Positions 1 to 64,000 of a stretch of DNA of 64,000 nt are shown piece by piece; position 1 is the first letter of the stretch, and each line of letters starts with the position of its first letter. This DNA comes from a phage. The position numbers and the translations under genes were made by a program. The DNA is taken from the sequence record PX880099.1; one strand, given 5' to 3'. Under the pieces are notes generated by a model. That model saw only the letters and a list, made by a program, of their open reading frames with translations, had not been told where the DNA came from and made no database searches.

Positions 1-792
1 TGGCTTTCAATGTCTAACATCACCTGTAATATCTTTGATTGTGTTGGTCAACCTGAATCTGGTCCAGGGACATTTTATGATGGATTCTTCCGTAGAGAAA
101 AATCTGTTCTTGAGATGGTTAACGTAAACTGTTACCCAGATGGCAAGACTATGGTTACTGGTCGCCCACAGTGGAGCCGTTGCCGTTACTCTGATATTCA
201 TCGTGTCAACTGTAATGTTGAAGCTAATATGTATACCAATATCGCAGGTGGTATTGGAGCTATTGTAGGGACAACTGGCAAAGTTTATTACTTAGAGCCT
301 AACCCTAGCCGAAACATTGATGGGATGCATTTCCCAACAGGGAAGGAGTTTGACAAAGGGGATATGATAGTCAAAGCGGATAATACGTTCTTCCTTGTAA
401 CAACAAGTGGGGCATACATTCCAGATATCCCAGCTTTCGGTATTCGAGCTACACAAGCAGGAGATACCTTCCTGACACAGAACTTGACTCCTAATGGGAC
501 AGCAACAAACGCTTCTTGGTTGTATCACTATCCTCTGTCAGCAGGAACACGTATCCGTATTCCTGGTGCTGGTGTAGGTGGAGCAGATTTGGACACAGTT
601 ATTACTCGTGCACCTTATCAAGATAATGATACGTGGACTAACCCAGTTAAAATAGACATTGCAGATCCAATTGTAACGCCTACGAGTGCTGGAGTTAGAA
701 TCAAAACCATACCTAACGATTCTAGTAATGTTTCTGTAGGTAATACTGCGGTTATTCGCCCAACGCCAGTGGTAGATGTGCCAACAACCTAA
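1..792 (+). CDS. tail-fibre or structural protein, C-terminal part (5' end probably outside window)
   Basis: Frame open to window start; no SD before ATG at 10; Thr/Asn/Gly-rich; lies in tail-fibre block; followed by G/C hairpin. Confidence 0.4.
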   Translation, partial: WLSMSNITCNIFDCVGQPESGPGTFYDGFFRREKSVLEMVNVNCYPDGKTMVTGRPQWSRCRYSDIHRVNCNVEANMYTNIAGGIGAIVGTTGKVYYLEPNPSRNIDGMHFPTGKEFDKGDMIVKADNTFFLVTTSGAYIPDIPAFGIRATQAGDTFLTQNLTPNGTATNASWLYHYPLSAGTRIRIPGAGVGGADLDTVITRAPYQDNDTWTNPVKIDIADPIVTPTSAGVRIKTIPNDSSNVSVGNTAVIRPTPVVDVPTT

Positions 793-800
793 TGGAAATA

Positions 801-828
801 GAGAGGGGGGAATCCCCCTCTTCTTCCA
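801..828 (+). terminator. stem-loop GAGGGGGG-aat-CCCCCTC with weak T tail
   Basis: Perfect inverted repeat directly after the stop at 792; T tail interrupted, so may be an attenuator. Confidence 0.4.
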
Positions 829-857
829 ATAGAATGGTCTAATAATAGGAGAGATAA

Positions 858-2882
858 ATGAATTTAACAAGACCTAATAGTGCGATAGCCGATCTAGTAG
901 AAGCTACTTATCGAAAACGTCGCAGTTTTGAGGCAGGTTTTACATTACGTAATTCCCGTGAAGTTTTGCTGTTAGCGGCAGAAGGGAATTATTACCAATG
1001 GAAAGGAACTTTTCCTAAAGTAGTTCCAGCAAACTCTACGCCAGCCACCACAGGTGGTATTTCTTCCCTTGCATGGCAAAGTGTTGGGACCGCTGATGAT
1101 ATAGCAATTATCAATGCCAAGTTTACGGCAATGCAGCAACAGATTGATGATCTGTCGGAAACAATACCTGAAGCTGGTAAATCGGCTTATCAGATCGCAC
1201 TTGATAATGGTTTTGTTGGAACAGAAGCACAATGGCTTGCTTCTTTGAAAGGGGATACTGGTGCTCAACTTAATATTAAAGGATCATTAGCAAGCACTAG
1301 TGAACTACCATCTACAGGTAACGTTGCAGGGGATGGTTATATCGTAGGTGATGTGATTTACGCTTGGGATGGTTCTGTTTGGAAACTTATTTCTTCTCTT
1401 GGGCCAGAAGGTAAATCAGCTTATGAGGTATGGTTGGCAGATGGTAATACAGGATCTGTTTATGATTTTCTTACCTCTATAAAAGGTGATAAAGGCGATG
1501 TTGGTCCTACAGGGCCACAGGGAGCACCTGGTGTTAACGCCAACGGTTTTGATTATCGTGGGGATTTGCCTTCTACAAGTAACTTACCACAACCTAACTC
1601 TGAAAACGTAAGCCAAGCTTATTCTATCAATGGTAATCTTTATGTCTCCAATGGGACAGCTTGGGTCAACATGGGTAATATTGTTGGTCCTCAAGGTCCA
1701 CAAGGTGAGGCAGGTAAAGACGGTCTAGATGGAACAGATGGAGATGAAGGGAAATCTGCATATCAAAGTTGGCTGGATGCTGGTAATGAAGGGACAGAAG
1801 TAGATTTTATTGCCTCGCTTAAAGGTCCAAAAGGAGACAAGGGAGAGCAAGGAGAACGAGGACCACAAGGCGAATTAGGTCCACAAGGACCAGTGGGTGC
1901 AACAGGATCAGGTTTAGAGATTATCGGGGTTCTGAACAGCGAAGCTGAACTTCCTCCGACTGGAGAAGTAGGTGATGCATATAAAATTAATAATGATTTG
2001 TATGTTTGGGTTCAAGATGCTACGGAATGGATGAATGTTGGCAGTCTTGGAGGAACATCAATTACAGCTAAAGGTCATGTTCCAAACAGTGAAGCTCTCC
2101 CTGTTTACAATAACTATGGCGATGCCTACTTAACTGAAGACACTAGTAATCTTTACATCTATACCTACGATCAAGACACCAATTCCGCATCTTTTGTTGA
2201 CATGGGAAGTATTAAAGGCGACAAAGGTGAAAAAGGGGATAAAGGAGATAAGGGTGATCCTGGAACAAACGGAACCAACGGTACTGATGGGACCAACGGT
2301 AAGGACGGCGCACAGTGGTTTGTAGCAACAACTAATCCAGTCGCAGGAGACGGTGTTATCAATGATTACGCCTTCAATACTACCACTGGAGCAGTGTTTA
2401 AGAAAACAGATTCTTCTACGTGGACACTTATAGGAACTCTTCCTAGTATACCAGAAGCTCCTCAAGACGGCTTGACGTATGGTCGTTCTGATGGAAACTG
2501 GATCGAAATATCAGGATCAGATCCTACGGAAGCTATAACGCCAACTAGAGTTACAGCAGGTTTCATGGAACTTGAAACAACTACTGCCAACTCTGGAGCA
2601 TCTTGGACTCCTTCTGGAACTTCCAATATGTATGTTGTTACAGTAACTGACGCTCTGACAGTTGGAGCATGGCCTGGTGTCACTGGCTCTACAAAACCTA
2701 AAGCGTTTTCAGCAATGATTTATTTGATTCAAGATACAACGGGACACACGGTTACACTAGATGCGTCTTATGGAGCACTAAATGATACAGAAATAGCAAC
2801 TACTGCTAACGCAGTAACAATTTTGCAATTAACGTATCCTGGTGTGGGTGATATCGTGGACATGGTTGTTGTAACACGATAA
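858..2882 (+). CDS. tail fibre protein with collagen-like Gly-X-Y repeats
   Basis: SD AGGAGA before ATG; several Gly-X-Y runs (e.g. GDKGDVGPTGPQGAPG); thrice-repeated module EGKSAY..WL..G..DF..SLKG. Confidence 0.85.
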   Translation: MNLTRPNSAIADLVEATYRKRRSFEAGFTLRNSREVLLLAAEGNYYQWKGTFPKVVPANSTPATTGGISSLAWQSVGTADDIAIINAKFTAMQQQIDDLSETIPEAGKSAYQIALDNGFVGTEAQWLASLKGDTGAQLNIKGSLASTSELPSTGNVAGDGYIVGDVIYAWDGSVWKLISSLGPEGKSAYEVWLADGNTGSVYDFLTSIKGDKGDVGPTGPQGAPGVNANGFDYRGDLPSTSNLPQPNSENVSQAYSINGNLYVSNGTAWVNMGNIVGPQGPQGEAGKDGLDGTDGDEGKSAYQSWLDAGNEGTEVDFIASLKGPKGDKGEQGERGPQGELGPQGPVGATGSGLEIIGVLNSEAELPPTGEVGDAYKINNDLYVWVQDATEWMNVGSLGGTSITAKGHVPNSEALPVYNNYGDAYLTEDTSNLYIYTYDQDTNSASFVDMGSIKGDKGEKGDKGDKGDPGTNGTNGTDGTNGKDGAQWFVATTNPVAGDGVINDYAFNTTTGAVFKKTDSSTWTLIGTLPSIPEAPQDGLTYGRSDGNWIEISGSDPTEAITPTRVTAGFMELETTTANSGASWTPSGTSNMYVVTVTDALTVGAWPGVTGSTKPKAFSAMIYLIQDTTGHTVTLDASYGALNDTEIATTANAVTILQLTYPGVGDIVDMVVVTR

Positions 2883-2884
2883 CA

Positions 2885-2910
2885 GAAGCCCCGAAAGGGG
2901 CTTTCTTTTT
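2885..2910 (+). terminator. rho-independent terminator
   Basis: AGCCCC-gaaa-GGGGCT hairpin followed by TTTCTTTTT. Confidence 0.65.
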
Positions 2911-2923
2911 ATGGAGGGTTTAA

Positions 2924-5599
2924 ATGTTTCCAATTCCAATATTTACTATTATGACCAGCACTGGTGTCGTTCCTCTGCCAGCAGGTATTGTTAAAAAAGT
3001 AATCACTTTAGATTACCCAGACAATGCTGGTAATTCTAACAGCAGTTTAGCAATTTTGCTTAATGATGGTAGATTGTTTACTCAAGGCGCAAACCTTTTT
3101 GGTGAGATTGCAGATGGAACTCGTAGTGCACGATTCAATAACTTCCACTTAGCTTCTACTGTAGTAGCGGATGTGTTTACCGCAGATCGTTGTTTTGTTA
3201 TTAAAACTAACAGTGGGGGATGGCAATATTCAGGATTGACAGCAGGATTGGTAGGATCTATAGCAGCAGGTGGTACGGACGCATGTGTAACTACTTGGAC
3301 CAGCTTTCCATCTGTAATAACAGGGACTATCTCTTTAGCCAATCTTAAAGAGGTTAAGGGAGGATATAACAACACTCTCTGGTTAATGAATAGTGGTGTT
3401 CTTTATGGATCAGGTCAAAACACAGTAGGTAGTTTAGGTGCAAGTACTACTAACGAAGTTTCTACTCCTCGTCAGATAACAAGTGCAGCAGTTGCTTTTG
3501 ATGCAGGTTACAACCAATGCTCTTATGTCAACAATGTGGGAACCTTGCGTGTTTGTGGAGCTAGTAAAGGTTTAGCAGGTAATAATAACACAACAACAGC
3601 TTTTGTCAATGCCAAGATATCCGCTACTGAAACAGTGTATGTCAAAGATTACATCAATACAGTTTCCCAGACAATAGTTGTAGGAGATACCTCCGGTGGC
3701 ACGGGTACAGTAAACTACTTATATGTTAGATCTAATACAGAAACAACCTACACTAAACTGGATACCTTTGCAGCAGGTTTCTCAACATGGAAGTTTCCAC
3801 CAAGCCGCCACTCTTTTTTCGTTGGGATCAATAATTCCTTGTGGGCTATTGGTAAGAACTACACTGCAAACTTAGGTTTGGGGTATGATTCTGCGAGCGG
3901 AGATCCACTCCAAGTGGGAAAACCAGTTAAACCTGAAGGAGTGGGTTCTTGGGATATAAACAAGCTCACAAGCGTTCATACGCTGAATATGGATGTTACT
4001 AACCAATTAGGTTATCAAGGAACCTTTTTCGTTTATAATGGAGATATGTATTATTCCGGTATTTGGAAAGATGGGAAAGCCTCGTATCTGTTCAATAGTG
4101 GTCTAAACTATAATAAATTCACACCAATAGCAAGCTCCGTGATTACGGGTGATATTCTGGCAACTGGCTTAACTACAGATTCTTTAGGAATTTGTATTGT
4201 AGGCGGAACTAAACAGTTGACACATTCTGTTAGCCCAGAAGGAGGTAAACTTTTCAATATTAAATACACTTCTTCTGCCCCTGCAAACATGACAATATCA
4301 TCTACTGGTTTAATGACTTTCCATGCAGAAGGTGGTTTTGATGCAGGTATGACAGCCTTAAACGCTGAAGGAACAACTTTATCAGATACCTCTGGAGGAT
4401 ATGCTTCAACATTGAGCGTTTACACTCCTAGCTTATCTGCAATGGATGTAGGAACAACACAAACAATGGTAGCAGAAATAACGCCAACAGGGGCAGCAAG
4501 CTTACCTGGTATGGTTGTTGAGTATTTCTCTAATGACCCTACGGTAGCAACAGTTGACCCCGTTACAGGCGTTATTACAGCAGTTGCTGATGGGGATTGT
4601 CGTATCGGTTGTAGAGCAACTTATCAAGGTGTGGTAACTGCCGAAGATAGTTCTTATCTCGCAGTGAATGCTGTGGTGATTGTGATGGACTATGATTTGA
4701 CGCAAGAAACTATTCCGGCGGATGTAAAGGTCAACAGGAGTAACCGTTATGCCAGGGCTTCTGGAGATATCCTTGTACCTACGGAGAGTTCTGCTCCCGT
4801 AGCACCTTTAGAATATGTTGGTACAACTCCACAAGGTAGACGTGTTGTAGCAGCCAACCGTACACATATCTTTATCAACAACAACTTGACAACAGCTTCC
4901 CCGTGGTTGAAGACGAACTTGACAGTCACGGCATCAACAATCAACTCTCCGGTTGGAACTACGGCTAACACTTACAAGTTAACACCTTCTACAACTTCAG
5001 GACAACATATTTTATCAGCAGTGAATACAGCTTCTGATATTACAGCAGGTAAGCACTGGGCGGCATCCGTATTCTTGAAGCCAGACGGGATCACTAAAGT
5101 GAAACTCAAATTGACTTCAGGAGATGAGATTAACGAAGGGACTTATGATCTTGTAGCTGGAACATTTACAGGTGCAGATGCAAACATAATCGATATGGGG
5201 AATGGTTGGTATCGTGTAATTCTACACAAAGTGACAGTTGCCAAACAAGCATCTATAACCTATGAGATTATAGCTTTGAATGCAAGTGGATCAGACACTT
5301 TCGCAGGAGATGGTACGGCAGGTCTTATTGCTTGGGTTCCACAGCTTGAGATGGGTGATATGACAAATCCAGTTTGGGCGGGGACACCATTTGTTTGTTC
5401 TTATGCACGAGACACTACCAGTGCTGTTACCTTCACTATTCCTAAGAATGGACATACTGGCGTGGACATTTACCACACTGATGGTACTGTGCAACGAGAG
5501 GTCTTCACTGGTACAGCTACAACTTGGATGTTGACGTTCACCGCCGCAAGTGCGGATTGGGGATCGAAGTTCATTACAGGTTTGAAATATTACGACTAA
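2924..5599 (+). CDS. large tail fibre or tail spike protein with Ig-like (Big_2-type) domain
   Basis: SD GGAGGG; 891 aa; Gly/Ser/Thr-rich repeats; motif SNDPTVATVDPVTGVITAVADG typical of bacterial Ig-like group 2 domains. Confidence 0.8.
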   Translation: MFPIPIFTIMTSTGVVPLPAGIVKKVITLDYPDNAGNSNSSLAILLNDGRLFTQGANLFGEIADGTRSARFNNFHLASTVVADVFTADRCFVIKTNSGGWQYSGLTAGLVGSIAAGGTDACVTTWTSFPSVITGTISLANLKEVKGGYNNTLWLMNSGVLYGSGQNTVGSLGASTTNEVSTPRQITSAAVAFDAGYNQCSYVNNVGTLRVCGASKGLAGNNNTTTAFVNAKISATETVYVKDYINTVSQTIVVGDTSGGTGTVNYLYVRSNTETTYTKLDTFAAGFSTWKFPPSRHSFFVGINNSLWAIGKNYTANLGLGYDSASGDPLQVGKPVKPEGVGSWDINKLTSVHTLNMDVTNQLGYQGTFFVYNGDMYYSGIWKDGKASYLFNSGLNYNKFTPIASSVITGDILATGLTTDSLGICIVGGTKQLTHSVSPEGGKLFNIKYTSSAPANMTISSTGLMTFHAEGGFDAGMTALNAEGTTLSDTSGGYASTLSVYTPSLSAMDVGTTQTMVAEITPTGAASLPGMVVEYFSNDPTVATVDPVTGVITAVADGDCRIGCRATYQGVVTAEDSSYLAVNAVVIVMDYDLTQETIPADVKVNRSNRYARASGDILVPTESSAPVAPLEYVGTTPQGRRVVAANRTHIFINNNLTTASPWLKTNLTVTASTINSPVGTTANTYKLTPSTTSGQHILSAVNTASDITAGKHWAASVFLKPDGITKVKLKLTSGDEINEGTYDLVAGTFTGADANIIDMGNGWYRVILHKVTVAKQASITYEIIALNASGSDTFAGDGTAGLIAWVPQLEMGDMTNPVWAGTPFVCSYARDTTSAVTFTIPKNGHTGVDIYHTDGTVQREVFTGTATTWMLTFTAASADWGSKFITGLKYYD

Positions 5600-5638
5600 T
5601 AAAAAAGGGAACCCGCAAAGGTTCCCTTTTCTTTTATA
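5598..5638. terminator. bidirectional rho-independent terminator between convergent genes
   Basis: AAGGGAACC-cgcaa-AGGTTCCCTT hairpin flanked by A-run upstream and T-run downstream; sits between + strand stop at 5599 and - strand stop at 5663. Confidence 0.7.
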
Positions 5639-5662
5639 AAAACTCTTTATAAATCAATAAGA

Positions 5663-6544
5663 TCAGAATGGAATATCATCATCGAAGTCCATTGGAGGTT
5701 CTTCTTGATTACTTGGTTCTGGTTGTGGTTCAGGTTTCTTCTCTTCTTTCTTCTCTTCTTTCTTAGGTTGTTCTGCGGAACCACGAATGGCAGCAGCAAC
5801 TTTATCAGACAGAGCCAGAACTTTACGAGCAGAGTCGATCAGATCTTCTACAGATACAGTCTTAATGGTATGGTCTTTACAAGCATTGAGGATAGCGTGA
5901 CCAACAGATGCCCCAAGATCATAATCATTAATATCAACACCACGAGATTCAGCAATTTCCGATTTCAGCGTGACAGTTGCAGATTGAACAACCCCAGCGA
6001 TATCGAAAGCATCGCCTTTAACACCATTACGAATCAGTTCCAGTGCACCATTTACTGCGTGACCAGTTTCCAGACCTACAGTATCACGTTTTTTATAGGA
6101 TTGCTTAGGAGCAGCATCGTTGGAACCCTTATTGCCAGAAGATTTGTTAGACTTCTGAACACCATCGGTAGACAATACTGTAATACGAGATTTTTTAGTA
6201 TTGTAGTAAGTTTTACCGCCTTTATTATCAACGCGATCAATATCAATACTTACTTCTACACCTTTTTCAATAGTGATCCAGTTATCACCTTCTTTGACTT
6301 GCAGGTTTTCATAACCTTCTTTCAGTTCAATGTCACCAAGAGAAATCCAAACACCTTTCTCATCTGGTTTAGCACCTTTCTCTTTCAGAACAAGAGAAGC
6401 TCGGTGAGTTGAAACAATCGTTTTTCCTTCCCAATGAAAAGTTTTAGGTTCAGCGAATTTATCCAGTTTAACGTAGTCTACGATACCAGTTGCATAAGTT
6501 ACGGTTTTGCCTTTACGATCAGTTTCAGTATTAATTACGGACAT
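5663..6544 (-). CDS. putative ssDNA-binding or replication protein with SSB-type C-terminal tip
   Basis: C-terminus EPPMDFDDDIPF matches the E. coli SSB C-terminal tip as I recall it; Lys/Glu/Pro-rich linker precedes it; N-terminal fold not recognised. Confidence 0.65.
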   Translation of the reverse strand: MSVINTETDRKGKTVTYATGIVDYVKLDKFAEPKTFHWEGKTIVSTHRASLVLKEKGAKPDEKGVWISLGDIELKEGYENLQVKEGDNWITIEKGVEVSIDIDRVDNKGGKTYYNTKKSRITVLSTDGVQKSNKSSGNKGSNDAAPKQSYKKRDTVGLETGHAVNGALELIRNGVKGDAFDIAGVVQSATVTLKSEIAESRGVDINDYDLGASVGHAILNACKDHTIKTVSVEDLIDSARKVLALSDKVAAAIRGSAEQPKKEEKKEEKKPEPQPEPSNQEEPPMDFDDDIPF

Positions 6545-6560
6545 TATTATCTCCTCTACA

Positions 6561-6953
6561 TTACATTAATTTTGCACAGAAAGAGCGGAGTCTTTCCATA
6601 TCATCTTGCTCTAACAGGTATTTACCTTTACCTATTCCAACTCCAATTTCACCATTAGGAAAATGAACTATTTGCACTGGGAAACCTCCGAGTTTAATTG
6701 TGGCAGCTTTGCCTTCTTCGTCTATAACGTTTCGGATTGTATCTTGCAGTGAAATGAATTCTTTGTTTGTAACAGTGGTTTCAATTATTTCAGATGTTTC
6801 AACACGAGCAGTTAGCTTCTTGTTTCCACCTTGAATAACCAAAATTTGAAAATAAAAAGAGTTGTCAAGACCTACAACATTTTTCTCAACTAGTGTCAAA
6901 CTGGTATAGTTTCCATAAACAGTTTCAACAGCTATCTTAGAACGTTCAGTCAT
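6561..6953 (-). CDS. hypothetical protein
   Basis: 130 aa ORF in co-oriented replication block; no family recognised. Confidence 0.5.
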   Translation of the reverse strand: MTERSKIAVETVYGNYTSLTLVEKNVVGLDNSFYFQILVIQGGNKKLTARVETSEIIETTVTNKEFISLQDTIRNVIDEEGKAATIKLGGFPVQIVHFPNGEIGVGIGKGKYLLEQDDMERLRSFCAKLM

Positions 6954-6998
6954 TGAATGCTATCCTATCATAAAATGTTTAATATTGTCAAGCTTTAA

Positions 6999-7595
6999 TT
7001 ACCAAGGAATATCATCTTCTTCTTCCGATTTGGTATCTACTTGAGGTGGACGTGGAACCTTAACCTCTTTAACAAAGCGAAGATATGGGAAACGCGTAGC
7101 GATTTTAATAACATGTTTGGCATCTTCTCTAACATCTTTGTGCAAGAAGCAGATCCCTGTTTCCAAAGTTGTTTCAAAATCTTTAGAGTAATAACAATCC
7201 TTTCCATCAAATGCAGCCTGGCAGATGGACAGATCAAACTCATTCAGAAAGGTTGTCATTACATTTGGGTCCATAATCATAAGGTTGCAAAGCTGACCAT
7301 CACGTTCAAATTCAAAAACGTGTTTAAGACCAGTAACACCCTCGTAGTTATCAGAAGCCTCTTTGTTTCCTAGTTTACGAATATTAGTTCCCATCAAAGC
7401 AGATGCAATCAAGTCTTGTATTTGCTCTTCTGATCGATGTGCAGGAAGAGACGTGTAAAAATCCAGATCACGTCCAGCAATATCAAGAATACGCCAATCA
7501 CGAACAGCACCGCCAGCCAAGACAGAATTAGGATCAGCGATCTTTAATACAGTAAGAATTTCTTTGGCAATATTGATTTGTTTTGATTTAGTCAT
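6999..7595 (-). CDS. putative Pol-beta-superfamily nucleotidyltransferase with SSB-tip-like acidic tail
   Basis: GGAVRD..DLDF motif resembles CCA-adding/poly(A) polymerase head domain; C-terminus EEEDDIPW resembles the SSB tip. Confidence 0.5.
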   Translation of the reverse strand: MTKSKQINIAKEILTVLKIADPNSVLAGGAVRDWRILDIAGRDLDFYTSLPAHRSEEQIQDLIASALMGTNIRKLGNKEASDNYEGVTGLKHVFEFERDGQLCNLMIMDPNVMTTFLNEFDLSICQAAFDGKDCYYSKDFETTLETGICFLHKDVREDAKHVIKIATRFPYLRFVKEVKVPRPPQVDTKSEEEDDIPW

Positions 7596-7806
7596 TGATA
7601 CGCTCCACAGTTACTTTAACAATATCGTCCATATTAATCTCATCTCCCAAGACTTCAATAACACCTTCCTCATAAAGTCGAGCACATTCTTCCCATACTT
7701 CTGCTTCCGTCATTCCACCTTCAATCTTATTTGCAAGACCTTTAATAACATCTTCATTTTGTTCATCAATAAGAATTGAAACATTAAAGCTCACTAGTTT
7801 ACGCAT
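7588..7806 (-). CDS. hypothetical small acidic protein
   Basis: 72 aa; SD GGAGAA before ATG; overlaps upstream gene by 8 nt. Confidence 0.5.
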   Translation of the reverse strand: MRKLVSFNVSILIDEQNEDVIKGLANKIEGGMTEAEVWEECARLYEEGVIEVLGDEINMDDIVKVTVERIND

Positions 7807-7816
7807 TGTTTTCTCC

Positions 7817-7984
7817 TTATACCTCTAAACGGAAAGTTTCTTTAGATACAAAATCGTATCCACCTTTTTCAAGCCAGCCATTGTAAACCTCATCGGCTTG
7901 AGACTCTATCATAAAATACCGAGTGGTAACTTCGTCTCCGACAATACGCACAATTTTATAGCAAATCATGATACCATTTCCCAT
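7817..7984 (-). CDS. hypothetical small protein (55 aa, below ORF-track cutoff)
   Basis: ATG overlaps stop of upstream gene (TAATG); fills an otherwise empty gap in a tightly packed operon. Confidence 0.35.
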   Translation of the reverse strand: MGNGIMICYKIVRIVGDEVTTRYFMIESQADEVYNGWLEKGGYDFVSKETFRLEV

Positions 7985-8175
7985 TAATCTTCCTCCAGAT
8001 CAATTTCATTATAACAATGTATGCAGAAACCATCATTGTGCATATGTTGTTCATAAGACATATCTTTACCACAAGACCAACAACGGATATCCCCATCGTC
8101 CCATTCACGTTCTTCTTCACCTTCAAATTCATCTGGTAGGTAAGGCATACCAAGACAATCTAAATCGTAATGCAT
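7984..8175 (-). CDS. small Cys-rich (zinc-ribbon-like) protein
   Basis: 63 aa with CWSCG and CIHC pairs; SD AGGAGG before ATG. Confidence 0.5.
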   Translation of the reverse strand: MHYDLDCLGMPYLPDEFEGEEEREWDDGDIRCWSCGKDMSYEQHMHNDGFCIHCYNEIDLEED

Positions 8176-8188
8176 ATCTCCTCCTATA

Positions 8189-8206
8189 AAGGGGCAGAAG
8201 CCCCTT
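8189..8206 (-). other. intercistronic stem-loop AAGGGGC-agaa-GCCCCTT
   Basis: Perfect hairpin between polymerase stop and next gene's SD; no T-run, so attenuator or processing site rather than full terminator. Confidence 0.4.
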
Positions 8207-8223
8207 ATAAAACAATGAGTTAA

Positions 8224-10815
8224 CTAGTGACAGGACGCCCAGGAGTTACCCACATCATATCCGGCAGTAAGCTGAACGTTAAGATTGTAAAATTCTCCAG
8301 CCTTAGTAACAGCTAAAGCAGCAAGTTCACCTGCCCGACTATAGGCTGTAAACCATCCACCTTTGGGAGATTCATGAATGTTAGCCCAAATTTGCCCTGT
8401 CTCTTTTTCCTTATTATGCTTCCATTCTTCGACTTTAGCAAGGCATTCTTTATCAATTTTCTTTTGTTCTTCAGGATCGTCTACTTTTTTCCAACCTAAT
8501 GATTCGGGTGAAAACCATTTAAATTCTACAAGGTTACGAGAAACTTCAAGCTGGGCTTCATCGTGATATGCAATCATTTGTTGTACGAAGTCTTTATTCT
8601 TCCAGTCATCTTTAAAGAAGTCAACACTTAGTCCTTCTTCTTCGATCATATCATCATAAATAACCATTGCACGTTTAGCACAGATAACCCCACCGCTTTG
8701 GAACAGAGAGTTAAGAATCGCATGAGCAGAACGAGTAGGAACCTTACGACCGTCAATACCCAAAACATATTGTTTACCAGTCTTAACCCAGAAATCGTTT
8801 AAACGTTCTTTAAGACGCGCCAATGGGAATGCAGCTTCCCAGAAAGCATCGAACACCAATTGACCTGTAAACTTATCGCTACCAATTGTTTTAGCAACCT
8901 TGTCGGCTTGTGCACCATAGGTAATACCATACTTAACAGATTTAGCAGGACTACGTTCAAATTTACGTCCAATAGTTTCAGTGATACGTTTTGCCATCAT
9001 TGTGTGAACATCATTAGGTTTCTCTAACAACAGAGCGTTACAATATTCGTGTGGCTCCGGCTCGTATCGCCAACAGTAGTGTGATTCAATTTTTGCTTCC
9101 AAAGAGTCGAAGTCGTAGCCAATCTGGAAGTATTTAGGAACCTCTACACCAAACAAGTTACGCATCTCCCATCCAAACAAAGATGTGACACGAGGAATAT
9201 TAGCTACAGACCTATGCTTCATACGAGAGGTTGCAGCATCACATGTAGCGGCTGGTGTAGGAATACGCCCATCCGCCCTTACTGCGGCTAAGAAACCTTT
9301 ATCATATTCTTGGTCTTCTTCATCTTCTTCCCAATCAGCACCACCACCTAAAATAGAGTTCCTACGATGCTTATACGTTAAGTATTCTACAATCTGTGTA
9401 GCATAAGGGAATTTCTCACCCAAAGCTTGCAGGTTAGGACAGATTTCTTTTTCCTGACCTTTGGTAAAACATGGGTTAGTCAATACTTTAAGACCGCGAC
9501 CTTTTGCTATACGCTCTTGAATCTTCCTTTCCAAGGTTTCCGGTGTGCACTCCAGATGATCACAACGGTCCTGACAAAAATTAGAAGATAAAGTTTGCTC
9601 AACGTAAGCTCGAATACCTTTCTGAAGTTCTTCCTCGCTCTTTTTAATCTTGGTGCCAGATTTAAGAGTCAAATCTTTATCTTTATATTCCGATGGTACC
9701 CAACCTAATCCTACAAGCCAGTTTTTAATATGGGTTGTATCGTTTAATGTTGCAGGGATGTGAGGATCACATAAAGGCTCATCTGCTGCAACTGGCAGTT
9801 TCCACTCTTTCCCCAACATAACTAACCACCAATCTCCATCCCTCTCTTCCAAATGACCATCATGTTTCTTAGCAAAATTGATCATATGGTTAGTTGGTTC
9901 TAAGTTCTTTTTAATTTGCAACTTAGGTGGAATAAAAGCTTTAAGATAACCTTTTGTTGCTGGTTTAGGTGGCAAAATAGGCTCAACGAGTAAACGAAGA
10001 CGCTCCATTTCTGCATCCAAAAAAGCAAGGTTCTCTTCTGCTTGCTTCATGTTAAAAGCAAACCCACGGTGTTCCTGGCGCGTGATAATGTCTGCTACAC
10101 GTTGTTCAAGTTCAAATGGACCTTCCCATTTATCATAATCACCCCATTCTTCCATGAGGTAATTATATACACTTGTGTTGGCTTTGTTATCATAGATACA
10201 GTAATAAAGCATATCCGCAGCAAAAGTCTTAAATCGATCTTCTTCTGGAATCTCTTTACGGAAATCTATTTTTACATCACCGCCTGCTTTTCGAGAAAGT
10301 GCTGCCAAGCTATGTCCTGATTTGCCCTCAATCTTTCGATCTGGGTTTAACACTTTACTCAAAATCAAAGAGTCAATAAGTTTTACCTTATTTTTGCCCC
10401 ACGTGTTATATTTAACACTGTAATCTAATCCATAAAACAGTTTTGTAGCCAACCAGTCATAGTTGATACCGTTGTGTGCCACAGCCATTTCAACCAAATA
10501 TTCAGGCTTGTCTTTAAAATAACCTTCATGATTAATAAAGTCTGGGAAATCTTTTAATTGAAAATGTGTGTAATCTTGCGCCACATATTCTTTAAGAACA
10601 TACGTGTATTTACCATCTGATTCTTCATAAGGACGCCCGTCAAAAATATACTTAGGGCCATCGTGGAAAGCTACTATCTCTCCTGTTTCATGGTTCTCTA
10701 AGACAATACAGTGCATTTGAAATGTGTCTTTGAGACGATAAGGGCTAGCTAAATAATCGATAGTGTCATTATTCAACAATCCGTTTGCTTCAATATCCCA
10801 TGTAAACTTACTCAC
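8224..10815 (-). CDS. DNA polymerase, family A (PolI/T7-like) with 3'-5' exonuclease domain
   Basis: 863 aa; N-terminal WDIEANGL exo-like motif; GYDFDSLEAKI (motif A-like); KSVKYGITYG (motif B); YHDE (motif C). Confidence 0.9.
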   Translation of the reverse strand: MSKFTWDIEANGLLNNDTIDYLASPYRLKDTFQMHCIVLENHETGEIVAFHDGPKYIFDGRPYEESDGKYTYVLKEYVAQDYTHFQLKDFPDFINHEGYFKDKPEYLVEMAVAHNGINYDWLATKLFYGLDYSVKYNTWGKNKVKLIDSLILSKVLNPDRKIEGKSGHSLAALSRKAGGDVKIDFRKEIPEEDRFKTFAADMLYYCIYDNKANTSVYNYLMEEWGDYDKWEGPFELEQRVADIITRQEHRGFAFNMKQAEENLAFLDAEMERLRLLVEPILPPKPATKGYLKAFIPPKLQIKKNLEPTNHMINFAKKHDGHLEERDGDWWLVMLGKEWKLPVAADEPLCDPHIPATLNDTTHIKNWLVGLGWVPSEYKDKDLTLKSGTKIKKSEEELQKGIRAYVEQTLSSNFCQDRCDHLECTPETLERKIQERIAKGRGLKVLTNPCFTKGQEKEICPNLQALGEKFPYATQIVEYLTYKHRRNSILGGGADWEEDEEDQEYDKGFLAAVRADGRIPTPAATCDAATSRMKHRSVANIPRVTSLFGWEMRNLFGVEVPKYFQIGYDFDSLEAKIESHYCWRYEPEPHEYCNALLLEKPNDVHTMMAKRITETIGRKFERSPAKSVKYGITYGAQADKVAKTIGSDKFTGQLVFDAFWEAAFPLARLKERLNDFWVKTGKQYVLGIDGRKVPTRSAHAILNSLFQSGGVICAKRAMVIYDDMIEEEGLSVDFFKDDWKNKDFVQQMIAYHDEAQLEVSRNLVEFKWFSPESLGWKKVDDPEEQKKIDKECLAKVEEWKHNKEKETGQIWANIHESPKGGWFTAYSRAGELAALAVTKAGEFYNLNVQLTAGYDVGNSWASCH

Positions 10816-11609
10816 TATTCCTCCTTTCTAATGTTCTCCAGAACCCACTGAAGTTCTTTTAAACTTAAACTTCTTACTCCCGCAGTTTTACTAGCTTCGG
10901 CTTTAAGTAACGGGTAAGCCTCAATGATACGCGTTTTAAGATCAGAAGTCAAGGCTTTTAAAAAATAGGTAGATGCTTCAGATAAAGAATCTTCTTCTGA
11001 TAACACTTTACCTGCACTTGCTCCCGCTCTCCTAACAGCTATGTCGTAGTCTTTACTGTTGCCTAATACGAATAGTCGATTTTCTCCTAAAACAACGGGA
11101 GAACGCTTCTCGTTGCGTTTAATCCATACCTGGAATACACAAGGAACATCCCAAGGTTCTCCATGAAGAATAAAAGATCCTTTTGGACATTCTTCTTCGT
11201 AAAGAAGATGCATGTGGGGATTTAGTTTGTGTGCAAAAAAGATTTTTTGAAATGTGCGAGGCAAGATAAAACAAATACCACCTTCGTTATCCAACATTTC
11301 AGCACAATGGTTAAAGAATTTAATGGCAAGACTAGCATTTTTTCCAAACGGAGGATTACCGACAAAAGCAGTTACACTGCCAACAGACTCAACAGATTGA
11401 GCTAAAAAATCTGCCTCAATACAATCTTCAAACTTAGGGTCAATATCAAAAGAAGTTATGTTTTTAAAACAAGAAGAGAAAGCTCCTTCTCCCGCAGATG
11501 GTTCTACGTAGTTAGCTTCCTCTCCAAAAATTTCTTTGATCTTATCACATAAGAACCCCGCATAAGCGGGGTTAGTGTAATATTGATCAAGTGTATTCAA
11601 CTTGCTCAA
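10815..11609 (-). CDS. N6-adenine DNA methyltransferase
   Basis: SAM-binding-like VEPSAGEGAF followed by catalytic NPPF; stop overlaps polymerase start by 1 nt. Confidence 0.7.
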   Translation of the reverse strand: MSKLNTLDQYYTNPAYAGFLCDKIKEIFGEEANYVEPSAGEGAFSSCFKNITSFDIDPKFEDCIEADFLAQSVESVGSVTAFVGNPPFGKNASLAIKFFNHCAEMLDNEGGICFILPRTFQKIFFAHKLNPHMHLLYEEECPKGSFILHGEPWDVPCVFQVWIKRNEKRSPVVLGENRLFVLGNSKDYDIAVRRAGASAGKVLSEEDSLSEASTYFLKALTSDLKTRIIEAYPLLKAEASKTAGVRSLSLKELQWVLENIRKEE

Positions 11610-11618
11610 TAGTCCTCC

Positions 11619-12050
11619 TTAGTTGTTAGCGAACTCAATAGTGAGGTCAACTTTACCATCGTCAGAAATAACCATGTTTTTGGTATTTTTAAAGATGATA
11701 TCTACTTTACCTTCACTTACACGACAGAATGCAACACCATCTGCAACTTTATCAATATAATATTTGTAAGAAAGAATACCCACTTTACTACGACCAGCAC
11801 CTTTTGTGAAAGAAGGGCTTACATCGAAACGGAAACCTTTAGAAGAAACAACACGGTAAGAACGTCCAGTTGGGATATGCTCAATAACAGAGACATTGTT
11901 CTCAACAACTTTTACAGCAAACTCTTCAGGATGATCCTCAACAATCATGTGTGGGATGGCAAATGCCAACGCTTGTTTGTGTTTAATAACACCAGCACCC
12001 AGAGCACCAGCAGCTTTAACTTTTGCATTCAGATCGATTGTCATACGCAT
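11619..12050 (-). CDS. hypothetical protein
   Basis: 143 aa ORF in replication operon; no family recognised. Confidence 0.5.
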   Translation of the reverse strand: MRMTIDLNAKVKAAGALGAGVIKHKQALAFAIPHMIVEDHPEEFAVKVVENNVSVIEHIPTGRSYRVVSSKGFRFDVSPSFTKGAGRSKVGILSYKYYIDKVADGVAFCRVSEGKVDIIFKNTKNMVISDDGKVDLTIEFANN

Positions 12051-12111
12051 TTTTACTTCTCCTCTTGTTTGGTTGATGAGACAAGTATAAGTCCCTTCCG
12101 CAAAGTTGTCA

Positions 12112-12146
12112 ACAGGTATTTTTAATAAAAGGGCCGAAGCCCTTAG
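12112..12146 (-). terminator. rho-independent terminator
   Basis: AAGGGC-cgaa-GCCCTT hairpin overlapping the helicase stop, followed on - strand by TTTTATTAAAAA. Confidence 0.55.
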
Positions 12147-13921
12147 TAGTTGCTATCCGTAGGTAAGTTAGCAGGGTTGTTAAAATACTGCTCTTTGTCG
12201 TGAAGAGTTGCAGTTCTAATGTCATAGTAAAACTGCCCTGCTGGACCAGTCTCCGAGAACTCACGGTTTTTTAGGATAAAGCAATGAGTTGTATTACGTT
12301 CTACAGGATCTTCAGCAGCCTTATCTCGTTCCAAAGCCAAGGTAATACCAGCACCTTTAGCCAAGAAACTACTACCCATTGCATCGTCCTCTGTTAAGTG
12401 CTCATTGCCACCGTTAGCTGACTTCTTAACGTGTGAGATGACGATAATAGTTATAGCATACTCTTTCATGATTCGCTTCAACCATGTTGCTAACTCTTCC
12501 TGGGCTTGAACATCCATACCAGAAAGCAAATCAGAATAAGGGTCGATAACAAGAATTGTTACTCCAAAATAGATGATCATCTCCAAAACTTTTTCTTTGA
12601 TAGACTCCACATCTGCTCCACGATCATCACACACGTAAAAACGTGGTGATCCATCTTCTCTTTCGTAAAAATCTAGGATTTTTTCTTTATTCTCTTCCAA
12701 GATTTGAAATTTCTCTTCCGGTGTTTTCCTGTGTAGAGGAATGTGTAGGAAAGAGGATAACAGGTTACGAGAATACTTTTTATAAGTCGCTTCCAAGGAC
12801 AGAATACCTAGGGTATGTTCTGGGTGTGCAACAATAATATGTTTGGTGATCTCGTTCACCATCAAAGTTTTACCGATACTGGTCTTTGCCAGGATGACTG
12901 TAATCTCTTCCTCTACTAAACCACCACCCAACATGTTTGCAGCAACACGCATAAAAGGAGGCAAGGTAATCATCTTGGATTCCAAGCATTCCAATGCAGC
13001 TTCATACAAGACATTAGAAGCATAAACACCTGCGGGAGTGTATAGACGAGCACTCCAAAAAGCTTTTACGAAATCCTTTGCACGACCTTCTTCCAGATAC
13101 TGATTGGCATCCTTAAGATCCATCTGCATACGGTAGACTTTGTTACGAGGTAACACCTTAACAATATTTTCAAATGCCTCATTACCTGCTTTGTCGTTAT
13201 CCATGCAAACAATAATCTTCTTAAATTTTTCAAAGAAAGGATATTGTGCCTGAACTTGTTTATACATACTGGTTTCACCAGTTGTGCCACTTACTACGGC
13301 TGGAAGCTCATATTTACTGTCCAAGTTTTCAGATAGCATTTGATAAGCTGCCAGAGCATCGTGTTCACCACCTGTAATTACAACAGTATGAGAACGATCT
13401 GCAAAACGAATTTGTCCAAAAAGATCTACATCTTTACCTACTTGACCAATAGGTTTACTGAAATCTTTAGGATGAATACGACGCTTAAAACCGACCAATT
13501 CTTTACCGATGGTAGTTGGATATAAACAACTTTCTACTACCATCTGATCCCCTTCCTGACGGTATTCATAACGAACACCATAGAAAGATGAAACTTTTTC
13601 TTTAATGCCTCGATAACCACGTGGGTTGGTTGATGTTTCTTGAACAATTTTACGATGAATCTGTTTATTAAATTCCGAACCCACAATCTCCTCCTCTTCT
13701 TCTAAAACTTCACCATTTTCTCGTAACCATTCTACGCTAGGAATAGTGTATTCACACGCAAAGCACTTAGCACCTTTATGCTCTCCATTAGAATCTAATC
13801 CGTAAACCATCAGGTTATTACGAGAGCGATCCTTGCCATTTTTCATGCAGCGCGGACAACCTGTATGTCCTTCCTTGCTAAGATCAACATCAAATCCATA
13901 TTTAGTTATAATGTGCGACAC
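12143..13921 (-). CDS. bifunctional primase-helicase (T7 gp4-like: zinc finger, TOPRIM, DnaB-type helicase)
   Basis: N-terminal CPRC..CFAC zinc-binding motif; C-terminal Walker A AKTSIGKT and Walker B-like VLVIDPYSD. Confidence 0.85.
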   Translation of the reverse strand: MSHIITKYGFDVDLSKEGHTGCPRCMKNGKDRSRNNLMVYGLDSNGEHKGAKCFACEYTIPSVEWLRENGEVLEEEEEIVGSEFNKQIHRKIVQETSTNPRGYRGIKEKVSSFYGVRYEYRQEGDQMVVESCLYPTTIGKELVGFKRRIHPKDFSKPIGQVGKDVDLFGQIRFADRSHTVVITGGEHDALAAYQMLSENLDSKYELPAVVSGTTGETSMYKQVQAQYPFFEKFKKIIVCMDNDKAGNEAFENIVKVLPRNKVYRMQMDLKDANQYLEEGRAKDFVKAFWSARLYTPAGVYASNVLYEAALECLESKMITLPPFMRVAANMLGGGLVEEEITVILAKTSIGKTLMVNEITKHIIVAHPEHTLGILSLEATYKKYSRNLLSSFLHIPLHRKTPEEKFQILEENKEKILDFYEREDGSPRFYVCDDRGADVESIKEKVLEMIIYFGVTILVIDPYSDLLSGMDVQAQEELATWLKRIMKEYAITIIVISHVKKSANGGNEHLTEDDAMGSSFLAKGAGITLALERDKAAEDPVERNTTHCFILKNREFSETGPAGQFYYDIRTATLHDKEQYFNNPANLPTDSNY

Positions 13922-13933
13922 TTTGTTCTCCTG

Positions 13934-14212
13934 TTAAAATGGTTCGTTAGTCTCCATCATATATTCTGCTTCTAGTTCTTCCATGTGCTTTCTAAATTGG
14001 AAAGCAATTTCTGCTACAGTTACATTTAAATCTTTTTCAAAAACTTCTGTAGATCCTTCATAAAAACGAATACCGTCAATTAAAAGCCCTCCGTGGTAAT
14101 CCCAATCGCTTTCACGAGAAAGTGGATTAGGTTCTTCATAATAGTAATCCACCTCCACGACCAAGGCTTTCCCGTTACGAGTGGTGTATTCAAAATCAAA
14201 AGTGTTAATCAT
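13934..14212 (-). CDS. hypothetical protein
   Basis: 92 aa; ATGA-type overlap with downstream gene. Confidence 0.5.
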   Translation of the reverse strand: MINTFDFEYTTRNGKALVVEVDYYYEEPNPLSRESDWDYHGGLLIDGIRFYEGSTEVFEKDLNVTVAEIAFQFRKHMEELEAEYMMETNEPF

Positions 14213-15156
14213 TATAGCTCCTCAAATAAAAGTCTACGACGCTCATTCAACACATCAATGTGATAATGAGTCCTGACATACTTAGCTAATGCTAATCCTT
14301 TCTCCATGCAAACATCGGGAGCACTTAATAAGTATTCCGTAATATCTTTCCACTCGGAAGGTGTTTCAGCAAAGAATAACAAATCTTTAAACTCTTGTGT
14401 ATGATAATTCTCACGAGGAGAGCAGATTAAAGGTAAACCCTTAGCACCCGCCTCAAGAATTTTAAGATTGCTTTTTGCATTATTAAACACGTTATCGATC
14501 AATGGTGCAAGACTGATTTGATGACCATCGTAAGATTCCATGTAGTTGGCATATGGTCTTACACCTTCATAAACACAAGTTGGTGCTACATTTTCTCTGA
14601 TTAAAGACCATTCACGACTACTTAAAACTTCAGAATCCCTACGAAAACCACATATTGTAAGATCTTTACCAAAATCGGGCAAGATAGCCAAATCTTGTTT
14701 ATGTGTTTCACTTCCAGCCCAGACTAATGGAGTTTTGGAGTAGCGATCACGGGTCAACACAAATTGACCTTCATCGTAAGGAAGTCCATTAGGGATTATG
14801 TGCACATTATCATTGTATTGTGAAAGTTCAACTTGCAAGGCAGGTGTCGTAGTTGTAACAAGATCACTGTGCTCTAAAAACCATTTTAAATGTTCACGAA
14901 TACCTGATTCAAAAATACCTTCTAACATGTGTCCTTTTGGAATAACTAAAGAGTCATCCAAATCCATAACCATTTTAAAGCCTAGGTTTTTAAGGGCTAA
15001 AAAGCCCTCTTTACCTTTTGTTGGCACTCCGTTAAAAACGAAAACGTTGTGTTTAGGTTGTGAAGAGAACTGCCTTGAGTAAGGCAGCACTACCCTATGG
15101 AAATCGCAGACACTATAATTGATTCCGTTACGATTGTCAAGAATTATTTGTCCCAT
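14212..15156 (-). CDS. putative glycosyltransferase, GT-B (family 1-like), paralog A
   Basis: C-terminal ILEAGAKGLPLICS..LLFFAETPSEW resembles GT1 C-terminal domain; paralogous to 15164-16111. Confidence 0.5.
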   Translation of the reverse strand: MGQIILDNRNGINYSVCDFHRVVLPYSRQFSSQPKHNVFVFNGVPTKGKEGFLALKNLGFKMVMDLDDSLVIPKGHMLEGIFESGIREHLKWFLEHSDLVTTTTPALQVELSQYNDNVHIIPNGLPYDEGQFVLTRDRYSKTPLVWAGSETHKQDLAILPDFGKDLTICGFRRDSEVLSSREWSLIRENVAPTCVYEGVRPYANYMESYDGHQISLAPLIDNVFNNAKSNLKILEAGAKGLPLICSPRENYHTQEFKDLLFFAETPSEWKDITEYLLSAPDVCMEKGLALAKYVRTHYHIDVLNERRRLLFEEL

Positions 15157-15163
15157 ACTTCAC

Positions 15164-16111
15164 CTACAAACTTTCAATAACCTGGCGTCGCAATTCGTTT
15201 GCATCTGCCAGATTATAATGTGTTCGAACATGTTCCGCTAAGAACAAGCCGCGATCTTCCCGATAGTTCGGATTACGAAGAAGCTTAACAATTTCGTAAT
15301 GCCATTCTGCTTTATTCTCTGCGTAAGCAACAGCGCGAGCATCTACAGGGTTAAAATAAGGTAATACCTTAGAACAAACAATCGGAATACCTTTTGCCCC
15401 AGCTTCAAGGATTTTGAGATTACTTTTACAATTATTAAAATCATTATCTACCAAAGGAGCTATAGCAATAGCATGACTTTCGTAAACACTCATGTAGTTA
15501 TCTAAATCTTTTACAGCAGCTTTATATTTGGCATTTGGTAAATTTCTACGGATCTTAATCCACTCTTGCCCTGTGATACTCTGCGAAGCTTCATACCCCG
15601 CAATAGTAAGAAGTTCATCATCAAAAGTATTAGAGACTAGTCGTAAATCGGGTTCGTGACTAGCACCGCCAGCCCATACAACAGGGGCACCGGATGAACG
15701 ATCATTTGACAAAGTGAATTGTCCGCTATCAAAAGGAAGTGCATTTCGGATCACAACAACATTCCTATTTAAGTGACGGATCTTATATGCCAAATATTCC
15801 GTAGTCACAATGACCACATCGGCAAGCTTAACCATAGCTACAATAGCATGAGTGTTTGACTCATATAAACTTGCTAAATAATGTTCTGGATTAAGTTGGT
15901 AGAAATCATCTAAATCTACAACAATCTTAACACCTTGACGTTTCAGGGACAGAACATATTCTGCCCCTTTAGAATGAATACGGTTAAACACGACAACATC
16001 TTTCTTAGGCTGAAAATTATTGTTGTTAAATGGTATAACAATACGATGATAATCACAACCACTGTGAGGTTTTGCATCAATTTTCAGTTTAGTCCATTTT
16101 TTATTTGACAT
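15164..16111 (-). CDS. putative glycosyltransferase, GT-B (family 1-like), paralog B
   Basis: Start moved to ATG with SD GAGGAGG (MSNKKW); C-terminus ILEAGAKGIPIVCS..VAYAENKAEW parallels neighbour. Confidence 0.5.
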   Translation of the reverse strand: MSNKKWTKLKIDAKPHSGCDYHRIVIPFNNNNFQPKKDVVVFNRIHSKGAEYVLSLKRQGVKIVVDLDDFYQLNPEHYLASLYESNTHAIVAMVKLADVVIVTTEYLAYKIRHLNRNVVVIRNALPFDSGQFTLSNDRSSGAPVVWAGGASHEPDLRLVSNTFDDELLTIAGYEASQSITGQEWIKIRRNLPNAKYKAAVKDLDNYMSVYESHAIAIAPLVDNDFNNCKSNLKILEAGAKGIPIVCSKVLPYFNPVDARAVAYAENKAEWHYEIVKLLRNPNYREDRGLFLAEHVRTHYNLADANELRRQVIESL

Positions 16112-16784
16112 GTGCCAGTGCCTCCTCATAAGAAATTCGGATTTTCCCATTTTTAATATCTTCTAAAGACGCTTTATATTCTTCCCAGTTAATGCCAATA
16201 GCAGCTTCTTTCTCTTCTTTTGTCAGATTAGCAAAAGGCATAGGATTATTTCCAAAAACATCGTCTGGGTGGATATAAGCCATGATACGAAGTGGACAAG
16301 GTATTGCCTGAATACCCTGATTCAAACCAGCAGCTTTCAAACGGTGTACCCATTCAGCATCTTCAAAACCATAGCCGTGAGTGTAAGGGCGGAAATAACC
16401 CATCTTCTCAACAACGGCACGAGAATACATTGCAAATTGACACATTGCAAGTTCCCAGAGAATAACTTCTCCTTTACTCCCAACAACTTTATCTTTGAAA
16501 TACTCCGGCATACCAAAGAAATCCCATCCTCCAGAGACAGCTTGATCTACAAAATATGTTTCCCATCCCTCCATGATTGGGTAGCAATCGTCGTCAAAAA
16601 TAAACCAATAATCATAACCTTCTTCATAAAACTGGTGCATAAGTTCATTCCTGGCATAAGCTACACCTTTACGATCTGGATCGTTGAATACTCGAAAATC
16701 TGCGTGTGGATCTGTTACAAGGTAGTCTTTAAGTGGACGGACACCTACAGTGATAACACCCACTCCGATTTTAATATTTTCCAT
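16101..16784 (-). CDS. putative glycosyltransferase, GT-A-like (DxD motif)
   Basis: FIFDDDCYP acidic motif after a hydrophobic strand. Confidence 0.45.
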   Translation of the reverse strand: MENIKIGVGVITVGVRPLKDYLVTDPHADFRVFNDPDRKGVAYARNELMHQFYEEGYDYWFIFDDDCYPIMEGWETYFVDQAVSGGWDFFGMPEYFKDKVVGSKGEVILWELAMCQFAMYSRAVVEKMGYFRPYTHGYGFEDAEWVHRLKAAGLNQGIQAIPCPLRIMAYIHPDDVFGNNPMPFANLTKEEKEAAIGINWEEYKASLEDIKNGKIRISYEEALAHVK

Positions 16785-16792
16785 TTTCTCTC

Positions 16793-17356
16793 CTAAATAG
16801 TTTTACTGTGATCGTGACAGTGTAATAAATGATGTATAGACCGTTGAGGATTTGTTTGACCTAATCTGTAAATGTGAAACAGATACATTCCCCGCATCAA
16901 TCCTAACCTCTTTCCTTTTTCATGTAAAGTGCGAGAGAAAATTAAGTCGAATTGGATAGATTTTTCTTCGAAAGGAATTTCATTCCACAATGATTTTCTA
17001 AAAAGCAAAAAGAAACCTGCTAGAGGTGTTCCGAAAGGAACTTCTTCAACACTCACTTTATGATAGTCTCTTGCAACCTTAGCATATTCTATATGGTTTA
17101 GAATATCTGGATCATCGTTAATTTGGTTAGAGAAAAGCTGATAACCACTACCTAACCTGTTACAAGTTGCACCTATTACATCAAAAGGTGGGTTTGACAT
17201 AACAAGCTCTTCAAGCATAGATGGTTGATCAGGCAGGAGGAACATCGTATCGGTATCTCTTAAACACACCCAACTATCATCTGGAAGAACGGCAATAGCT
17301 TCATTGATAGCCTTGCCGATATTTCCTGTCAGATAGGGAGTAATATAATAAATCAT
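16793..17356 (-). CDS. putative glycosyltransferase-like protein
   Basis: VCLRDTDTMF DxD-like motif; adjacent to three other glycosyltransferase candidates. Confidence 0.4.
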   Translation of the reverse strand: MIYYITPYLTGNIGKAINEAIAVLPDDSWVCLRDTDTMFLLPDQPSMLEELVMSNPPFDVIGATCNRLGSGYQLFSNQINDDPDILNHIEYAKVARDYHKVSVEEVPFGTPLAGFFLLFRKSLWNEIPFEEKSIQFDLIFSRTLHEKGKRLGLMRGMYLFHIYRLGQTNPQRSIHHLLHCHDHSKTI

Positions 17357-17372
17357 TCTCCCCTCCGTTATA

Positions 17373-17564
17373 TTAACTGTCAGCTACAATCCCACGTTTA
17401 ATCATTTCTTGTTGGATTTGGATGACACGATCTCGTGCTTCCATATATTCTTTAAAAGATTCTTGGAGATGGTCACGAGCTACATCCCGTAGTTTAATCA
17501 GTTTGTCGTTTGTCACTTCTTGAAGAGAGATCTCGCCAGTTTCATTGGTCCCAAGCGTTTTCAT
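17373..17564 (-). CDS. hypothetical small protein
   Basis: 63 aa, charged, coiled-coil-like. Confidence 0.45.
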   Translation of the reverse strand: MKTLGTNETGEISLQEVTNDKLIKLRDVARDHLQESFKEYMEARDRVIQIQQEMIKRGIVADS

Positions 17565-17772
17565 TTACAACCTCCTTAATAGCTACTGCACAGTTCTTAC
17601 AAATACATTGACCTTTGTTCTTAGAAATTTCAATGTAAGGTTCATTTTCGTTTTCTCCGCGTCGTGAATCGTATATTACAGTATTGAAGCAGACAACGCA
17701 AATGTTTTTAATAACGACATATTTTTGCACTTTTTGTTTAGTGCGAAAATTGACTTCAATAACTTCTCCCAT
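17542..17772 (-). CDS. small zinc-ribbon-like protein
   Basis: Start set at ATG after SD GGGGAG (TGATG overlap); CVVC and CICKNC pairs. Confidence 0.45.
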   Translation of the reverse strand: MGEVIEVNFRTKQKVQKYVVIKNICVVCFNTVIYDSRRGENENEPYIEISKNKGQCICKNCAVAIKEVVNENAWDQ

Positions 17773-18056
17773 CAGTGAATCTCCCCTAAAATGTTGTTTT
17801 GAGACATTACTGCGGAGCATTCTACAGCATCATGAGTCCTTGCAAAACGCTCCCACAACACAGCATCTACTTTAAGAACCATACAAGGATAAATACTGTC
17901 GTTGATCATATCAATACTGTATTTATCTACATCCTTTTCATCTTCCATAAACAAAGTAGCGTATGCTTCCAAATGCTTACGGGTGTAGTATACGTCCTCT
18001 TCGGTAAGACCGACAACCAGGTAACTTGCTACAACAACAGTATTATCTTCTTGCAT
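17772..18056 (-). CDS. hypothetical protein
   Basis: Start set at ATG after SD GGGGAG (MQEDNTVV). Confidence 0.45.
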   Translation of the reverse strand: MQEDNTVVVASYLVVGLTEEDVYYTRKHLEAYATLFMEDEKDVDKYSIDMINDSIYPCMVLKVDAVLWERFARTHDAVECSAVMSQNNILGEIH

Positions 18057-18057
18057 T

Positions 18058-18579
18058 TTAACTCCCCTTTGGTAGATAGAAACCATGCACTTTATCTCGA
18101 TAAACAAGACGCATATCACGCTCCCAGTGTGTCTTTATATTCCGCTTCTTGAAGTATAGAGCACCTTTAGTAACATCTAAAACAGACCGCAATTCAGGAA
18201 AATGTTTCTCTAAATAAAGTAAACGCTCCGCTATTGCTTTTGCTTCCTGCCACTTATCTTTCTCTGTTACGTTAAAAGTTTTCGCATATGAGAATTGCCC
18301 TTTCTGGAACAAGACTCCTCTGACTGTGTTAGGAAAGTAGGCATCATTTCTTCTATTGATTACCACATTCCCAACGGCATTCATTCCTTTTTTACCCAGA
18401 CCGCGACCTTCTGCGTAAATTGCACAAGCTAATAGAATTTTATCATTATATTGCTTTGTACATTTGTGAACTACTTTAGCGGTTTTTACGTTTGCAGCTT
18501 CGGCTTTCGCCACAACAGGTGTAAATGTAAAAGCAGTTAAGGATAGTAACGCAACTGTTACAAAGTTTTTTATCAGCAA
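18058..18579 (-). CDS. secreted cell-wall hydrolase, SleB/CwlJ family (endolysin candidate)
   Basis: TTG start after SD AGGAGG; N-terminal signal peptide; AIYAEGRG..VINR core resembles the SleB hydrolase family. Confidence 0.65.
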   Translation of the reverse strand: MLIKNFVTVALLSLTAFTFTPVVAKAEAANVKTAKVVHKCTKQYNDKILLACAIYAEGRGLGKKGMNAVGNVVINRRNDAYFPNTVRGVLFQKGQFSYAKTFNVTEKDKWQEAKAIAERLLYLEKHFPELRSVLDVTKGALYFKKRNIKTHWERDMRLVYRDKVHGFYLPKGS

Positions 18580-18611
18580 ATTTTGCCTCCTTTTTAAGTT
18601 AACGAACTTCT

Positions 18612-18640
18612 AGTATAACACGATAGAGGCTTTATTGCAA
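18612..18640 (-). promoter_or_regulatory. sigma70-like promoter for the hydrolase operon
   Basis: On - strand TTGCAA-17 bp-TATACT about 30 nt upstream of the SD. Confidence 0.4.
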
Positions 18641-18660
18641 GAGGGGGATTTCTCCCCCTC
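18641..18660 (-). terminator. stem-loop GAGGGGGA-gaaa-TCCCCCTC after the TerD gene
   Basis: Perfect G/C hairpin 19 nt past the TerD-family stop; weak U tail; resembles the hairpin at 801-828. Confidence 0.4.
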
Positions 18661-18678
18661 AAAATCATTTGTTAATTA

Positions 18679-19281
18679 TTATGGACATTCATACCATTCT
18701 TTTTTACCACCGAAGGCCATCACCACATCGCAAATATCCAGACCAGCTTTACCTACACCATATGCTTTCAGTTTCCATTCCCCATCTTCACGAACCAAGG
18801 AAGCCACGTGGCAGATTGTGTTGCCAGCTACTTCAGGAGCCAGGAAGTCAAAATCCAGAATTTCCACATTGCGCTCGGAGTCGAAGATTTTAAGCATACC
18901 TTCAGAAGCATGACCAAAACGTTTCAGACCTGTATCATCATCAATGGTCAGAACAAAGGCAATCTCTTGTGCATCAGGAGAGATTTTAGCCAGAGTAATA
19001 TCAATCTGCTCCATGCTGCCAGTTCCATCACGAACATCGTCACCAGCGAAGGTAGAACGTTCAGGATCAAACTTGTTAGCATAGCAAACTAGATGACGTG
19101 CAGACAGCATTTCAGGATTGCCAGCGGCATTGTGACGACAAACCAGTGCACTTACATCCAGATCCAGTTTAGAATCAGATTTCCAAGAGAATTCCAGGCG
19201 CAGTTCTTTCAGAGCCGGAGCAACTTTCTTCAGGGAAATTTTTTCGCTAGAGCCTTTTTTCAGAGAAATTTTATCAGTCAT
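18679..19281 (-). CDS. TerD-family protein (tellurite-resistance/stress TerD domain)
   Basis: N-terminal KISLKK, LDLDVSALV and GDD..DG motifs typical of TerD; SD GGAGA before ATG. Confidence 0.75.
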   Translation of the reverse strand: MTDKISLKKGSSEKISLKKVAPALKELRLEFSWKSDSKLDLDVSALVCRHNAAGNPEMLSARHLVCYANKFDPERSTFAGDDVRDGTGSMEQIDITLAKISPDAQEIAFVLTIDDDTGLKRFGHASEGMLKIFDSERNVEILDFDFLAPEVAGNTICHVASLVREDGEWKLKAYGVGKAGLDICDVVMAFGGKKEWYECP

Positions 19282-19296
19282 CTTTTGTCTCCTCTA

Positions 19297-19566
19297 TTAT
19301 TTAAGTGTAATACCAGTTACAGTCAATTCTACTTCCAAAAGCTTAGATGTGTTTTGGATTGCTACTAATTGTGCATGATGGTTTAGTTCTACAGCAGAAT
19401 AATCATTTTCCCCATCATCTACTTTTAAATAAACAATAACTTCACTAAGGTCTAAACCATTTTCGTCAAATGCATTTTCATAGACGAAAGTATCTCCTAC
19501 ATCCAAATCTTTAATGGTAAGGCATCGTTTATTTACTTTTTGCTCATCAATTTCGAAGTTTAACAC
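19297..19566 (-). CDS. hypothetical protein, paralog of 20588-20866
   Basis: Shares GDTF..Y..A.DE.GLD and C-terminal E.EL.VT.ITLK with the paralog. Confidence 0.5.
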   Translation of the reverse strand: MLNFEIDEQKVNKRCLTIKDLDVGDTFVYENAFDENGLDLSEVIVYLKVDDGENDYSAVELNHHAQLVAIQNTSKLLEVELTVTGITLK

Positions 19567-19795
19567 TTCTTCCTCCTAATGTTATCTCCGGTTTGTATAT
19601 ACGAAGAATTATAGCATTTTCATTTTCTTTGTCAACCCATTCTTCATAATCGGGCCATACATGAATCTCTACTCTACTTACAATATCTTCCATCCGCACA
19701 GTCCCAATGAAATATTCTTTGAGACTGCGCATAATGAAAGCTTCTCTCTCGCGCCAATAATTTTCTACGACTTGAGAGGCAAGCTCGTCGATCAT
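19547..19795 (-). CDS. hypothetical protein
   Basis: 82 aa ORF in co-oriented block. Confidence 0.45.
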   Translation of the reverse strand: MIDELASQVVENYWREREAFIMRSLKEYFIGTVRMEDIVSRVEIHVWPDYEEWVDKENENAIILRIYKPEITLGGRSVKLRN

Positions 19796-20586
19796 TTTTT
19801 AGCACCTACCTTAACAACCCACTCTCCGAACTCTTCAGATAAGAGTTTGTCATAAAGCTCTGAATCTGTCAAGTCTAAATCTTTAATGCCAATAAAACCA
19901 ACATTGTCATAAGCATTTGCCAGTTCTTTCAGGAAGCTGAACTTCTCATTACCAACGCCAACCATGAACCAATAGATAGGCTTATTCTTATTCTCTTCAA
20001 TAAGACGACGAACAGCACTAGGATCACCATTCTCACCATCTGTCTGGAAGAATACAACACCAGGAGTAACGTCAGCACCTGGTTCAGATACAGCTACAAC
20101 TTTTTCACGCTCTACCGATACTGTTTCAGTTTTACCCAGCAGACGATTAAAGAAGCCTTTCTTTGGAGCCTCCTCTTGTACCACTTGTTTAGTGGTAACA
20201 TATTTGGTAACAGTGCCAAAATACTCATCGTAGATATCTGCCATTACAGGGGCGTAATTTGTTCCACCTCCGATACGAACATTACGCATACATTTACCAA
20301 CATAGTCATCGTAAACGTCTGCTGTTGCTGGAGTAAGCTCTTGAGAACTCGTATTGAAGGCCCACATGTCAATTTGTTCATTATCGTCGAACAGCATACC
20401 AAAAGGAAGCAGTTTGCCTACAAAATCACTCACTACCCCACGAGTATATAGACCATGCATACTACCAGAAATATCTAGAGCACATGCTACACGAAGAACA
20501 ATCTTACCTTCATTCAGGTTCTTATTCTTTTTCAGAGAGAAAGCAAGGTTTTCTTGACGTTTTTTCAGGCTGATTTTCTCGGACAT
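19792..20586 (-). CDS. TerD-like N-terminus plus vWA-domain protein (TerY/TerF-like)
   Basis: N-terminal KISLKK as in TerD; ALDISGSM fits a vWA MIDAS DxSxS motif. Confidence 0.55.
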   Translation of the reverse strand: MSEKISLKKRQENLAFSLKKNKNLNEGKIVLRVACALDISGSMHGLYTRGVVSDFVGKLLPFGMLFDDNEQIDMWAFNTSSQELTPATADVYDDYVGKCMRNVRIGGGTNYAPVMADIYDEYFGTVTKYVTTKQVVQEEAPKKGFFNRLLGKTETVSVEREKVVAVSEPGADVTPGVVFFQTDGENGDPSAVRRLIEENKNKPIYWFMVGVGNEKFSFLKELANAYDNVGFIGIKDLDLTDSELYDKLLSEEFGEWVVKVGAKK

Positions 20587-20587
20587 A

Positions 20588-20866
20588 TTATTTCTCCTTC
20601 TTAAGTGTAATATTGGTAACTTCTAAATCTACTTCCACCATATTTGTATCTGGTGGGATGCAATGAGTATAGCCTCGTTGTGCTAGTGATCCATTAATAC
20701 AGATCGCACTGTTTGTGGAATTTTTAATGAACACCAAGTTACGGTAGGTATCCAACCCTGCGTCTTCATAGGCATCATAATACATGAATGTGTCCCCTAT
20801 GCCAAGGTCTTCGAAAGCAATAGGTAAATCCTGACACTTTTCTTCTTGAATATTGAATCTAAACAC
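20588..20866 (-). CDS. hypothetical protein, paralog of 19297-19566
   Basis: Start set at GTG after SD GAGGAGG, giving MFRFNIQEEK parallel to MLNFEIDEQK of the paralog. Confidence 0.45.
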   Translation of the reverse strand: MFRFNIQEEKCQDLPIAFEDLGIGDTFMYYDAYEDAGLDTYRNLVFIKNSTNSAICINGSLAQRGYTHCIPPDTNMVEVDLEVTNITLKKEK

Positions 20867-21422
20867 GCATACCTCCTCTACCAATTTTGAAGCCCAAATC
20901 GTAAGCTTCCTTAGTGATCTTTTGTAACTCACTTATAGGAAGTGTTACAAGAGGATCATCTTCTTCAATTTCCATCTTGTCATCTTCTGTTTCAATGAGA
21001 GTATTATGCACTTTGTGATAAGGGTTGTCAACACGTTTAAACTTATTCTTTTCTGTGCTGAAAAAACAATCTGGATCTTCTTCACCATCACCCCAACCTT
21101 GGTTAGGATCTCCGTCAGATTGTTCTGTAGGGATTTCACCTGTAAAATACTCTTCCAGCACCATAGCGATACCGTCCCTTGGATTCGAGGAATGCATTAA
21201 ATCACAAACCTTACCCCAATCCATAGCCCATTCGAACCGTTCACGAACGCCATTTTCATTCTCCTTTCCAGAGAAAACACAACCATAACTATCATAGTTG
21301 CCATACATCTCTTCAATAACAACACCATCCTTCAAAAGAAAGAGATAGCAAGGTGATCCGTCGAAAGAAGTAGAAAGGGCAGCTTTGCCCGATTCCTTAC
21401 ACAAAAAGCTAAAACAACCCAT
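20859..21422 (-). CDS. hypothetical acidic protein
   Basis: 187 aa ORF; no family recognised. Confidence 0.5.
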   Translation of the reverse strand: MGCFSFLCKESGKAALSTSFDGSPCYLFLLKDGVVIEEMYGNYDSYGCVFSGKENENGVRERFEWAMDWGKVCDLMHSSNPRDGIAMVLEEYFTGEIPTEQSDGDPNQGWGDGEEDPDCFFSTEKNKFKRVDNPYHKVHNTLIETEDDKMEIEEDDPLVTLPISELQKITKEAYDLGFKIGRGGMRV

Positions 21423-21619
21423 TACAAACCCTCCTTCAGATTATCAAGAGCTACAGTGGTTTCACAAAATTCTCCATATGCTTTATGATGTTCTAGAAAA
21501 GCTTCAGGTCCACCCCAATCATTATCGTGTGTATTCCAACCATCAATAAAAGCATCTTCAATGATTGTGATCAGTTCCTGTCGAGTCAACGTAATGGTAT
21601 CAGGTTTTGGATTATGCAT
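21422..21619 (-). CDS. hypothetical small protein
   Basis: 65 aa; SD GAGGAG before ATG. Confidence 0.5.
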   Translation of the reverse strand: MHNPKPDTITLTRQELITIIEDAFIDGWNTHDNDWGGPEAFLEHHKAYGEFCETTVALDNLKEGL

Positions 21620-21785
21620 CTTCTTTCTCCTCTAAAATATGAAACCCATAGCTACAATAGTCCTGAAAGGTTTCGTGTGCAAGATCTTCTATATCCTCTT
21701 GAGACATATCATCTTCAATTTCGATATCCACAACCTCATTGCATCCACACCAAGCAGTTTCAATATTCACTCGTAAAGTTTTCAT
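21612..21785 (-). CDS. hypothetical small acidic protein (57 aa, below ORF-track cutoff)
   Basis: SD GAGGAAG before ATG; 8-nt overlaps with both neighbours; contains CGC..C. Confidence 0.35.
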   Translation of the reverse strand: MKTLRVNIETAWCGCNEVVDIEIEDDMSQEDIEDLAHETFQDYCSYGFHILEEKEDA

Positions 21786-21988
21786 TCTTCTTCCTCATTA
21801 AATTCCACATCAGAAATAACTTTAAATCTACCAAAGTTACGACAACCTTCATAGATATATCCATCACGACAAGCTGCAAAAATATCTGGAGTTTGTAGCT
21901 GGGTCATTGGGGCAAAGCGTTTCTCTTCGTCATAACGAACACCTATTTCTCCAGCTTGTTCGTCAAGCATGTATACACGGATTCTCAT
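21782..21988 (-). CDS. hypothetical small protein
   Basis: 68 aa; ATGA-type overlaps with neighbours. Confidence 0.45.
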   Translation of the reverse strand: MRIRVYMLDEQAGEIGVRYDEEKRFAPMTQLQTPDIFAACRDGYIYEGCRNFGRFKVISDVEFNEEEE

Positions 21989-23097
21989 TTACCCAACCCC
22001 TTCTTAACAGCGTCAACCATCCCATCTTCGAGAGATTGAACTTCATTGATGTAATCAACACGGGCAGCACGGGCTTCCGTATTGATGCGGTTAGTTTCTT
22101 CCAACATTTTAACCAAGTTTTCCTGATCGTGACGCAGAGTTTCAATATCCAACACTTGACGGTTAGCCAGTGCTGCTGCTTCGATCTGATTCTGTGTGGC
22201 AAGATCGCTACCCAGTTTAATTGCCAGGTTAAATTCATCAAGAACGTTATTCTGTGTCTCTGCGGCTTTCATTTGACGTAAGCTTTCAATATACATTGAG
22301 AAGTTAGCAGAGTAAGCAGGAATAACATTATTTACTATGTTACGCGCAGATCGCATTAAGCTTGCAGAAACTTTTTGCATACCTTGCACACGTGGTCCCA
22401 TTTGGACACACAGTAGGCGCAATGCTTTTAAATCCGCAATACGAATCTCCAGAAGATCCAAGGTATCTCGGATCGCTTGTCGCTGTTCTACCGCATCTTC
22501 TGGAAGAGCAGCCAAAGCTTGTTCTTCTTTTTCATAGGTCGCTGTTAGAAGCTGCATATCTCGGTTCAAACTTGCAGCATATTGTCCAATAGCTTGATGT
22601 AGCTTTTCAAGGTATACCAAAGAATCTTCTTCTTTGCGAATATCCATTTGAAGGTTCTTTACCAACTCTTCAATACGGTTATTAACATTATCAAACTCCC
22701 CAAACAGATCTTCTTTCATACCCATAACTTTTTTAATGAGTTTAGTAATACCTTTGCTTTGTTTAATAGAGTTTGGATCAAGTTGTTTTGCCTGTTTAAT
22801 CAAAGCTGTGAGTCGTTCACTCATCTGATCGCCTTGATTACTACGTTGATGTTTTAATACCTCGGCATTCAAGGAACGCAAGGTTGTTCCTGCCTCTGCC
22901 CCGATCTCTTCGATCTCTTGTCGTGTCATAGAAGGCAAAACTGGGACTTCTTGCGGTGCGGCTGGTGCATAAACAGGACTGGCATCTAACACGCTTGGAG
23001 CAAATACAGATTTACTTGCATCTGTTGTTGCAGTGAATACACTCATTTCAGACTTCTTCTGACCACCAGTAGCTGCTTTTAAAAACGGACTTGTCAT
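21985..23097 (-). CDS. TelA-like toxic-anion-resistance protein
   Basis: 370 aa, long predicted coiled-coil, overall resemblance to TelA/KlaA; sits between TerD-like and TerC genes. Confidence 0.65.
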   Translation of the reverse strand: MTSPFLKAATGGQKKSEMSVFTATTDASKSVFAPSVLDASPVYAPAAPQEVPVLPSMTRQEIEEIGAEAGTTLRSLNAEVLKHQRSNQGDQMSERLTALIKQAKQLDPNSIKQSKGITKLIKKVMGMKEDLFGEFDNVNNRIEELVKNLQMDIRKEEDSLVYLEKLHQAIGQYAASLNRDMQLLTATYEKEEQALAALPEDAVEQRQAIRDTLDLLEIRIADLKALRLLCVQMGPRVQGMQKVSASLMRSARNIVNNVIPAYSANFSMYIESLRQMKAAETQNNVLDEFNLAIKLGSDLATQNQIEAAALANRQVLDIETLRHDQENLVKMLEETNRINTEARAARVDYINEVQSLEDGMVDAVKKGLGK

Positions 23098-23684
23098 TCT
23101 TCATTCTCCTCTTCTGCATCTCTTATGTATGGTGAAACACCGTATTCTTTAGCTACTTTAACCCAATCGTCCCATTTATACAACCATAATTTTCCTTCTG
23201 TTCCTTCTTTATCTGATTTTAACCACATATTAGGTTGCTTACCTGGATACATGCGATTAGGTTTACGATTATAACCTCTAATACATCTTGTCGCAAACCT
23301 ATCTACCAGAACAAGAACATATTTATATTCGTGGTTCAACGGCTCTTTGGAAGTAGCTTTAGGGTTTGCCCCTAATTCTGCTGCCAGTTTTTGCCAATGA
23401 GCACCGTGCCGACTAAACTTACCCATACAACCATCAATAGCATGAGCAATTTCGTGCTTCATTGTATCCACGATCATATCTCTTGTAGAGTTCTTATGCA
23501 AGTGCCAATTTACAACAACAATTTTATCTCGGTAGTTGCACCAACCGAAAGAGTTATTCACTTTGTTTCTAACGCAAGCTTTATATCCTGCTTCACGTAA
23601 CATGTTGTAGTAAACAGGAAAATCTTCTTTTATTTCCTGCATCACTTCCCACCACAAGAGTTGCAAGTCTCTCTCGGTATACAT
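23094..23684 (-). CDS. SprT-like zinc metallopeptidase domain protein
   Basis: HEIAHAID (HExxH) with downstream His/Cys-containing segment. Confidence 0.5.
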   Translation of the reverse strand: MYTERDLQLLWWEVMQEIKEDFPVYYNMLREAGYKACVRNKVNNSFGWCNYRDKIVVVNWHLHKNSTRDMIVDTMKHEIAHAIDGCMGKFSRHGAHWQKLAAELGANPKATSKEPLNHEYKYVLVLVDRFATRCIRGYNRKPNRMYPGKQPNMWLKSDKEGTEGKLWLYKWDDWVKVAKEYGVSPYIRDAEEENEE

Positions 23685-23687
23685 AAC

Positions 23688-24281
23688 TTACACCTTAAAA
23701 GTGAAATGCGTGGTCGTGGCTTCAAAATCAGGGCCAGATAAACGTGCACTGAAATCTGAAATATTTGTAATTAAAAAGCTTTTATGCATACCTAACACAG
23801 CCACGCTTTCAATATCTTCTACTAACATTTCAATCATGTTAGAAACATGGCTGAACGTAGTGTTTTGTTTTTTGATGGTGTAGAAAGAAAGATTCCCACC
23901 TGCTGTATAAGATACTTCTTCAAAATCTTTAATCGTATACTGTGTCCCATCAGTAAAGAAAATGGTAGCTTTATTAGTAGCACGTTTCTTGTTTTTTGGT
24001 CCTTTTTTACGTTTACTGCGAGTAGGAAAACCATTTGGGAATACCGTAGCTACAAATTCTTCAGGAGAAACCTCCTTACCGAAATCATAACCATAAGAAA
24101 CAGCATCTATAAACTCATCGTCCTCATTTTTAAAATAATGAAAATAGGGCCAATTTGACAGATTATCAAGCATCTTATGCTCATCCACAGCAGAGAACGT
24201 ATCCCTCAAAGCACGTGTGATTTGCAAAGCATTAGGCAACCTTTTAACACCTACGATGGAAGTACGAATAGAAATTGTCAT
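23688..24281 (-). CDS. hypothetical protein
   Basis: 197 aa with basic KRKKGPKNKKR patch. Confidence 0.5.
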   Translation of the reverse strand: MTISIRTSIVGVKRLPNALQITRALRDTFSAVDEHKMLDNLSNWPYFHYFKNEDDEFIDAVSYGYDFGKEVSPEEFVATVFPNGFPTRSKRKKGPKNKKRATNKATIFFTDGTQYTIKDFEEVSYTAGGNLSFYTIKKQNTTFSHVSNMIEMLVEDIESVAVLGMHKSFLITNISDFSARLSGPDFEATTTHFTFKV

Positions 24282-24295
24282 TATTTTTCTCCTTA

Positions 24296-24733
24296 TTAAC
24301 GTCGCTTGCTACGAGATGAACTCTTTTTACTTAAAGGGCTATTGTAAGATTTACGAGTTGTATAGCTGCTATTTGTTTTAAAAGTTTGTCTCGGCTTTTC
24401 ATAAGTTTTTATCTCTTGTTTAGGCTTACCATAAAAATTAGTTTTCGGTTTAGGTGTGTTATAATGTTTATTAATAATCGTTCTGTTATCGTTATAATCC
24501 CCGCCGCTACGATTACTGCCACCGCTCATCATATGTCCTAACAACATACCTGTAGCAAACTCACCAACACCGCTACTACTAGAACCGCCACCATTGTTGA
24601 TAATAGTTGTATCTCCGTCAGATCCTTGTTGAGCGTATTGTTGAGGAGGTTGTTGATATTGTGTAGGATTTGTTTCATCCTCGCAAGCTGTTAAAAAGAT
24701 ACAACCAATTAAAATCAGGGCTAGTTTTTTCAT
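24296..24733 (-). CDS. putative lipoprotein, Gly/Ser/Gln-rich with basic C-terminal tail
   Basis: Start set at ATG after SD GAGGAAAG; signal peptide ending in lipobox LTAC. Confidence 0.55.
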   Translation of the reverse strand: MKKLALILIGCIFLTACEDETNPTQYQQPPQQYAQQGSDGDTTIINNGGGSSSSGVGEFATGMLLGHMMSGGSNRSGGDYNDNRTIINKHYNTPKPKTNFYGKPKQEIKTYEKPRQTFKTNSSYTTRKSYNSPLSKKSSSRSKRR

Positions 24734-24920
24734 ATTTGCTTTCCTCGTTTTGACTATTAATACATCTGTGTTTGAAATCTCCAGAGAAGCAATAAAGCTG
24801 CTCTCCATCTCGGTATAAACTCACTTTACTGCCGTTGATTACGCTTGTCAATACAAAAATTACAACAAACAACCCTATTGCAAAACAAATATTTTCAAAC
24901 ACAACCAACAAGTATTTCAT
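24675..24920 (-). CDS. small membrane protein overlapping the lipoprotein gene start
   Basis: One predicted N-terminal TM helix; ATGA overlap with upstream gene; 59-nt out-of-frame overlap with lipoprotein gene. Confidence 0.4.
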   Translation of the reverse strand: MKYLLVVFENICFAIGLFVVIFVLTSVINGSKVSLYRDGEQLYCFSGDFKHRCINSQNEESKYEKTSPDFNWLYLFNSLRG

Positions 24921-25267
24921 TTTAAAAATACCTCATCATCAGTTTCATTATCCCAGAAGAACAAATCCCAACCATTAGGATCATTCCACTTGGCGGCTGG
25001 AGAAGTCCAGATTTGTTCGATATCAATATTCAAAACTTCGCCGTTTCGTTTTGAAACAGCCTTGGTTAATTCCCAACGAGATACAGGTTCTACCTCTCCT
25101 GAACCACTTCCACAACAAACTACTACGTTAGGAGGAAGGTTAATTGGATCTTTGGTCACAATCATAACGCTTACCCCAGGGTAAACTTTTGAAAGATAAT
25201 CTGAAACGTAATCAACATCACCAGGTAAATCCCAAACAAGTTTTTGAATTTCATCAAAATTGCTCAT
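24917..25267 (-). CDS. hypothetical protein
   Basis: 116 aa; first gene after the TerC terminator. Confidence 0.5.
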   Translation of the reverse strand: MSNFDEIQKLVWDLPGDVDYVSDYLSKVYPGVSVMIVTKDPINLPPNVVVCCGSGSGEVEPVSRWELTKAVSKRNGEVLNIDIEQIWTSPAAKWNDPNGWDLFFWDNETDDEVFLK

Positions 25268-25269
25268 AA

Positions 25270-25296
25270 GTCTCTCCTATAAAATAGCCTCCCGAA
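25270..25296 (-). terminator. rho-independent terminator after TerC gene
   Basis: AGCCTCC-cgaa-GGAGGCT hairpin followed on - strand by ATTTTAT. Confidence 0.55.
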
Positions 25297-25309
25297 GGAG
25301 GCTCATCTA

Positions 25310-26284
25310 TTAAACAGCAGCTTCTTCTTTTTCAGGGAAGATAAAGCTTGCAATAACGCCAAGAGCTAATGTGCCTAGAACAATCATCAGACTTACGTTA
25401 GGGGAAATATCATGCGGGAGGAATGACCACTTGGCATGAAGTGTTTCACCGAACGGGTGATACATAAGTTTAGCACCAACAAACACCAGAACCACAGCAA
25501 CAGCTTTCTCTAAGTGAACCAAATATTTCACAGCTACACTTAACACAAAGAAAAGTGCACGTAAACCAAGAACAGCCATCAGCATTGCAGAATAAACTAG
25601 CAGAGGTTCTTGTGTCACACCGATCACAGCCGGAACTGAATCAAAAGAGAAGACAATATCTGTAAGCTCAATAACAAACACACAAAGAAGAGCAGGAGTT
25701 GCATATTTAATACCATTCTTAATGGTAATGAACTTTTCACCATCCAGTGCATTGTGCACAGGCAGGATTTTACCTACTAAACGAACAGCCCAATGTTTAG
25801 AGTAATCGATATCCTCTTCTTCATCACCACCTTTGATGATAGCCACGGCAGACCAAGCTACAATCAAACCGAACAACACTTGGACCGACCAATGAAGGTT
25901 AAACAGAGCGGTGCCTGCTGCAACAAAAATACCTCGGAAGACAATGGCTCCTGCAATCCCCCAAAGTAAAATCTTATGTTGGAGATGTGTGCTCTTAATT
26001 CCAAAGCTTGCAAAAATTGCCATGAACACCATTAGGTTATCTACAGAAAGACTCTTTTCCAACACATAGCCACTTAGGAAAAGCGCGGCAAACTCTTTAC
26101 CATGTTCTACCCAAATGAATGCGTAATATCCTAAAGCTAAAGCAATCCAAAAAACAGACCAAAGCAAAGCAGATTTAATTCCAATTTCTTTATTCTCTTT
26201 ATGACCAAAGAAATCGATACCAATAGACAATGCTAAAATACCAACTAAAACAACTACATCAATGATTGGGAAACCAAGTTGCAT
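25310..26284 (-). CDS. TerC-family integral membrane protein
   Basis: Multiple TM helices; signature LSVDNLMVF; SD AAGGAG before ATG. Confidence 0.8.
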   Translation of the reverse strand: MQLGFPIIDVVVLVGILALSIGIDFFGHKENKEIGIKSALLWSVFWIALALGYYAFIWVEHGKEFAALFLSGYVLEKSLSVDNLMVFMAIFASFGIKSTHLQHKILLWGIAGAIVFRGIFVAAGTALFNLHWSVQVLFGLIVAWSAVAIIKGGDEEEDIDYSKHWAVRLVGKILPVHNALDGEKFITIKNGIKYATPALLCVFVIELTDIVFSFDSVPAVIGVTQEPLLVYSAMLMAVLGLRALFFVLSVAVKYLVHLEKAVAVVLVFVGAKLMYHPFGETLHAKWSFLPHDISPNVSLMIVLGTLALGVIASFIFPEKEEAAV

Positions 26285-26303
26285 TATTTTCTCCTTTCTC
26301 TTT

Positions 26304-26362
26304 GCGGGGAACCACTCCCCGCCTCATGTGATACATCTTACTCTTTTTTAAAACCTTGTCAA
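26304..26362 (-). promoter_or_regulatory. promoter plus 5' stem-loop cassette (same type as the 48-59 kb array) driving TerC
   Basis: On - strand TTGACA-16 bp-TAAGAT-GTATCAC then GGCGGGGA-gtgg-TTCCCCGC hairpin, then SD and ATG. Confidence 0.6.
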
Positions 26363-26365
26363 CAC

Positions 26366-26587
26366 TTATTTTGAAGAACTGGAGGAAAAGATTCCACGCA
26401 GCACTGCCATAATGAACGCTACGCACACCACGGTCCAGAATGTAACAGGAACAGTGATATCTGTGTGACCCATCATTTCAACAACGTAGTTGTAAGCCAG
26501 CAGCAGAAGCCACGCTGGAATCATACTGATCAGGAAAGCCAGAACAAACACGATAACTACTGCCAGAACACCTGCAACAACACCCAT
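26366..26587 (-). CDS. small membrane protein (two TM helices)
   Basis: 73 aa, strongly hydrophobic. Confidence 0.5.
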   Translation of the reverse strand: MGVVAGVLAVVIVFVLAFLISMIPAWLLLLAYNYVVEMMGHTDITVPVTFWTVVCVAFIMAVLRGIFSSSSSK

Positions 26588-26600
26588 ATTATTTCTCCTC

Positions 26601-27083
26601 TTAAAGTTTATAAATAGTCACATCGTGACCTGCTTTTACTAAAGTTTCTTCAATCATCACTTCAATGATAGCCCAATTACCTCCTGCCAACCCTGCTCCA
26701 ATCATAGGTAAACCAATCTTATGTTCGGCAGATGTGTTCACCCATTTGTGGAGATCCTTTGCCATAGCCTCAAGAGCATCATACAGGGCATCATAGTCCA
26801 ACTGACGACCTTTACCGTTATACCCGTAACGGTACTGTCCGTATAGGTTATAAACCAGTGGGTCAGACACCTCCTCCGGCACCCCTAAACTAAAAGAACC
26901 CAGCTTACTTTGATCACCTGCGGCTGTGTCCAAGTCGGCTGCATATGCATAAGGAAATGCTCGTTTAATTTGCGGAGCAATCCCTGCACCCATATTACAC
27001 ATACAGTTACAACAGTGGGCTATAACGTTCACTTCCCCGTTCTTCGCTGCATCGATCAGATTCCCAGTAACAACCTTCAACAT
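26601..27083 (-). CDS. macro-domain protein (ADP-ribose binding/processing)
   Basis: GNLIDA..VNVIAHCCNC..GAGIA resembles the macro-domain N-terminal core. Confidence 0.65.
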   Translation of the reverse strand: MLKVVTGNLIDAAKNGEVNVIAHCCNCMCNMGAGIAPQIKRAFPYAYAADLDTAAGDQSKLGSFSLGVPEEVSDPLVYNLYGQYRYGYNGKGRQLDYDALYDALEAMAKDLHKWVNTSAEHKIGLPMIGAGLAGGNWAIIEVMIEETLVKAGHDVTIYKL

Positions 27084-27092
27084 TTTTCCTCC

Positions 27093-27920
27093 TTACAGAA
27101 TATGTTGTTTTGTGTAACGATCCAAGAACTCAAAGTTTTCAGTATACTTTGCAATTCGATTGTAGCCTTCAGCTAAACAGCCGAAGAAAAGTTGTTCCAC
27201 ATAGTAGTGTGGCAATTGGCTAAGAATGATTTTGAAGTCTTCATGATTTTGGCCCATAAGGTACTTAATAGGACGAACAAGACACTGTGCATCACGTTCT
27301 TCATTAATCATTTTAACAAACGCTTCTGGTGTATTAATATAGTTAAAATTCAGCTTAGCTTCGGTATCTGCTTGATTACCTTCATATTTTGCAAAATACA
27401 AGAAGTAAACATCATTTTTAACTTGATTTTCATCAAGAATCTCAATCAGTTTGTCTTCATGAGTTCCAGTGATATTTACATCATCAATGAACACAAGCTT
27501 CTTATCACCCCAGAATTCTTTGTTGCAGTAGAATGTATCCCCATCAATAAGTTTCTTACGACTAGCTTTATCTAAGAAACCATAATCGTTGATATAGCTA
27601 ACTTTACGATGAATAATATCCAGTTCTGCTGAACGACCTTGATCATATTGTGCTTGCAACATATTAAAGTAATTAATAAAATGATCTGTCATCATTGTTG
27701 CAGCATTATGCACATGGTTATAAGGAGAAGGAATGATAACAAATTGTTCCCCAATATGTTTCATTGCCACTTGAGCAAAAAACTGAAGTGCCAATTCTTT
27801 ACCCATACGACGCGCAGCTTGGTTACTGCCAAATTTCAATTTTGAATAATCTTTGATATCAAAAGTAGCAGTTTCCAGGTCATCAAATTTATTTGCAAAA
27901 ATTTGAGTTTGATTACGCAT
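27093..27920 (-). CDS. phosphoribosyltransferase (PRTase)-like protein
   Basis: KLVFIDDVNITGTHE fits the PRTase PRPP-binding motif (hydrophobic-DD-x-x-TG-x-T). Confidence 0.55.
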   Translation of the reverse strand: MRNQTQIFANKFDDLETATFDIKDYSKLKFGSNQAARRMGKELALQFFAQVAMKHIGEQFVIIPSPYNHVHNAATMMTDHFINYFNMLQAQYDQGRSAELDIIHRKVSYINDYGFLDKASRKKLIDGDTFYCNKEFWGDKKLVFIDDVNITGTHEDKLIEILDENQVKNDVYFLYFAKYEGNQADTEAKLNFNYINTPEAFVKMINEERDAQCLVRPIKYLMGQNHEDFKIILSQLPHYYVEQLFFGCLAEGYNRIAKYTENFEFLDRYTKQHIL

Positions 27921-28569
27921 TTACAATTTCTCCTCTTTTAAGTTTCTCTAGTAAGTCGTTAGGGTTCTTAATATGACAGAAGTTAATCCCTATGTCAACA
28001 CATTTTCCATCAAATTCTTCGCTGTCCCCAACATGTAAAATCTCTTCAGCCTTCAAAGGAATGCTTGAATATGTGGCGGTCCTAACAAAGAATCTAGGAT
28101 CTGGTTTACACAACAGATGTTCGTCTGAAAAATGCATAAATTCAAAACAATTCCAACTGTCAAACATACAAGCACGACGCAAAATATCCCCAGATATGAA
28201 ATTAGTATTGCTTTTAATACTAAGATCATATTTACCAGACAAGTATAGCAAACAAACTGGCAAATCTAAAGCAATATGTGGAGGAAATTTAAGAAACCAT
28301 TGTTCACACTCAAAACGCATTTGTGCAGATTCTACAGGGGTTAAACCTATCTTTCTTCCCAACATGTTCCATGCATATGCTACGCCTTCTGCACACCCAT
28401 TTAGTGCAGCATTATCCATAATTTCTTTGGCATCTTTATATGCTTCTTTTGCCGCACGTTCAGACATTCTACCATATGTAGCAATAGTGTGCGTACGTGC
28501 ATCTGCATAGTTTTGATTGGCAGAAATAAGAGTATTCCATACATCAAAAGAAATATGTTTTATTGTCAT
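27913..28569 (-). CDS. HAD-superfamily hydrolase-like protein
   Basis: ISFDVWNTL (motif I-like), LCKPDPRFF and HVGDSEEFD (motifs III/IV-like); start set at MTIKH. Confidence 0.5.
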   Translation of the reverse strand: MTIKHISFDVWNTLISANQNYADARTHTIATYGRMSERAAKEAYKDAKEIMDNAALNGCAEGVAYAWNMLGRKIGLTPVESAQMRFECEQWFLKFPPHIALDLPVCLLYLSGKYDLSIKSNTNFISGDILRRACMFDSWNCFEFMHFSDEHLLCKPDPRFFVRTATYSSIPLKAEEILHVGDSEEFDGKCVDIGINFCHIKNPNDLLEKLKRGEIVNA

Positions 28570-28570
28570 A

Positions 28571-29176
28571 CTAGGCCCACCACGCATCAAGATTTAAGTT
28601 ACTGTCTACCACAACTTGTTCTATGTGGTAGCCTTTTATCTGTATCCCACTGTTCAAGAGCATATCATATGCTTCATTGAAACGCAACTTATCTTCTGCG
28701 GAATATAAGCGAGCATTGTAAAATCGGTAATCAAGTTCTTCAGCATTAGAAGAAATACGGAAGAAGTTTGTTTCTACTTCAGGATCACTTGCTGAAGTTT
28801 TAATGTGAACTTCTCCGTAATTTTCTTTGCTTAGATCCATGAAAAGAACACAGGCAACATGTTTAAACATTCGTTCCAGTTTGTAACGAACAACATTGAA
28901 ACCTGCGTTCTCAAGTTTTTCTACACATTGCAACATTAACGTAGTGTCGAGATCGCTTTGATACTTTGTTAACATACGATCACGTTGAGACTTTGTATCC
29001 CGATGTAAATCAATTGTTGTGCATTTGGCACCAATGATCTTAGCTGCTTTCATCAACTCTTCAGAACTAACGTTAGATAAAGTAAGATGAAAATGGGCTT
29101 TCCACACTTTTTTAGCAGGGACACCAAAAGATTTATCCCCACTATTCGGCATGTTGACTACTACACTATGTTGCAT
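28571..29176 (-). CDS. hypothetical protein
   Basis: 201 aa; HFHLTL resembles one H-x-T-x motif of 2H phosphoesterases but the second motif is unclear. Confidence 0.45.
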   Translation of the reverse strand: MQHSVVVNMPNSGDKSFGVPAKKVWKAHFHLTLSNVSSEELMKAAKIIGAKCTTIDLHRDTKSQRDRMLTKYQSDLDTTLMLQCVEKLENAGFNVVRYKLERMFKHVACVLFMDLSKENYGEVHIKTSASDPEVETNFFRISSNAEELDYRFYNARLYSAEDKLRFNEAYDMLLNSGIQIKGYHIEQVVVDSNLNLDAWWA

Positions 29177-29191
29177 TACTTATCTCCTCAC

Positions 29192-29416
29192 TTAAAATGG
29201 AAGTCTTTGAAGTTCATCTCCTCCGATATCAAGTAATTTAGCAACATCTCGATCAGAAAGCAACTCTTTTCTTTGTAAAATATCCACAAGGGTTGCAAGA
29301 ATGTCCTTAACGTCCCGATCACTGTTCTTCAAAAGTTCTCCTGCCGTCCCTACCCTATCTCCTACAGCAAAATATGTAACCATAAAACCTCCTACGCTAA
29401 TCTGATTGCCAACCAC
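29192..29416 (-). CDS. hypothetical small protein
   Basis: 74 aa ORF overlapping nrdG start region. Confidence 0.4.
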   Translation of the reverse strand: MVGNQISVGGFMVTYFAVGDRVGTAGELLKNSDRDVKDILATLVDILQRKELLSDRDVAKLLDIGGDELQRLPF

Positions 29417-29867
29417 TCGCCGTTTTGGTCCATAATCTTTGATTATCTGACCCTCTGAAAGGTTTTGTGGTTGGATTGTTTATTTCATACTTTCCGTCTA
29501 CAATAATGTCAACAAGATTTTTAATATACAAAGGCACTTCCTCAAAAGTATATCCTGTATACACCATTATATCTTTGCTTGACCCATAAACGTCTCTAAC
29601 CTTTTCTATAAGGTTTTTAACATTGTAAATATTCTGCGGATCTAATGGTTCTCCTCCTAAAATTGTTAAACCTTTTACAAACGGTCTTGACAAATCTTTT
29701 AAAACTTGCTCTACATTTTCGTTAGTGAACGGTTTCCCATAAGAATAAGACCAGGCTTTCTGGTTAAAACAGCCACGACAACCGTGGCTACAACCACTAA
29801 CCCAGAGGGAGCACCTAACTCCCTCACCATTAATAAGATCTACAGGTTCATATCCTGCAAAATTCAA
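29397..29867 (-). CDS. nrdG: anaerobic ribonucleotide reductase activating protein (radical SAM)
   Basis: CSHGCRGC radical-SAM-type cysteine motif; immediately downstream of nrdD with 4-nt overlap. Confidence 0.85.
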   Translation of the reverse strand: MNFAGYEPVDLINGEGVRCSLWVSGCSHGCRGCFNQKAWSYSYGKPFTNENVEQVLKDLSRPFVKGLTILGGEPLDPQNIYNVKNLIEKVRDVYGSSKDIMVYTGYTFEEVPLYIKNLVDIIVDGKYEINNPTTKPFRGSDNQRLWTKTASGWQSD

Positions 29868-31678
29868 AGATGTTTCTCCCTTTGCAAAACTTCCTGCATT
29901 TTACCTTTGTTATAAGGCCGTGAATTAGGGGCAGAAAGATACCCTGATACACGTCTAACTACAGAAATAGTTTCTTCTTCATGGTTGCCACAATTAGGAC
30001 ACTCAAACCCTTTAGCCGTTGCCTTAAATTCTCCATGAAAACCACACTTAAAGCATTGATCCACGGGCTGATTAATACCAAAATAGTGAATATGTTCATA
30101 AGCGTAGTCTACTAAAGTCTCCAAAGCTTCTAAGTTATTCTTTAAGTTTGGTGTTTCGACATAACTTATGTTACCACCATTGCTAATCTGTGCAAAACCT
30201 GCTTCATAATCCCATTTTTCAAAAGGATTTGTTACCAACCATACAGGTTGATGAAAAGAATTAGTAAGATAGTCTCTTTCTACCAGACCTGGATATTTTT
30301 CATTTAAAGCTGTTGCAAATTTATAGCACAAGGATTCTGCTGGAGTTCCATAAAGACTAAATGCCAACTTAGATCGTTCTTTAAACACAGCACACACATC
30401 TTTCATATGTTGCAGAATGTTTTTACCTAGTTCCTTTTTATCTTTTTCCTCTGGATAAAGGATTTCCAAAGCTTCGGCAAGACCTACATAACCAATACTA
30501 ATAGAAGCATAACCACCTTCAAACAAAGCACCAATTTCATCGTTGGCATTTAAACGCGCTAAAGCCCCTTCCATGAAAAGAATAGGGTTTTCAGATGCTT
30601 TGGTATGTCTGATACGGTTTACACGTAGCATGTGAGCATCGTAGGCTATCTCCATATGTTTATTAAGAAGATCGGTGAAAGATTCTCCTTTACTTCTCGC
30701 TTCCGCAGCAATCAGAGGCAAGTTGATAGAAACTACTCCAAGGTTGAATCGTCCATCATATTTTTCTCCTTGTTCGGTGGCATAGTACGACAAAAAGGAA
30801 CGACAACCCATACTCGTAACGGTACCATCTGCTGATCCCGTAACTTCTTTGTTCAAAGGAACAGAAATAAAATCTGGATAAATACGATCAGCACAACATG
30901 CCAAAGCTTGTTGCTTAAGGTCGTAGTTAGGATCACTAGGTTTCATGTTAACACCTTCTTGTAAAAAGAAAATAACTTTAGGGAATACAGGCGTTACATG
31001 ATCTTTACCTAGACCGTTACTATGCACTTTAAGATAGTTAGCTGTGATCATTCTGCCAAAAACAGAGGTATCCAGACCCATACTGATTGTAATAAAAGGA
31101 GATTGTCCATTAACACTCATTAAAGTGTTAACCTGATACAAAAGAGTTTGCATAGCGTCATATACATCTTGTTCGGTCATTTCTAGGGCTTCTTTCCTTG
31201 CATAACAACCGTAGCGACGTTTGGTTATCTCCATGTTTTTAAGGAAACTGGCTTCAACATAAGGACTAAGACCTTTATCAATGTGCGCACACGTCTGACC
31301 TCCATACTGACTGGAGGCAACAGCTTGGATGATTTGAGTTAGCACTGTAGTAGCTACTCCAATAGATTTTGGTTTTTCTATCTGTGCAGCACCGATCTTA
31401 AAACCATTCTCTAACATATCTTGATAATTAACAAGACAACAGTTTGTAAGAGGAGAGAGCAGATAATCCAAGTCGTGAATATGTCCAAAACCTTCTGTAT
31501 GCCATTCTGACAAGTTTTTTGGCAGTATCTGTGTCATTGCCATATGTTTGCTTAAAATCCCCGCCAAGAGATCCCTGTGCGTGTTAACAAGGTGGGAAGG
31601 TTTGTTTGCATTCTCTCTAGTGTATGTTTCTGAAGTGCGATCTAAAAAAGAAAAAACATCTTGGTACAAATCTTTCAT
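29864..31678 (-). CDS. nrdD: anaerobic ribonucleoside-triphosphate reductase
   Basis: 604 aa; C-terminal CFKCG..CPNCG zinc ribbon and glycyl-radical motif RRVSGYL. Confidence 0.9.
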   Translation of the reverse strand: MKDLYQDVFSFLDRTSETYTRENANKPSHLVNTHRDLLAGILSKHMAMTQILPKNLSEWHTEGFGHIHDLDYLLSPLTNCCLVNYQDMLENGFKIGAAQIEKPKSIGVATTVLTQIIQAVASSQYGGQTCAHIDKGLSPYVEASFLKNMEITKRRYGCYARKEALEMTEQDVYDAMQTLLYQVNTLMSVNGQSPFITISMGLDTSVFGRMITANYLKVHSNGLGKDHVTPVFPKVIFFLQEGVNMKPSDPNYDLKQQALACCADRIYPDFISVPLNKEVTGSADGTVTSMGCRSFLSYYATEQGEKYDGRFNLGVVSINLPLIAAEARSKGESFTDLLNKHMEIAYDAHMLRVNRIRHTKASENPILFMEGALARLNANDEIGALFEGGYASISIGYVGLAEALEILYPEEKDKKELGKNILQHMKDVCAVFKERSKLAFSLYGTPAESLCYKFATALNEKYPGLVERDYLTNSFHQPVWLVTNPFEKWDYEAGFAQISNGGNISYVETPNLKNNLEALETLVDYAYEHIHYFGINQPVDQCFKCGFHGEFKATAKGFECPNCGNHEEETISVVRRVSGYLSAPNSRPYNKGKMQEVLQREKHL

Positions 31679-31740
31679 TATTAATCCTTATTTTGTGAGT
31701 AGAACTATTATTCTACCTCTTTCAACCGAAAAAAGCTTTG

Positions 31741-31774
31741 AGGGAAATCAAAAAAGGCGCAAAGTGCGCCTTTA
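31741..31774 (-). terminator. rho-independent terminator
   Basis: AAAGGCGCA-aag-TGCGCCTTT hairpin followed on - strand by TTTTTT. Confidence 0.6.
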
Positions 31775-31781
31775 AGTTTTA

Positions 31782-33167
31782 TCATTTGGAGAGGAATTGT
31801 CTTCCCATGATCTTACCGTTCTTCACAGCGGTCCCATCGTGTCCATTGTAATCCCAGGTTCCATCGATATTACGCAAGAAGCTATCACGAACAGTATAGG
31901 CTTTACCGTTCTCTACTTTACTTTCTTCCACAATGATTGCCATAACAAGCTTATTTTCAATTTCGGTAGTAACCGATTCTTTGATACCCTCTGTAACTTC
32001 ACGATCATATTGGATATAAACTCGCTCCTCGGTTACTTGCACGTCTACCACATTTTTAAATGTGTAGGTCTGTTGCGTAGTGTAGAGGACACGAACGACA
32101 CTCTTCTTACCTACCGGAGGCTTCTTACGAGGCTTACGGTAACGTGGTTTAGGGTTGTTAGTTGGAAGCCAACCAACAATATCCCGATCATATCCAACAT
32201 GACCCCAAGTGAAATGCGTAGCCGATCCACTATCCGTAGTTCCGTCACGAAAGAGAACTTCTACGTGACCACCACAAGGGCGGTGTCCACCATTATTATA
32301 GTTGTATTTTGCCGTGCGCGGGAGAATGAAGTATTCTTTAATCGCCCACTCTTCCAGATTGTCGATATTCCAAGTGAATACTGTTCCCTTAGCAACATCT
32401 GTTTGACCATTGTTGAAGCGAACCTGCACGAAATCTTCCGAAGGCATAACACCTGTGTTCGGCAGATATTCAAATGCAGTATCTTCCGCTACAAACTGTT
32501 CTTCCTCTTGCTCCTCAATACTTGGCACAGGCGCAGCTTCATCGTATTTCGCAGCAAACATATTTTTAAATTCTTGAGCCGTGACTTCTACAAGGCCGCG
32601 ATCACCAGTAGCAGCAGAGTGTGGGCGTGGTAAATCCCCAACTTCAATATGCATTGCATCTAAGCCTGCTTGACGATCAAAGAAGATAACCTTGCGGAAT
32701 TGTTTATCTTTATATTGTGGCAGTTCATACATACTTGGATCGATTGTCTTCAAACGTTCAGCATCTTCTGGCTTCCAGAAGCTTTTACCTGTTGCAAATC
32801 TAAAGTCTACCAGTAGTTTAACAACATCTCCTAATGATAAACTATCTGCATCTACGAAAACGTCTTCGATTCCCAATAACCCTGATTTCTTAAGAATCAA
32901 ATCTAACATGTAACCTCCTGTGGTTTGTTCTGCGTCTGGATAACGATCAACACTGGTGCTGGTTACACCGTTTATTTCACCAGTGGAGGCATTGTAGGAA
33001 ATATATGGGAAGGTCATATCGTTCATTGCAAAATCACCTGAACAGGTTGGATCATCTTCTCCCTCCCAGCCATACACCTTCACAATACCTTCACACAATT
33101 TGTCATACACACCAGCGCGACGTGCTGCTTCAGCAACTTCCTGTTTACGGGCAAATTTATTAATCAT
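31782..33167 (-). CDS. hypothetical protein with basic KPRYRKPRKKPP segment
   Basis: Start set at ATG after SD AGGAGG (MINKFARK); about 461 aa; no family recognised. Confidence 0.5.
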   Translation of the reverse strand: MINKFARKQEVAEAARRAGVYDKLCEGIVKVYGWEGEDDPTCSGDFAMNDMTFPYISYNASTGEINGVTSTSVDRYPDAEQTTGGYMLDLILKKSGLLGIEDVFVDADSLSLGDVVKLLVDFRFATGKSFWKPEDAERLKTIDPSMYELPQYKDKQFRKVIFFDRQAGLDAMHIEVGDLPRPHSAATGDRGLVEVTAQEFKNMFAAKYDEAAPVPSIEEQEEEQFVAEDTAFEYLPNTGVMPSEDFVQVRFNNGQTDVAKGTVFTWNIDNLEEWAIKEYFILPRTAKYNYNNGGHRPCGGHVEVLFRDGTTDSGSATHFTWGHVGYDRDIVGWLPTNNPKPRYRKPRKKPPVGKKSVVRVLYTTQQTYTFKNVVDVQVTEERVYIQYDREVTEGIKESVTTEIENKLVMAIIVEESKVENGKAYTVRDSFLRNIDGTWDYNGHDGTAVKNGKIMGRQFLSK

Positions 33168-33717
33168 GATTCCTCCTGTTAATTGCCATAGATGCACGAG
33201 GTTCGGCTATGGCTGTTGCATAAATATATGGATGACCTTGTGGGGACAATCTTGTTCCGAATGACCCTAATTCTAAACCATTCATGTCTTCCACGTCAAG
33301 CCCTATTTCTGTTTCTACAATTCTTGTTTGGACTTTGTAGTAGGTCCAGAAGAAGTATCGCATTTCTTCGGCATACTCTTTCACTTCACCAAAGCTGGGA
33401 TAGAACTCAATCAACTCCAGCTTCAAGAAGATGTTGAAGTGAGAATCATCCAACACTTCCTCTGTGCGGTAACATGGTGTCAGGGCCATGTAGGGATGAC
33501 CAGCGATAAACTCGTAGCCATCCTTTTCCATTTGCAAGAATGATTGCTCGGCACTGGCAACATAAAACTTCCCATTAGGATGCCCCAAAGGAGCATCTTC
33601 TTTGCCAGGTGGCAGTGTGAATGCCAAAATATCTGCATCCACTAAATAAGGAACATCTAACATTTCAGCAAAGCGTCCATAACTCTGGATGGCTTCGGCA
33701 ATCACACCTGTGTTCAT
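33160..33717 (-). CDS. hypothetical protein
   Basis: 185 aa; 8-nt overlap with downstream gene. Confidence 0.5.
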   Translation of the reverse strand: MNTGVIAEAIQSYGRFAEMLDVPYLVDADILAFTLPPGKEDAPLGHPNGKFYVASAEQSFLQMEKDGYEFIAGHPYMALTPCYRTEEVLDDSHFNIFLKLELIEFYPSFGEVKEYAEEMRYFFWTYYKVQTRIVETEIGLDVEDMNGLELGSFGTRLSPQGHPYIYATAIAEPRASMAINRRNHD

Positions 33718-33965
33718 GACCTTCCTCCTGTGCGGAAAGCGCGTTTAGTAATGTTGGACATAATGATTAAATCTTGTAAAGTCATATCTGGGAACTGTTG
33801 TTCTAAAACTCCCTCGACAGCCCCTATAATATCTGACAATTCAACAAGTTGCATTATTTTGCAATCCTGCTCAACAGCATCAAAAAGTTCTTCTACTTCC
33901 TCTTTAATCTTTTCTATGCTGCCATAAGGTTGTTTCTTAATGTCTGTTATGTGATACCCTGCCAT
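33714..33965 (-). CDS. putative MazG-like nucleotide pyrophosphohydrolase (small)
   Basis: EEVEELFDAVEQ..LVELSDIIGAVEGV resembles the MazG/HisE helical motif; weak. Confidence 0.35.
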   Translation of the reverse strand: MAGYHITDIKKQPYGSIEKIKEEVEELFDAVEQDCKIMQLVELSDIIGAVEGVLEQQFPDMTLQDLIIMSNITKRAFRTGGRS

Positions 33966-35558
33966 TTAACGATCCTCTCTGATTTGATTAATCTTACGAG
34001 CAAGGGCAGCTATAAGCTTATCTTCTTCAGATACAGGAGCCGTGCTCTTACCTAAACGATGCATGTCTAAAATCTCTTGAACAGTTCGGTTCCATTGCAG
34101 ACATTTAATACAACGTGTATGTGCAACATACAGAAGATTTCGTTCTGATTCTTCAAGACCTACCCACTCACCCTTCTTATCGTAATTAGAAGGGAAGTCA
34201 TTTGCAACAATAACCTGATCCCATTCCAAACCTTTTGATTTGTGGGCTGTAGTTAAAGTAACTTTAGCCGTTGGAGAGTTACGGTGCATACGTAAAGTGT
34301 ATGCAATATTATTAGCTTTACCAGAAACAACAATGTTTAAAAGTCGTTTTGCATCAGGATCTGATTCTGCACACTCTACAAATTCTTCCCAAGAAGTGTA
34401 AGGTAGAACTGTCTCATGCTTAACTTTGTCCAAATCACCTCTACGTAAAGCATTAACACTATCAACCATAGAAATGAAATCTTTGGTATCTACGTTAATA
34501 ATAATCTCTTCTCCGTTAGCGATTCGGTCCATAGCTTCGAGCAACAGGGTCAAATTCTTACGGAAAATAATGGTGTAAGGTTTACTATAATCTACCACAT
34601 CAGAATGAAAACTTCCAGTGACAGTATCATAACCTTTCCCTACCAGCGGATGCTTCAGAGGTGAGCGATCAGAAAGGATCGCATTAGCAATGTCCGCAAC
34701 TTTAGGACCAAAGCGAAAACAAGCTGTCAGAGGCAACTCAACCCCATATGTAGCCGTTTGCTTCATCATGTTCTGGCTTCCACGGAACTGATAAATACTC
34801 TGAAACTCATCACCCACAACAACAATACGTTTAGCCGATTTAGCATTGCGAAGGATAGACAGGAATGCAGGGTTAACATCCTGGAATTCATCTCCAAAAA
34901 TAATATCGTATCCTAAATCTTCTTTACTCAATTCAAAGAGTTTCACATAGGTGTCATGAGTCATAATGGTTTCTGATTTAGGATCAATACGCTCACGCCA
35001 AAGTTGCTTCGCATATTTAACAACTTCGTTAATAAGTTTTTGTTCGTTGATGTTCTTACGTTTAAGATCTGACATATGCACTTTAGGAAAATGTTTATGT
35101 CCAATATGTTCATCGTCAGAAAACTCGTATTTAGCTAAAGTTTGTTTTACCATTAACCCGATCATTGCACGAGTCAGTAGCACTTTACCATTCTTATCAA
35201 TCAAGTTCTGAATCTTGAATTTTTTGGCAATCTCACTACCAGTTCCAGCTACGTTAACATATTGACCTTCTGGACGAGACAATTTGTGTCGAAGGTTTTG
35301 TGGAAGACGCTGGTAACAGATTGAATGTAGCGTTCGGCACATAACATTAGGCGGCATTTTACGTCGAGCTTCCTCTGCCATACTTTTGTTAAACGCCAAG
35401 TATAGAATACTATCATTTGTGCCATTAGCCAACATATACAGCGTTGACGTTTTACCTGATCCAGATTTAGCTTGAATTGTAACGAAACGATTTTCTTGAT
35501 ACCCACTTTCAATAGCGTATTGTTCGTCGGTAGGTGTAAAACTCAATTGTGTAGACAC
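33966..35558 (-). CDS. UvrD/PcrA-like superfamily 1 DNA helicase
   Basis: Walker A AKSGSGKTS; DEFQD; VVVGDEFQSIYQFRGS; TAHKSKGLEWDQV. Confidence 0.85.
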   Translation of the reverse strand: MSTQLSFTPTDEQYAIESGYQENRFVTIQAKSGSGKTSTLYMLANGTNDSILYLAFNKSMAEEARRKMPPNVMCRTLHSICYQRLPQNLRHKLSRPEGQYVNVAGTGSEIAKKFKIQNLIDKNGKVLLTRAMIGLMVKQTLAKYEFSDDEHIGHKHFPKVHMSDLKRKNINEQKLINEVVKYAKQLWRERIDPKSETIMTHDTYVKLFELSKEDLGYDIIFGDEFQDVNPAFLSILRNAKSAKRIVVVGDEFQSIYQFRGSQNMMKQTATYGVELPLTACFRFGPKVADIANAILSDRSPLKHPLVGKGYDTVTGSFHSDVVDYSKPYTIIFRKNLTLLLEAMDRIANGEEIIINVDTKDFISMVDSVNALRRGDLDKVKHETVLPYTSWEEFVECAESDPDAKRLLNIVVSGKANNIAYTLRMHRNSPTAKVTLTTAHKSKGLEWDQVIVANDFPSNYDKKGEWVGLEESERNLLYVAHTRCIKCLQWNRTVQEILDMHRLGKSTAPVSEEDKLIAALARKINQIREDR

Positions 35559-35572
35559 GTATTTCTCCTCTC

Positions 35573-36082
35573 TTAATAAAAACTCTTGACAATCCTCATC
35601 ATTTCCTTAGCTCTGCTGGCATAAGGTTCTTTTAGATTAGGTGGCAAATGTGCATTAATGTATCCCATTTGTTTTTCCCATGTCCACTTATCTTTAAATC
35701 TTGGCATGGTATCTCCTGCTAAACTGTTTTCTTTTCGTGTTTGAATAATCCAATTACATGGAAAATGCACACCACCTTTACGGAAGGGAATATAATGTCC
35801 CAATGTGAATGCCTTATTGTTCTTTAAACGTCCAGCTAAATTAAGATTAACAATAAGACTACGAAACACATAGTATTGATAAAGATTGTCAACAGTATAT
35901 ACAGAGTAGTATGCTCTAAGTGCATTATCTCTACTAAGATTACCAACATCCAAACTGCACCAGTTTAAATTACTTGGATCATAGTTGTGATTATCAATCC
36001 ATTCTTCTCTTTCCTCAAATTCTGCATTAACAGCAGATTGCCCTGCTGTAGATACAAAAAGAGAATTTGCATCAAAGAACAT
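35573..36082 (-). CDS. hypothetical protein, possible HNH-like nuclease
   Basis: GHYIPFRKGG..NWIIQTRKEN loosely resembles the HNH motif; weak. Confidence 0.4.
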   Translation of the reverse strand: MFFDANSLFVSTAGQSAVNAEFEEREEWIDNHNYDPSNLNWCSLDVGNLSRDNALRAYYSVYTVDNLYQYYVFRSLIVNLNLAGRLKNNKAFTLGHYIPFRKGGVHFPCNWIIQTRKENSLAGDTMPRFKDKWTWEKQMGYINAHLPPNLKEPYASRAKEMMRIVKSFY

Positions 36083-36092
36083 ACTCCCTCCT

Positions 36093-36446
36093 TTAGTTTA
36101 CATCGTTTAGAGCATTACCAATCTTTAAGATAATAACATCGTTAAGGGCTTCTTCTCCATTAAGGCCAGAGAAAGCAGGAGTAACGAAAGTTACCATATA
36201 ATAATGGTCTTCTTGTAGGATTGCGATAACGCCGTCTAGTTTAACATCTCCTGTGAAACGAAAAACTTTCAACTTTTGTTCTAAAGGAAGATCTCCTTCA
36301 ACATTTAAAACCATATCTCCAACACCAAACTTTTCTGCCCCGATGTAGATGTAAGCTTGGTCCTCTTTTTTATGATAATACAGTGTTGCTTGTTTGTCTT
36401 GTAGTGTTGTGATACCAAACACATCTACATCAATAATATTTTTCAA
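36093..36446 (-). CDS. hypothetical protein
   Basis: Start probably TTG after SD GGAGGAG; longer ORF-track version overlaps upstream gene by 61 nt. Confidence 0.4.
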   Translation of the reverse strand: MKNIIDVDVFGITTLQDKQATLYYHKKEDQAYIYIGAEKFGVGDMVLNVEGDLPLEQKLKVFRFTGDVKLDGVIAILQEDHYYMVTFVTPAFSGLNGEEALNDVIILKIGNALNDVN

Positions 36447-36811
36447 AAATTCTCCTCCCAAATCCAATAATTGTCTACATAAGTAGGATGCCTTTTGTCC
36501 CACTCTTTTCTAGCCCAAGCCACGGCTGCTATCAATACATCTCCATGACAAGGTTGAGGGGAGCAGAAGCAAACTAAATCTTTCCCTTCTAGCTCTAATA
36601 AATCTTCAAGAGTGATCTTACCACAACGAATTTGCTCCCACAACCACTCTTTATACCTTTGTATAGTTGATCCTCGTGGTTCATCATCTTTTAACTTAAA
36701 AGGGTTTGCAAACTTGGAGGCTTTTAGTCCCATATGTGGCATTGCTCTACCAATATAAACAGCACCTTCTGGGATTGTTTTGCCTAAATGGTAAAAGTTT
36801 AATACCTTCAT
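36443..36811 (-). CDS. hypothetical protein with NPF..C.C.P..CHGD motif
   Basis: 122 aa; conserved-looking Cys/His cluster CFCSPQPCHGD; family assignment from memory, unverified. Confidence 0.45.
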   Translation of the reverse strand: MKVLNFYHLGKTIPEGAVYIGRAMPHMGLKASKFANPFKLKDDEPRGSTIQRYKEWLWEQIRCGKITLEDLLELEGKDLVCFCSPQPCHGDVLIAAVAWARKEWDKRHPTYVDNYWIWEENF

Positions 36812-36812
36812 A

Positions 36813-37175
36813 TTAACCTAAACACATACGTGCGATCAGACCTTGAATTAGTTTATCTGCTTCTTCTCGATCATAGTCGGTATCTTCTATACCACCATCT
36901 TCGTCACGATAAACTTTACCTTCCAGGTACCCAGCATCGATCAAACCAATAATCAAATCGAACTGCCAACAAGAATTACCGAAAGGACGTTTTCCACTGA
37001 AACTGTCTTCTTCTTCCCAAAGTGTAGAGAGCAGTCGTCTGAAATATTCACGCACAGTAACAGTGCCAAGATCATCGTCTTCAAAAACAACATCTAAAGC
37101 ATCTGGTTCAGCTTTATCTACAACAGGCACATAACGTTGACCATTAATAACAACATCTACAATCGTTTCTCTCAT
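36813..37175 (-). CDS. hypothetical acidic protein
   Basis: 120 aa. Confidence 0.5.
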   Translation of the reverse strand: MRETIVDVVINGQRYVPVVDKAEPDALDVVFEDDDLGTVTVREYFRRLLSTLWEEEDSFSGKRPFGNSCWQFDLIIGLIDAGYLEGKVYRDEDGGIEDTDYDREEADKLIQGLIARMCLG

Positions 37176-37534
37176 TTTTCCTCCTTCTTGTATTCTAAGA
37201 ACATGTCAACTTCATAAGCTGCCCGTTCATTAAATTTACTAGGATCTACTAAAATAAAAAGTTGTTTATTTATATCTTGAAACTCTTTTACTACAATGTA
37301 AAGGTGTTTCTTACAAGAGAAGCCTGTTGCTTGATAAGCATCGCCCCAATCATCCACACCTTTTAATGTTTCTACATACTTACATTTTATTTTATCTTTA
37401 CCGTCTTGGTAAAGTGCTTCACCTCCGAACCATGTGAAGAATTTAGTGCGATCTGCCCCAACCTTAAAGCCGTCACGAGCAAAAACACCAGTAGAGGCTA
37501 ATAACAGCAAGGCAAACAGCACTTTTCTCATCAC
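37172..37534 (-). CDS. secreted protein (signal peptide)
   Basis: N-terminal MMRKVLFALLLLASTGVFA signal peptide. Confidence 0.5.
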   Translation of the reverse strand: MMRKVLFALLLLASTGVFARDGFKVGADRTKFFTWFGGEALYQDGKDKIKCKYVETLKGVDDWGDAYQATGFSCKKHLYIVVKEFQDINKQLFILVDPSKFNERAAYEVDMFLEYKKEEK

Positions 37535-37842
37535 ATCTCCTCGTCGGACTTCAAGGCTTTAGAGAATACTACATTAAACATTTCACCGCAACCATTATTA
37601 ACATAATACATGATGTAATTATCATCTTCGTCTACAGGCGCACGATACTCCAATTCATAACTATACAGATTAGAATTACTTGTGCAACCTTGTGGATACC
37701 AAAAGTAAAGTTCACCACAAGATTCTACCCATTTAAGACCAGTCCGATCTTCAAACACCAATGTAGAAGGGTTTTCTGAATCTTTCACAGCTTCTTCATA
37801 CTGTTGATGTACCATAACTGCTAATGATAATGTACTCATCAC
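37531..37842 (-). CDS. hypothetical protein
   Basis: 103 aa; ATGA-type overlap. Confidence 0.45.
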   Translation of the reverse strand: MMSTLSLAVMVHQQYEEAVKDSENPSTLVFEDRTGLKWVESCGELYFWYPQGCTSNSNLYSYELEYRAPVDEDDNYIMYYVNNGCGEMFNVVFSKALKSDEEM

Positions 37843-38055
37843 GCCTCCAAATAGTGTTTACAAATGACAAAACGCCATGTTTGTTTATAATAGTCTCTTT
37901 TTTCAAGAGCCTCTTTGTAAGAGGGTATACGTTGCGACAGAAGCATCCATTCACAATCTGCACCCATTCTTCCATAAAGCGCGTAACGGATGTTACTTTG
38001 TTTATCTCCCATAAATGCCTCCTTAATCTTGTTTACAAGTATACCCTCTAATTAG

Positions 38056-38253
38056 TTACACTTTTTCCCAAGTACCAAAAGCACAGGAAGGGTAGATTCC
38101 AACTTGAGGGTTTCCGTTATCATCTTTGAAAGTAAAACTGTTGTTGTCTTTATCAAGAACTGTAGAATAAATCTTACCAACAGTAACGCAGTTGGAAGCT
38201 TGACCCAGTTCAGTAAGAGTAAGACATTTCATTTTCTGTTTCTTTGTAGCCAT
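38056..38253 (-). CDS. hypothetical small protein
   Basis: 65 aa; SD GGAGA before ATG. Confidence 0.45.
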   Translation of the reverse strand: MATKKQKMKCLTLTELGQASNCVTVGKIYSTVLDKDNNSFTFKDDNGNPQVGIYPSCAFGTWEKV

Positions 38254-38335
38254 TTATAAAGTCTCCTTAGTAAGTGAATCTTTATTCTCCACAAAGAGCT
38301 TTGCACATGTCAAGTAACTCTTTGTGAGATTAATC

Positions 38336-38605
38336 TTAATGATTGATGATGTTGATGACGATCTTAGTTTCAACCTTAGCCCAACAGGAATCTGCTTCAT
38401 TAAAACGACTATTTGCAATGTATTCTCCTGCACGAGAACCTGTTAAGCAAACTGCACCTGTATCTGTAGCTAAGTAGTAGTCCCGTTCTTGTTCATTTAC
38501 TTCTGAGTTGTAGTAATAGAAAACAGACATAGGTTCAATTTCAGATAAACGGTATAACTTTGGAACAGGGGATTTCTCGATAAACTCAACAGAAGTTTTA
38601 CTCAT
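38336..38605 (-). CDS. hypothetical protein
   Basis: 89 aa; SD AGGAGA before ATG. Confidence 0.45.
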   Translation of the reverse strand: MSKTSVEFIEKSPVPKLYRLSEIEPMSVFYYYNSEVNEQERDYYLATDTGAVCLTGSRAGEYIANSRFNEADSCWAKVETKIVINIINH

Positions 38606-38838
38606 TTGTTTTCTCCTAGATCTAAACTAATTAAGAAGTCACGAAGGATGATCATTTGTTCTGTAGACAATGATAATACACCTTCTCCATAAATATCACC
38701 AGACCATTCAGCAGTTAGATCTAGTGTACCAGTACCAGGAAACCAATCAATAGTGATCTGATTACCATTAGAGTCAGGTAGTATTTCACTGACTAACATA
38801 ACACACTCTCCTATTATTGTTCTTGATCTTACGATCAT
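38602..38838 (-). CDS. hypothetical protein
   Basis: 78 aa; SD AGGAGAG before ATG. Confidence 0.45.
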   Translation of the reverse strand: MIVRSRTIIGECVMLVSEILPDSNGNQITIDWFPGTGTLDLTAEWSGDIYGEGVLSLSTEQMIILRDFLISLDLGENK

Positions 38839-38968
38839 CTACCGATAAGAACAAGTACTTAAATCTCTGTTCTTCGAACATCTAACGATAGAGATTAATC
38901 TATTACATAATCTATACTCGCTATCGCTCGACCCTTCGGGGTTAGGGTAGCATATTTTTTGAAAAAAG

Positions 38969-39292
38969 TCAACACTTATTTTTGGTAAGTAGATAAATCA
39001 ATTGTTCACCTGCTTCTGGTGCATATAGTGCTTTAGTATCGAAGTCAAAGAAGTGAGTGACTCCTGTTACTTTGGATGCCTGAATAGATAATCGTGCAAG
39101 CTTAAGCAGATTATCCATTTCTGCAATCTTTGCACGAAACACTGCACGTGTAGCGTCAAAAGCTGCATGTGGCATGTATTTACGATTTAGACTACTACGT
39201 TTAAATTTACGATAATCTGCAATGATCTTGTTACGTTCTTTGTTCAAGTGCTTTACCAGTGCAGTGTATACATGTGGTTCTTTGTTAGCCAT
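38969..39292 (-). CDS. hypothetical protein
   Basis: Start set at ATG after SD GAGGAG (MANKEPH). Confidence 0.45.
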   Translation of the reverse strand: MANKEPHVYTALVKHLNKERNKIIADYRKFKRSSLNRKYMPHAAFDATRAVFRAKIAEMDNLLKLARLSIQASKVTGVTHFFDFDTKALYAPEAGEQLIYLLTKNKC

Positions 39293-39497
39293 TGTTAATC
39301 TCCTCTTCATATGTTGGTAGTGCATGGTATGCGATCACAGGTGCCAAGTCAAAATAAAAATGACCATTGATAACAGCTATCGTGCCATTGCGTGTTTTGT
39401 TAACTTCACAAAATCCCTTCTTGCCGTTTGCCATGATTACAAGCCACTCTCCGATAGGAACATCCTCGGTACCAGATACTTTAATCCATCCACTCAC
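39285..39497 (-). CDS. hypothetical small protein
   Basis: 70 aa. Confidence 0.45.
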   Translation of the reverse strand: MSGWIKVSGTEDVPIGEWLVIMANGKKGFCEVNKTRNGTIAVINGHFYFDLAPVIAYHALPTYEEEINNG

Positions 39498-39751
39498 TTT
39501 ACTTCCCCTTTGTAATCGGACACTATACCAGGTCTTACTTTTGCCTTAAGATGTTTCAACTCTACCATAGGAGTTGCCACTTGTATAGGGCTAACTTCAA
39601 CCTTGTAGATAGTATATTCATAAGTCGCATATTTACCGATGGAATGCAAATACTTAATTGCGTGTTCAGGGGAATCTGCTTCAACATACCCTAAATCTTT
39701 CGTAGTACGACCTTCGGTATCGCCTTCAGTGGTTACGTGATAAAGTGTCAT
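39494..39751 (-). CDS. hypothetical protein
   Basis: 85 aa; ATGA-type overlap. Confidence 0.45.
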   Translation of the reverse strand: MTLYHVTTEGDTEGRTTKDLGYVEADSPEHAIKYLHSIGKYATYEYTIYKVEVSPIQVATPMVELKHLKAKVRPGIVSDYKGEVK

Positions 39752-40071
39752 AAAACCTCCTTCTGGTTGGCTGCTTCAATCATAACGTTAAGAGTCTCCA
39801 TACCGCTTTCAACTGCTTGAGCAATCTCTTGGAACACTGTTTTCTTAAAGATGTATAAAGATCCTGCCTGTAAGCGTTGCACACAGCATAAGAGGGTTTG
39901 GTGATCCATAACAAAGTCTCCATAAGCACAATCAATTTTCCCTGTGATTGGGTTGTCTCGTGAGCGAGGATCGTATTCTAATGTGATATGCGTTACACCA
40001 GGTAAAGTAACAAACTGACAACGGATGTTGACACGTGGTGCAATTGACACGCTAAACAAACTGTTTGACAT
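39748..40071 (-). CDS. hypothetical protein
   Basis: 107 aa. Confidence 0.45.
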   Translation of the reverse strand: MSNSLFSVSIAPRVNIRCQFVTLPGVTHITLEYDPRSRDNPITGKIDCAYGDFVMDHQTLLCCVQRLQAGSLYIFKKTVFQEIAQAVESGMETLNVMIEAANQKEVL

Positions 40072-40214
40072 TTAAACCTCCTCGTAGTAAGGCAAAGTTT
40101 TGATCAGCTGTTCTGAAGTGCCATTCTCTGTCCATGTAACCCCGTTGTCAAGAGAAACATACCCTTTCTTATCGATAAATTTACGGAGACAACCAGTGAA
40201 CTTGTTTTTGTAGA

Positions 40215-40649
40215 TCATTTCTTCTTTCCTTTCTTTAATTTGTTGTGACCTTTACCCTTATAAAGCTTGTGATTACGAGCAGATGGGTTATTTTGGTTCT
40301 CCAGTCGGCTAACAGGTGTATTCCAAAGATTTCCTGCTACAAAAGATGCTGCCACAAGTTCTTCCAGGTATACAAAATCCAAAGCAGGTATCTTTGTTTC
40401 CCTCATCTTGCGTTCTACATTAGACAACACGCCTTCTTCCTTACTGTCTTCTTTTTCAATTACAGACCAACCCTCTTCCTGCCAAGCTTCCCCTCTGAAC
40501 CAAGTTTCCATGTTATAACCTTGTTCGTCGAGAATAACACCATCTCGCATCTCAAACCATTCACCACCGCAAAAATAACTGTGCTCAACACGTCTACCTT
40601 CCTTCATTGCTTCTTTAGCTTCGGTCCAAGTCAGTTTGATGTTTTGCAT
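40215..40649 (-). CDS. hypothetical protein with basic C-terminus; first gene of the - strand block
   Basis: 144 aa; ends KGKGHNKLKKGKKK; upstream region holds divergent promoters. Confidence 0.5.
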   Translation of the reverse strand: MQNIKLTWTEAKEAMKEGRRVEHSYFCGGEWFEMRDGVILDEQGYNMETWFRGEAWQEEGWSVIEKEDSKEEGVLSNVERKMRETKIPALDFVYLEELVAASFVAGNLWNTPVSRLENQNNPSARNHKLYKGKGHNKLKKGKKK

Positions 40650-40710
40650 TTGTTTTCTCCTCTTGTTTTGTATGAGTTGATCTTAACAGGACTAAAAAGC
40701 ATGTCAATAC

Positions 40711-40738
40711 TTGATCTGAAATTATTTTCAGGTATCAT
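40711..40738 (+). promoter_or_regulatory. sigma70-like promoter for the + strand block
   Basis: TTGATC-16 bp-TATCAT about 25 nt before the first + strand start in the divergent intergenic region. Confidence 0.35.
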
Positions 40739-40766
40739 ATATGAACATTAACAAGAGAGGTAGATG

Positions 40767-41057
40767 ATGAACATTACTTTAGCAACTAAGAATATTTCTG
40801 AGACAATTAACGGTTTTGGTGTCATTGTAGCCTTACACGGTAACAACGAGAAATGGTTGGCTTCTTTTGAAGAGGATCGTCAGCACAACATTATTTTAGA
40901 TGCTCCTATAAAAGTTATGCATATCGTTGGTGAAAGCAAAGTGCTCACTTCCTCCCGTTCAAAAGAACAAATTACAAATGAATTAGTAAAACTGCTTGAC
41001 AATGTTCTTAACATGTTTGATAATGCACCCATCGATACAAAACGTGTCTTAATGTGA
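40767..41057 (+). CDS. hypothetical protein
   Basis: SD GAGAGG before second ATG. Confidence 0.45.
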   Translation: MNITLATKNISETINGFGVIVALHGNNEKWLASFEEDRQHNIILDAPIKVMHIVGESKVLTSSRSKEQITNELVKLLDNVLNMFDNAPIDTKRVLM

Positions 41058-41069
41058 GAGGAGAACCAA

Positions 41070-41357
41070 ATGTATTATTCACAAAATGAAGTAGCAAACA
41101 TTAAACTGGCAGTTGGCGATCTTATTGTGTCACCTAACTACCATTGGGATAACACAGACTTGGTTGAAGTAGTAACTCATGTTGGGTTTGAGGGTGTTGT
41201 GCTCTACACCCTGGGTGGAGGTGTTGTTGGGGAAATGGAACGTTATACAACGACCAAGAAACTGGTAAGTTCTTATCGTATGTTCTTGCATCAAGGCTCA
41301 GAAGAGTATGCAACCTTCTTGTTGAAATTGGACGCAGATCGGGAGAAGGCACGATGA
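41070..41357 (+). CDS. hypothetical protein
   Basis: SD GAGGAGAA before ATG. Confidence 0.5.
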   Translation: MYYSQNEVANIKLAVGDLIVSPNYHWDNTDLVEVVTHVGFEGVVLYTLGGGVVGEMERYTTTKKLVSSYRMFLHQGSEEYATFLLKLDADREKAR

Positions 41358-41710
41358 AAATTGTACACGATGAAATTCAAATAGAAGAAAGTGACCTGAT
41401 GGATTTGGATGCAGCTTTGGGGAAGGTAATCTATGCAGGAATTAAAGCCTTCCGTGAGAAGGCAAACAATAGCACGTTTGTCATGATCCCCACTAAACTG
41501 ATGCGTGTTTTGTATCCAAATAGAAGTGCGCCGTATACAGATGAAGAAGAGGAGACAGGTAGAAGAGAGTGGTTAAATATTTTAGAAAAGATGGAGAATG
41601 CTTTTATTGATAGTGGTAATCCAGAAATCGTGTATACTGAAGATCAAAGGAAGGCACGGTTAGAGGGCCGTCTTTTATTCGCTAGTTATTTTGATAATCT
41701 TTGGAGCTAA
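41354..41710 (+). CDS. hypothetical protein
   Basis: 118 aa; ATGA overlap. Confidence 0.5.
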   Translation: MKIVHDEIQIEESDLMDLDAALGKVIYAGIKAFREKANNSTFVMIPTKLMRVLYPNRSAPYTDEEEETGRREWLNILEKMENAFIDSGNPEIVYTEDQRKARLEGRLLFASYFDNLWS

Positions 41711-41712
41711 AT

Positions 41713-41889
41713 ATGTCTGAATTCTTCACAATGGCTTTCTTAGGGATCTATCTGATTATTAGTGCTGTTGGCTTAATCATGTCTCTAATAGAGGAAATGG
41801 GAATTAAGTGGAATTGTGCATTCGGTATAGCTCTTATGCTCACTCCGGTTTGGATCTACATCTGCAAAGCAGTTGAACTCATTGGTTAA
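41713..41889 (+). CDS. small membrane protein
   Basis: Start set at ATG after GGAG; two hydrophobic segments. Confidence 0.45.
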   Translation: MSEFFTMAFLGIYLIISAVGLIMSLIEEMGIKWNCAFGIALMLTPVWIYICKAVELIG

Positions 41890-41899
41890 TGGAGGTAAT

Positions 41900-42238
41900 A
41901 TGTTTAGTAAAGAAATGAGAGAGGTGATCGCTACTCTGGTAGTAGATCATGGTGTTGAAGTTGAGCGTCACGTTTGGAAAGATGAGCCTCCTTTCTTTGA
42001 TTTGGCATCACGGGCTAAAAGTCACATGTATCTCCTTGAAGATGATAAGGATTTTATTCTGCGTATGCGTTATGATCGAGAGTTTAGAATTCCTCTTGAC
42101 ACAGATCCTGATGATGTAGTATTGTGGTTGGCAGAGCATTTCGCATTTAACGCTCTACATGGAAGAAGTTTTGGTAATGAACGTTGGGATACCATTTGTC
42201 GTAAACATAATATTGAACCAGAATACGGGAGTATGTAA
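41900..42238 (+). CDS. hypothetical protein
   Basis: Start set at ATG after SD GGAGGT. Confidence 0.5.
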   Translation: MFSKEMREVIATLVVDHGVEVERHVWKDEPPFFDLASRAKSHMYLLEDDKDFILRMRYDREFRIPLDTDPDDVVLWLAEHFAFNALHGRSFGNERWDTICRKHNIEPEYGSM

Positions 42239-42489
42239 TGTTAAGTATCAAACCTAAAATGATTACTGAAGATCAAAAAGATTACATTTATAAATGTGGT
42301 CGGGTGTGGAAAGAATACACTAAAGGTAATGAAGTTATTGTAGTTACGGAACATGCTATTTCTTTATCAGATCTTTTTGGTGATTATTTGCAAGTCATTA
42401 AAATTGGTATTGACAGAGGTTTGGTGCAGGTGTTAACATTATCCCAAGTTGAAGCAGAACACTTAGACAAAATCATTGTCGAGTTCTAA
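42238..42489 (+). CDS. hypothetical protein
   Basis: 83 aa; overlapping start/stop with neighbour. Confidence 0.5.
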   Translation: MLSIKPKMITEDQKDYIYKCGRVWKEYTKGNEVIVVTEHAISLSDLFGDYLQVIKIGIDRGLVQVLTLSQVEAEHLDKIIVEF

Positions 42490-42502
42490 GAGGAGAAAGA
42501 AT

Positions 42503-42667
42503 ATGATCTCTTTAGAATCAATAGCTTTTAAGAAGGGGTATACCGCAGGGTTCAAGTTTGGTATGTTTAATAAAGTAAATCCATATTGTCCAATGACACA
42601 CAAAAAGGAATTCGAAGAATGGGAAGATGGATTTTCTAAAGGCTATCAGGCAAAAGGTTGGTTGTAA
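42503..42667 (+). CDS. hypothetical small protein
   Basis: Start set at ATG after SD AAGAGGAGAAAG. Confidence 0.45.
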   Translation: MISLESIAFKKGYTAGFKFGMFNKVNPYCPMTHKKEFEEWEDGFSKGYQAKGWL

Positions 42668-42676
42668 GGAGAGAAT

Positions 42677-42841
42677 ATGATTTTAAACTTCATCATCAAC
42701 TTGTGTTTGACATTGGGGTTACTCTGTGCAATAGTATCCCCTTTGGTTGGTGAATATTGTTCTGAACTGGCGATGTTTATAGTTCTTGGTGCGGCTATTG
42801 CTAATATGTTTGTCGCTGCGATTTGTATGTTGTGGGAATAG
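42677..42841 (+). CDS. small membrane protein (54 aa, below ORF-track cutoff)
   Basis: SD AAGGAGAG before ATG; two hydrophobic segments. Confidence 0.35.
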   Translation: MILNFIINLCLTLGLLCAIVSPLVGEYCSELAMFIVLGAAIANMFVAAICMLWE

Positions 42842-42852
42842 GAGGGAAGTTT

Positions 42853-43209
42853 ATGAAAAAACTAATCTTAGCCACATTGCTGGCTACCGTAAGCTTCACC
42901 ACTTACGCTCAAAAATTTGTAGCAGTTAAAACAGATATTGGTAAAGATGTTGTGATCACAGGCAACAAGTTTTACTATACACCTGGGAATGGTGTTCTAG
43001 AAGAGTGTAAAGATGTTGAGGCATATACGGGAAAAGAAGATAACACGGAACGTCCTTTTTATTCGATTATAGCTACTTGCAAAAATGAAATAGTAGCTAT
43101 TAAACAATACAAAGATGCCCCTGGAGGAGAATACTTATTAGTCAAGAATATTAAGAGTGAAAAAACTGCAAAGTTTACAGTAATTATTTTAAAAGGAGAA
43201 ACGTTCTAA
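42853..43209 (+). CDS. secreted protein (signal peptide)
   Basis: Start set at ATG after SD GGAGGGAAG; MKKLILATLLATVSFTTYA signal peptide. Confidence 0.5.
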   Translation: MKKLILATLLATVSFTTYAQKFVAVKTDIGKDVVITGNKFYYTPGNGVLEECKDVEAYTGKEDNTERPFYSIIATCKNEIVAIKQYKDAPGGEYLLVKNIKSEKTAKFTVIILKGETF

Positions 43210-44348
43210 TGAAATACACTATTTTTGGAGATGTAGCTGTTGTAAATAAGGAATATGGCGTTGAAGCTAATAAACTTCCTGCTGGAGTTTGGGTTGTCAA
43301 CTGCGATCCGCACGGTAACTACTCTTTAGTGCGTGGTGAAAGTTTCTCTCTTCCGAACACTCTTTATGGGGAAACTAAAGATCGCGCCGCACATGTTATT
43401 AAAACATTTGCTCGTCGTAGTAAAGAAGGTAAAAATACTGGGGTGTTACTGACAGGGACAAAAGGCAGTGGTAAGACGATGTTAGCTAAACTTATTAGCA
43501 TGTCTCTAATGTCCACAGAAGGTTTAGGTATTCCAACCATTTTGGTTACACAGCCTTACACAGATGCTGGCTTCTTAGAATTTATGAGTAAAATTACAGA
43601 TCGTGCTGTTGTTTTATTTGACGAATTTGATAAAGTGTACGCTAAGAAAGAAGATCAGGAAGCACTGTTGACCTTGTTGGATGGAACAGGAAGTGGGAAT
43701 AAACTTTACATCCTCACTAAAAATAGTGGTTATATCTCGGAATATTTTGTAAACCGTCCTAGTCGTATCTACTACAGTTTCAATTACGATAAACTGTCTA
43801 GTGAAACTATGTTAGATTACTTGGATAAGAACTTGGTAAATAAAAAGCACGTAGATAACTTCCAACGTTTATGGGATGTTAGCACAGAGTTGTCTTTCGA
43901 TGTTATTCAAGGCATTGTAGAAGAATTGAATTTCTATCCAAAAATGACTTTTAAAGAATGTCTTGAAATGATGGGTATTTCTTTAGGGAACGATGCTAAA
44001 TGGAATGTGGCTTCTATCGTAGCTAATGGCAAAACCTTGAAGGTGAATTGGATCAATAACTGGCACGACTTCACCCCTACTAAGTTTTTGTCGGGCGCTT
44101 GTTCCCTGAACATCTATCTACAAAGTTTGAAAGATGATGAAGTGGAAGCAATGGAAACCAACAGTTATGTTATCCTGGATGAAGATGGTGATCCACATAT
44201 TGATCTATGTGCAACGGCTGATGGTCTAACTTGTGATCTGATTGAAGGTGGTAAGATTCTGGTTATGAGCACTACACCAGGAAACACTTTGCGAGTGGTG
44301 CTGGAGCCTGTAACACAACGTTCCACTACACTTGGTAGCGTGTTCTAA
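43209..44348 (+). CDS. AAA+ family ATPase
   Basis: Walker A LLTGTKGSGKT; Walker B VVLFDEFDK. Confidence 0.65.
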   Translation: MKYTIFGDVAVVNKEYGVEANKLPAGVWVVNCDPHGNYSLVRGESFSLPNTLYGETKDRAAHVIKTFARRSKEGKNTGVLLTGTKGSGKTMLAKLISMSLMSTEGLGIPTILVTQPYTDAGFLEFMSKITDRAVVLFDEFDKVYAKKEDQEALLTLLDGTGSGNKLYILTKNSGYISEYFVNRPSRIYYSFNYDKLSSETMLDYLDKNLVNKKHVDNFQRLWDVSTELSFDVIQGIVEELNFYPKMTFKECLEMMGISLGNDAKWNVASIVANGKTLKVNWINNWHDFTPTKFLSGACSLNIYLQSLKDDEVEAMETNSYVILDEDGDPHIDLCATADGLTCDLIEGGKILVMSTTPGNTLRVVLEPVTQRSTTLGSVF

Positions 44349-44353
44349 TAAAG

Positions 44354-44380
44354 ATGCCCCGCAAGGGGCATTTGTTATGG
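44354..44380 (+). terminator. rho-independent terminator
   Basis: ATGCCCC-gcaa-GGGGCAT hairpin followed by TTGTTAT. Confidence 0.5.
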
Positions 44381-44438
44381 AGGGATTTTAGTTATTCTTT
44401 TGTTGTAGGCTCGCACTAATAGCTAAAGGGGGGGAGGT

Positions 44439-45899
44439 GTGCCAAAAATAGTCACTTGGGAACAATATAAAACAGATATAAAACAAGCTTATCAAGGTAA
44501 GTCTTGGACTGTTGTAGATTATATTGAGCCGTGGAACGGCAATAAAACTAAACTTAGATGCATCTGTGCTCTGCATGGAGAATGGAAAACAACAAGCATA
44601 AATACCGCTAAACTAGGGAGGGGTTGTCCAGAATGCGGTAGGGAGATTATAAGTAAAGCAGTATCTATAAACAAATCAAAAACCTGGGAGCAATATAAAG
44701 AAGAAGTGCAAACCACTTACAATCAGGCAGGTAAGTTTTGGACTGTTACAGGATGGCACGGAGAATGGAAAGGATGGAATACTAAACTGGTTTGTTGTTG
44801 TGCTTTACATGGGGAGTGGAGGTCTACTTCTATATCTTCTGCGAAAAACGGGAGTGGATGCAGGAAGTGTATGGGAGAAGCAAACAGAGAAAGAACATCG
44901 ATTGCATGGGAGCAATATAAAGAAGAAGTAGAAGAAGCTTATAAAGAAAAACCCTGGATTGTTAGAGGCTATGTGGAACCGTGGAACGGTTCCCGCACTA
45001 AGTTGATTTGTGAGTGTAAGGTTCATGGTCAATGGTGCACTACCACTGTAAACAGTGCTAAACAAGGGACTGGATGCTACAGTTGTCAAAGAGAAATGAC
45101 GAAACAAAGGAATACAATGGAGGATAAACAACATGTTGAAGATTTTATAAAAGCTTGTCCTGATAATGTAGAGCGTAAATATTATCGTAGCGATAGAGTA
45201 GATAGATTAGGTCGTCAGGTTTACTGGATTGTAGAATGTCCTATATGTGCAGAGGATGATTATTGTAAAGAAGGCTTATGCGATAATAAATTTGAGATGA
45301 AGATGAGTCATTTGAAAAGGGGTGGCCTTCCTTGCCGTTGTTCTAAATATTATCATTACACTCCTGAACAATGGGCCTACCGTATGACCAAAGCTTGCCA
45401 GGAACGAGGGGATCAATTTATAGGATTCATTGATAAGGTAAGCAATAACAGCAAGTTTAAATATCTATGTAGGGAGCATGGAGAGCAAACGATCACACCT
45501 ACCGATTATCTCAATGGGAAAGGTTGTCCAGGCTGTAAGAACAGAAATATGCAAGAATTTTACATCAATATTATTCTTGATGAGTACGGAGAAGACACGG
45601 GAGCTTACAAGTTGGGGATTGCAAAGGACAGTGATATCAGGATCAAAGGGCAGAATGCAAACAACAATTACTCTATGCGCCGTATAGCATTGTTCGATCT
45701 GCCGTCCTACCAAGCTTGCAGGGCGTTAGAGAGTAAGCTAAAGTCTAAGACTGATCAGATTCTACCGTCTATTGGCTGTGTAGAACGCTTGCACATGAAA
45801 GATGGTCATAGTGAAACCTTCCTGCGCGAGGATTTGGCTATCGTCTTAAGTGCTATCAACCAAGCAGGTGGAATAATGAGAGAGGAGGAAACATGTTAG
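44439..45899 (+). CDS. Cys-rich protein with three tandem zinc-ribbon-like repeats
   Basis: GTG start after G-rich SD; module W.G..TKL.C.C..HGEW.T.S......G.GC..C repeated three times, then a Cys/His-rich C-terminal domain. Confidence 0.55.
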   Translation: MPKIVTWEQYKTDIKQAYQGKSWTVVDYIEPWNGNKTKLRCICALHGEWKTTSINTAKLGRGCPECGREIISKAVSINKSKTWEQYKEEVQTTYNQAGKFWTVTGWHGEWKGWNTKLVCCCALHGEWRSTSISSAKNGSGCRKCMGEANRERTSIAWEQYKEEVEEAYKEKPWIVRGYVEPWNGSRTKLICECKVHGQWCTTTVNSAKQGTGCYSCQREMTKQRNTMEDKQHVEDFIKACPDNVERKYYRSDRVDRLGRQVYWIVECPICAEDDYCKEGLCDNKFEMKMSHLKRGGLPCRCSKYYHYTPEQWAYRMTKACQERGDQFIGFIDKVSNNSKFKYLCREHGEQTITPTDYLNGKGCPGCKNRNMQEFYINIILDEYGEDTGAYKLGIAKDSDIRIKGQNANNNYSMRRIALFDLPSYQACRALESKLKSKTDQILPSIGCVERLHMKDGHSETFLREDLAIVLSAINQAGGIMREEETC

Positions 45900-46258
45900 T
45901 TGACGTTCAAATTATGCGCAACGAAAGAATGGACTTCTTTGAAGCAGTAGAGAAACATCTGATCAGATGGGACTATGAATTTGTTCCTGCTGGATGTGGA
46001 CCAGTAGAGCATTTAGCGGAAGACGACGATGTATACATGATCATTCGTCAAGTGTACCAGACAGACCAGTGTGAAGAAACTCCCGAACTGATTTTGTTTG
46101 AGTGTAAAGATCTTGCAAAATATTTTGACTATGGCGGAAAAGAGGGTCATAATCTCTCCAGATACAATAAACGTCTACTTATCTTAGACTACATGCGGAA
46201 CAACAAACACAAACTCATCGACGCAGACGCAGTTTATGGCTACTGGTGGATGGACTAA
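45893..46258 (+). CDS. hypothetical protein
   Basis: 121 aa; SD GAGGAGGAAA before ATG. Confidence 0.5.
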   Translation: MLVDVQIMRNERMDFFEAVEKHLIRWDYEFVPAGCGPVEHLAEDDDVYMIIRQVYQTDQCEETPELILFECKDLAKYFDYGGKEGHNLSRYNKRLLILDYMRNNKHKLIDADAVYGYWWMD

Positions 46259-46271
46259 CAAAGGAGAAACT

Positions 46272-46451
46272 ATGGCACGTTTAGCAGATCATGAAATCTT
46301 TAAACCTATTCTGAACCACTATGATGAACTTAAAGCAGTGTTGGATTGTTATAGAGAGGATGAAGAACGTTTGGAAGTCAATCTTAAGATAGTTCTGATG
46401 AAAGCTTTTCAAGACGGGCAAGCTAAAGTTTTAGAAGGCATGAAAAAATGA
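46272..46451 (+). CDS. hypothetical small protein
   Basis: Start set at ATG after SD AAAGGAGA. Confidence 0.45.
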   Translation: MARLADHEIFKPILNHYDELKAVLDCYREDEERLEVNLKIVLMKAFQDGQAKVLEGMKK

Positions 46452-46990
46452 GAATAACTGATGAATATGTATTCTTCTTTTCACATAAAGATGTGTTTAG
46501 TAATTGGTATATTGCACCCTTTACAGAAACTGAACCAGGTTACAATGAGACTTTCTGTTGTGTTGAGCAATATATGATGTGGCGTAAGGCTTTGCTGTTC
46601 AAGGATCATGCGATTGCAGCAGCTATCCTTGATCACTCAACTATACGTGACAACGAGAGGAAACAAGCATACTACAAACGTATGGGTCGAGCGGTATCTG
46701 GTTTTAATAATGATATGTGGGAAGAGAACCGTGAGCGTATTGTTATGCGAGGCTTATGCTTGAAATATGTACAGAATCCAGATTTGTATGCAGACTTACA
46801 CCTTTACCAATACAAAACGTTTGTTGAAGCAAATCCTTACGATAAGGTTTACGGTATTGGAATGGGAATGTATGAACCAGGGGTGCTAAACCCTGCTACC
46901 TGGAAAGGGCAGAATCTTTTAGGCAAATATCATAATAAACTGATCGAAATACTTTTCCCAGACAAAATACCGCAAAGACGATATTTGTGA
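46448..46990 (+). CDS. NADAR-family (YbiA-like, DUF1768) protein
   Basis: FFFSHKDVFSNWY..FCCVEQYMMWRKA..RKQAYYKRMGR..YGIGMG resembles the NADAR/YbiA domain. Confidence 0.6.
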   Translation: MRITDEYVFFFSHKDVFSNWYIAPFTETEPGYNETFCCVEQYMMWRKALLFKDHAIAAAILDHSTIRDNERKQAYYKRMGRAVSGFNNDMWEENRERIVMRGLCLKYVQNPDLYADLHLYQYKTFVEANPYDKVYGIGMGMYEPGVLNPATWKGQNLLGKYHNKLIEILFPDKIPQRRYL

Positions 46991-47042
46991 TATTTTAACT
47001 TTTTTCATTTTTAGAACAAAGGTGTCACTTTGTAGCACAGAA

Positions 47043-47078
47043 ATAAGGCTCCTACAGCACCGTAGAGAGCCTGTTATT
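47043..47078 (+). terminator. rho-independent terminator
   Basis: GGCTCCTAC-agcacc-GTAGAGAGCC hairpin followed by TGTTATTTTG. Confidence 0.55.
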
Positions 47079-47234
47079 TTGTCCTATACAAACCCTTGTC
47101 TTTTTCAGTTTGCATCACTAGGATTCGATCTGAGTGGGTTCCTGAAGGTTTACCAATAAGATTAAAGGTTATATCAAATTCCCACTATCTTTTATCTCAA
47201 AAATCCCTCAAATTATTTAAACTTTTTAAGAATT

Positions 47235-47420
47235 TACAAAAGTGAAAGTTGAAAACCAAAATTTAAAGTTTAGGAAAATTATCTTAAAATGTTAGATACA
47301 AAACAAAACTCAAAAGTCAAGGAAAATTTTAAAAATTTTGCGCGCCCACAGTATTTAAAGTTTTTTTGCTTTTACAAAAATGAAAGTACAAAAGCAAAAT
47401 TTAAAGTTTACAAAAATTTT
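47235..47420. repeat. two copies of a ~46-bp AT-rich direct repeat
   Basis: TACAAAAgtGAAAGTtgaAAAccAAAATTTAAAGTTTAggAAAATT at 47235-47280 repeated with few changes at 47374-47420. Confidence 0.6.
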
Positions 47421-47461
47421 TATGCAGGTGAAAATGAGAAGAGTTCTCATATGGAAATGCA

Positions 47462-47480
47462 AATGATAATGATTCGCATT
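47462..47480. promoter_or_regulatory. Fur-box-like palindrome
   Basis: TGATAATgATTcgCA versus 7-1-7 consensus TGATAATnATTATCA; flanked by palindromic AAATGC..GCATTT. Confidence 0.3.
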
Positions 47481-47519
47481 TAAGTTTATAAATGAGATTG
47501 ATTCTTATTTAATAAGGTA

Positions 47520-47538
47520 AATGACAATCATTCTCATT
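47520..47538. promoter_or_regulatory. Fur-box-like palindrome
   Basis: TGAcAATcATTcTCA, two mismatches to 7-1-7 consensus. Confidence 0.3.
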
Positions 47539-47798
47539 TAGAGAATGACGCGCAGGGGCGGTGTTTGTCTCGCGCTCCCGTGTCCACTCGCCATGTAATA
47601 AGAATAACAGATCCAGCCAGGAAAGCAAGCGATTATTTTATCTTTACATTTCTTTACAAATATATAGCACCCAGCCTACCGGCGATCAACCTTCCAACCA
47701 GTGCCCCCTGGTATGTTAGCCCCGCCTTTACGCCGTGGGGTGGCGCTTCCTCTTCTGTATGTAAAACAGTATAAGCCCGATCCCTGGGCTTGTCAAGA

Positions 47799-48065
47799 TT
47801 ATTTTTTGTTTTCTTGCCAGGATAGGACACCTAACCAAAAATACATATCGCCCCGCGCCCCTGGTGGTATCTTGCTTTCCCCGCCGCCACTGCAAGCCCA
47901 TAGATAACCATTTGCGAACGTATCAAAATGATCTATCTCTTCCACCTTATGATCGCCCAGGTTGAGAACGGTTTCAACCTTTAAGCCCGTTGCGCTTGCT
48001 ACCTGGTGCACCGTGCCGCCTTGCCAGCCCAATGAGTGCATAAGGTGTAATGTAGTATTTGTCAT
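47799..48065 (-). CDS. hypothetical protein on opposite strand in GC-richer island
   Basis: 88 aa ORF; only - strand gene between two + strand blocks; real C-terminus may be shorter. Confidence 0.4.
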   Translation of the reverse strand: MTNTTLHLMHSLGWQGGTVHQVASATGLKVETVLNLGDHKVEEIDHFDTFANGYLWACSGGGESKIPPGARGDMYFWLGVLSWQENKK

Positions 48066-48173
48066 GATATCGCCCTTTCTTTGTTGTGCGCCCTGGTTGG
48101 CGCGGTAGAAAGATAATAGCCCTTTTCTTTATATATAGCAAGCAAAAAGAAAATAAAAAAGATTGAAAAATGG

Positions 48174-48231
48174 TTGACGTTAACCAGGCGGCGGCGTAGT
48201 ATTCATCTTGTAGGGCGGCAATGGTGCCGCT
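48174..48231 (+). promoter_or_regulatory. promoter plus 5' stem-loop cassette 1
   Basis: TTGACG-17 bp-TAGTAT, then GGCGGCA-atgg-TGCCGCT hairpin at predicted transcript 5' end. Confidence 0.6.
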
Positions 48232-48251
48232 CACTATTTGGAGTTAAGATC

Positions 48252-48449
48252 ATGGCAACATTGCACATTGTGGCGAAAGCTGGACAAATCAACGTAGTGG
48301 TAAACGGTTTTACTGAGTTCAGTCACCCCCAGGATGATCATGAAACGGTTTTATCTTTCATTGATTCCCTGTTAGAAATGGGAGTCATTACAGAAGACCA
48401 GCACGCTACAAAATGCAAGCGCGTTAATCAAATTGTAGGAATAGAATAA
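48252..48449 (+). CDS. hypothetical small protein (cassette gene)
   Basis: Start set at ATG after GGAG; 65 aa. Confidence 0.5.
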   Translation: MATLHIVAKAGQINVVVNGFTEFSHPQDDHETVLSFIDSLLEMGVITEDQHATKCKRVNQIVGIE

Positions 48450-48456
48450 AAAGTAT

Positions 48457-48516
48457 TGACAACAAACAACAACCTGATAAGATGTATCACATAGGGCGGC
48501 GGAATGGTCCACCGCT
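48457..48516 (+). promoter_or_regulatory. promoter plus 5' stem-loop cassette 2
   Basis: TTGACA, -10-like TAAGAT/ATAGAT, GTATCAC, then GGCGGCGGA-atgg-TCCACCGCT hairpin. Confidence 0.6.
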
Positions 48517-48540
48517 CACAACAGAAGAGAGATTATCATC

Positions 48541-48813
48541 ATGGCATCATATAGCGCAACAATGATCGTAGCTGGCACCACTGGTAAACCTATGCGCGGT
48601 GGCGGATCTTTCGCTAATATCAATATTGACGGGCGTTTATCCCTGGACGCAGCGATCACCGTGGCGCGGGAAACATTTAAGAAAGAATGTAAATTCAATA
48701 AACAAGATTATCTCGGTTTTGCTATTGAAAAAACCGCGCGCTTTGTTGATTATAAAAGCCCGAAAATGGTTGACACTACATTAAAAGCGCAAGATGTAGC
48801 GTTTTTGCTTTAA
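48541..48813 (+). CDS. hypothetical small protein (cassette gene)
   Basis: 90 aa; purine-rich SD before ATG. Confidence 0.55.
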   Translation: MASYSATMIVAGTTGKPMRGGGSFANINIDGRLSLDAAITVARETFKKECKFNKQDYLGFAIEKTARFVDYKSPKMVDTTLKAQDVAFLL

Positions 48814-48816
48814 GGC

Positions 48817-48872
48817 TTGACATTAACGAATAATTTGTTAATATGTTACATAAAGCGGGAATAGTTCCCGCT
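48817..48872 (+). promoter_or_regulatory. promoter plus 5' stem-loop cassette 3
   Basis: TTGACA-16 bp-TAATAT then AGCGGGAA-tag-TTCCCGCT hairpin. Confidence 0.55.
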
Positions 48873-48889
48873 ATTTGTAAGGTGGTAGA

Positions 48890-49147
48890 ATGTTTTACAT
48901 CAAATTAAAAGGTCACGTGATCGCGTTCAAAGATAACGCTTTTTACAGATTAGCAAAATATGCGTTAATACATCCCCACTATGTTTATATAAGGGGGCGT
49001 GATGAAATAAATATCTTTGATCAAACAACATGCGAGAACATCGAGATCCGCAAGGTTGGCGTACGTGATTATCGTACATCTTTCTACCCTTGCAAGGATT
49101 CAGCAAGTCTTTTTAAAGTATGCCAATTGTTGAAAAAAGGTGGTTAA
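48890..49147 (+). CDS. hypothetical small protein (cassette gene)
   Basis: 85 aa; SD AAGGTGG before ATG. Confidence 0.55.
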   Translation: MFYIKLKGHVIAFKDNAFYRLAKYALIHPHYVYIRGRDEINIFDQTTCENIEIRKVGVRDYRTSFYPCKDSASLFKVCQLLKKGG

Positions 49148-49148
49148 T

Positions 49149-49706
49149 ATGGGCCGCGAATATGTGATCCAGTCTTGGGTAAAACATGAAGCAGATGATC
49201 CGCGCATCATTCCCGATCATCTTATCGATGAATCCACGGGATATAGTGGTGAGCAAATAGGTAACAGATTAGCACGTAGTAACGGCAACGTAAAAGCGCG
49301 TTATGTGCGCCCTGGCTGGCTGGCAAATGGTAACGCTGATTTATCCAGTGCGGAAGATGCGAGCGACGGCGCGAAAGATAATCCTTTGTACAAAGTTGAT
49401 CCAGCTTTTCGTGTCCTGGATGAATACCCCAGCAAGATAGCGGCGCTCGATCAGGCCCTGGAAAGTAAGCGCATCACCTGGACCGCTTACAACATGGCAA
49501 AAAACGTACTTGATGGTAAATTGATTCAAGCTGAAAGAAAATTAGCCAAAATTGCAGCCATAGCCCAGGAGGAAGACGAGGAGACAACGGAAGAGGAAGA
49601 GTACGAAGAGATCCCGCCGTTGTTGTGTGTTGATGCTTTTCCTGATTATCAGCCGACAGAGGAAGAAAAAAGGATCGCACTAGAAAACTTTGAAAATAGT
49701 CTTTGA
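49149..49706 (+). CDS. hypothetical protein with acidic C-terminal region (second gene of cassette 3 operon)
   Basis: Start set at ATG after SD AAAGGTGG; no promoter between it and the upstream gene. Confidence 0.55.
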   Translation: MGREYVIQSWVKHEADDPRIIPDHLIDESTGYSGEQIGNRLARSNGNVKARYVRPGWLANGNADLSSAEDASDGAKDNPLYKVDPAFRVLDEYPSKIAALDQALESKRITWTAYNMAKNVLDGKLIQAERKLAKIAAIAQEEDEETTEEEEYEEIPPLLCVDAFPDYQPTEEEKRIALENFENSL

Positions 49707-49761
49707 CATATCGCCGCCACTGGCATAATATTTACCACGTAGGGCGGCAATGGTGCCGCTC
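49703..49761 (+). promoter_or_regulatory. promoter plus 5' stem-loop cassette 4
   Basis: TTGACA-17 bp-TAATAT-TTACCAC then GGCGGCA-atgg-TGCCGCT hairpin. Confidence 0.6.
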
Positions 49762-49788
49762 ATAGTGAAATTATGCAAGAGGCTTACA

Positions 49789-49884
49789 ATGATTAATAAA
49801 GAAAATAGCTTGACGGTTGGAACGATTAACGCTATCATTCTAGCCGTTCCATTTTGGGTTGTAGTAGCGGCTATTATTTTCTAA
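49789..49884 (+). CDS. possible 31-aa hydrophobic peptide
   Basis: ATG after AAGAGG; single predicted TM segment; only ORF between cassettes 4 and 5. Confidence 0.3.
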   Translation: MINKENSLTVGTINAIILAVPFWVVVAAIIF

Positions 49885-49892
49885 AAATATTC

Positions 49893-49952
49893 TTGACAAC
49901 GTTTTTTAATCTGATAAGATGTATCACGTAGGGCGGCGGAATACTTCCCCGC
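49893..49952 (+). promoter_or_regulatory. promoter plus 5' stem-loop cassette 5
   Basis: TTGACA-16 bp-TAAGAT-GTATCAC then GGCGGCGGAA-tac-TTCCCCGCC hairpin with one bulge. Confidence 0.6.
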
Positions 49953-49974
49953 CAAAACAAAAAAGGGTAACACA

Positions 49975-50337
49975 ATGAGCAAGCAAATCAATACTATCAT
50001 GTTTAATCTGGTATCTTTCCGCGATGATATGAAAAATTTACCACGTGAAACGGTTGATATTCATGTTTCAGCTTATCGCGCCCTTATTGACATGTTACCG
50101 CTAAAACGTGATCAACATGCCGCTAATATGATGCTTAATGCTATGCTTAAAAAGATGATTCAAACGGATCTTACTCTGGCGTATGAGTATCAAGGGCGCT
50201 TATATGCGACTTACAACAAAGCGGTACCTGGTCTGGGAAGTACCGAAGAGTTGCACGGCTTAAACCTGGATCAAAACACTTGGGATAGTATGCGCCGCGT
50301 TATGGTATGGGCCGAAAGCGGTAAAATTTACGAATAA
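49975..50337 (+). CDS. hypothetical protein (cassette gene)
   Basis: 120 aa; SD AAAGGG before ATG. Confidence 0.55.
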   Translation: MSKQINTIMFNLVSFRDDMKNLPRETVDIHVSAYRALIDMLPLKRDQHAANMMLNAMLKKMIQTDLTLAYEYQGRLYATYNKAVPGLGSTEELHGLNLDQNTWDSMRRVMVWAESGKIYE

Positions 50338-50343
50338 AAACGG

Positions 50344-50401
50344 TTGACACTGTTTAAACTTCTGGTATAGTTTATCACGTAGGGCGGCAATGGTGCCGCC
50401 A
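50344..50401 (+). promoter_or_regulatory. promoter plus 5' stem-loop cassette 6
   Basis: TTGACA-16 bp-TATAGT-TTATCAC then GGCGGCA-atgg-TGCCGCC perfect hairpin. Confidence 0.65.
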
Positions 50402-50420
50402 ACAATAAAAGGTTAACATC

Positions 50421-50600
50421 ATGGCTATCATTGCAAAAACTGAGATTATAGGTTTAGATTCGATCCTCCTGGCTTATGAGGAAACTTTAAAAATGTATGT
50501 AGTGACCTATGGTGATTATGTGCGTGAATACGAATACATTGATCTTGCTTTCGAATGTTACATTCGCCAGGTCAATAAAGCCTATAATGATTATCGTTAA
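50421..50600 (+). CDS. hypothetical small protein (59 aa, below ORF-track cutoff)
   Basis: ATG after AAAAGG; only ORF between cassettes 6 and 7. Confidence 0.45.
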   Translation: MAIIAKTEIIGLDSILLAYEETLKMYVVTYGDYVREYEYIDLAFECYIRQVNKAYNDYR

Positions 50601-50619
50601 AAGTTTTAGTCTTATACTA

Positions 50620-50670
50620 TTGACAATGAGTGATAGTATAAGCATAATAACTTTTATCGGGAATACTTCC
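50620..50670 (+). promoter_or_regulatory. promoter plus short 5' stem-loop cassette 7
   Basis: TTGACA-17 bp-CATAAT then GGGAA-tac-TTCCC hairpin. Confidence 0.5.
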
Positions 50671-50697
50671 CACTAACCAAAAAGAGAGAGTGACACC

Positions 50698-51063
50698 ATG
50701 GCTATTAATATCAATGTTTCCGCTTATGCTACCCTGGCTAACACGGCTAAAATTGAATTATCCAGCATTGAGGCGGTGCATATTAGCGCCCGTCGCTGGT
50801 TTCAACAGTCCTACGGTAACACATATTTTTCTTTAATGGTTGACGTTGAGATCGGCGGTAAACTGATCGAGGTGGTTAACGTTCCGTTTCAATATGGCTA
50901 TGGTGATCATTTTGATACCGTCGCCCTGGAAGAATTTAGCAAGGTTATCAACCTTGAGGGCAAGGAATTTTCACGCGGCGCGTATCTTTCCCGTTTTTGC
51001 CGTGACAATGGGATCACTGTATACAGTCATGCAAGCGATGTAAAACGTAAAAAAGATTTATAA
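50698..51063 (+). CDS. hypothetical protein (cassette gene)
   Basis: 121 aa; SD GAGAGAG before ATG. Confidence 0.55.
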   Translation: MAININVSAYATLANTAKIELSSIEAVHISARRWFQQSYGNTYFSLMVDVEIGGKLIEVVNVPFQYGYGDHFDTVALEEFSKVINLEGKEFSRGAYLSRFCRDNGITVYSHASDVKRKKDL

Positions 51064-51069
51064 AAAGCA

Positions 51070-51129
51070 TTGACAGCACGAATAAAAAGAGTAAACTGTA
51101 TTACATAGAGAGCGGGAATAGTTCCCGCC
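51070..51129 (+). promoter_or_regulatory. promoter plus 5' stem-loop cassette 8
   Basis: TTGACA-16 bp-TAAACT-GTATTAC then GCGGGAA-tag-TTCCCGC hairpin. Confidence 0.6.
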
Positions 51130-51152
51130 TCATTCAAAGAGAGATTATCATC

Positions 51153-51392
51153 ATGGCTATTACTAAAACTTACAACGGTCACAAAAACAAAACTCACTGG
51201 AATGTAAGCCTTTGGATTAATAACGACGAATCATTATATCGGTTGGCGAAAGAATTTATCGCCGCTAATACTAATCGTAATGATGCTGCCCGTGATATGA
51301 TGTTATTCCTGGAACAAACTGGACAAGATAAAACTCCAGACGGTTTCAAGTATAGCACTACAGCGATCCGCGCCGCGATGGTTGGAATGTAA
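51153..51392 (+). CDS. hypothetical small protein (cassette gene)
   Basis: 79 aa; SD AGAGAG before ATG. Confidence 0.55.
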   Translation: MAITKTYNGHKNKTHWNVSLWINNDESLYRLAKEFIAANTNRNDAARDMMLFLEQTGQDKTPDGFKYSTTAIRAAMVGM

Positions 51393-51401
51393 TAAAAACA
51401 G

Positions 51402-51461
51402 TTGACAACGTTTAAAATTAGTGTAAGATGTATCACATAGGGCGGGAAGTGGTTTCCCGCC
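51402..51461 (+). promoter_or_regulatory. promoter plus 5' stem-loop cassette 9
   Basis: TTGACA-16 bp-TAAGAT-GTATCAC then GGCGGGAA-gtggt-TTCCCGCC hairpin. Confidence 0.6.
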
Positions 51462-51483
51462 AACAACAGAGAGATTAAAGATT

Positions 51484-51711
51484 ATGGCTATCAATATTGT
51501 TCGCGTATCCGGCACCGTTGGCACTTCCCAGGTTATTGCAGTTGTAACAAACAAAAAGATTAATGATGTATGTGAGATCTTGAATAAGTGGGCTATTGCT
51601 AATTTTGGGGAATATGCAAGCGTCGAGTACATCGAATCCTACCAGGTGCCAACCATCAGCCTGACCGATCTCAACGTTGATCGCCTGTTATGCCTGGATG
51701 AATTAATCTGA
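51484..51711 (+). CDS. hypothetical small protein (cassette gene)
   Basis: 75 aa; SD GAGAG before ATG. Confidence 0.55.
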   Translation: MAINIVRVSGTVGTSQVIAVVTNKKINDVCEILNKWAIANFGEYASVEYIESYQVPTISLTDLNVDRLLCLDELI

Positions 51712-51720
51712 AAAAGATTG

Positions 51721-51777
51721 TTGACACGGGAAAGAAAAAGAGTAAACTGTATTACGTAGGGCGGCAATAGTGCCGCT
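51721..51777 (+). promoter_or_regulatory. promoter plus 5' stem-loop cassette 10
   Basis: TTGACA-16 bp-TAAACT-GTATTAC then GGCGGCA-atag-TGCCGCT hairpin. Confidence 0.6.
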
Positions 51778-51801
51778 CACAACAGAAGAGAGATTATCAC
51801 G

Positions 51802-52014
51802 ATGGCTAATATCCGCACACTGTTAAAAAATGCAAGTCAAGTTTTATTTTCTGATCACGATCATTTTAATAAAGATATTACAGGCGTGAAGAATATCAAA
51901 GATGTAAAAAGTGTTATGGGTATATATTGCAATGTTAAACGTGTTGGAACGTTCGGTGATAAAGTATTGTACCAATCAGGTGATTACAATTTTACTTTGA
52001 CGATTATTTCATAA
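51802..52014 (+). CDS. hypothetical small protein (cassette gene)
   Basis: 70 aa; SD AGAGAG before ATG. Confidence 0.55.
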   Translation: MANIRTLLKNASQVLFSDHDHFNKDITGVKNIKDVKSVMGIYCNVKRVGTFGDKVLYQSGDYNFTLTIIS

Positions 52015-52019
52015 AACGC

Positions 52020-52081
52020 TTGCAATACTGCAAAAATAAAGTAAACTGTATTACATCAAGGCGGCGGAATGGTCCACCGCC
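52020..52081 (+). promoter_or_regulatory. promoter plus 5' stem-loop cassette 11
   Basis: TTGCAA-16 bp-TAAACT-GTATTAC then GGCGGCGGA-atgg-TCCACCGCC hairpin. Confidence 0.55.
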
Positions 52082-52105
52082 TAACAAAGAGAAGAGGAAA
52101 ATATT

Positions 52106-52273
52106 ATGATCACTTTCGCTACCCGTGAAGCCGCTCGCAACGTTGCACGTAAAGTTAACGCCGCCAACCTGGGCGCTACGCTTAAAGCCCCTGTAAAAGA
52201 TGAATCAGGAAAATGGATCTTCCCTGGTCTACGTCATGCTGACAAGTTAGGTACTTTAAGCCTTAAAAAATAA
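52106..52273 (+). CDS. hypothetical small basic protein (55 aa, below ORF-track cutoff)
   Basis: ATG after SD GAAGAGGAAA; N-terminus MITFA shared with 52526-52747. Confidence 0.45.
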   Translation: MITFATREAARNVARKVNAANLGATLKAPVKDESGKWIFPGLRHADKLGTLSLKK

Positions 52274-52276
52274 TCG

Positions 52277-52314
52277 TTGACTTTTCGTTATAGCGCCTTA
52301 TAATGGGCGCTATA
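52277..52314 (+). promoter_or_regulatory. promoter with palindrome straddling the -10 (variant cassette 12)
   Basis: TTGACT-16 bp-TATAAT with inverted repeat TATAGCGCC..GGCGCTATA enclosing the -10 hexamer. Confidence 0.5.
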
Positions 52315-52350
52315 GAGAAGAGAAACCAGTCACAACAGAGAGAAAATATC

Positions 52351-52512
52351 ATGACCAATAAAGAAAAAGCCATCATTAAAGCACATTATCCACATCTAAC
52401 ATTACGTTTTAAAGCCGATGGATCTGTTATGGCCTCCAGTGGGCGCGGGTATGCTTACGGTTTACTTTACACCGCACAACAAGCGCAAGATCATTTAAAC
52501 GCAGTAAAATAA
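52351..52512 (+). CDS. hypothetical small protein (cassette gene)
   Basis: Start set at ATG after AGAGAGAA (MTNKEK); 53 aa. Confidence 0.45.
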   Translation: MTNKEKAIIKAHYPHLTLRFKADGSVMASSGRGYAYGLLYTAQQAQDHLNAVK

Positions 52513-52525
52513 CAAGGAAACCATT

Positions 52526-52747
52526 ATGATCACTTTCGCTATTGTCGCCGTTGTTGCTGGTCAAGTTTACGTAAATGAGACATTTACTACAGAAGACAAG
52601 GCAGCAGGAGATATAACCGCCGTTTACAATGAGTGCAAGGCAGTAGAAAGGATGTTAGCGCCTTGTATGCTAATGAGTGAACGCCAGGACGGAATAACAG
52701 TATTTACTAACATTGGAACAGGGTACCAAATGGTAGTAACAAAATAA
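52526..52747 (+). CDS. hypothetical small protein (second gene of cassette 12 operon)
   Basis: 73 aa; SD AAGGAAA before ATG; hydrophobic N-terminus. Confidence 0.5.
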   Translation: MITFAIVAVVAGQVYVNETFTTEDKAAGDITAVYNECKAVERMLAPCMLMSERQDGITVFTNIGTGYQMVVTK

Positions 52748-52750
52748 AGC

Positions 52751-52808
52751 TTGACACCGATTTAATTTTTAGTAAACTGTTACAGGTAGGGCGGGAATAG
52801 TTCCCGCT
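52751..52808 (+). promoter_or_regulatory. promoter plus 5' stem-loop cassette 13
   Basis: TTGACA-16 bp-TAAACT then GCGGGAA-tag-TTCCCGC hairpin. Confidence 0.6.
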
Positions 52809-52826
52809 CAAAAAGAGAGAAAGACC

Positions 52827-53180
52827 ATGAAAGCACAAAATGCAATTAAAGAGTACATCCTTGCCGCTATCGATTTTAATGATTACGGTATTACAACCGA
52901 AAAAGAGAAGATCGCGGAATTGATGCGCCGTTTTAATTCCGAGTACTGGTACCCTGATAACCAATCACGTTTTAATTATAGTATTGTTAAAGCACTTGCA
53001 TCATGGTTACAAGGTTTGCCATCAGATATCAATATCGCTTTCGAATATTGGGAAATTGATCGCTTGTTAACATCCTGGGGATACATTAAAGAGAATAGCA
53101 GCGATGATAAAATCCAACGAGAAAGGGAAAATTATTGGCTTTATATTGCAGGCGTGATCCTTGCTTGCTCTTATGAATGA
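52827..53180 (+). CDS. hypothetical protein (cassette gene)
   Basis: 117 aa; SD AGAGAGAAAG before ATG. Confidence 0.55.
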   Translation: MKAQNAIKEYILAAIDFNDYGITTEKEKIAELMRRFNSEYWYPDNQSRFNYSIVKALASWLQGLPSDINIAFEYWEIDRLLTSWGYIKENSSDDKIQRERENYWLYIAGVILACSYE

Positions 53181-53186
53181 TAAACC

Positions 53187-53240
53187 TTGACAATTTTACA
53201 AAACAGTTTAAATTAACAATATAGCGGCAATGGTGCCGCT
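53187..53240 (+). promoter_or_regulatory. promoter plus 5' stem-loop cassette 14
   Basis: TTGACA, weak -10, then AGCGGCA-atgg-TGCCGCT hairpin. Confidence 0.5.
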
Positions 53241-53259
53241 CATATGAAGAGGAAACAAA

Positions 53260-53406
53260 ATGAATACATCTAATCGCGCAGAAAAAATTCAATCTTCCAA
53301 GATCCGCAAAGCCTGGAACGAGGAAGTGATCCGCAAAGGCGACAAGCGTAATAAAACAAAGCGCGGGAAGAGTGACAAATATAATTGGATGGATTTAGAG
53401 GATTAA
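53260..53406 (+). CDS. hypothetical small basic protein (48 aa, below ORF-track cutoff)
   Basis: ATG after SD GAAGAGGAAA; Lys/Arg-rich. Confidence 0.4.
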   Translation: MNTSNRAEKIQSSKIRKAWNEEVIRKGDKRNKTKRGKSDKYNWMDLED

Positions 53407-53413
53407 CATAACA

Positions 53414-53441
53414 AGGGCGCATCAAGCGCCCTTTCTTTTTA
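53414..53441 (+). terminator. rho-independent terminator (module AAGGGCGCAYCAAGCGCCCTTT)
   Basis: AGGGCGC-atcaa-GCGCCCT hairpin followed by TTCTTTTT. Confidence 0.7.
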
Positions 53442-53461
53442 CATGTAGAGGATAAACAAAA

Positions 53462-53647
53462 ATGACTTTAAACGAGCTTAAAACAGCCTACAACGCAACA
53501 TTAAAAATAGCCGTGCGTTACCGTGATGCGTATGGTTTTATCGCGCAGGGCGTGATCCTGGGCTTTTCTGACGATGGTTTGATCTATGTTGATGCACATC
53601 ACAACAAGGTTAAACCTGAAAACGTCATTAGCATAAAATATCTTTAA
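53462..53647 (+). CDS. hypothetical small protein
   Basis: 61 aa; SD GAGGA before ATG; no cassette promoter directly upstream. Confidence 0.5.
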   Translation: MTLNELKTAYNATLKIAVRYRDAYGFIAQGVILGFSDDGLIYVDAHHNKVKPENVISIKYL

Positions 53648-53653
53648 AAACGG

Positions 53654-53710
53654 TTGACAGCATAACCAAGTATGATAAGATGTATCACATAGGGCGGGAA
53701 TAGTTCCCGA
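53654..53710 (+). promoter_or_regulatory. promoter plus 5' stem-loop cassette 15
   Basis: TTGACA-16 bp-TAAGAT-GTATCAC then GGGCGGGAA-tag-TTCCCGACC hairpin. Confidence 0.6.
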
Positions 53711-53732
53711 CCACATAAAAGAGAAAAACATT

Positions 53733-53945
53733 ATGACCACTATCACAACAAAACAAGAAAAAATTATTACAGACATTGCCGCAGTAGCCGCTATTGCTAT
53801 TATTGGTACCTACTATGACACCGCGCGACCTTCCTCCTTACATGAGATCGCCGCCGTTGCATCAGTTGGCGTACTGTTTTACGTTGGTAAACGCTATTTA
53901 TCACCAATGATTAACAAGCTGACACCGTGGAAAAATAAAGGTTGA
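53733..53945 (+). CDS. small membrane protein (cassette gene)
   Basis: 70 aa with two hydrophobic segments; SD AGAGAAAAA before ATG. Confidence 0.5.
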   Translation: MTTITTKQEKIITDIAAVAAIAIIGTYYDTARPSSLHEIAAVASVGVLFYVGKRYLSPMINKLTPWKNKG

Positions 53946-53997
53946 TCCTGTTTTATATTGTGTTATAGTTATCGTGTAGGGCGGCAATGGTGCCGCG
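53942..53997 (+). promoter_or_regulatory. promoter plus 5' stem-loop cassette 16
   Basis: TTGATC-16 bp-TATAGT then GGCGGCA-atgg-TGCCGCG hairpin. Confidence 0.55.
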
Positions 53998-54016
53998 CCC
54001 CTTTGAGGATGCAATC

Positions 54017-54301
54017 ATGCGTAAAGCTAACACCGTGCTAATGTTTTCCCTGATTAATAATGCCGCTTACTTGTCCAACATGACGCAGGAGGGTAACACA
54101 TTAACGGCAACATTCACCAATAAGCTTGACCGAGTGATCATAATCTCACTGAAAACAGTTAGTAAAGGCTTTTACTCGTTAGCTTATCATTGTATCACTG
54201 ACACCGACGAGACAAGCCAGGACTATAGCGCCCCTTTCCCTGAATCAATGGCACGGGAGATCATCGCCGCCGTTGTAAATGATGGTTTGTTTACTGCATA
54301 A
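54017..54301 (+). CDS. hypothetical protein (cassette gene)
   Basis: Start set at ATG after SD GAGGA (MRKANTVL); 94 aa. Confidence 0.5.
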   Translation: MRKANTVLMFSLINNAAYLSNMTQEGNTLTATFTNKLDRVIIISLKTVSKGFYSLAYHCITDTDETSQDYSAPFPESMAREIIAAVVNDGLFTA

Positions 54302-54318
54302 AATAATTCAGAAAAGGC

Positions 54319-54378
54319 TTGCAATAATTTTCAGACCGTGTATATTTAATTCATAGGGCGGCGGGAATAGTTTCCTAA
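54319..54378 (+). promoter_or_regulatory. promoter plus degenerate 5' stem-loop cassette 17
   Basis: TTGCAA-16 bp-TATATT then partially decayed GGCGGGAATAGTTTCC element. Confidence 0.4.
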
Positions 54379-54398
54379 GCAAACGAGAGGATTACACG

Positions 54399-54518
54399 AT
54401 GAGCAAGTATACAGTAGAATACACGGTAGAAAATCCGGCAGTATCCGAAGGTAAAAAGATGACATTTGCCATCAGTATAATCGCTTTCGTTATCACTATC
54501 TTATCAATCATCTTATAA
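54399..54518 (+). CDS. possible 39-aa membrane peptide
   Basis: ATG after GAGAGG; hydrophobic C-terminal half. Confidence 0.3.
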   Translation: MSKYTVEYTVENPAVSEGKKMTFAISIIAFVITILSIIL

Positions 54519-54528
54519 GGTGCGTACT

Positions 54529-54690
54529 ATGAAAACAACAGACATTATCAAAGAGATCGCCCTTGCCGCTGACGTTGAGATCGAGGAAGTGATCGCGCTC
54601 AACCTTACAGAAAACGATCTGCGCAACTATGAAGCGGAAAGCGTGAAAGCAAGCGGCGCGGTCCTGGCATATAATCCGGCTAACAAGTAA
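54529..54690 (+). CDS. hypothetical small acidic protein (53 aa, below ORF-track cutoff)
   Basis: ATG after SD AAGGTG. Confidence 0.4.
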   Translation: MKTTDIIKEIALAADVEIEEVIALNLTENDLRNYEAESVKASGAVLAYNPANK

Positions 54691-54699
54691 GGGGATAAC

Positions 54700-54810
54700 A
54701 TGAATCCAAAAGATATGCAAGCATGGAAAGGGTACGACGATCTAAGCGCCTTGCGCAATAAGTCAAGCCGTAACCTTAGACGGTTGGAAGCAAAGAAAAA
54801 GAAAAAATAG
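54700..54810 (+). CDS. possible 36-aa basic peptide
   Basis: ATG after AAGGGG; ends in a Lys run. Confidence 0.3.
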   Translation: MNPKDMQAWKGYDDLSALRNKSSRNLRRLEAKKKKK

Positions 54811-54811
54811 T

Positions 54812-54868
54812 TTGACAAGTCCGCCTAGTCTGATAATATGTATCTTGTAGGGCGGCAATGGTGCCGCT
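54812..54868 (+). promoter_or_regulatory. promoter plus 5' stem-loop cassette 18
   Basis: TTGACA-16 bp-TAATAT then GGCGGCA-atgg-TGCCGCT hairpin. Confidence 0.6.
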
Positions 54869-54888
54869 CACAAGAAGAGAGAAAAATC

Positions 54889-55173
54889 ATGAAAATCACA
54901 AAAAGCCTAACTAATTATGCAGCACGTCGCGGATTATGTTTAACCGTTGAAAACTTAGGGAAAGAAGACTTTTTGTGTTTTTGGGAGCTTGAAAATGATT
55001 GCGAGTGGATGTTTTCTTATTCTATCTGCGAAGATCAAAACGGTTGTTTGTTAACCTGGCGCGGTAATATCTATTTACCGGAAGAAATTAAAGAAGAGTT
55101 ACCAGGTACGATCATGACAGAGAGACAGCTTAAGGAAGTGATCAATTTTGTAGGGCAAAACATTAAAAAATAA
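54889..55173 (+). CDS. hypothetical protein (cassette gene)
   Basis: Start set at ATG after AGAGAGAAAAA (MKITKSL); 94 aa. Confidence 0.5.
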   Translation: MKITKSLTNYAARRGLCLTVENLGKEDFLCFWELENDCEWMFSYSICEDQNGCLLTWRGNIYLPEEIKEELPGTIMTERQLKEVINFVGQNIKK

Positions 55174-55174
55174 T

Positions 55175-55236
55175 TTGACAGTAGGCAAACAACGTAGTAA
55201 AGTTTATTACATAGAGCGGCGGAATGGTCCACCGCT
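55175..55236 (+). promoter_or_regulatory. promoter plus 5' stem-loop cassette 19
   Basis: TTGACA-17 bp-TAAAGT-TTATTAC then AGCGGCGGA-atgg-TCCACCGCT hairpin. Confidence 0.6.
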
Positions 55237-55258
55237 CACAACAGAAGAGAAACAAATC

Positions 55259-55429
55259 ATGATCCCGACTATGTTTTATGTATCGCGCAAAGGTCACAAT
55301 ATTTTTTGGTCTGAAGATTTAAATGAAGCTATGACGTTTGCCCGTGATCGTGTTGCTATCGGTGGCGTTAATATCACCGTGACCGATGAAAACGGCATTG
55401 AATACTATAACGGCGATGATGAAGAGTAA
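55259..55429 (+). CDS. hypothetical small protein (cassette gene)
   Basis: Start set at ATG after AGAGAAACAA (MIPTMFYV); 56 aa. Confidence 0.45.
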   Translation: MIPTMFYVSRKGHNIFWSEDLNEAMTFARDRVAIGGVNITVTDENGIEYYNGDDEE

Positions 55430-55436
55430 TCAACAA

Positions 55437-55455
55437 GGCGGGATTAATTCCGCCT
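55437..55455 (+). other. promoter-less intercistronic stem-loop GGCGGGA-ttaa-TTCCGCC
   Basis: Hairpin right after the stop at 55429 with no -35/-10 upstream and no T-run. Confidence 0.4.
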
Positions 55456-55473
55456 ATATTAAAGGGTAATACA

Positions 55474-55611
55474 ATGAAAACTTTCAACGCAACAGCCTCG
55501 ACAATTGGTTATATTATTACAGTGCAAGCCGTGGATCTGGTAGCAGCAGCAAACAAGATTAAAAAGATGATCCCGCCAGGTAGTGAATTTTCCGTTTGGG
55601 AAGTAAAATAA
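55474..55611 (+). CDS. hypothetical small protein (45 aa, below ORF-track cutoff)
   Basis: ATG after AAAGGG. Confidence 0.35.
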   Translation: MKTFNATASTIGYIITVQAVDLVAAANKIKKMIPPGSEFSVWEVK

Positions 55612-55614
55612 ACC

Positions 55615-55676
55615 TTGACAATAATTTGTTATCTGGTAAAGTGTATTACGTAGGGCGGGGCAATGGTGCAACGCCC
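55615..55676 (+). promoter_or_regulatory. promoter plus 5' stem-loop cassette 20
   Basis: TTGACA-16 bp-TAAAGT-GTATTAC then GGGCGGGGCA-atgg-TGCAACGCCC hairpin with internal mismatch. Confidence 0.55.
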
Positions 55677-55694
55677 ATTAATGAGGGTAGAATC

Positions 55695-55799
55695 ATGTTA
55701 GAGAAAATTTTCACGGTTGTAATAGTGGGCCTGGCGTTATCGGTTGGAGTGGTTGCAACTATGGCTAACATGATCCTATCTTCCCACGGTATCGGTTAA
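55695..55799 (+). CDS. possible 34-aa membrane peptide
   Basis: ATG after SD GAGGGTAG; single hydrophobic helix. Confidence 0.3.
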   Translation: MLEKIFTVVIVGLALSVGVVATMANMILSSHGIG

Positions 55800-55809
55800 G
55801 GTGAAACAA

Positions 55810-55971
55810 ATGATCACGAACAAAACAGGCAAAACGGAATTTTTACGCGGCTTACAAGTTGGTAAGCCTGAGATCTGGCATTGCACGAAGTCCGCGCATA
55901 ATGAAATGAAAGATTTCACCGCTACTTTACAACGTGTTAAAATATCTATTACGCAGAAAAAGCCTTATTAG
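55810..55971 (+). CDS. hypothetical small basic protein (53 aa, below ORF-track cutoff)
   Basis: ATG after AAGGTGAAACAA. Confidence 0.4.
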   Translation: MITNKTGKTEFLRGLQVGKPEIWHCTKSAHNEMKDFTATLQRVKISITQKKPY

Positions 55972-56020
55972 TAGTAGAAAACGAGATCCCGCAAACCATT
56001 ATTATTGTCGAGCGTACAGC

Positions 56021-56407
56021 ATGAAAACAGAAATCATTAACGAAATCATCAACGGCTATAAAGAAGCCTTTATTTTTGCTGAATCAGCAAGGGATCATGA
56101 AGGTAATTTTATAGATGACATGACTGATTATGATTTTTCAGATCAAGCCCATCAACGGATCGCCCAGGATGTAACAGCCTTTATTAATGCTAATCTTGCC
56201 GCTATCTCTGAGGCAATGAGCGACGGCGCAACAGCCAACCAGATCGGGAATGATTTACATTTTACCCGTAACGGTCACGGCGTAGGATTTTGGGATCGCC
56301 CTGAAATATACACCACTAACACGGCGAACCGCCTAACAAATGCAGCTAAGTTTATGCCGAACGTGTCGGCTTACATTGGTGAAGATAATTTGATTTATAT
56401 TGAATAA
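56021..56407 (+). CDS. hypothetical protein
   Basis: Start set at MKTEIINEI; weak SD, possibly translationally coupled; 128 aa. Confidence 0.45.
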   Translation: MKTEIINEIINGYKEAFIFAESARDHEGNFIDDMTDYDFSDQAHQRIAQDVTAFINANLAAISEAMSDGATANQIGNDLHFTRNGHGVGFWDRPEIYTTNTANRLTNAAKFMPNVSAYIGEDNLIYIE

Positions 56408-56413
56408 AAAGTA

Positions 56414-56470
56414 TTGACACAGATCGCCAGTGTGCTAATATTTACCACGTAGGGCGGCAATGGTGCCGCC
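56414..56470 (+). promoter_or_regulatory. promoter plus 5' stem-loop cassette 21
   Basis: TTGACA-16 bp-TAATAT-TTACCAC then GGCGGCA-atgg-TGCCGCC perfect hairpin. Confidence 0.65.
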
Positions 56471-56488
56471 GATAATGAGGAAAATAAA

Positions 56489-56788
56489 ATGGAAACTATC
56501 GCTATTGTTACCGTAGAAAAACTGGTTGTTGGTGATGTGTTCGCGTTAATGGTGCCTAACAGCAGCAAACTGGGCGCTTATGAAGTGATGGACCATAAAA
56601 ATGAATCATTTGGCGACGGTTGCACAATGGCGGTAAAATCCTTAAAGGATGGAATCATCCGCCAGGCTAACTGGCACAAAGGGAATCAAGTCGGTTTAAT
56701 ATCAGCTAATTTCTTGCCAGAAGAGCAAACGTTAGACCAACTATCAGGCGGTAAGACGTTAGCCGAACTACTGGAAACAGCGATCTAA
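56489..56788 (+). CDS. hypothetical protein (cassette gene)
   Basis: 99 aa; SD GAGGAAAATAAA before ATG. Confidence 0.55.
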   Translation: METIAIVTVEKLVVGDVFALMVPNSSKLGAYEVMDHKNESFGDGCTMAVKSLKDGIIRQANWHKGNQVGLISANFLPEEQTLDQLSGGKTLAELLETAI

Positions 56789-56802
56789 TCAACAAAGGGG
56801 CG
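56787..56802 (+). other. promoter-less stem-loop GGGGCG-gcaa-CGCCCC
   Basis: Perfect hairpin overlapping the stop at 56788; near-identical copy at 57079-57094. Confidence 0.45.
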
Positions 56803-56832
56803 GCAACGCCCCACATCAGAAAGGAAAAGATT

Positions 56833-57069
56833 ATGAGTATTGCAACAGTATTAAACGCCGTTAAAACCGCTGAATCATCCGGCTTGCATGTTGAGCTTAT
56901 AGATCAACCAGGTGGCGATCTCCTTGTCCAGGTTTACCCGCCGAAAGTAGGGGATGATTATTATTGGGCTTATTCTGATACGTTCGAACAAGTAGACACG
57001 AAAGCGATCACGGCTTTTATTTTAAAAGCTATTGAAGAAAATAACTTTCATCATAACATCAATCAATAA
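56833..57069 (+). CDS. hypothetical small acidic protein
   Basis: 78 aa; SD AAAGGAAAAGA before ATG. Confidence 0.55.
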   Translation: MSIATVLNAVKTAESSGLHVELIDQPGGDLLVQVYPPKVGDDYYWAYSDTFEQVDTKAITAFILKAIEENNFHHNINQ

Positions 57070-57078
57070 ACCATAAGC

Positions 57079-57094
57079 GGGGCGGTAACGCCCC
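57079..57094 (+). other. promoter-less stem-loop GGGGCG-gtaa-CGCCCC
   Basis: Second copy of the 56787 hairpin, immediately after the stop at 57069. Confidence 0.45.
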
Positions 57095-57123
57095 ATTAAA
57101 CGCAATAGGAAGAGGATAGACGC

Positions 57124-57414
57124 ATGAAAAACATGATCGCAGTAGTTGCCCTAGTTGTTGGTATTAACGCGCCTGTACTGGCTAATGAGTTGTCAGAATC
57201 CATCACGCTAACCGATATCAACGCAATAAACCGGATCGGCGTTAATTATCGCCTATGCCTTGCCGCTAAAACTTTCCAGGACGGCACGACAGAATACCAC
57301 GGATTCGAGGGTATCCGCTGCGGTGAGCTTGCACGCGACCTTAAAGAAGATCCAGACCTTGAGGCCATACCGATGACCGTAAACGGTAAAGCTTACGTAA
57401 ACCGCCAACAATGA
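57124..57414 (+). CDS. secreted small protein (signal peptide)
   Basis: MKNMIAVVALVVGINAPVLA signal peptide; SD AGGAAGAGGA before ATG. Confidence 0.55.
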   Translation: MKNMIAVVALVVGINAPVLANELSESITLTDINAINRIGVNYRLCLAAKTFQDGTTEYHGFEGIRCGELARDLKEDPDLEAIPMTVNGKAYVNRQQ

Positions 57415-57545
57415 GAAAGGTAATCATCACAATGGGGATCGTAGTAGCAACGCTGGCGCTTATCCCCTTCATGGTTGAACATGTGCTGATCAGTGTTGTC
57501 CTTGTAGTCAGTGACCTATTGGAAACGGTTGGCACCTGGTTTTAA
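57411..57545 (+). CDS. possible 44-aa membrane peptide
   Basis: ATGA overlap with upstream stop; two hydrophobic stretches. Confidence 0.3.
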   Translation: MRKVIITMGIVVATLALIPFMVEHVLISVVLVVSDLLETVGTWF

Positions 57546-57550
57546 GATAA

Positions 57551-57580
57551 TAAATAGGGCTTGCAATAGTCCTATTTTTT
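57551..57580 (+). terminator. terminator-like hairpin with T6 run
   Basis: TAGGGC-ttgcaata-GTCCTA imperfect stem followed by TTTTTTG. Confidence 0.4.
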
Positions 57581-57620
57581 GTTATACTTATTGAACGGGC
57601 GGCACCTGGGAGCAGGTGAA
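57561..57620 (+). promoter_or_regulatory. promoter followed by CACCTG-ggag-CAGGTG palindrome (variant element)
   Basis: TTGCAA-16 bp-TATACT; then GGGCGG and a perfect CACCTG/CAGGTG inverted repeat; about 100 nt ORF-free leader follows. Confidence 0.4.
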
Positions 57621-57719
57621 GATAATCACCGGAAGATCCCGCTATATATCGATAGCTAATACCTATCAAACAACAAAACATCAAAGAGATAAACTATCAA
57701 ATCTTTACAATCCTACCTA

Positions 57720-57778
57720 TTGACACCGGATCACGCTTACATTATTATTTATCACGTAGGGCGGGAATGTTTCCCGCC
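57720..57778 (+). promoter_or_regulatory. promoter plus 5' stem-loop cassette 22
   Basis: TTGACA, AT-rich -10 region, TTATCAC, then GGCGGGAA-tgt-TTCCCGCC perfect hairpin. Confidence 0.6.
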
Positions 57779-57796
57779 TGATTTAGGAGTCATATC

Positions 57797-58030
57797 ATGA
57801 TCGAACAAATTAAAAGCACTAAACCAAATGTTAACGGTAATGTTTCTCACTTTATCGGGGATAATGAAAGAGGTACACCGTACGCCGCCGTAACCGTTCA
57901 ACCGAACGGGGATTATTGGTTTACCGTGTACGGATCTTACTCTTTTGGACGTTCGGCACATGATAAGATCTTGCAAGTGGTTAAGCCTACTGGGAAGAAT
58001 ATCACAGCAGAAAAATTTTATAAAAAATAG
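57797..58030 (+). CDS. hypothetical small protein (cassette gene)
   Basis: 77 aa; SD AGGAG before ATG. Confidence 0.55.
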   Translation: MIEQIKSTKPNVNGNVSHFIGDNERGTPYAAVTVQPNGDYWFTVYGSYSFGRSAHDKILQVVKPTGKNITAEKFYKK

Positions 58031-58032
58031 CT

Positions 58033-58091
58033 TGCTTTATATACCCTGTTAACTTATAGTTATTGCGTAGGGCGAGCAATACAGCAAGCCC
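58033..58091 (+). promoter_or_regulatory. promoter plus degenerate 5' stem-loop cassette 23
   Basis: TTGCTT-16 bp-TTATAG/TATAGT then GGGCGAGCAATACAGCAAGCCC imperfect inverted repeat. Confidence 0.45.
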
Positions 58092-58108
58092 ACAAAGAGG
58101 AAAATAAA

Positions 58109-58477
58109 ATGAGCAAATCAGCAATTAAAGCACTTGAAAAAGCACAAGAAGTGATCGCAACGTCAACCACTGGCGCAAAGGTTAATCTCGTTTGTTATCT
58201 GACAGATGAAACTATCCGTAAAAATTGGCGTAATGCTGATTTACTGGCTTGCTTATTGATTAATAGTGTCGCTAATGCTTTCCAGTGTGAAACAGCCGAG
58301 AGCCTGGAGGAAAACTTGTTTGATAATATGGATCAAGCCATTGAAACCTATATACAATCAAACCTGGATAGCTGGAACAGTAAAACATGGCCCGACAATT
58401 TACGCGATACAACTGATCAACTGATCCGCCTTGCCCTGATGGTTGAACGCGATAACGTTTACAACAGCACAAAGTAA
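58109..58477 (+). CDS. hypothetical protein (cassette gene)
   Basis: 122 aa; SD AAGAGGAAAA before ATG. Confidence 0.55.
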   Translation: MSKSAIKALEKAQEVIATSTTGAKVNLVCYLTDETIRKNWRNADLLACLLINSVANAFQCETAESLEENLFDNMDQAIETYIQSNLDSWNSKTWPDNLRDTTDQLIRLALMVERDNVYNSTK

Positions 58478-58486
58478 GATTATACA

Positions 58487-58510
58487 AGGGCGCACTAAGC
58501 GCCCTTTAAC
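58487..58510 (+). terminator. terminator-like hairpin (same module as 53414 and 59050)
   Basis: AGGGCGC-actaa-GCGCCCT followed by TTTAAC, weak T tail. Confidence 0.45.
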
Positions 58511-58536
58511 GTAAAGAAATGTAAATAATGCGCTAT

Positions 58537-58571
58537 CCCCTATTGACAGGGGATCGGCGTTATATTATATT
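58537..58571 (+). promoter_or_regulatory. promoter with palindrome around the -35 (variant cassette 24, no 5' hairpin)
   Basis: TCCCCT-aTTGACA-GGGGA inverted repeat enclosing -35 TTGACA; 17 bp; TATATT. Confidence 0.5.
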
Positions 58572-58616
58572 TAACTTACTGGCAGCAAACAACGAAACGA
58601 AACAAAGGACAACATC

Positions 58617-59036
58617 ATGAACATTAAATCAAATAATCCAGCTTACTCCTTCGATAACGCTTTTTGTCACGGTAGCGCCGCCAAAGGCTTCGAAATCGAT
58701 GGTAAATTGGTTATCGTGAACGTTGACGGGGAAGAGGTTGCAGTGTATCCGGTAAACGATGTTAAAAGCCGTTTACAATGCCGCATGGATGTTACCGCAT
58801 ATCAGCTTGATCCGGTCCGTGTAGTTGCCTTGGTGTTAGAGGAAGAGATCAAAGCAATGCATCACAGTAATAAGTTTATTGGTGACGCGCAGGATAATAT
58901 GAACGTTTGCCGCCATAAAGTTAATGAAGCATTGAAAGAATGCGGTTTTAAGGATCTGATGATTAAACGTGATGAAAAATTCCGCTTTCGTAATGACCTG
59001 GCAAACCGGATCTACTCAATCTATGAAGCGTTATAA
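58617..59036 (+). CDS. hypothetical protein (last gene of array)
   Basis: 139 aa; SD AAAGGA before ATG; followed by strong terminator. Confidence 0.55.
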   Translation: MNIKSNNPAYSFDNAFCHGSAAKGFEIDGKLVIVNVDGEEVAVYPVNDVKSRLQCRMDVTAYQLDPVRVVALVLEEEIKAMHHSNKFIGDAQDNMNVCRHKVNEALKECGFKDLMIKRDEKFRFRNDLANRIYSIYEAL

Positions 59037-59049
59037 TTGACAACAAAAC

Positions 59050-59078
59050 AAGGGCGCACCAAGCGCCCTTTCTTTTTG
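59050..59078 (+). terminator. rho-independent terminator (module AAGGGCGCAYCAAGCGCCCTTT)
   Basis: AGGGCGC-accaa-GCGCCCT hairpin followed by TTCTTTTT. Confidence 0.75.
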
Positions 59079-60039
59079 CCCGAACAATATTGATAGCTTT
59101 CGCCTATGAAAAACCGACACAGAACAAAACTGAATAAATCGCGGTATCGAGCTAATCAACCAGCAAACGAATAACCATACCTCCCAGGGTTACAGGCTGT
59201 TAGAGAGCCATTTAGAGCGGTTAAAATCGATCAACAACCAACAACAAACCATCAAAAACACCCTTTTACCTCCTTTCTAGTGCAATGATAACCATTATCA
59301 TCTACCCATGATTATCTATGCAATATAAGCGCATAATTATAATGTTGATAATAGTTCGCAACAACTAACCAACAAACAACATAAAACAATAAGCAAACTA
59401 ATCATAATCAAAGGAATAATAGCAAGATGATTGATAACGACAAACAATCAAACCATGATGAATACTAAGCAAGATAACGATAACACGACAAAACAACCAA
59501 CTAACGAACAATAACAAACGAAACCATTAAAATAATAACTATTAGCAAAATAGTGCATGAATGAAATCATTACAAAACGAATCATTCATAGAGTCATCAT
59601 TAGCACGCTATGCCGGACACATAGCGAGCTAATAATAAGCCAACTACACCCCAACAATCATAACCATCGGTGATGGTTATTTCTTGTTACTGCGTAGCTT
59701 GCAATAATTGCAAGCGTAATGACGCTTACACTTATTGCGCTGGCTTATTATTAGCATTATATGTAATTACCAAGATCATAACATTAGCGCAATAACAATA
59801 ATCATTGTGGTAATTACGTAAGGAAACAATTAGCATGGCAATAATTATGGGGGCAATGGGAGGATGATTATCATCATTCCGATACATTGCACACTATGCA
59901 CATAATAGAATAAAAAGCAATAATTTTGGGGGCGAAATGTTACCGCCACAGGCGGGAATGTTGAGCAAGTTCTCTTAAACGTAAATAAAATCAGAATAAT
60001 CTTGATTTATTTTAGTTTTTATGTTAATAAACGTTTAAA

Positions 60040-60054
60040 TAATAATCATTCTCA
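60040..60054. promoter_or_regulatory. Fur-box-like palindrome
   Basis: TaATAATcATTcTCA, two mismatches to 7-1-7 consensus TGATAATnATTATCA. Confidence 0.3.
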
Positions 60055-60215
60055 TATAAATAATAGTCTGCTTGTCATGAGCGGGATTAGTTGACAATGT
60101 TCCGTCATATGATGAGGTTGCCAAGCCATTGATAAATAAGTGTTTGTGTGATTTATAATCAGGTGGCCCACCTTGTCGCTATGTTGGCATGAGCCTTGCA
60201 TAAGTCATTGAATAC

Positions 60216-60236
60216 GAATGATAATTATTCTCATTC
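60216..60236. promoter_or_regulatory. Fur-box-like palindrome (best match in window)
   Basis: TGATAATtATTcTCA, one mismatch to consensus; embedded in larger palindrome CGAATGA..TCATTCG. Confidence 0.35.
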
Positions 60237-60576
60237 GCATGATATTTGGGAATTGTCGCTGCGTGGACCTGACGGCCCGAAAATTCGCGTTAAGCACTTC
60301 TTACGTATGCACCATGATTTTTGCCATATCATATTGATTCTATTAGATATTCTTGCCATGATTGCCATGAAACAGGGTGTCCCGAAATAATCTCTCCCCG
60401 TAGATATTTTGGGTTACTTTTTATACAAGAGTGGGGTGTCAAAAATAATCGGTATATATGGGATAATTGATAGGAATCCCCTATGATAATTCGATTGTAA
60501 TTCCCTAAGATTGATCGTATGATGTTGGTGATTAATGATTGCCATGAAAGATGGCTAACGATGAGAGGAGATTATC

Positions 60577-60951
60577 ATGCAAGAGAGTAAAAATGTTCCG
60601 TTGAGCAGTGCAACATTGCTTCGCTTCTATAAAGCATGGATTGCCAACTATCCTGCAATGAATCGCACAACGAGTGGCTTATGTGGTTGTCTGGTAGATT
60701 ATGTAGATGATTTTGTTGGTGAGACAACTAGAGAAGAAGATAGAAGATGGCGTGATCATTTGTTGGACCGTTTGAAATATGAAATGAGGAAACAATTTAC
60801 ATGTGCAGGGTTGGACTACAATCTTCCGTTCAATGCAGATTGCATGGATTACCTTTCAGAGTGTATAAACTTGGCGTGTCATACCAACACGTTACGTCTT
60901 CAATGGGTGAAAGACAGAATTGAAGATGCAAATAATGCTTGCATTGAATAA
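60577..60951 (+). CDS. hypothetical protein
   Basis: 124 aa; SD GAGAGGAGA before ATG; first gene after the ORF-free region. Confidence 0.55.
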   Translation: MQESKNVPLSSATLLRFYKAWIANYPAMNRTTSGLCGCLVDYVDDFVGETTREEDRRWRDHLLDRLKYEMRKQFTCAGLDYNLPFNADCMDYLSECINLACHTNTLRLQWVKDRIEDANNACIE

Positions 60952-61000
60952 AGATGTTTGTATAATGGATGACATAACAGATAGCCAATGAGGAGATGAA

Positions 61001-61210
61001 ATGAAGAATTTGAAAACTGTCACAATGTTCTTGACTAATCCTACACGTGTGCAAGCACTGGCTAAAGCCAGCCGTGTAGCTGTAGAATTCCAAAACTTTA
61101 AGCCGTCCGTTGTGACAGGCAGTGAAACGTGTGTTATCGATTTCATTAACGAATACTTCCGAGGGAATCCGGTTGGTCGTTACTTTATTAAGGGTCTGAA
61201 GGATGCATAG
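61001..61210 (+). CDS. hypothetical small protein
   Basis: 69 aa; SD GAGGAGA before ATG. Confidence 0.5.
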   Translation: MKNLKTVTMFLTNPTRVQALAKASRVAVEFQNFKPSVVTGSETCVIDFINEYFRGNPVGRYFIKGLKDA

Positions 61211-61433
61211 CATGAAACGCATGAAAATTCGTATTGAGAATGATGGTGGTTATAAAGGACTTACCCGTGCAAAATTCCCACTTGTGTTGGAAGCTACGGT
61301 GGAATACAGTGGGCTTGCTCATGTGCGATTCTCGAAGATGATGGAAGTGCAGGAATGGTTTTGGGACGAGATAGATGCACGAGAAGGGGAAGATTATGTT
61401 TTCTTTCCTCACGAATATGAAATTGTTTATTAA
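61203..61433 (+). CDS. hypothetical small protein
   Basis: 76 aa; 8-nt overlap with upstream gene. Confidence 0.5.
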   Translation: MHSMKRMKIRIENDGGYKGLTRAKFPLVLEATVEYSGLAHVRFSKMMEVQEWFWDEIDAREGEDYVFFPHEYEIVY

Positions 61434-61436
61434 AGG

Positions 61437-61685
61437 TTGTATGCAATGATCACACCACAACAAAATGAAGCAGCAATGGATCTTCTTGATAGTTTGTATT
61501 TCGATAATTGGTACTCTGAATGTGAATGGATGAATATGCAAACTCTGAAAGAGAAGACAAAAGCGTTGATTACAGTAGATCAATTTCTTGCAGAGACGGA
61601 AAGAATGAATTATGATATGGCATCTCGCGCACGACGCGTTTCCATTTTCAATAAAATGTTAGCATTATGGGGAGGTAGAAAATGA
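61437..61685 (+). CDS. hypothetical small protein
   Basis: 82 aa; start may instead be the internal ATG (MITPQQ). Confidence 0.45.
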   Translation: MYAMITPQQNEAAMDLLDSLYFDNWYSECEWMNMQTLKEKTKALITVDQFLAETERMNYDMASRARRVSIFNKMLALWGGRK

Positions 61686-62143
61686 GACAATTCACTATAC
61701 TGGCAGCTTATGTGCAATGTGTTCACGATTATGTTAGTGCTCATACAGGTTTGCTGGAAGTTACCAGTAAAATTGAAGGTAATATGGGTACTGTCTGTGT
61801 GCAACATACTTTATCCAATGTGCCGTTTAAAGTGTTCACTGTTGTAGCTGCCGATTACAATCGTGTAGATGTGCGTTTCTTGGATCATAATTTTCGTAAC
61901 GCACTAGATAATATCGAAGATTATCTTCCCGTGAAACCTTTGTCATTTCCACCAAGTCGTGCAAATAATGTAGTGACAAATCTTAATGAAAGAAATGTGG
62001 CTATGCACAAAAAAGTCCGTCAACTGAAAATGCTGATGGAAATGCAAGAAGAGATTGAAAAAGAACTGAAAGAAGATTTTGGTATGCTTCCAAAAGACGC
62101 TTTGAAATGGTATGATGAACTAGGAGGAGAAAGTTATGAATAA
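61682..62143 (+). CDS. hypothetical protein
   Basis: 153 aa; ATGA overlap; SD GGAGG before ATG. Confidence 0.5.
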   Translation: MRQFTILAAYVQCVHDYVSAHTGLLEVTSKIEGNMGTVCVQHTLSNVPFKVFTVVAADYNRVDVRFLDHNFRNALDNIEDYLPVKPLSFPPSRANNVVTNLNERNVAMHKKVRQLKMLMEMQEEIEKELKEDFGMLPKDALKWYDELGGESYE

Positions 62144-62330
62144 AGGAACTACTGTATATTTAGTGACTAAGAACACCCCAGGTTGGAATCAGTGCACAAC
62201 GACTCCATATAAGATTTGTGCAACACTGGAACTAGCACAACGTGCAGAAGCGGAAGTTGATGCTATGCGATACAGCTACGGGGAGATCATTCCTTTCACT
62301 CTGGAACAAGAAGGAGCACATAGTGTTTAA
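62136..62330 (+). CDS. hypothetical small protein
   Basis: 64 aa; SD GGAGGAGAAAG before ATG. Confidence 0.5.
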   Translation: MNKGTTVYLVTKNTPGWNQCTTTPYKICATLELAQRAEAEVDAMRYSYGEIIPFTLEQEGAHSV

Positions 62331-62778
62331 GGTAGGGTTTACTTATAAATTCAAAAGCGTTGCTGACCAAGGAGATATGGCAACACATGACAAAGCAAAT
62401 ATTGCTGTTTGCCAAGCGATTGGAAACGAAGTTTTCAAAGTTATGAATACAGATGATAAGTATGGTCATGTTCTTGAGTTTTATATCAATGGTACCCTCT
62501 ATACAGCAGGTGTTACCCCAGGGTTTAATTCGTATACTTATTTGATTGATAACGAAGAATTTAAATATTTTGAAGAAGTAAAGGAGGAAACAATGGGTAA
62601 AGCAGAACCACAATGGCATGTTGTGATCGTAGGATCAGAGTGTGTAGATGTTTGTTCTAGTTTTGAAAAAGCTTCTGAAGTCGCTACAAAAGCTAAGAAG
62701 GACTATCCGTCGAAGACGGTTGAGATTTACGCTCGTGTTGCAGTAGCAAACGCCACAATCACTATTGATAAGGAGTAA
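62323..62778 (+). CDS. hypothetical protein, paralog family member 1
   Basis: Start set at GTG after SD AAGGAG, giving FKVGFTYKFKS parallel to paralogs; shared C-terminal ..YP.KTVEIY.. Confidence 0.5.
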   Translation: MFKVGFTYKFKSVADQGDMATHDKANIAVCQAIGNEVFKVMNTDDKYGHVLEFYINGTLYTAGVTPGFNSYTYLIDNEEFKYFEEVKEETMGKAEPQWHVVIVGSECVDVCSSFEKASEVATKAKKDYPSKTVEIYARVAVANATITIDKE

Positions 62779-62783
62779 AGCCA

Positions 62784-63242
62784 ATGTTCAAAGAAGGTCA
62801 TGTCTACCGTTTCCAGGATGAGGATTATATGCGACTATATTCTACCTTTGATAACAGTATTGCGGCTATCATTGGAGAGAATTTTTTCGAGGTGTTGAGC
62901 ACTGATGCAAATGGTAATATCTTGTCAATGGTTGTAATAGGTATGAGAGATGGTATTATCACTGCTGGTGATGGGGATCGTTACATAATCAATTCTGCTC
63001 ATATAGATTATTTTGTTGACGGTGGTGTTCGTGGTGGTCGTGGAAAACCCCAAGAAGAACCTGTTGATACGACAAAAGAAGAGTGGTATGTTGTAATGAC
63101 TGATGACACCTGTATTTCTGGATTTGAAAGTTATGAAGAAGCTTTGAAAGAAGCAGCAGAGCATAAAATGGCTAATCCTACAGAAGAGGTTGAAGTTTAT
63201 AAACGTCTGGTTGTTGCTACCATCGGCGTATCTTTTGTTTAA
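62784..63242 (+). CDS. hypothetical protein, paralog family member 2
   Basis: N-terminal MFKEGHVYRF and C-terminal PTEEVEVYKRLV parallel the neighbours; SD AAGGAG. Confidence 0.55.
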   Translation: MFKEGHVYRFQDEDYMRLYSTFDNSIAAIIGENFFEVLSTDANGNILSMVVIGMRDGIITAGDGDRYIINSAHIDYFVDGGVRGGRGKPQEEPVDTTKEEWYVVMTDDTCISGFESYEEALKEAAEHKMANPTEEVEVYKRLVVATIGVSFV

Positions 63243-63254
63243 AAGGGGAATGTT

Positions 63255-64000
63255 ATGTTTAAAGTAGGTTTTGTTTATAATTTCAAATCGGAAGATACCA
63301 AAAAGAATTTTGGTAAAGCTAGTATTCGTAACGCTTTCTTTGTAGGTTGCATTCAAGATAGCAAGTTTAAAGTTTTAGATGTTGATTTTCTAGGTTCTGT
63401 GTCAAAGGTGAAGGTATTAGACACAAATAAGATCATCGAAGGTAGTTCTGGGCTTTTTCCTGAAGGCTATAAGCTTGTAAGTTGTATAGATTATAGTCGT
63501 TTTGAAGAACATCCTCCTGAAGATTATGAGGATTCTCCTACAGGAGGTTGTGTCTTTGTAGAAGGTGGTGTCTATAAGTTTGCAAGTGAACAAGATCGTA
63601 AGCTTTTCGCCAATTATATTGACGGCGGACAAACGACAAACAATGTAAACCGAAAAATTTCCGATCTTATTGGAGATGATCCTTTCGTGATCACAAAGAT
63701 GGTTGGACAAGATGTAACAGCAATCCGTAGGCTTGTATGTAATACAAATCATGTAGCAGGTGAAGGTTGGTTCAAAGAAGCTTGTGCACTGCTAATCAAA
63801 AGCGATAACCCTTACTTTAAAAATATTAAAAATGCTGTTGAGCCTAAACAAGAGGAACCCGCAGCGAATTTTAAACACTATGCTATTGTTAAAGGTATGA
63901 ATGTCCAACTGGTGTCACATTCTTACGAAGAGATCGCCACAGAAGCAAAAAAGATGAAGGAAGAATACCCAATTTCTACTGTTGAGATCTATGAGCGTAT
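63255..64000 (+). CDS. hypothetical protein, paralog family member 3 (3' end outside window)
   Basis: ATG after SD AAAGGGGAA; N-terminal MFKVGFVYNFKS matches paralogs; frame open to window end. Confidence 0.5.
   Translation, partial: MFKVGFVYNFKSEDTKKNFGKASIRNAFFVGCIQDSKFKVLDVDFLGSVSKVKVLDTNKIIEGSSGLFPEGYKLVSCIDYSRFEEHPPEDYEDSPTGGCVFVEGGVYKFASEQDRKLFANYIDGGQTTNNVNRKISDLIGDDPFVITKMVGQDVTAIRRLVCNTNHVAGEGWFKEACALLIKSDNPYFKNIKNAVEPKQEEPAANFKHYAIVKGMNVQLVSHSYEEIATEAKKMKEEYPISTVEIYER

Follow-up and report, generated by a model that had tools for sequence, protein, structure and literature searches.

A promoter and leader-hairpin cassette shared by the TerC gene and an array of small ORFs in a phAPEC8-like phage

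The TerC-family gene of this phage is preceded on the minus strand by a sigma-70-type promoter, a short hairpin and a Shine-Dalgarno sequence, and this cassette belongs to the same family as the cassettes repeated in an array of small ORFs on the opposite strand, ~22 kb away. An initial annotation of the DNA had proposed that membership, which was borne out by a profile search, a shared 13-mer and a conserved architecture. We interpret the element, with moderate confidence, as an early promoter of the host sigma-70 type with a 5'-proximal mRNA hairpin that would act as a stabiliser or insulator.

The window (the whole 64,000-nt stretch analysed, from record PX880099.1) belongs to a phAPEC8-like myophage of E. 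coli with a genome of ~150 kb, in the genus Phapecoctavirus (Stephanstirmvirinae). The record most similar to it is OR062524.1, with 97.8% identity over 24000-29000. According to the annotation of that record, late tail genes on the plus strand end inside the window and are followed by a leftward block at ~5.6-40.6 kb, which encodes SSB, DNA polymerase, primase/helicase, glycosyltransferases and endolysin, and also TelA, TerC, a macro-domain protein, PRTase, NrdD/G and a helicase. Small ORFs make up a rightward block from ~40.7 kb onwards.

The TerC cassette and its relatives in the array

Read on the minus strand, the TerC-upstream element begins with an A-rich stretch, CAAAATAAGTG (26363..26372), inside which sits the TAA stop (26368-26366) of an upstream 73-aa ORF. 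The array cassettes have AAAAA at the equivalent position before the -35, which resembles an UP element. The consensus -35 hexamer TTGACA (26357..26362) is invariant in the alignment of 16 cassettes from which our profile was derived (A1), and is followed by a 16-nt spacer, AGGTTTTAAAAAAGAG (between 26357 and 26340), and the -10 hexamer TAAGAT (26335..26340). TTGACA-16-TAAGAT matches the sigma-70 consensus at 10 of 12 positions, with a spacing within 16-18 nt. A block that is conserved among copies, GTATCACAT (26326..26334), then leads towards the hairpin: GTATCAC occupies 26334-26328, ATGAG precedes the stem, and GTATCACATGAG spans the whole interval from the -10 to the stem.

The leader hairpin (26304..26322), identified by folding and covariation, has a 7-bp stem formed by the 5' arm GCGGGGA (26322-26316) and the 3' arm TCCCCGC (26310-26304), which enclose the loop GTGGT (26315-26311). 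The minus-strand layout of TTGACA, 16 nt, TAAGAT, GTATCAC and hairpin could thus be read directly at 26362-26304, with the Shine-Dalgarno sequence after it, as the initial annotation had given it. A hairpin does lie before the Shine-Dalgarno sequence, as had been claimed; the arms proposed for it (GGCGGGGA..TTCCCCGC) were one base off register. The hairpin is followed by an A/G-rich linker, AAAGAGAAAGGAGAAAATA (26285..26303), containing the Shine-Dalgarno sequence AAGGAG (26296-26291), which lies 6 nt 5' of the ATG and is unpaired in the predicted fold. The gene itself (25310..26284, minus strand, ATG at 26284) encodes a TerC-family integral membrane protein of 324 aa (Pfam PF03741, 138 bits, E = 3.6e-40), and the records of relatives carry a TerC/Alx label.

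Directly 3' of TerC, the terminator scan identified an intrinsic terminator, AGCCTCCTTCGGGAGGCT followed by ATTTTAT (25286..25303, minus strand); the same terminator carries an ARNold annotation (-16.4) in phage Schickermooser. Because it directly follows the gene, TerC is bracketed by its own promoter and terminator, and would form an autonomous transcription unit inside the leftward block. No terminator was found 5' of the TerC cassette, and the stop codon of the upstream ORF abuts the -35, so a read-through RNA would hold the hairpin internally.

The array comprises 21 cassettes on the plus strand (48167..57790), found with the profile and laid out as TTGACA-16/17-TAnnnT-~GTATCAC-R-TAG-GGCGG...hairpin...CCGC-SD-ATG. 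Profile hits start at 48167, 48448, 48811, 49695, 49886, 50336, 50616, 51062, 51394, 51714, 52013, 52743, 53180, 53646, 53934, 54313, 54804, 55167, 55607, 56406 and 57715. Every array cassette fronts a small ORF (39-128 aa), and ~21 of about 30 small array ORFs (36-185 aa) own a cassette.

In the profile search the TerC copy ranked 17th of 22 window hits (52.9 bits, E = 5e-15), a score that is somewhat inflated since this copy was one of the 16 profile seeds; nhmmer matched it to the array family with E = 2.6e-13. Independent of the seeding is an exact 13-mer, TAAGATGTATCAC, which occurs five times in the window, at 26340 (-) and at 48478, 49915, 51424 and 53676 (+), a number of matches reached by 0 of 100 shuffles. 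The TAAGAT-GTATCAC block had already been noted as common to the array cassettes at 49893, 51402 and 53654 (start of TTGACA), and the cassette at 48456 can be added to them. The spacing of the TerC copy also lies in the array range, with a spacer of 16 nt (array 16-17), a stem that begins 12 nt after the -10 (array 8-12) and 19 nt between hairpin and ATG (array 4-26). The likeness between the TerC and array cassettes is one of homology and conserved architecture, and not of chance.

At TerC the leader hairpin folds with -14.3 kcal/mol (z = -2.85 versus shuffles). Within the window, a hairpin of -10 kcal/mol or better follows 18 of 42 matches to TTGACN-N15-18-TANNNT, and all 18 are members of the cassette family; 2.7% of random 36-mers fold to -10 kcal/mol or better.

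We took a census of cassettes with a sequence-only model (R1). MAFFT mis-registers the 3' arms where stem or loop lengths differ (alignments A1 and A3), and R1, a hand-framed hairpin alignment (A4) and a chimera energy test were used in place of a structured covariance model. R1 identified 21 array copies (+) in 48.2-57.8 kb of the window and one other, the TerC copy, and likewise 21 array copies and the TerC copy in OR062524.1 (first 150,000 of 150,431 bases). Over the remaining 100 kb of OR062524.1 it found no cassette, with a top score of 8.4 bits. A promoter-plus-hairpin scan of the same record that was independent of sequence recovered the array, TerC and one more convincing, diverged unit 5' of gp93, outside the window, with the structure TTGACT-18-TAATAT-N10-TGGGAGGA/GGTGAG/TCCTCCCA-...AGGAG-ATG. 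Consensus sigma-70 promoters that have no hairpin were found at 40707(-), 40996(+), 42410(+) and 58543(+), and at the phAPEC8 gp077 promoter. Taken together, the census and the hairpin-free promoters therefore describe an array element with very few isolated copies. The initial annotation had seen in it a genome-wide regulatory unit, which does not hold: over the DNA searched with R1, members of the sequence family occur only in one ~10-kb array and at TerC, and TerC is one of very few non-array genes with the module. The promoter at 40707(-) heads the leftward block, and its -10 is also TAAGAT.

By BLAST, the family is distributed over 140 phage records, in which the element is mostly unannotated. 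The phages concerned belong to Phapecoctavirus, Justusliebigvirus and some Vequintavirus (e.g. FV3, slur16 and NHEP1).

Geometry and pairing of the leader hairpin

Across 16-22 copies the -35 and -10 hexamers vary little or not at all, and the distance from the -10 to the core stem is 8-12 nt, mostly 10-11. The gap between hairpin and ATG varies across copies from 4 to 26 nt. With the stem near-fixed relative to the -10 and variable relative to the ATG, the hairpin is therefore placed by the promoter, and not by the ribosome-binding site or start codon.

A conserved block, GTATCAC-R-TAG, links the -10 to the stem. Eight nt after the -10 it has a purine (A or G) in every case, mostly with a pyrimidine before it. 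Transcription start sites in E. coli favour a purine at such a distance after a pyrimidine, and a base of this kind is a likely +1. The predicted +1 of the TerC transcript is A26327, the 8th nt after the -10, with A26329 as the alternative. With such a start, the stem would begin at roughly +3 to +6, behind an unpaired 5' tail of 3-4 nt in the array copies and 5 nt at TerC. A tail of 5 nt is at or beyond the reported protective length, and stabilisation is therefore least certain for the TerC copy.

No U-tract lies 3' of the hairpin, where the sequence is AAAGAG / AAAGAGAAAGG at TerC and CACAAC or CAACAA in the array, and the leader hairpin was absent from the intrinsic-terminator scans. None of the folds pairs the Shine-Dalgarno sequence. 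Stems are 7-10 bp long and loops 3-8 nt, and the 5' arm is purine-rich on the sense strand throughout. Mean hairpin energy was -14.5 kcal/mol for the sense strand versus -13.4 kcal/mol for the antisense strand, with exceptions both ways: the sense strand has an additional G-U pair in eight copies, but a C-A mismatch in three others (GCGGCGGA/TCCACCGC), which would pair better in the antisense.

The combination of promoter, hairpin and ribosome-binding site before TerC is kept in four Stephanstirmvirinae lineages, with stems that differ and are fully complementary. The window, phAPEC8 and phiWec181 have TTGACA-16-TAAGAT with GCGGGGA / GTGGT / TCCCCGC. The same promoter type is found with GCGGGGAA / TAG / TTCCCCGC in anhysbys, Mt1B1_P17 and Schickermooser, and again in ZCKP1, whose 5' arm has additional G's and whose 3' arm has an additional C, insertions that match each other. 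Justusliebigvirus alia and PHB05 carry TTGACT-16-TATAGT-N12 with GCGGAGGA / TTG / TCCTCCGC. The hairpin of Klebsiella phage KP13-26 and an IMG/VR contig is AGAGGGAG / ATAGG / CTCCCTCT, and that of a second IMG/VR contig is AGGGAGAG / ATAGG / CTCTCCCT. All TerC orthologues have a constant order of promoter, 8-12 nt, hairpin, A-rich linker, GGAG and ATG. The TerC copy occupies a conserved syntenic position across genera, outside plastic regions, and the TerC unit predates the divergence of the Stephanstirmvirinae genera.

The search for the TerC locus in IMG/VR gave four loci, too few for a deep orthologue alignment. We analysed pairing in A4, a gapless alignment of 25-nt hairpin segments from five TerC orthologue types and three array copies. 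All 56 of 56 cells were paired (100%), and both sides had changed in 7 of 7 pairs, which none of 500 shuffles equalled. Slid registers were 48-64% paired, a control over which the structure is favoured because the A4 frames were picked from predicted hairpins; the compensatory changes can be read directly from the sequences. Across 25 distinct hairpins, arms in their native pairing had a mean energy of -12.4 kcal/mol, versus -8.1 kcal/mol for arm-swapped chimeras. The inner-stem variants are always complementary (CA/TG, GA/TC, GAA/TTC, GAAA/TTTC, GGA/TCC, GGAAA/TTTCC and AGGA/TCCT). These patterns point to selection of the hairpin as a structure, for its pairing and not its sequence. Much of the similarity among the array copies could be due to descent by duplication, not constraint.

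Proposed function and alternative readings

The stabiliser or insulator role is favoured because the hairpin keeps its place near the predicted 5' end of the transcript, appears selected for pairing, does not look like a terminator and leaves the ribosome-binding site exposed. The near-consensus sigma-70 promoter (A-rich tract, TTGACA, 16-17 nt, TAnnnT) would be served by unmodified E. coli RNA polymerase and so would most likely fire at the onset of infection. The RNA would start at the conserved purine ~8 nt past the -10, and its first ~25-30 nt would fold into a G+C-rich hairpin of 7-10 bp, 3-6 nt from the 5' end, followed by the A/G-rich linker, the Shine-Dalgarno sequence and the gene. 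Such a hairpin may curb RppH and RNase E in their 5'-end-dependent attack and leave the ribosome-binding site accessible, with the outcome that short early mRNAs would accumulate; it may also insulate the gene from its context. In a secondary role, the conserved cassette cores would be homology patches for the gain, loss and swap of gene modules. The promoter call made independently with MEME by the phAPEC8 authors agrees with the promoter part of this reading. TerC had also been assigned to a presumably early, co-regulated regulon; both the timing and the co-regulation are putative, with the near-consensus host promoter as the only pointer to them. TerC, a metabolic membrane gene, would have been wired for autonomous and probably immediate expression before the genera split, which hints at an action of TerC in early infection. 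The compact promoter-hairpin-RBS unit is also predicted to be a ready-made strong, insulated expression part.

A stabilising role is favoured by analogy with the E. coli ompA and papA mRNAs, which are stabilised by 5'-terminal stem-loops (Emory 1992, Bouvet & Belasco 1992 and Bricker & Belasco 1999, references 93-95 of the review PMC3997798). As in those stabilisers, a stable hairpin would lie a few nt from the predicted 5' end, 5' of the ribosome-binding site and clear of it. Unlike them, the phage leader has a predicted tail (3-5 nt) that is longer than ideal for protection.

Four other roles were rejected. The hairpin is not an intrinsic terminator, as it has no U-tract and did not appear in the terminator scans, and the real terminator of TerC lies at 25303-25286. 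Translational occlusion is ruled out by the ribosome-binding site, which is unpaired in all folds. RNase III needs stems longer than 7-10 bp, and those of the cassettes are too short for an RNase III site. Rfam gave no match at the gathering threshold over the whole window, and a permissive search of 26200-26450 returned only noise (E > 4), which rules out a riboswitch or other known RNA family, including yybP-ykoY and alx-type leaders. The phage leader is like the yybP-ykoY Mn2+ riboswitch and the pH-responsive alx leader in being a structured 5' leader before a TerC-family gene. Unlike them, it is only ~45 nt long, has one simple hairpin and no Rfam match, and its hairpin type also fronts about 20 unrelated genes.

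It is possible, if unlikely, that the hairpin is an RNA recognition site through which a trans-acting factor singles out one class of early transcripts (those of the array ORFans, TerC and gp93) for shared control after transcription; a phage RNA-binding regulator, an anti-terminator (cf. lambda N/boxB) and a host factor are candidates. The R-TAG-G-GCGG base motif is constant in nearly all array copies, the loops come from a small set (AATGG, ATAG, TAG, GTGGT, ATAGG) that is also used in distant TerC orthologues, and only some of the sigma-70 promoters of the phage carry the hairpin. However, stem sequence, stem length (7-10 bp) and loop length (3-8 nt) are all variable, the GCGG base motif is missing from the distant TerC orthologues, no candidate binding protein was found, and the constancy among array copies may be mere common descent. 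The wider form of this proposal is similarly doubtful: the hairpin would be an RNA tag for an immediate-early class (about 20 ORFans, TerC and at least one more gene) throughout Stephanstirmvirinae and some Vequintavirinae. Its reader, a dedicated factor of the phage or the host, would jointly control the stability, translation or shut-off of tagged transcripts, and TerC would be a deliberately co-regulated part of the take-over gene set. An inverted repeat on a subset of promoters only, lying at about +4 to +25 (a classic roadblock site), would also suit a double-stranded DNA operator at which a dimeric phage repressor shuts the promoters after the early phase, and the sense and antisense energies do not clearly favour RNA. 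We consider an operator very improbable, however, given that half-sites vary in sequence and spacing (loops of 3-8 nt) and show symmetric compensatory changes. The TerC orthologue sites have no common half-site, which argues for base-pairing and not for sequence-specific protein binding, and the 5' arm of the sense strand is always purine-rich.

We can give almost no credence to a conserved 20-mer (e.g. GTAGGGCGGCAATGGTGCCG) as a phage-specific promoter, the meaning of the label 'putative promoter determined with PHIRE' in phAPEC8. This 20-mer is indeed repeated ~20-25 nt 5' of many start codons, but PHIRE picks up any over-represented 20-mer. It forms a perfect hairpin with covarying arms and is always directly 3' of a consensus sigma-70 promoter, and the TerC copy has a different 20-mer sequence with the same structure. 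No RNA polymerase gene is annotated in the OR062524.1 record, and rV5 and CB7 reportedly rely on the polymerase of their host (PMC3606486, PMC7344957). A further reading draws on the PeSL cassettes of the T4-type phages RB49, phi1, PST and nt-1 (PMC2839356, Arbiol et al. 2010; PMC4122927, Comeau et al. 2014): the stem-loop would attenuate or terminate upstream transcription, the sequence would drive recombination, and the hairpin would have no role at its own 5' end. Much is held in common with PeSLs, namely a strong sigma-70-like promoter, an AT-rich upstream tract, a stable GC-rich stem-loop and a Shine-Dalgarno sequence in an intergenic motif of ~100 bp, and a habitat dense in small ORFans (PMC2839356), among which the copies are crowded (21 of 22 window copies in a 9.6-kb array). 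Indel and replacement breakpoints of close relatives fall at the cassettes, and a PeSL stem-loop cut downstream lacZ expression to about the extent of a strong terminator (PMC2839356). Nevertheless, the PeSL stem-loop lies mostly between the -35 and -10 or over the -10, where it acts as a terminator or attenuator (PMC2839356), whereas the stem described here lies 8-12 nt 3' of the -10, in the 5' UTR and beyond the predicted start, and has no U-tract. A terminator at such a position would halt the cassette's own transcript too. The TerC copy, moreover, is syntenic and stable across genera and lies outside hyperplastic regions, the phages belong to a Stephanstirmvirinae/Vequintavirinae lineage that is not T4-like, and the cassettes have no sequence similarity to the PeSLs. 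We find a chiefly PeSL-type role unlikely; the cassette works partly like a PeSL and is not a member of that family.

Earlier records and gene exchange at the cassettes

The promoter half of the TerC element is already known from the phAPEC8 record (NC_020079.1), which labels the orthologous element, at 121933-121971, a 'putative host dependent promoter determined with MEME'. Array cassettes in that record bear the same MEME features, and its PHIRE features are the 20-mers of the array hairpins. The record describes no stem-loop, treats the hairpin repeat as a second promoter and leaves the TerC hairpin unannotated, and it holds nothing on covariation, distribution or function. Thus, the repeats were noticed in 2012, and their hairpin nature was unrecognised then. 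The present analysis corrects this annotation: what phAPEC8 lists as 'PHIRE promoters' are hairpins that belong to sigma-70 promoter cassettes.

Related promoters have been described in Vequintavirinae relatives. The Certrevirus phages CB7, CR3, CR8 and CR9 have a sigma-70-like early promoter, AAAA(N3)TGTTGAC(N19)TATAAT (PMC7344957), and 33 sigma-70 promoters were reported in rV5 (PMC3606486). These are of the same type as the cassette promoter, with an A-tract, and like it are concentrated in the small-ORF region, with a few in genes for replication and nucleotide metabolism. Neither the Certrevirus nor the rV5 paper mentions a downstream stem-loop (PMC7344957, PMC3606486). Our literature search turned up neither transcriptomes nor mapped start sites for Phapecoctavirus, Justusliebigvirus or Vequintavirus, nor any description of the hairpin. 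As far as the literature searched shows, there is no earlier account of the 5'-UTR hairpin, of its covariation or of PeSL-like shuffling in this lineage. These features provide a clean definition of a regulatory module in a large group of myophages of E. coli, Klebsiella and Shigella that are therapeutic candidates.

The cassettes mark the breakpoints of gene swaps, as do the PeSLs of T4-type phages, for which the same behaviour has been described (PMC2839356, PMC4122927). The idea of a combined expression unit and recombination joint is thereby extended to a second, unrelated phage lineage, with another internal layout. We compared the window array with that of OR062524.1, to which it is 97% identical, and found four differences, all at cassette or module boundaries. 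At 52345-52509 an ORF has been replaced between the promoter/leader and the next start codon. An extra unit of cassette plus ORF is present in OR062524.1 at the place corresponding to window position 54690, inserted precisely after a stop codon and before the ribosome-binding site that follows. A segment of gene plus promoter that differs at 55442-55651 is flanked by two hairpins. Lastly, at 57763-58054 a deletion of one gene has left a fusion at the CGTAGGGCG core common to two adjacent cassettes.

Auxiliary genes and cassette-like units elsewhere

The TerC gene lies among unusual auxiliary genes on the minus strand (window ~21900–28600), which encode TelA, a member of a tellurite-resistance family, a macro-domain protein (Pfam PF01661), a PRTase-like protein and a HAD-type hydrolase. 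TerC is the only auxiliary gene in this region with its own promoter-hairpin cassette and terminator. A diverged promoter, hairpin and SD unit is present on the minus strand of the closest relative record, OR062524.1 (39244–39160, outside the window), with the ThyX gene just upstream and gp93 downstream. It reads TTGACT-18-TAATAT-N10-TGGGAGGA/GGTGAG/TCCTCCCA, and was missed by the cassette sequence profile in that record.

Six 20-nt features annotated as 'putative promoter determined with PHIRE' in phAPEC8 (NC_020079.1, 143712–147561, e.g. 146256–146275) coincide exactly with cassette hairpins (GTAGGGCGGCAATGGTGCCG and similar). Directly upstream of each of these six hairpins is a sigma-70 promoter, and the PHIRE promoter label on them is probably a mis-annotation. 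The host labels of several related records also look doubtful: five 'Campylobacter phage' records (e.g. MG065645.1 A145 and MG065656.1 C3, ~146 kb), one 'Pseudomonas phage' record and one 'Acinetobacter phage' record all closely match the phAPEC8-like E. coli phage group.

Other promoters, stem-loops and terminators in the window

Unlike the array cassettes, a consensus-matching promoter on the minus strand (TTGACA-17-TATACT, 47796–47768) has a stem-loop (AAGCCCAGGGATCGGGCTT) as its spacer, the layout seen in the promoter/stem-loop cassettes (PeSLs) of T4-type phages; the spacer was also flagged as terminator-like. Within the array, the plus-strand promoter TTGACT-16-TATAAT (52277–52320) has an inverted repeat (TATAGCGCC / GGCGCTATA) around its -10 that replaces the downstream hairpin; this repeat is possibly an operator, or else a stem-loop of the PeSL type. 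Between the leftward and rightward gene blocks is a divergent promoter region (40680–40740), in which the leftward promoter (TTGACA-16-TAAGAT, 40707–40680) has the same -10 hexamer as the TerC cassette but no hairpin. The only clear terminators in the array or at its end were near-identical strong AAGGGCGCAYCAAGCGCCCTT hairpins with T-runs (53413–53433 and 59050–59070; also 58478–58513), flagged as terminators on both strands.

Repeats upstream of the array

The ~1.2 kb at 46990–48150 of the window is apparently non-coding for the most part. It holds two copies of an AT-rich 72-nt repeat (47209–47280 and 47347–47418) and a 29-nt unit, repeated 2.9 times (47461–47545), in which dyad-like AAATGAgAATCATT motifs occur; a G+C-rich part follows downstream. 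At the equivalent place, phage alia carries 'repeat_region' features. A replication origin, or a cis-acting site of another kind, may therefore lie in question here only as a possible role for this stretch.

At 44457–44989 there are three direct repeats (TGGGAGCAATATAAAGAAGAAG...) that have diverged from one another and recur every ~225 nt; by coordinate transfer, they apparently fall within an 'endonuclease' CDS of OR062524.1. Given that position, the encoded protein would contain an internally repeated domain of ~75 aa.

Follow-up and report, generated by a model that had tools for sequence, protein, structure and literature searches.

The window analyzed here, 64,000 nucleotides of sequence record PX880099.1, comes from a Phapecoctavirus (phAPEC8-like coliphage) genome that is 99.9% identical to phAPEC8_ev052. 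On its plus strand, positions 44439-45899 encode a protein of 486 amino acids with a GTG start, composed of five CapR-homology zinc-finger modules and a predicted C-terminal GIY-YIG/T5orf172-like domain. Upstream lies an ATPase gene (43209-44348; an AAA-type ATPase in RefSeq relatives), followed by its intrinsic terminator at 44352-44379 on the plus strand, a hairpin with a 9-bp GC-rich stem, a 4-nt loop and a UUUGUUAU tail; RefSeq annotates a terminator at this position in phage Schickermooser. Downstream, a gene for a 121-aa protein occupies 45893-46258. The first-pass annotation had described a GTG-started 486-aa reading frame that follows an AAA+ ATPase and a terminator, and both parts of this description proved accurate. 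An in-frame TAA lies three codons before the GTG at 44439, and no start codon occurs earlier in the open frame; homologues of the protein open with MPKIVTWEE at the same point, which supports the GTG as the start. A GGAGG lies only 1 nt from the GTG; this spacing and the GTG itself point to weak expression, which is frequent among homing endonuclease genes (HEGs). A scan for sigma-70-like promoters upstream of the GTG, as far as the terminator, returned no site, and apart from the terminator hairpin no structure was predicted for the leader RNA (z -0.14). In the 64-kb window, Rfam and tRNA searches gave no match.

RefSeq gives the product of this gene the name "endonuclease", and most GenBank records call it "hypothetical protein". 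PHROG 681, labeled "endonuclease", covers the protein over its full length (E 2.5e-84), and a tblastn search with the protein against deposited phages returned 316 records. A search of the Phapecoctavirus literature yielded nothing specific on the gene. A tblastn search for paralogues in the 64-kb window found none; one weak match at 30118-29987 (E 0.043) was rejected as a paralogue, since it is the C-terminal zinc ribbon of NrdD.

The protein contains a Cys/His motif, W.G..TKL.C.C..HGEW.T.S....K.G.GC..C, which had been reported to occur three times; a regular expression locates the three copies at aa 32-66, 110-144 and 182-216, and no others. The N-terminal repeat units that carry them are ~75 aa long and are 42-47% identical to one another in protein and 57-59% in DNA, with local stretches of 38-83 nt that reach 75-82% nucleotide identity. 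Each unit is laid out as a helix starting WEQYK, three strands, and a helix beginning at the CxxC. The whole protein matches Pfam PF21817, the CapR homology domain (67 profile positions; gathering threshold 24.2 bits), in five stretches with 99.7 bits and E 1.1e-28. When scanned singly, each module matches nearly the whole CapR profile, with modules 2 and 3 slightly below the cut-off on their own. Because each unit alone matches CapR, the repeats are neither chance nor low complexity; and because modules 4 and 5 match CapR when scanned piecewise, the "further CxxC pairs" that had been noted toward the C terminus are two more CapR-type fingers. Thus, the first-pass count of three tandem modules is right for the N-terminal repeats and falls short of the total of five, and the family, which had gone unrecognized, is a described one.

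All five modules lie on the plus strand. Module 1 (aa 1-78; 44439-44672) scores 26.5 bits against CapR (E 7.5e-6, profile positions 2-67), with C43, H46, C63 and C66 as its probable ligands. Module 2 (aa 79-155; 44673-44903) scores 22.2 bits (E 1.7e-4); its probable ligands, C121, H124, C141 and C144, are kept in all six homologues that have this module. In module 3 (aa 156-228; 44904-45122; 23.2 bits, E 7.9e-5), the probable ligands are C193, H196, C213 and C216, of which the three cysteines are invariant in 25 of 25 homologues and the histidine is present in 19 of 25. Module 4 (aa 229-305; 45123-45353) matches with 41.9 bits (E 1.2e-10) and is the canonical CapR-type finger, CxxC...CxC, formed by C267, C270, C299 and C301; module 5 (aa 306-372; 45354-45554) matches with 38.2 bits (E 1.7e-9) over profile positions 1-67, with C344, H347, C363 and C366 as ligands. 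In both of these modules, all four positions are invariant in 25 of 25 homologues, the additional CxxC pairs included.

Not every cysteine of the motif behaves in this way. The first Cys of "C.C" is not conserved (C191 is found in 9 of 25 homologues and C119 in 3 of 6); conservation is instead seen at the second Cys, at the His of "HG" and in the CxxC, so that the probable ligands are C-x2-H...C-x2-C. From these patterns we infer that modules 1-3 and 5 share this ligand set and that module 4 uses CxxC...CxC. The protein has the two ligand pairs, ~20-28 residues apart, that characterize CapR domains, and their spacing is conserved among homologues, contrary to the earlier concern that the repeats might be artefacts with no conserved Cys spacing. 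The CxxC...CxC of module 4 is the motif that was mutated in CapR, where changing its Cys to Ser abolishes binding to DNA (Netter et al., 2021; PMC8096241). By analogy, the modules of the 486-aa protein would bind DNA in a sequence-specific, zinc- and Cys-dependent manner. The proposal that tandem zinc modules point to nucleic-acid recognition is likewise upheld at the level of sequence, since the modules are predicted CapR DNA-binding domains.

The full-length AlphaFold model of the protein has a pLDDT of 84.6. In the AF2 model, the pairs C63/C66, C141/C144 and C213/C216 are placed at the N-terminal ends of helices H64-79, H142-152 and H214-226, respectively. This position of the second ligand pair suggests that the finger geometry is treble-clef-like and not that of a classical zinc ribbon. 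Among relatives, 15 of 25 match Pfam DUF4379, a "probable treble clef zinc finger". A Foldseek search of the full-length model against the PDB returned noise only (TM about 0.1, mostly tandem dsRBD proteins), which we attribute to the beads-on-a-string nature of the protein.

The remainder of the protein, aa 373-486 (45555-45896, plus strand), is predicted to adopt a GIY-YIG fold. A Pfam scan of the whole protein detected no nuclease family. For the isolated C-terminal domain, the sole Pfam match is T5orf172 (PF10544), with 13.9 bits and E 0.078, below the gathering threshold of 20 bits, in an alignment that spans positions 3-86 of the 101-position profile; this signal surfaced only in module-by-module scans and in scans of relatives. 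T5orf172 and MUG113 are the only recurring non-finger Pfam families among family members, with 12 of 25 and 6 of 25, respectively. When relatives were sought with the C-terminal domain alone and those sharing it were clustered at 50% identity, 18 of the resulting 76 representatives matched T5orf172 and 17 matched MUG113. The 92CQ allele, which occupies the same slot and is 38% identical to the 486-aa protein (E 3e-72), passes the T5orf172 threshold at 22.2 bits. Because the score of 13.9 bits is below threshold and the relation runs through transitive homology, we label the domain "T5orf172-like".

Several polar residues in this domain are strictly maintained. K391, G393, R401, E431, D455, G456 and E459 are invariant across the 76 representatives, and the set Y375, K391-L-G393, R401 and E431 is unchanged in 25 homologues; Y375, K391-x-G393, R401 and E431 are the candidate active-site residues. 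In GIY-YIG nucleases, strand 1 carries a conserved Tyr and strand 2 the x-x-G, the catalytic Arg follows eight residues beyond this Gly, and the catalytic Glu sits on the helix that comes after strand 3. The second GIY-YIG motif has a Lys in place of the Tyr, a replacement that is usual for T5orf172. Both AF2 models, full-length and domain-only, are confident, and the domain is confidently predicted to have the beta-beta-alpha-beta-alpha core of the GIY-YIG fold. In a profile alignment, R401 and E431 pair with R148 and the catalytic E180 of Odn from phage ICP1, in an hhalign match that is statistically weak (E 0.031, probability 1.6%). PDB sequence searches with the 486-aa protein and with the 76-sequence profile gave no match to any solved GIY-YIG nuclease. 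Together, the profile matches, the structural models and the conserved residues place the C-terminal domain in the GIY-YIG superfamily, near T5orf172. The nuclease motifs whose presence in this region had been left in question are thus represented by a predicted GIY-YIG-fold, T5orf172-like domain with invariant candidate catalytic residues.

The gene fills most of a variable cassette of ~1.5 kb (44379-45882, plus strand), which comprises the 5' leader and nearly the entire reading frame and is represented by 9 bp in phiWec188. The terminator of the ATPase gene forms the left border: homology with other phages passes through it and stops at 44373-44378, ending at 44378 in ukendt and at 44373 in phiWec188. 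Homology resumes at 45883 in ukendt and at 45884 in phiWec188, inside the last five codons of the gene. This right junction (45883-45899, plus strand), which we compared among the window, ukendt and phiWec188, encodes (E)EETC* as GGAGGAAACATGTTAG, a sequence in which the 121-aa gene downstream has its Shine-Dalgarno and its ATG (45893) and which is kept in the empty site. The alleles retain ...EETC or ...EEIC tails because the next gene has its native ribosome-binding site and its start codon within their last codons. In the empty site of phiWec188, where the terminator follows the stop codon of the ATPase gene, 9 bp separate this terminator from the Shine-Dalgarno and ATG with which the 121-aa gene starts. 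The locus therefore has a property expected of a HEG, a discrete cassette that lies between conserved genes and is precisely absent from a related phage.

A further property expected of HEGs is turnover at a single site, and divergent alleles do occupy this slot in near-identical genomes. The ukendt slot holds a 402-aa allele with two N-terminal modules that is 33% identical to the 486-aa protein, between flanks that are 97-98% identical. Across near-identical phages, slot alleles are 33-68% identical and have one, two or three N-terminal modules; same-slot alleles range from 329 to 486 aa, and their flanks are 94-99% identical. Locus spans of ~4200, 3930, 3900 and 3725 bp across records indicate alleles with three modules, two modules and one module. 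In a set of 25 family members, 16 show the one-module pattern and 4 the two-module pattern, 3 more fall in those length classes with no clean pattern match, 1 is shorter, and only the PX880099.1 allele has three N-terminal modules. The slot is also occupied in the sister genus, in 92CQ and in phi92, where gp222 comes immediately after the ATPase.

No empty site was seen among close relatives (flanks at least 94% identical), and the only one found is that of phiWec188, whose flanks are 74-84% identical. Because the sole empty site belongs to this diverged phage, ongoing homing is not demonstrated by these comparisons, and alleles could be exchanged by ordinary recombination in the flanks. Mismatches between the window and ukendt, counted in 200-nt bins on both sides, showed no enrichment beside the cassette of the kind that co-conversion or a target site would leave, and the same comparison revealed no detectable SNP clustering next to the cassette and no cleavage site.

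On this evidence, the gene is probably a free-standing HEG of the CapR-domain/T5orf172-like lineage in Phapecoctavirus. The first-pass annotation had ventured that the protein is perhaps homing-endonuclease-like, and the CapR modules, the T5orf172-like domain and the HEG-type cassette all favor that suggestion. We propose that the protein would work as a "beads-on-a-string" enzyme, in which five zinc-binding CapR modules jointly read an extended DNA site and the C-terminal GIY-YIG-fold domain cuts near the bound site, with R401 and E431 as candidate catalytic residues. When two phages infect one cell, the enzyme would cut a partner genome without this allele at the corresponding locus, likely at or near the junction of terminator and ribosome-binding site that separates the ATPase gene from the 121-aa gene. 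The cassette would then be copied into the cut locus as the break is repaired from the HEG-bearing genome. Gain, loss and exchange of N-terminal modules would alter the length and specificity of the target, and these changes may have been helped by the 75-82% nucleotide identity between repeats. Module turnover of this kind would account for the competition of one-, two- and three-module alleles for one slot.

A bolder version of this idea is a modular DNA-reading code, in which each ~75-aa finger reads a fixed number of base pairs; we think it improbable that the fingers work in this way. On such a code, adding or swapping a module would retarget the nuclease, and the slot alleles of Stephanstirmvirinae would form a natural series. 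Toward it count the modules themselves, which fold independently, differ in number between alleles and have a nucleotide similarity that favors recombination.

The same observations can be read in other ways. If the gene were a domesticated HEG, whose active nuclease is kept as a weapon or defence against a co-infecting phage, satellite or plasmid and not for its self-copying, the slot should look retained. Virtually all close relatives surveyed do have it filled, as does the sister genus (92CQ, phi92 gp222), a pattern more like retention than like a passing parasite. The invariance of the catalytic-type residues fits an active nuclease of this kind, and there are precedents in the action of ICP1 Odn against PLE (PMC8263062) and in a similar co-option proposed in E. 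coli phages (PMC10448857). However, allele turnover, variable module number and the empty site of phiWec188 are predictions of selfish HEG turnover, and no satellite or competitor is known that a domesticated enzyme would target. We therefore regard domestication as unlikely; it and the selfish-HEG reading are not exclusive.

We would be more surprised to find that the protein is a nuclease-dead DNA-binding regulator, whose finger array represses or tunes transcription as CapR does, with the C-terminal domain as a scaffold; its binding site could in that case lie close to the gene itself, in the stretch from the terminator to the downstream gene. CapR is a repressor built from the same DNA-binding domain (PMC8096241), and I-TevI also acts as a repressor (discussed in PMC10448857). 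The T5orf172 score below the Pfam cut-off would suit a dead nuclease domain, and the overlap of the gene's 3' end with the downstream Shine-Dalgarno and ATG would suit a regulator. Yet CapR has no nuclease domain, whereas the 486-aa protein retains a confidently predicted GIY-YIG fold, and the invariance of an Arg, a Glu and other polar residues over 76 diverged relatives is hard to explain if the domain is dead. Nor would a regulator be expected to be absent from phiWec188 or to be swapped for 33%-identical alleles in 98%-identical genomes. For an artefact, that is, a chance reading frame or a low-complexity Cys-rich repeat devoid of function, we found no support, the weak points of the gene being only its GTG start and its position after a terminator. 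The full-length PHROG family match, the 28 homologues with invariant ligand positions, the confidence of both AF2 models and the annotation of the gene in many deposited genomes leave this explanation a negligible probability.

Our preferred reading, a free-standing HEG, opens no new category of biology: proteins of this kind are already published, and the gene itself is present in many deposited genomes. What this analysis adds is the assignment of this Phapecoctavirus gene to the CapR/T5orf172 HEG kind, together with the five-module parse, the C-x2-H refinement of the ligands, the fold evidence for the nuclease domain, and the recognition that alleles turn over at this locus, for which an empty site is identified. 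For annotation, "hypothetical protein" can give way to CapR-domain, GIY-YIG/T5orf172-like putative homing endonuclease. The view of zinc-finger-array T5orf172 HEGs, so far based on ICP1, is widened to a widespread E. coli phage group with use in biocontrol collections. The empty site and the one-, two- and three-module alleles provide a natural series for relating finger number to specificity, and the locus offers such tests sharp cassette borders and a 3' end constrained by the ribosome-binding site of its neighbor. Should the modular code prove true after all, it would supply a novel scaffold for programmable DNA binding, together with a model of HEG specificity change that can be tested directly.

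The 486-aa protein can be compared with several known systems. SLX1 and At-HIGLE are eukaryotic repair nucleases with a RING/PHD partner domain. These URI/GIY-YIG structure-specific enzymes are 13% identical to the 486-aa protein, a likeness of shared fold that implies no functional relationship. In I-TevI and the free-standing T4 GIY-YIG endonucleases SegA-G, the nuclease domain is N-terminal, and the DNA-binding parts are HTH, NUMOD or a single zinc finger. By contrast, the order is reversed in the 486-aa protein, which has a CapR-finger array and a C-terminal nuclease-like domain; HMMER detects no sequence similarity between it and the T4 Seg proteins or I-TevI. CapR, the repressor of the PLE capsid operon, needs four conserved Cys for DNA binding in EMSA (PMC8096241). 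It shares the PF21817 zinc-finger DNA-binding domain with the 486-aa protein but is a 15.5-kDa single-domain repressor, not a protein of five modules and a nuclease-like domain. Odn (Gp88) of ICP1 is an experimentally proven T5orf172 origin-directed nuclease, and its E180A mutant loses cleavage (PMC8263062). Like the 486-aa protein, Odn has a T5orf172-type domain of the GIY-YIG superfamily, although the two align weakly (E 0.031); Odn is domesticated against the satellite PLE.

ICP1 also encodes Gp165 (ORF165), annotated "putative homing endonuclease", which the 486-aa protein matches in tblastn with E 2e-23 and 29% identity over aa 175-479. Gp165 is among the five ICP1 proteins for which a fusion of CapR homology domains with T5orf172-like domains was defined (Netter et al., 2021; PMC8096241). 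Both proteins have N-terminal CapR zinc-finger repeats and a C-terminal T5orf172-like domain, and both score just below the Pfam T5orf172 cut-off (18 bits for Gp165, 13.9 bits for the 486-aa protein). Both genes are free-standing, both lie in lytic myovirus genomes, and both products are putative endonucleases. Variation in repeat number between alleles, as reported for ICP1 gp174, is also seen at the Phapecoctavirus slot. The two differ in lineage, an E. coli Phapecoctavirus versus the Vibrio Mohonavirus of Gp165, and in their CapR-type stretches, of which the 486-aa protein has five and Gp165 four; further, the three N-terminal modules of the 486-aa protein have C-x2-H...C-x2-C, as opposed to the CxxC...CxC emphasized for CapR. 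In T5orf172 HEGs, repeats of CapR, DUF723 or DUF4397 zinc fingers are a regular feature, and the number of finger repeats changes by recombination (Barth, Dunham and Seed, 2023; PMC10448857). The 486-aa protein fits this published description of CapR/T5orf172 HEGs exactly.

The phage profile PHROG 559, annotated as 'HNH endonuclease', matches positions 44460-45182 of the window (aa 8-248 of the 486-aa putative homing endonuclease) with an E value of 5.1e-25, over positions 126-329 of the 607-position profile. This match is confined to the finger array of the protein, so in other phages the same kind of CapR module is also fused to HNH nucleases, a case of domain shuffling. Within the 64-kb window, the sole other tblastn match to the 486-aa query is a weak one, to the C-terminal zinc ribbon of NrdD, the 604-aa anaerobic ribonucleotide reductase encoded with its 156-aa activase NrdG on the minus strand (29397-31678).

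In the predicted structure model, each of the three N-terminal modules (44439-45122) adopts an alpha-beta-beta-beta-alpha order. When the full-length model was searched with Foldseek, most hits were tandem dsRBD proteins (TARBP2, Loqs, R2D2, DRB4 and TRBP), at low probability, and aa 27-53 match Pfam DSRM_2 with an E value of 0.069. As seen in the full-length model, modules 1-3 may weakly resemble the dsRNA-binding domain in topology.

One homologue of 669 aa (P0002), from a 22-kb Logan contig, carries fingers, nuclease, fingers and nuclease in a single ORF, that is, two complete endonuclease units arranged head to tail. This protein could have arisen by loss of a stop codon joining tandem homing endonuclease genes, or else could be an artefact of assembly or gene calling.

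Two genes downstream of the endonuclease gene lies a 180-aa ORF (46448-46990) whose public annotation is inconsistent, with deposited genomes labeling it variously as DUF1768, 'GTP cyclohydrolase II' or 'YbiA-like N-glycosidase'. The following ~1.2 kb (46990-48170) lacks a long ORF and contains four promoter-like matches on the plus strand (TTTACA/TTTAAA-N17-18-xAAAAT; 47233-47435); in phage Schickermooser, the annotation of the corresponding region shows phAPEC8_00257 broken into frameshifted fragments. This stretch may be a regulatory region or a decaying gene.

Phage phiWec188, which has an empty site in place of the endonuclease cassette, diverges unequally from the window on the two sides of that site: identity is 74% on the ATPase side (43208-44373) and 83.5-92% on the downstream side (45884-47548). 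This asymmetry is consistent with the idea that boundaries of genetic exchange coincide with the positions of nuclease genes (PMC10448857).

Follow-up and report, generated by a model that had tools for sequence, protein, structure and literature searches.

Does a stretch of AT-rich DNA with direct repeats and palindromes beside a lone reversed gene serve a phage as a replication origin, as a control point for transcription, or merely mark an insertion? The question is posed by a locus in the 64,000 nucleotides of sequence record PX880099.1 (hereafter the window), which come from a Phapecoctavirus, a phAPEC8-like E. coli myophage. A first-pass annotation had offered all three readings. Here, we combine motif and repeat searches, comparisons with related phages and RNA folding to establish what the locus contains and which functions it might support.

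A conserved non-coding region at the edge of the early genes

On its left, the locus adjoins the NADAR gene (46448-46990, plus strand; match to Pfam PF08719 with E = 1.7e-34), which is followed by a stem-loop:

47046..47082, unstranded: stem-loop with T-runs on both strands, read from the sequence as AGGCTCCTAC...GTAGAGAGCCT then GTTATTTTGT

This element, whose homologous site in phAPEC8 carries an annotated terminator, ends the rightward NADAR operon and probably also halts the transcripts of two leftward promoters described below (P1 and P2), which would make it bidirectional. The AT-rich DNA previously noted downstream of the NADAR terminator is indeed there, with a GC content of 23-27% at 47100-47500, rising to 47-53% at 47600-47900. 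From left to right, the locus comprises repeats of about 70 nt within this AT-rich DNA, an array of palindromes, P2 and P1. It lies right where the rightward middle operon gives way to the first (48174) of 13 sigma-70 promoter cassettes of the early region, each followed by a conserved leader hairpin. From the locus to the genome end, the DNA holds only small early genes with host promoters.

At least 80% of the interval 46900-48300 is covered by 68 phage records, and the comparison with relatives that had been proposed recovered repeats in all the close ones. These observations support the view that the segment from about 47.05 to 47.80 kb is a conserved, gene-free control region and more than filler, i.e., a cis-acting hub, which we picture as a non-coding nucleoprotein structure at the inner edge of the terminal early-gene block of the phage. 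Of the original proposal, the regulatory hub and its iteron-like repeats hold up, while the origin role is possible and received no direct support.

A phased array of Fur-box-like palindromes

The palindrome ATGAGAA-gag-TTCTCAT, reported earlier as a single element, is real (47434-47450) and proved to be the first of four related 19-bp palindromes that start at 47433, 47462, 47491 and 47520, with a period of exactly 29 bp. The scores below are from a PWM built from 68 phage palindromes alone:

47433..47451, unstranded: Fur-box-like palindrome 1, AATGAGAAGAGTTCTCATA, PWM score 17.9
47462..47480, unstranded: Fur-box-like palindrome 2, AATGATAATGATTCGCATT, PWM score 29.0, one mismatch to AATGAKAATNATTMTCATT, 14/19 positions of the classical Fur consensus
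47491..47509, unstranded: Fur-box-like palindrome 3, AATGAGATTGATTCTTATT, PWM score 23.8
47520..47549, unstranded: Fur-box-like palindrome 4, AATGACAATCATTCTCATT, with the conserved flank TTAGAGAATGAC, PWM score 27.2, 15/19 positions of the classical consensus

With up to three mismatches, the motif AATGAKAATNATTMTCATT occurs 7 times in the window against 0.32 expected (22-fold), a count that none of 100 shuffles reached. The classical 19-mer GATAATGATAATCATTATC likewise gives 19 matches at a threshold of at least 14/19 against 4.1 expected, with 3 of the 19 lying at the hub. By manual count, the four boxes agree with AATGATAATnATTATCATT at 13-16 of its 18 specified positions, and phage 4MG bears a perfect Fur-box sequence, AATGATAATCATTATCATT. 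We then applied the PWM to positions 590000-639999 of E. coli K-12, a 50-kb stretch. The top six matches (13.4-17.7), together with one of two tied at 8.5, all belong to the fepB-entC, fepD-entS and fepA-fes intergenic regions; elsewhere, the highest scores are 8.5 and 7.0, and the background averages -34 (sd 10). These divergent promoters are classical Fur-controlled ones. At the level of sequence, the phage palindromes equal real Fur operators, and we predict that Fur binds them in vivo.

The phage boxes share with the E. coli Fur operators (fepA-fes, fepD-entS, fepB-entC, iucA) the AT-rich 19-bp palindrome of 7-1-7 form (TGATAATnATTATCA; phage consensus TGAGAATcATTCTCA) and a clustered, overlapping arrangement comparable to that of extended Fur operators. 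They differ in being found on a virulent phage, in numbers of up to 4-5 at a strict 29-bp period, away from any iron-related gene, and in being placed downstream from the nearest strong promoters (46-151 nt) and not across their -35 and -10 elements. Measured from the predicted starts, they span +46 to +151 for P2 and +223 to +328 for P1. Only at box 1 is there overlap with a promoter-like element: the -10 of TTTACA-17-GAAAAT (47407-47435), a weak rightward site. Bacterial iron regulation is the textbook setting of Fur boxes, and temperate phages are known to carry them in front of cargo genes such as stx1 or sitABCD; the literature we searched has no description of strictly virulent phages with such boxes phased in an array within conserved non-coding control DNA.

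CR9, POP15, KpS8, 4MG and several IMG/VR relatives share the 29-bp phasing, and box 4 is the one kept by nearly all relatives. In the group of L034, L046, L052 and L065 and in L039, the palindromes are replaced, in the L034 group by GTGATAGTT-type repeats. A main role as RNA hairpins or terminators was rejected, as the arms are AT-rich and the variants, such as box 2 with its two mismatched positions, break the pairing without compensating for it; conservation falls on the sequence and not on pairing. Boxes are also found in T5-like phages and in phages lacking the reversed 88-aa gene discussed below, which favors a host factor over a phage factor as their ligand and led us to discard the 88-aa protein as the palindrome binder. 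A second cluster of Fur boxes in the non-coding gap at 59.0-60.6 kb, seen also in the terminal repeat of phage BME3, indicates that box function is not specific to the hub.

Predicted tandem leftward promoters and a structured RNA

To the right of the array, two leftward promoters are predicted:

47591..47618, minus strand: promoter P2, -35 TTGCTT (47618-47613), 16-bp spacer, -10 TATTCT (47596-47591)
47768..47796, minus strand: promoter P1, TTGACA-17-TATACT, 11/12 consensus positions
47550..47590, minus strand: conserved transcribed P2 leader, with the nearly invariant CGGTGTTTGTCTC (plus strand), from alignments
47641..47661, unstranded: conserved direct repeat TCTTTACA-N3-TCTTTACA with an 11-bp period, from alignments

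Transcription would start near 47761 from P1 and near 47584 from P2. P1 scores 9-12 of 12 in all 31 sequences and P2 7-10 of 12 in 29 of the 31; in both, the hexamers are kept while the spacer varies, and that of P1 contains the stem-loop terminating the 88-aa gene (47773-47791). We interpret the pair as putative tandem sigma-70 promoters of strong to moderate strength. The folding test gave no well-supported structure for the P2 leader. The TCTTTACA repeat lies just upstream of the P2 -35 and could be an UP element or the binding site of an unknown factor. By eye, the TTTACA direct repeats resemble an OmpR-type site or the 16S rRNA 3' end. The hub can be compared with the promoter-early-stem-loop cassettes reportedly described in T4-type phages by Arbiol et al. 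in 2010: the neighboring early region has 13 such promoter and leader-hairpin copies, whereas P1 and P2 are devoid of a leader hairpin and have instead a different, much longer conserved RNA:

47630..47761, minus strand: RNA1, conserved, purine-rich structured non-coding RNA segment, from covariation counts and RNAalifold in both senses
47680-47694, within RNA1: nearly invariant stretch CCGGCGATnnACCTT (plus strand)
47695-47715, within RNA1: hairpin A
47720-47723 with 47737-47740, within RNA1: stem CCCC/GGGG
47731-47734 with 47742-47745, within RNA1: stem CGCC/GGCG

RNA1 has 41 G and 24 C among its 132 nt. In its stems, 92-93% of the alignment cells pair, compared to at most 48% when the partners are slid. 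Hairpin A shows two-sided changes at three of its six pairs (AU to GC in 10 and 4 sequences, AU to CG in 6), and the CCCC/GGGG stem reads CCAA/UUGG in the pEa55 group. Double changes number 25 cells against 5.9 in shuffles, a control that overstates the significance because the sequences are related. As modeled, the CCCC/GGGG and CGCC/GGCG stems could be arranged as a pseudoknot. Indels of 1-10 nt that are not multiples of three rule out a coding function. Many G-U to G-C or A-U changes are compatible with the leftward sense alone, while the L020 variant favors the opposite one; from the G-U statistics and the promoter position, we infer that RNA1 is read leftward. A scan of 46500-48700 against Rfam 15 with E-values up to 10 gave a best E-value of 0.67, far below the gathering scores, and none on the core; the alignments contain no conserved intrinsic terminator after RNA1. 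An antisense role of RNA1 and RNA2 toward the 13 early leader hairpins was discarded, the duplex energies being equal to those of shuffled controls (z ~ -0.2). The locus thereby yields a candidate for a new RNA family that extends across two subfamilies.

The conserved core and its variable reversed gene

The non-coding core of the locus (47545-47798) occupies the same slot in Phapecoctavirus, Justusliebigvirus, Seunavirus, Certrevirus, Mydovirus, Avunavirus, Henunavirus and uncultured relatives. Next to it lies the reversed gene:

47799..48065, minus strand: 88-aa gene, from the ORF list and annotated in relatives
48141-48113, minus strand: promoter-like site of this gene, TTGCTA-17-TATTAT

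The earlier claim of a lone minus-strand gene in the area holds: the gene is genuine and, between about 40.7 and 51 kb, the sole credible one on this strand. The homology search suggested for its product matched phrog_19316 over the full length (E = 2e-59). The protein is predicted to be an all-helical orphan with five helices, and it has no significant sequence or fold match to a helix-turn-helix or other DNA-binding family. A non-homologous gene (12-13% identity) replaces it in Seunavirus and Mydovirus, and in CR9, POP15 and pEa55 its slot contains no gene. By these comparisons, the 88-aa gene is a variable passenger, and the annotated reversed gene is not the conserved element of the locus.

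Could the GC-richer segment with this gene be a recent insertion or mobile island, with the repeats and palindromes as its scars? Several observations point to mobility. The core and the 88-aa gene are 90-98% identical to phi92 while the flanks are without match, which suggests that they form a cassette exchanged between genera. For Av-05 and phage 18-1-2, identity is 84-86% over 47621-47796, and Ro1 carries an HNH endonuclease gene with a duplicated variant of the module. In ETEC-TG, a clean 381-bp deletion between 12-nt repeats has removed P1, the 5' half of RNA1 and the 88-aa gene; these parts are therefore dispensable, and in that phage, the promoter belonging to the gene may stand in for P1. 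Yet across two subfamilies, all relatives examined have the core in the same place, even where the reversed gene is missing; integrase, transposase and terminal inverted repeats are absent; and the palindromes and repeats are conserved and phased. Nor was a host source evident: the GC-rich core had zero matches among 5,426 E. coli genomes, and when 185,579 bacterial genomes were scanned for a pattern, the matches listed were chance ones, with the second motif in 0 of the 120 among them. The insertion proposed for the GC-richer segment is contradicted by its non-coding part being the best-conserved DNA of the locus, and we regard it as highly improbable.

Direct repeats and the origin question

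The AT-rich DNA left of the array contains three repeat copies, found by repeat search:

47209..47280, unstranded: iteron-like direct repeat copy 1, 72 nt, AT-rich
47297..47330, unstranded: partial middle copy, right half only, 74% identical
47347..47418, unstranded: iteron-like direct repeat copy 3, 72 nt, 82% identical to copy 1

The two full copies are set 138 bp apart; the pair of direct repeats of about 46 bp seen previously is thus real, only longer and accompanied by a third, partial copy. Phage tuntematon matches the repeat segment at 100% identity over 212 bp, compared to 88-97% for the flanking genes. Six other lineages have 2-4 tandem copies, mostly three, of 63-72 nt at a spacing of about 52-84 bp in the same position, with units as short as 31 nt in W70. 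The repeat sequence varies between lineages while the position is constant, and an iteron-like behavior of the repeats is supported in every lineage examined.

The several regularly spaced direct repeats and the adjoining AT-rich region by which iteron origins are recognized are both present. As in the iteron-type origins of lambda (ori), pSC101 and P1 (oriR), a few direct repeats lie beside AT-rich DNA and host-factor sites, and the repeat sequence co-varies with the lineage as expected for a cognate initiator. Unlike in those origins, the units measure 63-72 nt rather than 17-22 bp, and the hub is devoid of a recognizable adjacent initiator gene and of DnaA or IHF sites. DnaA boxes are at chance level in the window, with zero in 46990-48174. 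The genes beside the hub code for NADAR, unknown small proteins, a CapR-domain endonuclease-like protein and an AAA ATPase; none is recognizable as an initiator, the left neighbor lacks a family match, and the corresponding neighbor in Vequintavirinae is an unknown protein of about 275 aa. GC skew, a weak criterion in phages, has no inflection at 47 kb, its sole turn at about 40 kb being the transcription strand switch. Our literature search for transcript maps or origins in Phapecoctaviruses and Vequintaviruses found nothing relevant. The order of promoter, tandem repeats and terminator also prompted the idea that the repeats mimic a type III antitoxin RNA; this looks unlikely, as the units are twice the usual length and a toxin gene is absent downstream.

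A tentative model and its competitors

Our best explanation, a tentative one, is that Fur acts as a gate on the early leftward transcription that enters the repeat DNA, likely activating an origin-like hub. Early in infection, host RNA polymerase would fire at P1 (about 47761) and P2 (about 47584) and extend a structured, purine-rich RNA in the direction of the Fur array. Bound there, 46-151 nt downstream of the P2 start, Fur loaded with iron would block or limit elongation, such that read-through into the AT-rich repeats is set by Fur occupancy, i.e., by iron status or by titration of Fur by replicating phage DNA. The read-through transcription and its G-rich RNA would then switch on the repeat region, with its units of about 70 nt presumably bound by a phage protein; this region would most likely be a transcription-activated origin comparable to the T7 primary origin, T4 oriF/oriG and the ColE1 primer RNA. 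In T7, the tandem promoters phi1.1A/B precede an AT-rich stretch; T4 oriF and oriG combine a promoter and an unwinding element with an R-loop primer; and in ColE1, the folding of RNA II controls primer formation. The hub similarly has tandem promoters firing into AT-rich DNA and, like RNA II, a structured, G-rich transcript. It differs in using host sigma-70 promoters rather than phage-polymerase or middle-mode ones and in having the Fur array between the promoters and the AT-rich DNA; a persistent RNA-DNA hybrid and initiation at the hub are hypothetical. In favor of this model, besides the Fur-operator match, the promoter conservation and the RNA covariation, the tandem repeats beside DNA of 23-27% GC, the 100%-conserved repeats and the G-rich transcript look origin-like. 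It is weakened by the position of the boxes downstream of P1 and P2, unlike in classical Fur repression, and a Fur roadblock is, to our knowledge, not an established mechanism. The lack of DnaA-box enrichment, of a skew inflection at 47 kb and of a recognizable initiator gene also counts against it, as do the second box cluster, the losses in ETEC-TG and the palindrome replacement in the L034 group and L039. Further, T5 carries the same array and has its replication origins mapped near the genome center (as cited in bioRxiv 10.1101/866236).

A rival reading that we consider only slightly less likely than this tentative model is a purely transcriptional locus. Here, the hub would be an iron-responsive boundary and small-RNA locus without involvement in replication: the Fur array and the bidirectional terminator would insulate the NADAR operon and tune the length of the leftward RNA with iron, and one or two early structured RNAs from P1 and P2 would act in trans on targets in the host or the phage. 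Consistent with this are the missing origin hallmarks (DnaA boxes, GC skew), the conservation of both promoters, the Fur-operator match, the covarying RNA with an almost invariant stretch of 15-20 nt that could serve as a seed, and the location between the middle operon and the early cassette at 48174. It does not explain the lineage-specific repeats of 63-72 nt and their 100% conservation; moreover, the terminator after RNA1 is not conserved, the RNAs have no special complementarity to the early leaders, we know of no RNA target, and ETEC-TG survives without the 5' half of RNA1. The boxes themselves might instead be the point, with the promoters, RNA and repeats as unrelated neighbors: the arrays at the hub and near the terminus, multiplied over hundreds of replicating genomes, would titrate Fur and derepress host iron uptake for the iron-dependent enzymes of the phage. 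Multicopy Fur boxes do derepress the regulon in the Fur titration assay, the 64-kb window has seven near-consensus boxes, which cluster in non-coding DNA, and boxes are kept in two unrelated groups of enterobacterial phages. Against such a decoy, to which we give a slim chance, stand the strict 29-bp period and the constant placement of box 4 with respect to P2 and the repeats across many lineages; both point to an architectural role at the locus itself. In addition, T5-like phages with FhuA or FepA as receptor would be ill served by derepression of these proteins.

Likeness to the T5 injection-stop region

The injection-stop region of T5 is Repeat Region 3 of the left terminal repeat, with DRC repeats and the palindromes palE to palJ (Davison, bioRxiv 10.1101/866236). 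T5 also has DnaA boxes, paired within inverted repeats, along with nine DRD repeats and a terminal repeat of 10 kb; that paper mentions neither Fur nor iron, and the palindromes have no assigned factor. In Repeat Region 3 of T5-like phages, we found the palindrome AAATGAGAATSATTCTCATTT in arrays of at least 5 copies at a spacing of about 29-35 bp, adjoining the calculated first-step-transfer shear point. The T5-like chee24 and HildyBeyeler, like the hub, have an array of the AAATGAGAATnATTCTCATTT palindrome within direct repeats. Beyond the same palindrome in phased arrays, the two loci have in common a large conserved non-coding DNA of 1-1.2 kb rich in direct repeats and a position, estimated for the hub, about 8% from a genome end, bordering a host-transcribed early-gene block. 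In contrast, the hub is without paired DnaA boxes, the 10-kb terminal repeat and DRD-like repeats (none in a repeat search), and the RNA core, P1 and P2 are absent from the T5-like loci examined.

Might the hub, then, be the counterpart of the T5 site, a cis-acting element about 8-9% from the physical end with Fur in a pausing or boundary complex? Stephanstirmvirinae have short direct terminal repeats (PMC12210895; PMC12695924), that of BME3 being 342 bp. The start of the BME3 record maps to about 60.4 kb of the window through 70-90% matches to this phage of another genus, which leaves about 12.9 kb (8.6% of 150 kb) between the hub and the end, compared to 7.9% for the T5 site; as the BME3 repeat maps some 13 kb rightward, the hub itself as the physical genome end was rejected. 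The small early genes with host promoters that fill the DNA up to the end, the Fur boxes at the terminus itself and the shared arrays agree with such a counterpart. It is quite improbable all the same, given the missing DnaA-box pairs and DRD repeats, a terminal repeat of 342 bp rather than 10 kb, the terminus mapping through another genus, and the oddity of a cytoplasmic protein that binds internalized DNA as an entry brake. We also know of no report of two-step DNA entry for these myophages.

The phased array offers a concrete and cheap experimental handle on two open problems, namely what binds the injection-stop region that was recognized in T5 as early as the 1980s, and the control of early transcription and replication start in rV5/phAPEC8-type phages, which are widely used in phage therapy. 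T5-like siphophages and rV5/phAPEC8-like myophages are unrelated groups with the same phased Fur array, and Fur might be a host factor of the T5 injection-stop or early-boundary complex and of its myophage counterpart, coupling entry, the early-to-middle switch or origin firing to iron. We think this unlikely; if true, Fur would be a previously unrecognized T5 host factor that ties the phage program to the iron state. The myophage version of such a complex would, in addition, encode the putative new structured RNA family and the two early promoters.

Gene Context and Anatomy of the Locus

Across 1.4 kb round the locus, the phage shares 99.9% identity with phAPEC8-like Escherichia myophages (genus Phapecoctavirus, subfamily Stephanstirmvirinae), and a DNA search recovered 68 phage records covering at least 80% of this stretch. 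In all annotated relatives, the DNA between the NADAR-domain gene and the reversed gene is without a credible gene, and tuntematon alone has features annotated in that gap, namely two labeled "repeat_region". The elements recognized here are as follows.

Features of the locus (window coordinates)
46448-46990: NADAR-domain gene (Pfam E = 1.7e-34)
47046-47082: stem-loop with a T-run, 3' of the NADAR gene, from reading the sequence
47209-47280 and 47347-47418: direct repeats of 72 nt, 82% identical
47297-47330: partial middle repeat copy
47433, 47462, 47491 and 47520 (starts): 19-bp palindromes, boxes 1 to 4, spaced exactly 29 bp apart
47618-47613 (-35) and 47596-47591 (-10), minus strand: promoter P2, ~165 bp downstream of P1
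47630-47761, minus strand: RNA1, a conserved structured RNA segment
47796-47768, minus strand: promoter P1, TTGACA-17-TATACT
47799-48065, minus strand: reversed gene for an 88-aa protein

The first-pass annotation had pointed to AT-rich DNA after the NADAR gene, and the GC content is indeed 23-27% at 47100-47500, rising to ~50% at 47600-47900. Its direct repeats are likewise present, with a length of 72 nt rather than the ~46 bp proposed and with the additional partial copy between them, while its palindrome at 47434-47450 turns out to be the first of the four. The reversed ORF is a genuine gene and is conserved (phrog_19316, E = 2e-59).

The plus strand at 44439-45899, upstream of the NADAR gene, encodes a 486-aa protein with five CapR-homology repeats (PF21817). 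Its PHROG label is endonuclease/HNH endonuclease, and it is 333 aa long in tuntematon but 395 aa in phAPEC8, both of them close relatives. It is adjoined by the gene for a 379-aa AAA-type ATPase (phrog_2376; 43209-44348, plus strand).

A Phased Array of Fur-Type Operators

The pattern AATGAKAATNATTMTCATT, with up to 3 mismatches, has 7 matches in the 64 kb, where 0.32 would be expected. AATGAGAATCATTCTCATT, the consensus of the phage palindromes, differs from the 7-1-7 Fur motif TGATAATnATTATCA by a symmetric T-to-G change, and the perfect AATGATAATCATTATCATT is present in phage 4MG. We scanned positions 590000-639999 of E. coli K-12 with a symmetrised weight matrix built from 68 phage palindromes only. 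Its six best matches (scores 13.4-17.7) all lie in the fepB-entC, fepD-entS and fepA-fes regions, which are classical Fur-controlled divergent promoter regions, as does one of two matches tied at 8.5; the top scores outside these three regions are 8.5 and 7.0, on a background with a mean of -34 and a standard deviation of 10. The classical 19-mer consensus served as an independent control: at a threshold of at least 14/19, it yielded 19 matches in the window versus 4.1 in shuffles, with 3 of them in this region versus 0.09 in local shuffles. The boxes have the same 29-bp spacing in CR9, POP15, KpS8, 4MG and several uncultured relatives. Judged by their sequence, the palindromes are Fur boxes. 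Since phages lacking the 88-aa gene also have them, as does an unrelated family, the T5-like siphophages, a host protein is the parsimonious predicted binder.

In one uncultured lineage (IMG/VR contigs L034, L046, L052 and L065), the palindromes are absent left of the core and GTGATAGTT-type repeats stand in their place, with both promoters and the RNA core kept; a host carrying a different factor may account for this replacement.

Two Predicted Leftward Promoters and a Covarying RNA

P1 was found by a consensus scan, and the conservation of both promoters was scored in A2, an alignment of the conserved core with 31 sequences. P1 scores 9-12 of 12 in 31/31 sequences and P2 scores 7-10 of 12 in 29/31, with constant hexamers and variable spacers in both cases. 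The P1 spacer holds the terminator hairpin of the 88-aa gene. The P1-P2 interval is highly conserved and features the nearly invariant plus-strand stretch CCGGCGATnnACCTT.

The RNA shows covariation. Hairpin A (47695-47715) has changes on both sides at 3/6 pairs (AU to GC in 10 and 4 sequences, AU to CG in 6), and a CCCC/GGGG stem becomes CCAA/UUGG in the pEa55 group; the latter stem and an invariant CGCC/GGCG stem can form a predicted H-type pseudoknot. Over the helices, 92.8% of cells pair, whereas sliding the partners gives no more than 48%. RNAalifold run in the leftward sense adds two more helices with many G-U to G-C or A-U changes, and favors this sense in energy (-44.5 versus -37.1 kcal/mol for the opposite one), as do the single-sequence z-scores (-2.1 versus +0.3). 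These results and the promoter positions argue for a leftward RNA; the variant L020, one of the relatives' loci, points to the opposite sense. The RNA is purine-rich (G 41 and C 24 of 132 nt) and has no family match in Rfam. A search for a conserved intrinsic terminator before the Fur array found none, and transcripts from both promoters should therefore reach the array, the nearest box of which, box 4, occupies +46 to +64 relative to the predicted P2 start.

Just upstream of the P2 -35 element is a direct repeat, TCTTTACA-N3-TCTTTACA, with an 11-bp period (47641-47661), which is kept in nearly all relatives and is a candidate UP element or binding site of a response-regulator-type protein.

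Lineage-Specific Tandem Repeats

Tandem repeats lie immediately left of the Fur array in every lineage examined. Most lineages have three copies of 63-72 nt at a spacing of ~64-76 bp, the exceptions being KP13-26 with two copies and W70 with four 31-nt units. Whereas the Fur boxes are constant across lineages, the repeats differ: they read TATTTAAAGTTTTT... in Stephanstirmvirinae, GGTTCTCGATCGA... in Seuna-, Certre-, Mydo- and Avunavirus, and ACTTGAGAGG... in Henunavirus and W70. Such a pattern would be expected if a co-evolving phage protein bound the repeats. Comparison with tuntematon gives 100% identity over a 212-bp repeat segment and 88-97% in the flanking genes. The left non-coding part of Vequintavirinae holds extra sets of short repeats (969-1230 in the 4MG locus, 951-1230 in that of CR9), including GATATTTG in three copies and the TGCCACATATCTCAAAAA type, with no counterpart in the window.

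A Conserved Core in a Mosaic Cassette

A sensitive DNA search recognized window 47520-47790 at 68-78% identity in very distant relatives, namely Justusliebigvirus (phi92), an unclassified Klebsiella phage of the Stephanstirmvirinae, and the Vequintavirinae genera Seunavirus, Certrevirus, Mydovirus, Avunavirus and Henunavirus; the match is unannotated in most of these records. A pattern scan added 23 further genuine copies from IMG/VR. The core does not code for protein, because the two alignments, A1 and A2, contain indels of 1, 2, 4, 8 and 10 nt.

The reversed gene does not belong to the conserved core. An unrelated 60-63-aa gene (12-13% identity) occupies its position in Seunavirus and Mydovirus, and the slot is empty in CR9, POP15 and pEa55. 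The 88-aa protein has 21 homologues, all in these phages, and is confidently modeled with five helices (pLDDT 93.4). It is missing from ETEC-TG (OR786310, 540-550) through a natural 381-bp deletion of window 47707-48087, and the gene is thus dispensable. The deletion runs between the 12-nt direct repeats GTGCCCCCTGGT and GTGCGCCCTGGT (47701-47712 and 48086-48097); also lost are P1 and the 5' half of the conserved RNA, and the promoter region of the 88-aa gene itself is joined to hairpin A.

These data bear on the suggestion that the GC-richer segment with its reversed gene is an inserted island. The non-coding part of that segment is the very core conserved in distant relatives, which makes a recent insertion highly improbable. 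Even so, the cassette is mosaic: phi92 matches the core at 90% and the 88-aa gene at 98%, with no match in the flanks.

In Raoultella phage Ro1 (locus at 760-1600), a minus-strand HNH endonuclease gene (880-1473) sits within the core, with a second, diverged P1/RNA1 module on one side (760-875) and a normal but truncated copy on the other (1505-1625). The arrangement resembles a homing event in which donor flanks were imported as well.

Early Region, Genome End and Likeness to T5

The remaining strong boxes lie in a second non-coding gap, and the same palindrome occurs in T5-like phages.

Further sites with Fur-like boxes
59036-60577 (window): second non-coding gap, 1.5 kb, rich in GATAAT/ATTATC-type motifs
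59284, 60038 and 60217 (window): the other three strong Fur-like boxes, in the second gap
1040-1062 and 1390-1570 (chee24 locus): Fur-like palindromes
1470-1690 and 2026-2044 (HildyBeyeler locus): Fur-like palindromes

Stephanstirmvirinae have short direct terminal repeats, of 342 bp in BME3 by PhageTerm (PMC12210895; also PMC12695924). The BME3 record start maps to about window 60.4 kb, inside the second gap, and boxes occur at positions 53 and 248 of the BME3 terminal repeat. The gap probably contains the direct terminal repeat and the physical genome end. Between the box clusters, 48174-57760 (plus strand) holds 13 host-type promoter cassettes, the first at 48174, just right of the locus. 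Each comprises a TTGACA-16/17-TAAGAT-like promoter, ~8 nt, a conserved leader hairpin GUAGGGCGGC-AAUGG-UGCCGCUCAC and a small gene, resembling the promoter-early-stem-loop cassettes of T4-type phages; this DNA is the predicted early region. On the BME3 mapping, which is borrowed from a phage of another genus, the locus would lie at the inner edge of the early block, with ~12.9 kb (~8.6% of the genome) separating it from the physical end. Within the early region is an isolated Fur-like box, AATGAGAAAGGTAATCATC, at 57410 (PWM score 16.6), at the end of ORF 57124-57414.

The sensitive DNA search also matched the box array to T5-like siphophages. In chee24 and HildyBeyeler, the identical palindrome forms arrays of at least 5 copies beside DnaA boxes and GTGCGAATCCGACA repeats, at the location of "Repeat Region 3" of the terminal repeat, the injection stop signal region. 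In T5, this region has DRC direct repeats and palindromes palE to palJ with no factor assigned, and the calculated shear point of first-step transfer has been placed in it (Davison, bioRxiv 10.1101/866236); the words "Fur" and "iron" are absent from the text of that study.

Functional Interpretation

Starting from the anatomy and conservation of the locus, the Fur-operator identity of its palindromes at the sequence level, the two conserved promoters and the RNA covariation, we tentatively favor Fur-gated leftward transcription that activates an origin-type repeat region, a composite proposal that we consider possible rather than probable. Under it, P1 and P2 would be active early via the host polymerase; Fe-Fur on the phased array would restrict elongation, such that Fur occupancy sets the read-through into the AT-rich repeats; and this read-through and the G-rich RNA would switch the repeat region on. 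An origin-type function seems to us the most likely role of the repeats and would be analogous to the T7 primary origin, which has tandem promoters followed by AT-rich DNA, to T4 oriF/oriG and to ColE1 RNA II. The locus itself contains no DnaA box and shows no GC-skew signal for an origin, and no initiator gene is recognizable nearby. The second Fur cluster at the terminus also counts against an origin, as does the mapping of T5 origins elsewhere (bioRxiv 10.1101/866236).

A purely transcriptional, iron-tuned boundary with a small-RNA locus is nearly as likely as the composite proposal, if on the unlikely side when taken by itself. The roadblock step counts against the composite proposal: to our knowledge, no such action has been established for Fur. 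An entry or boundary function of the T5 type, to which the shared arrays point, appears improbable, and we give equally little credence to the boxes serving as a Fur decoy.

Each component of the locus, whether Fur operator, sigma-70 promoter, iteron-like repeat or structured RNA, is of a known kind. The searchable literature, in which we found nothing on Fur boxes in virulent phages, contains no description of these components combined, of a phased Fur-operator array in such phages or of its sharing with the T5 injection-stop region. That Fur is a missing host factor of the T5-type early boundary has a low probability, and would be of high interest if true.
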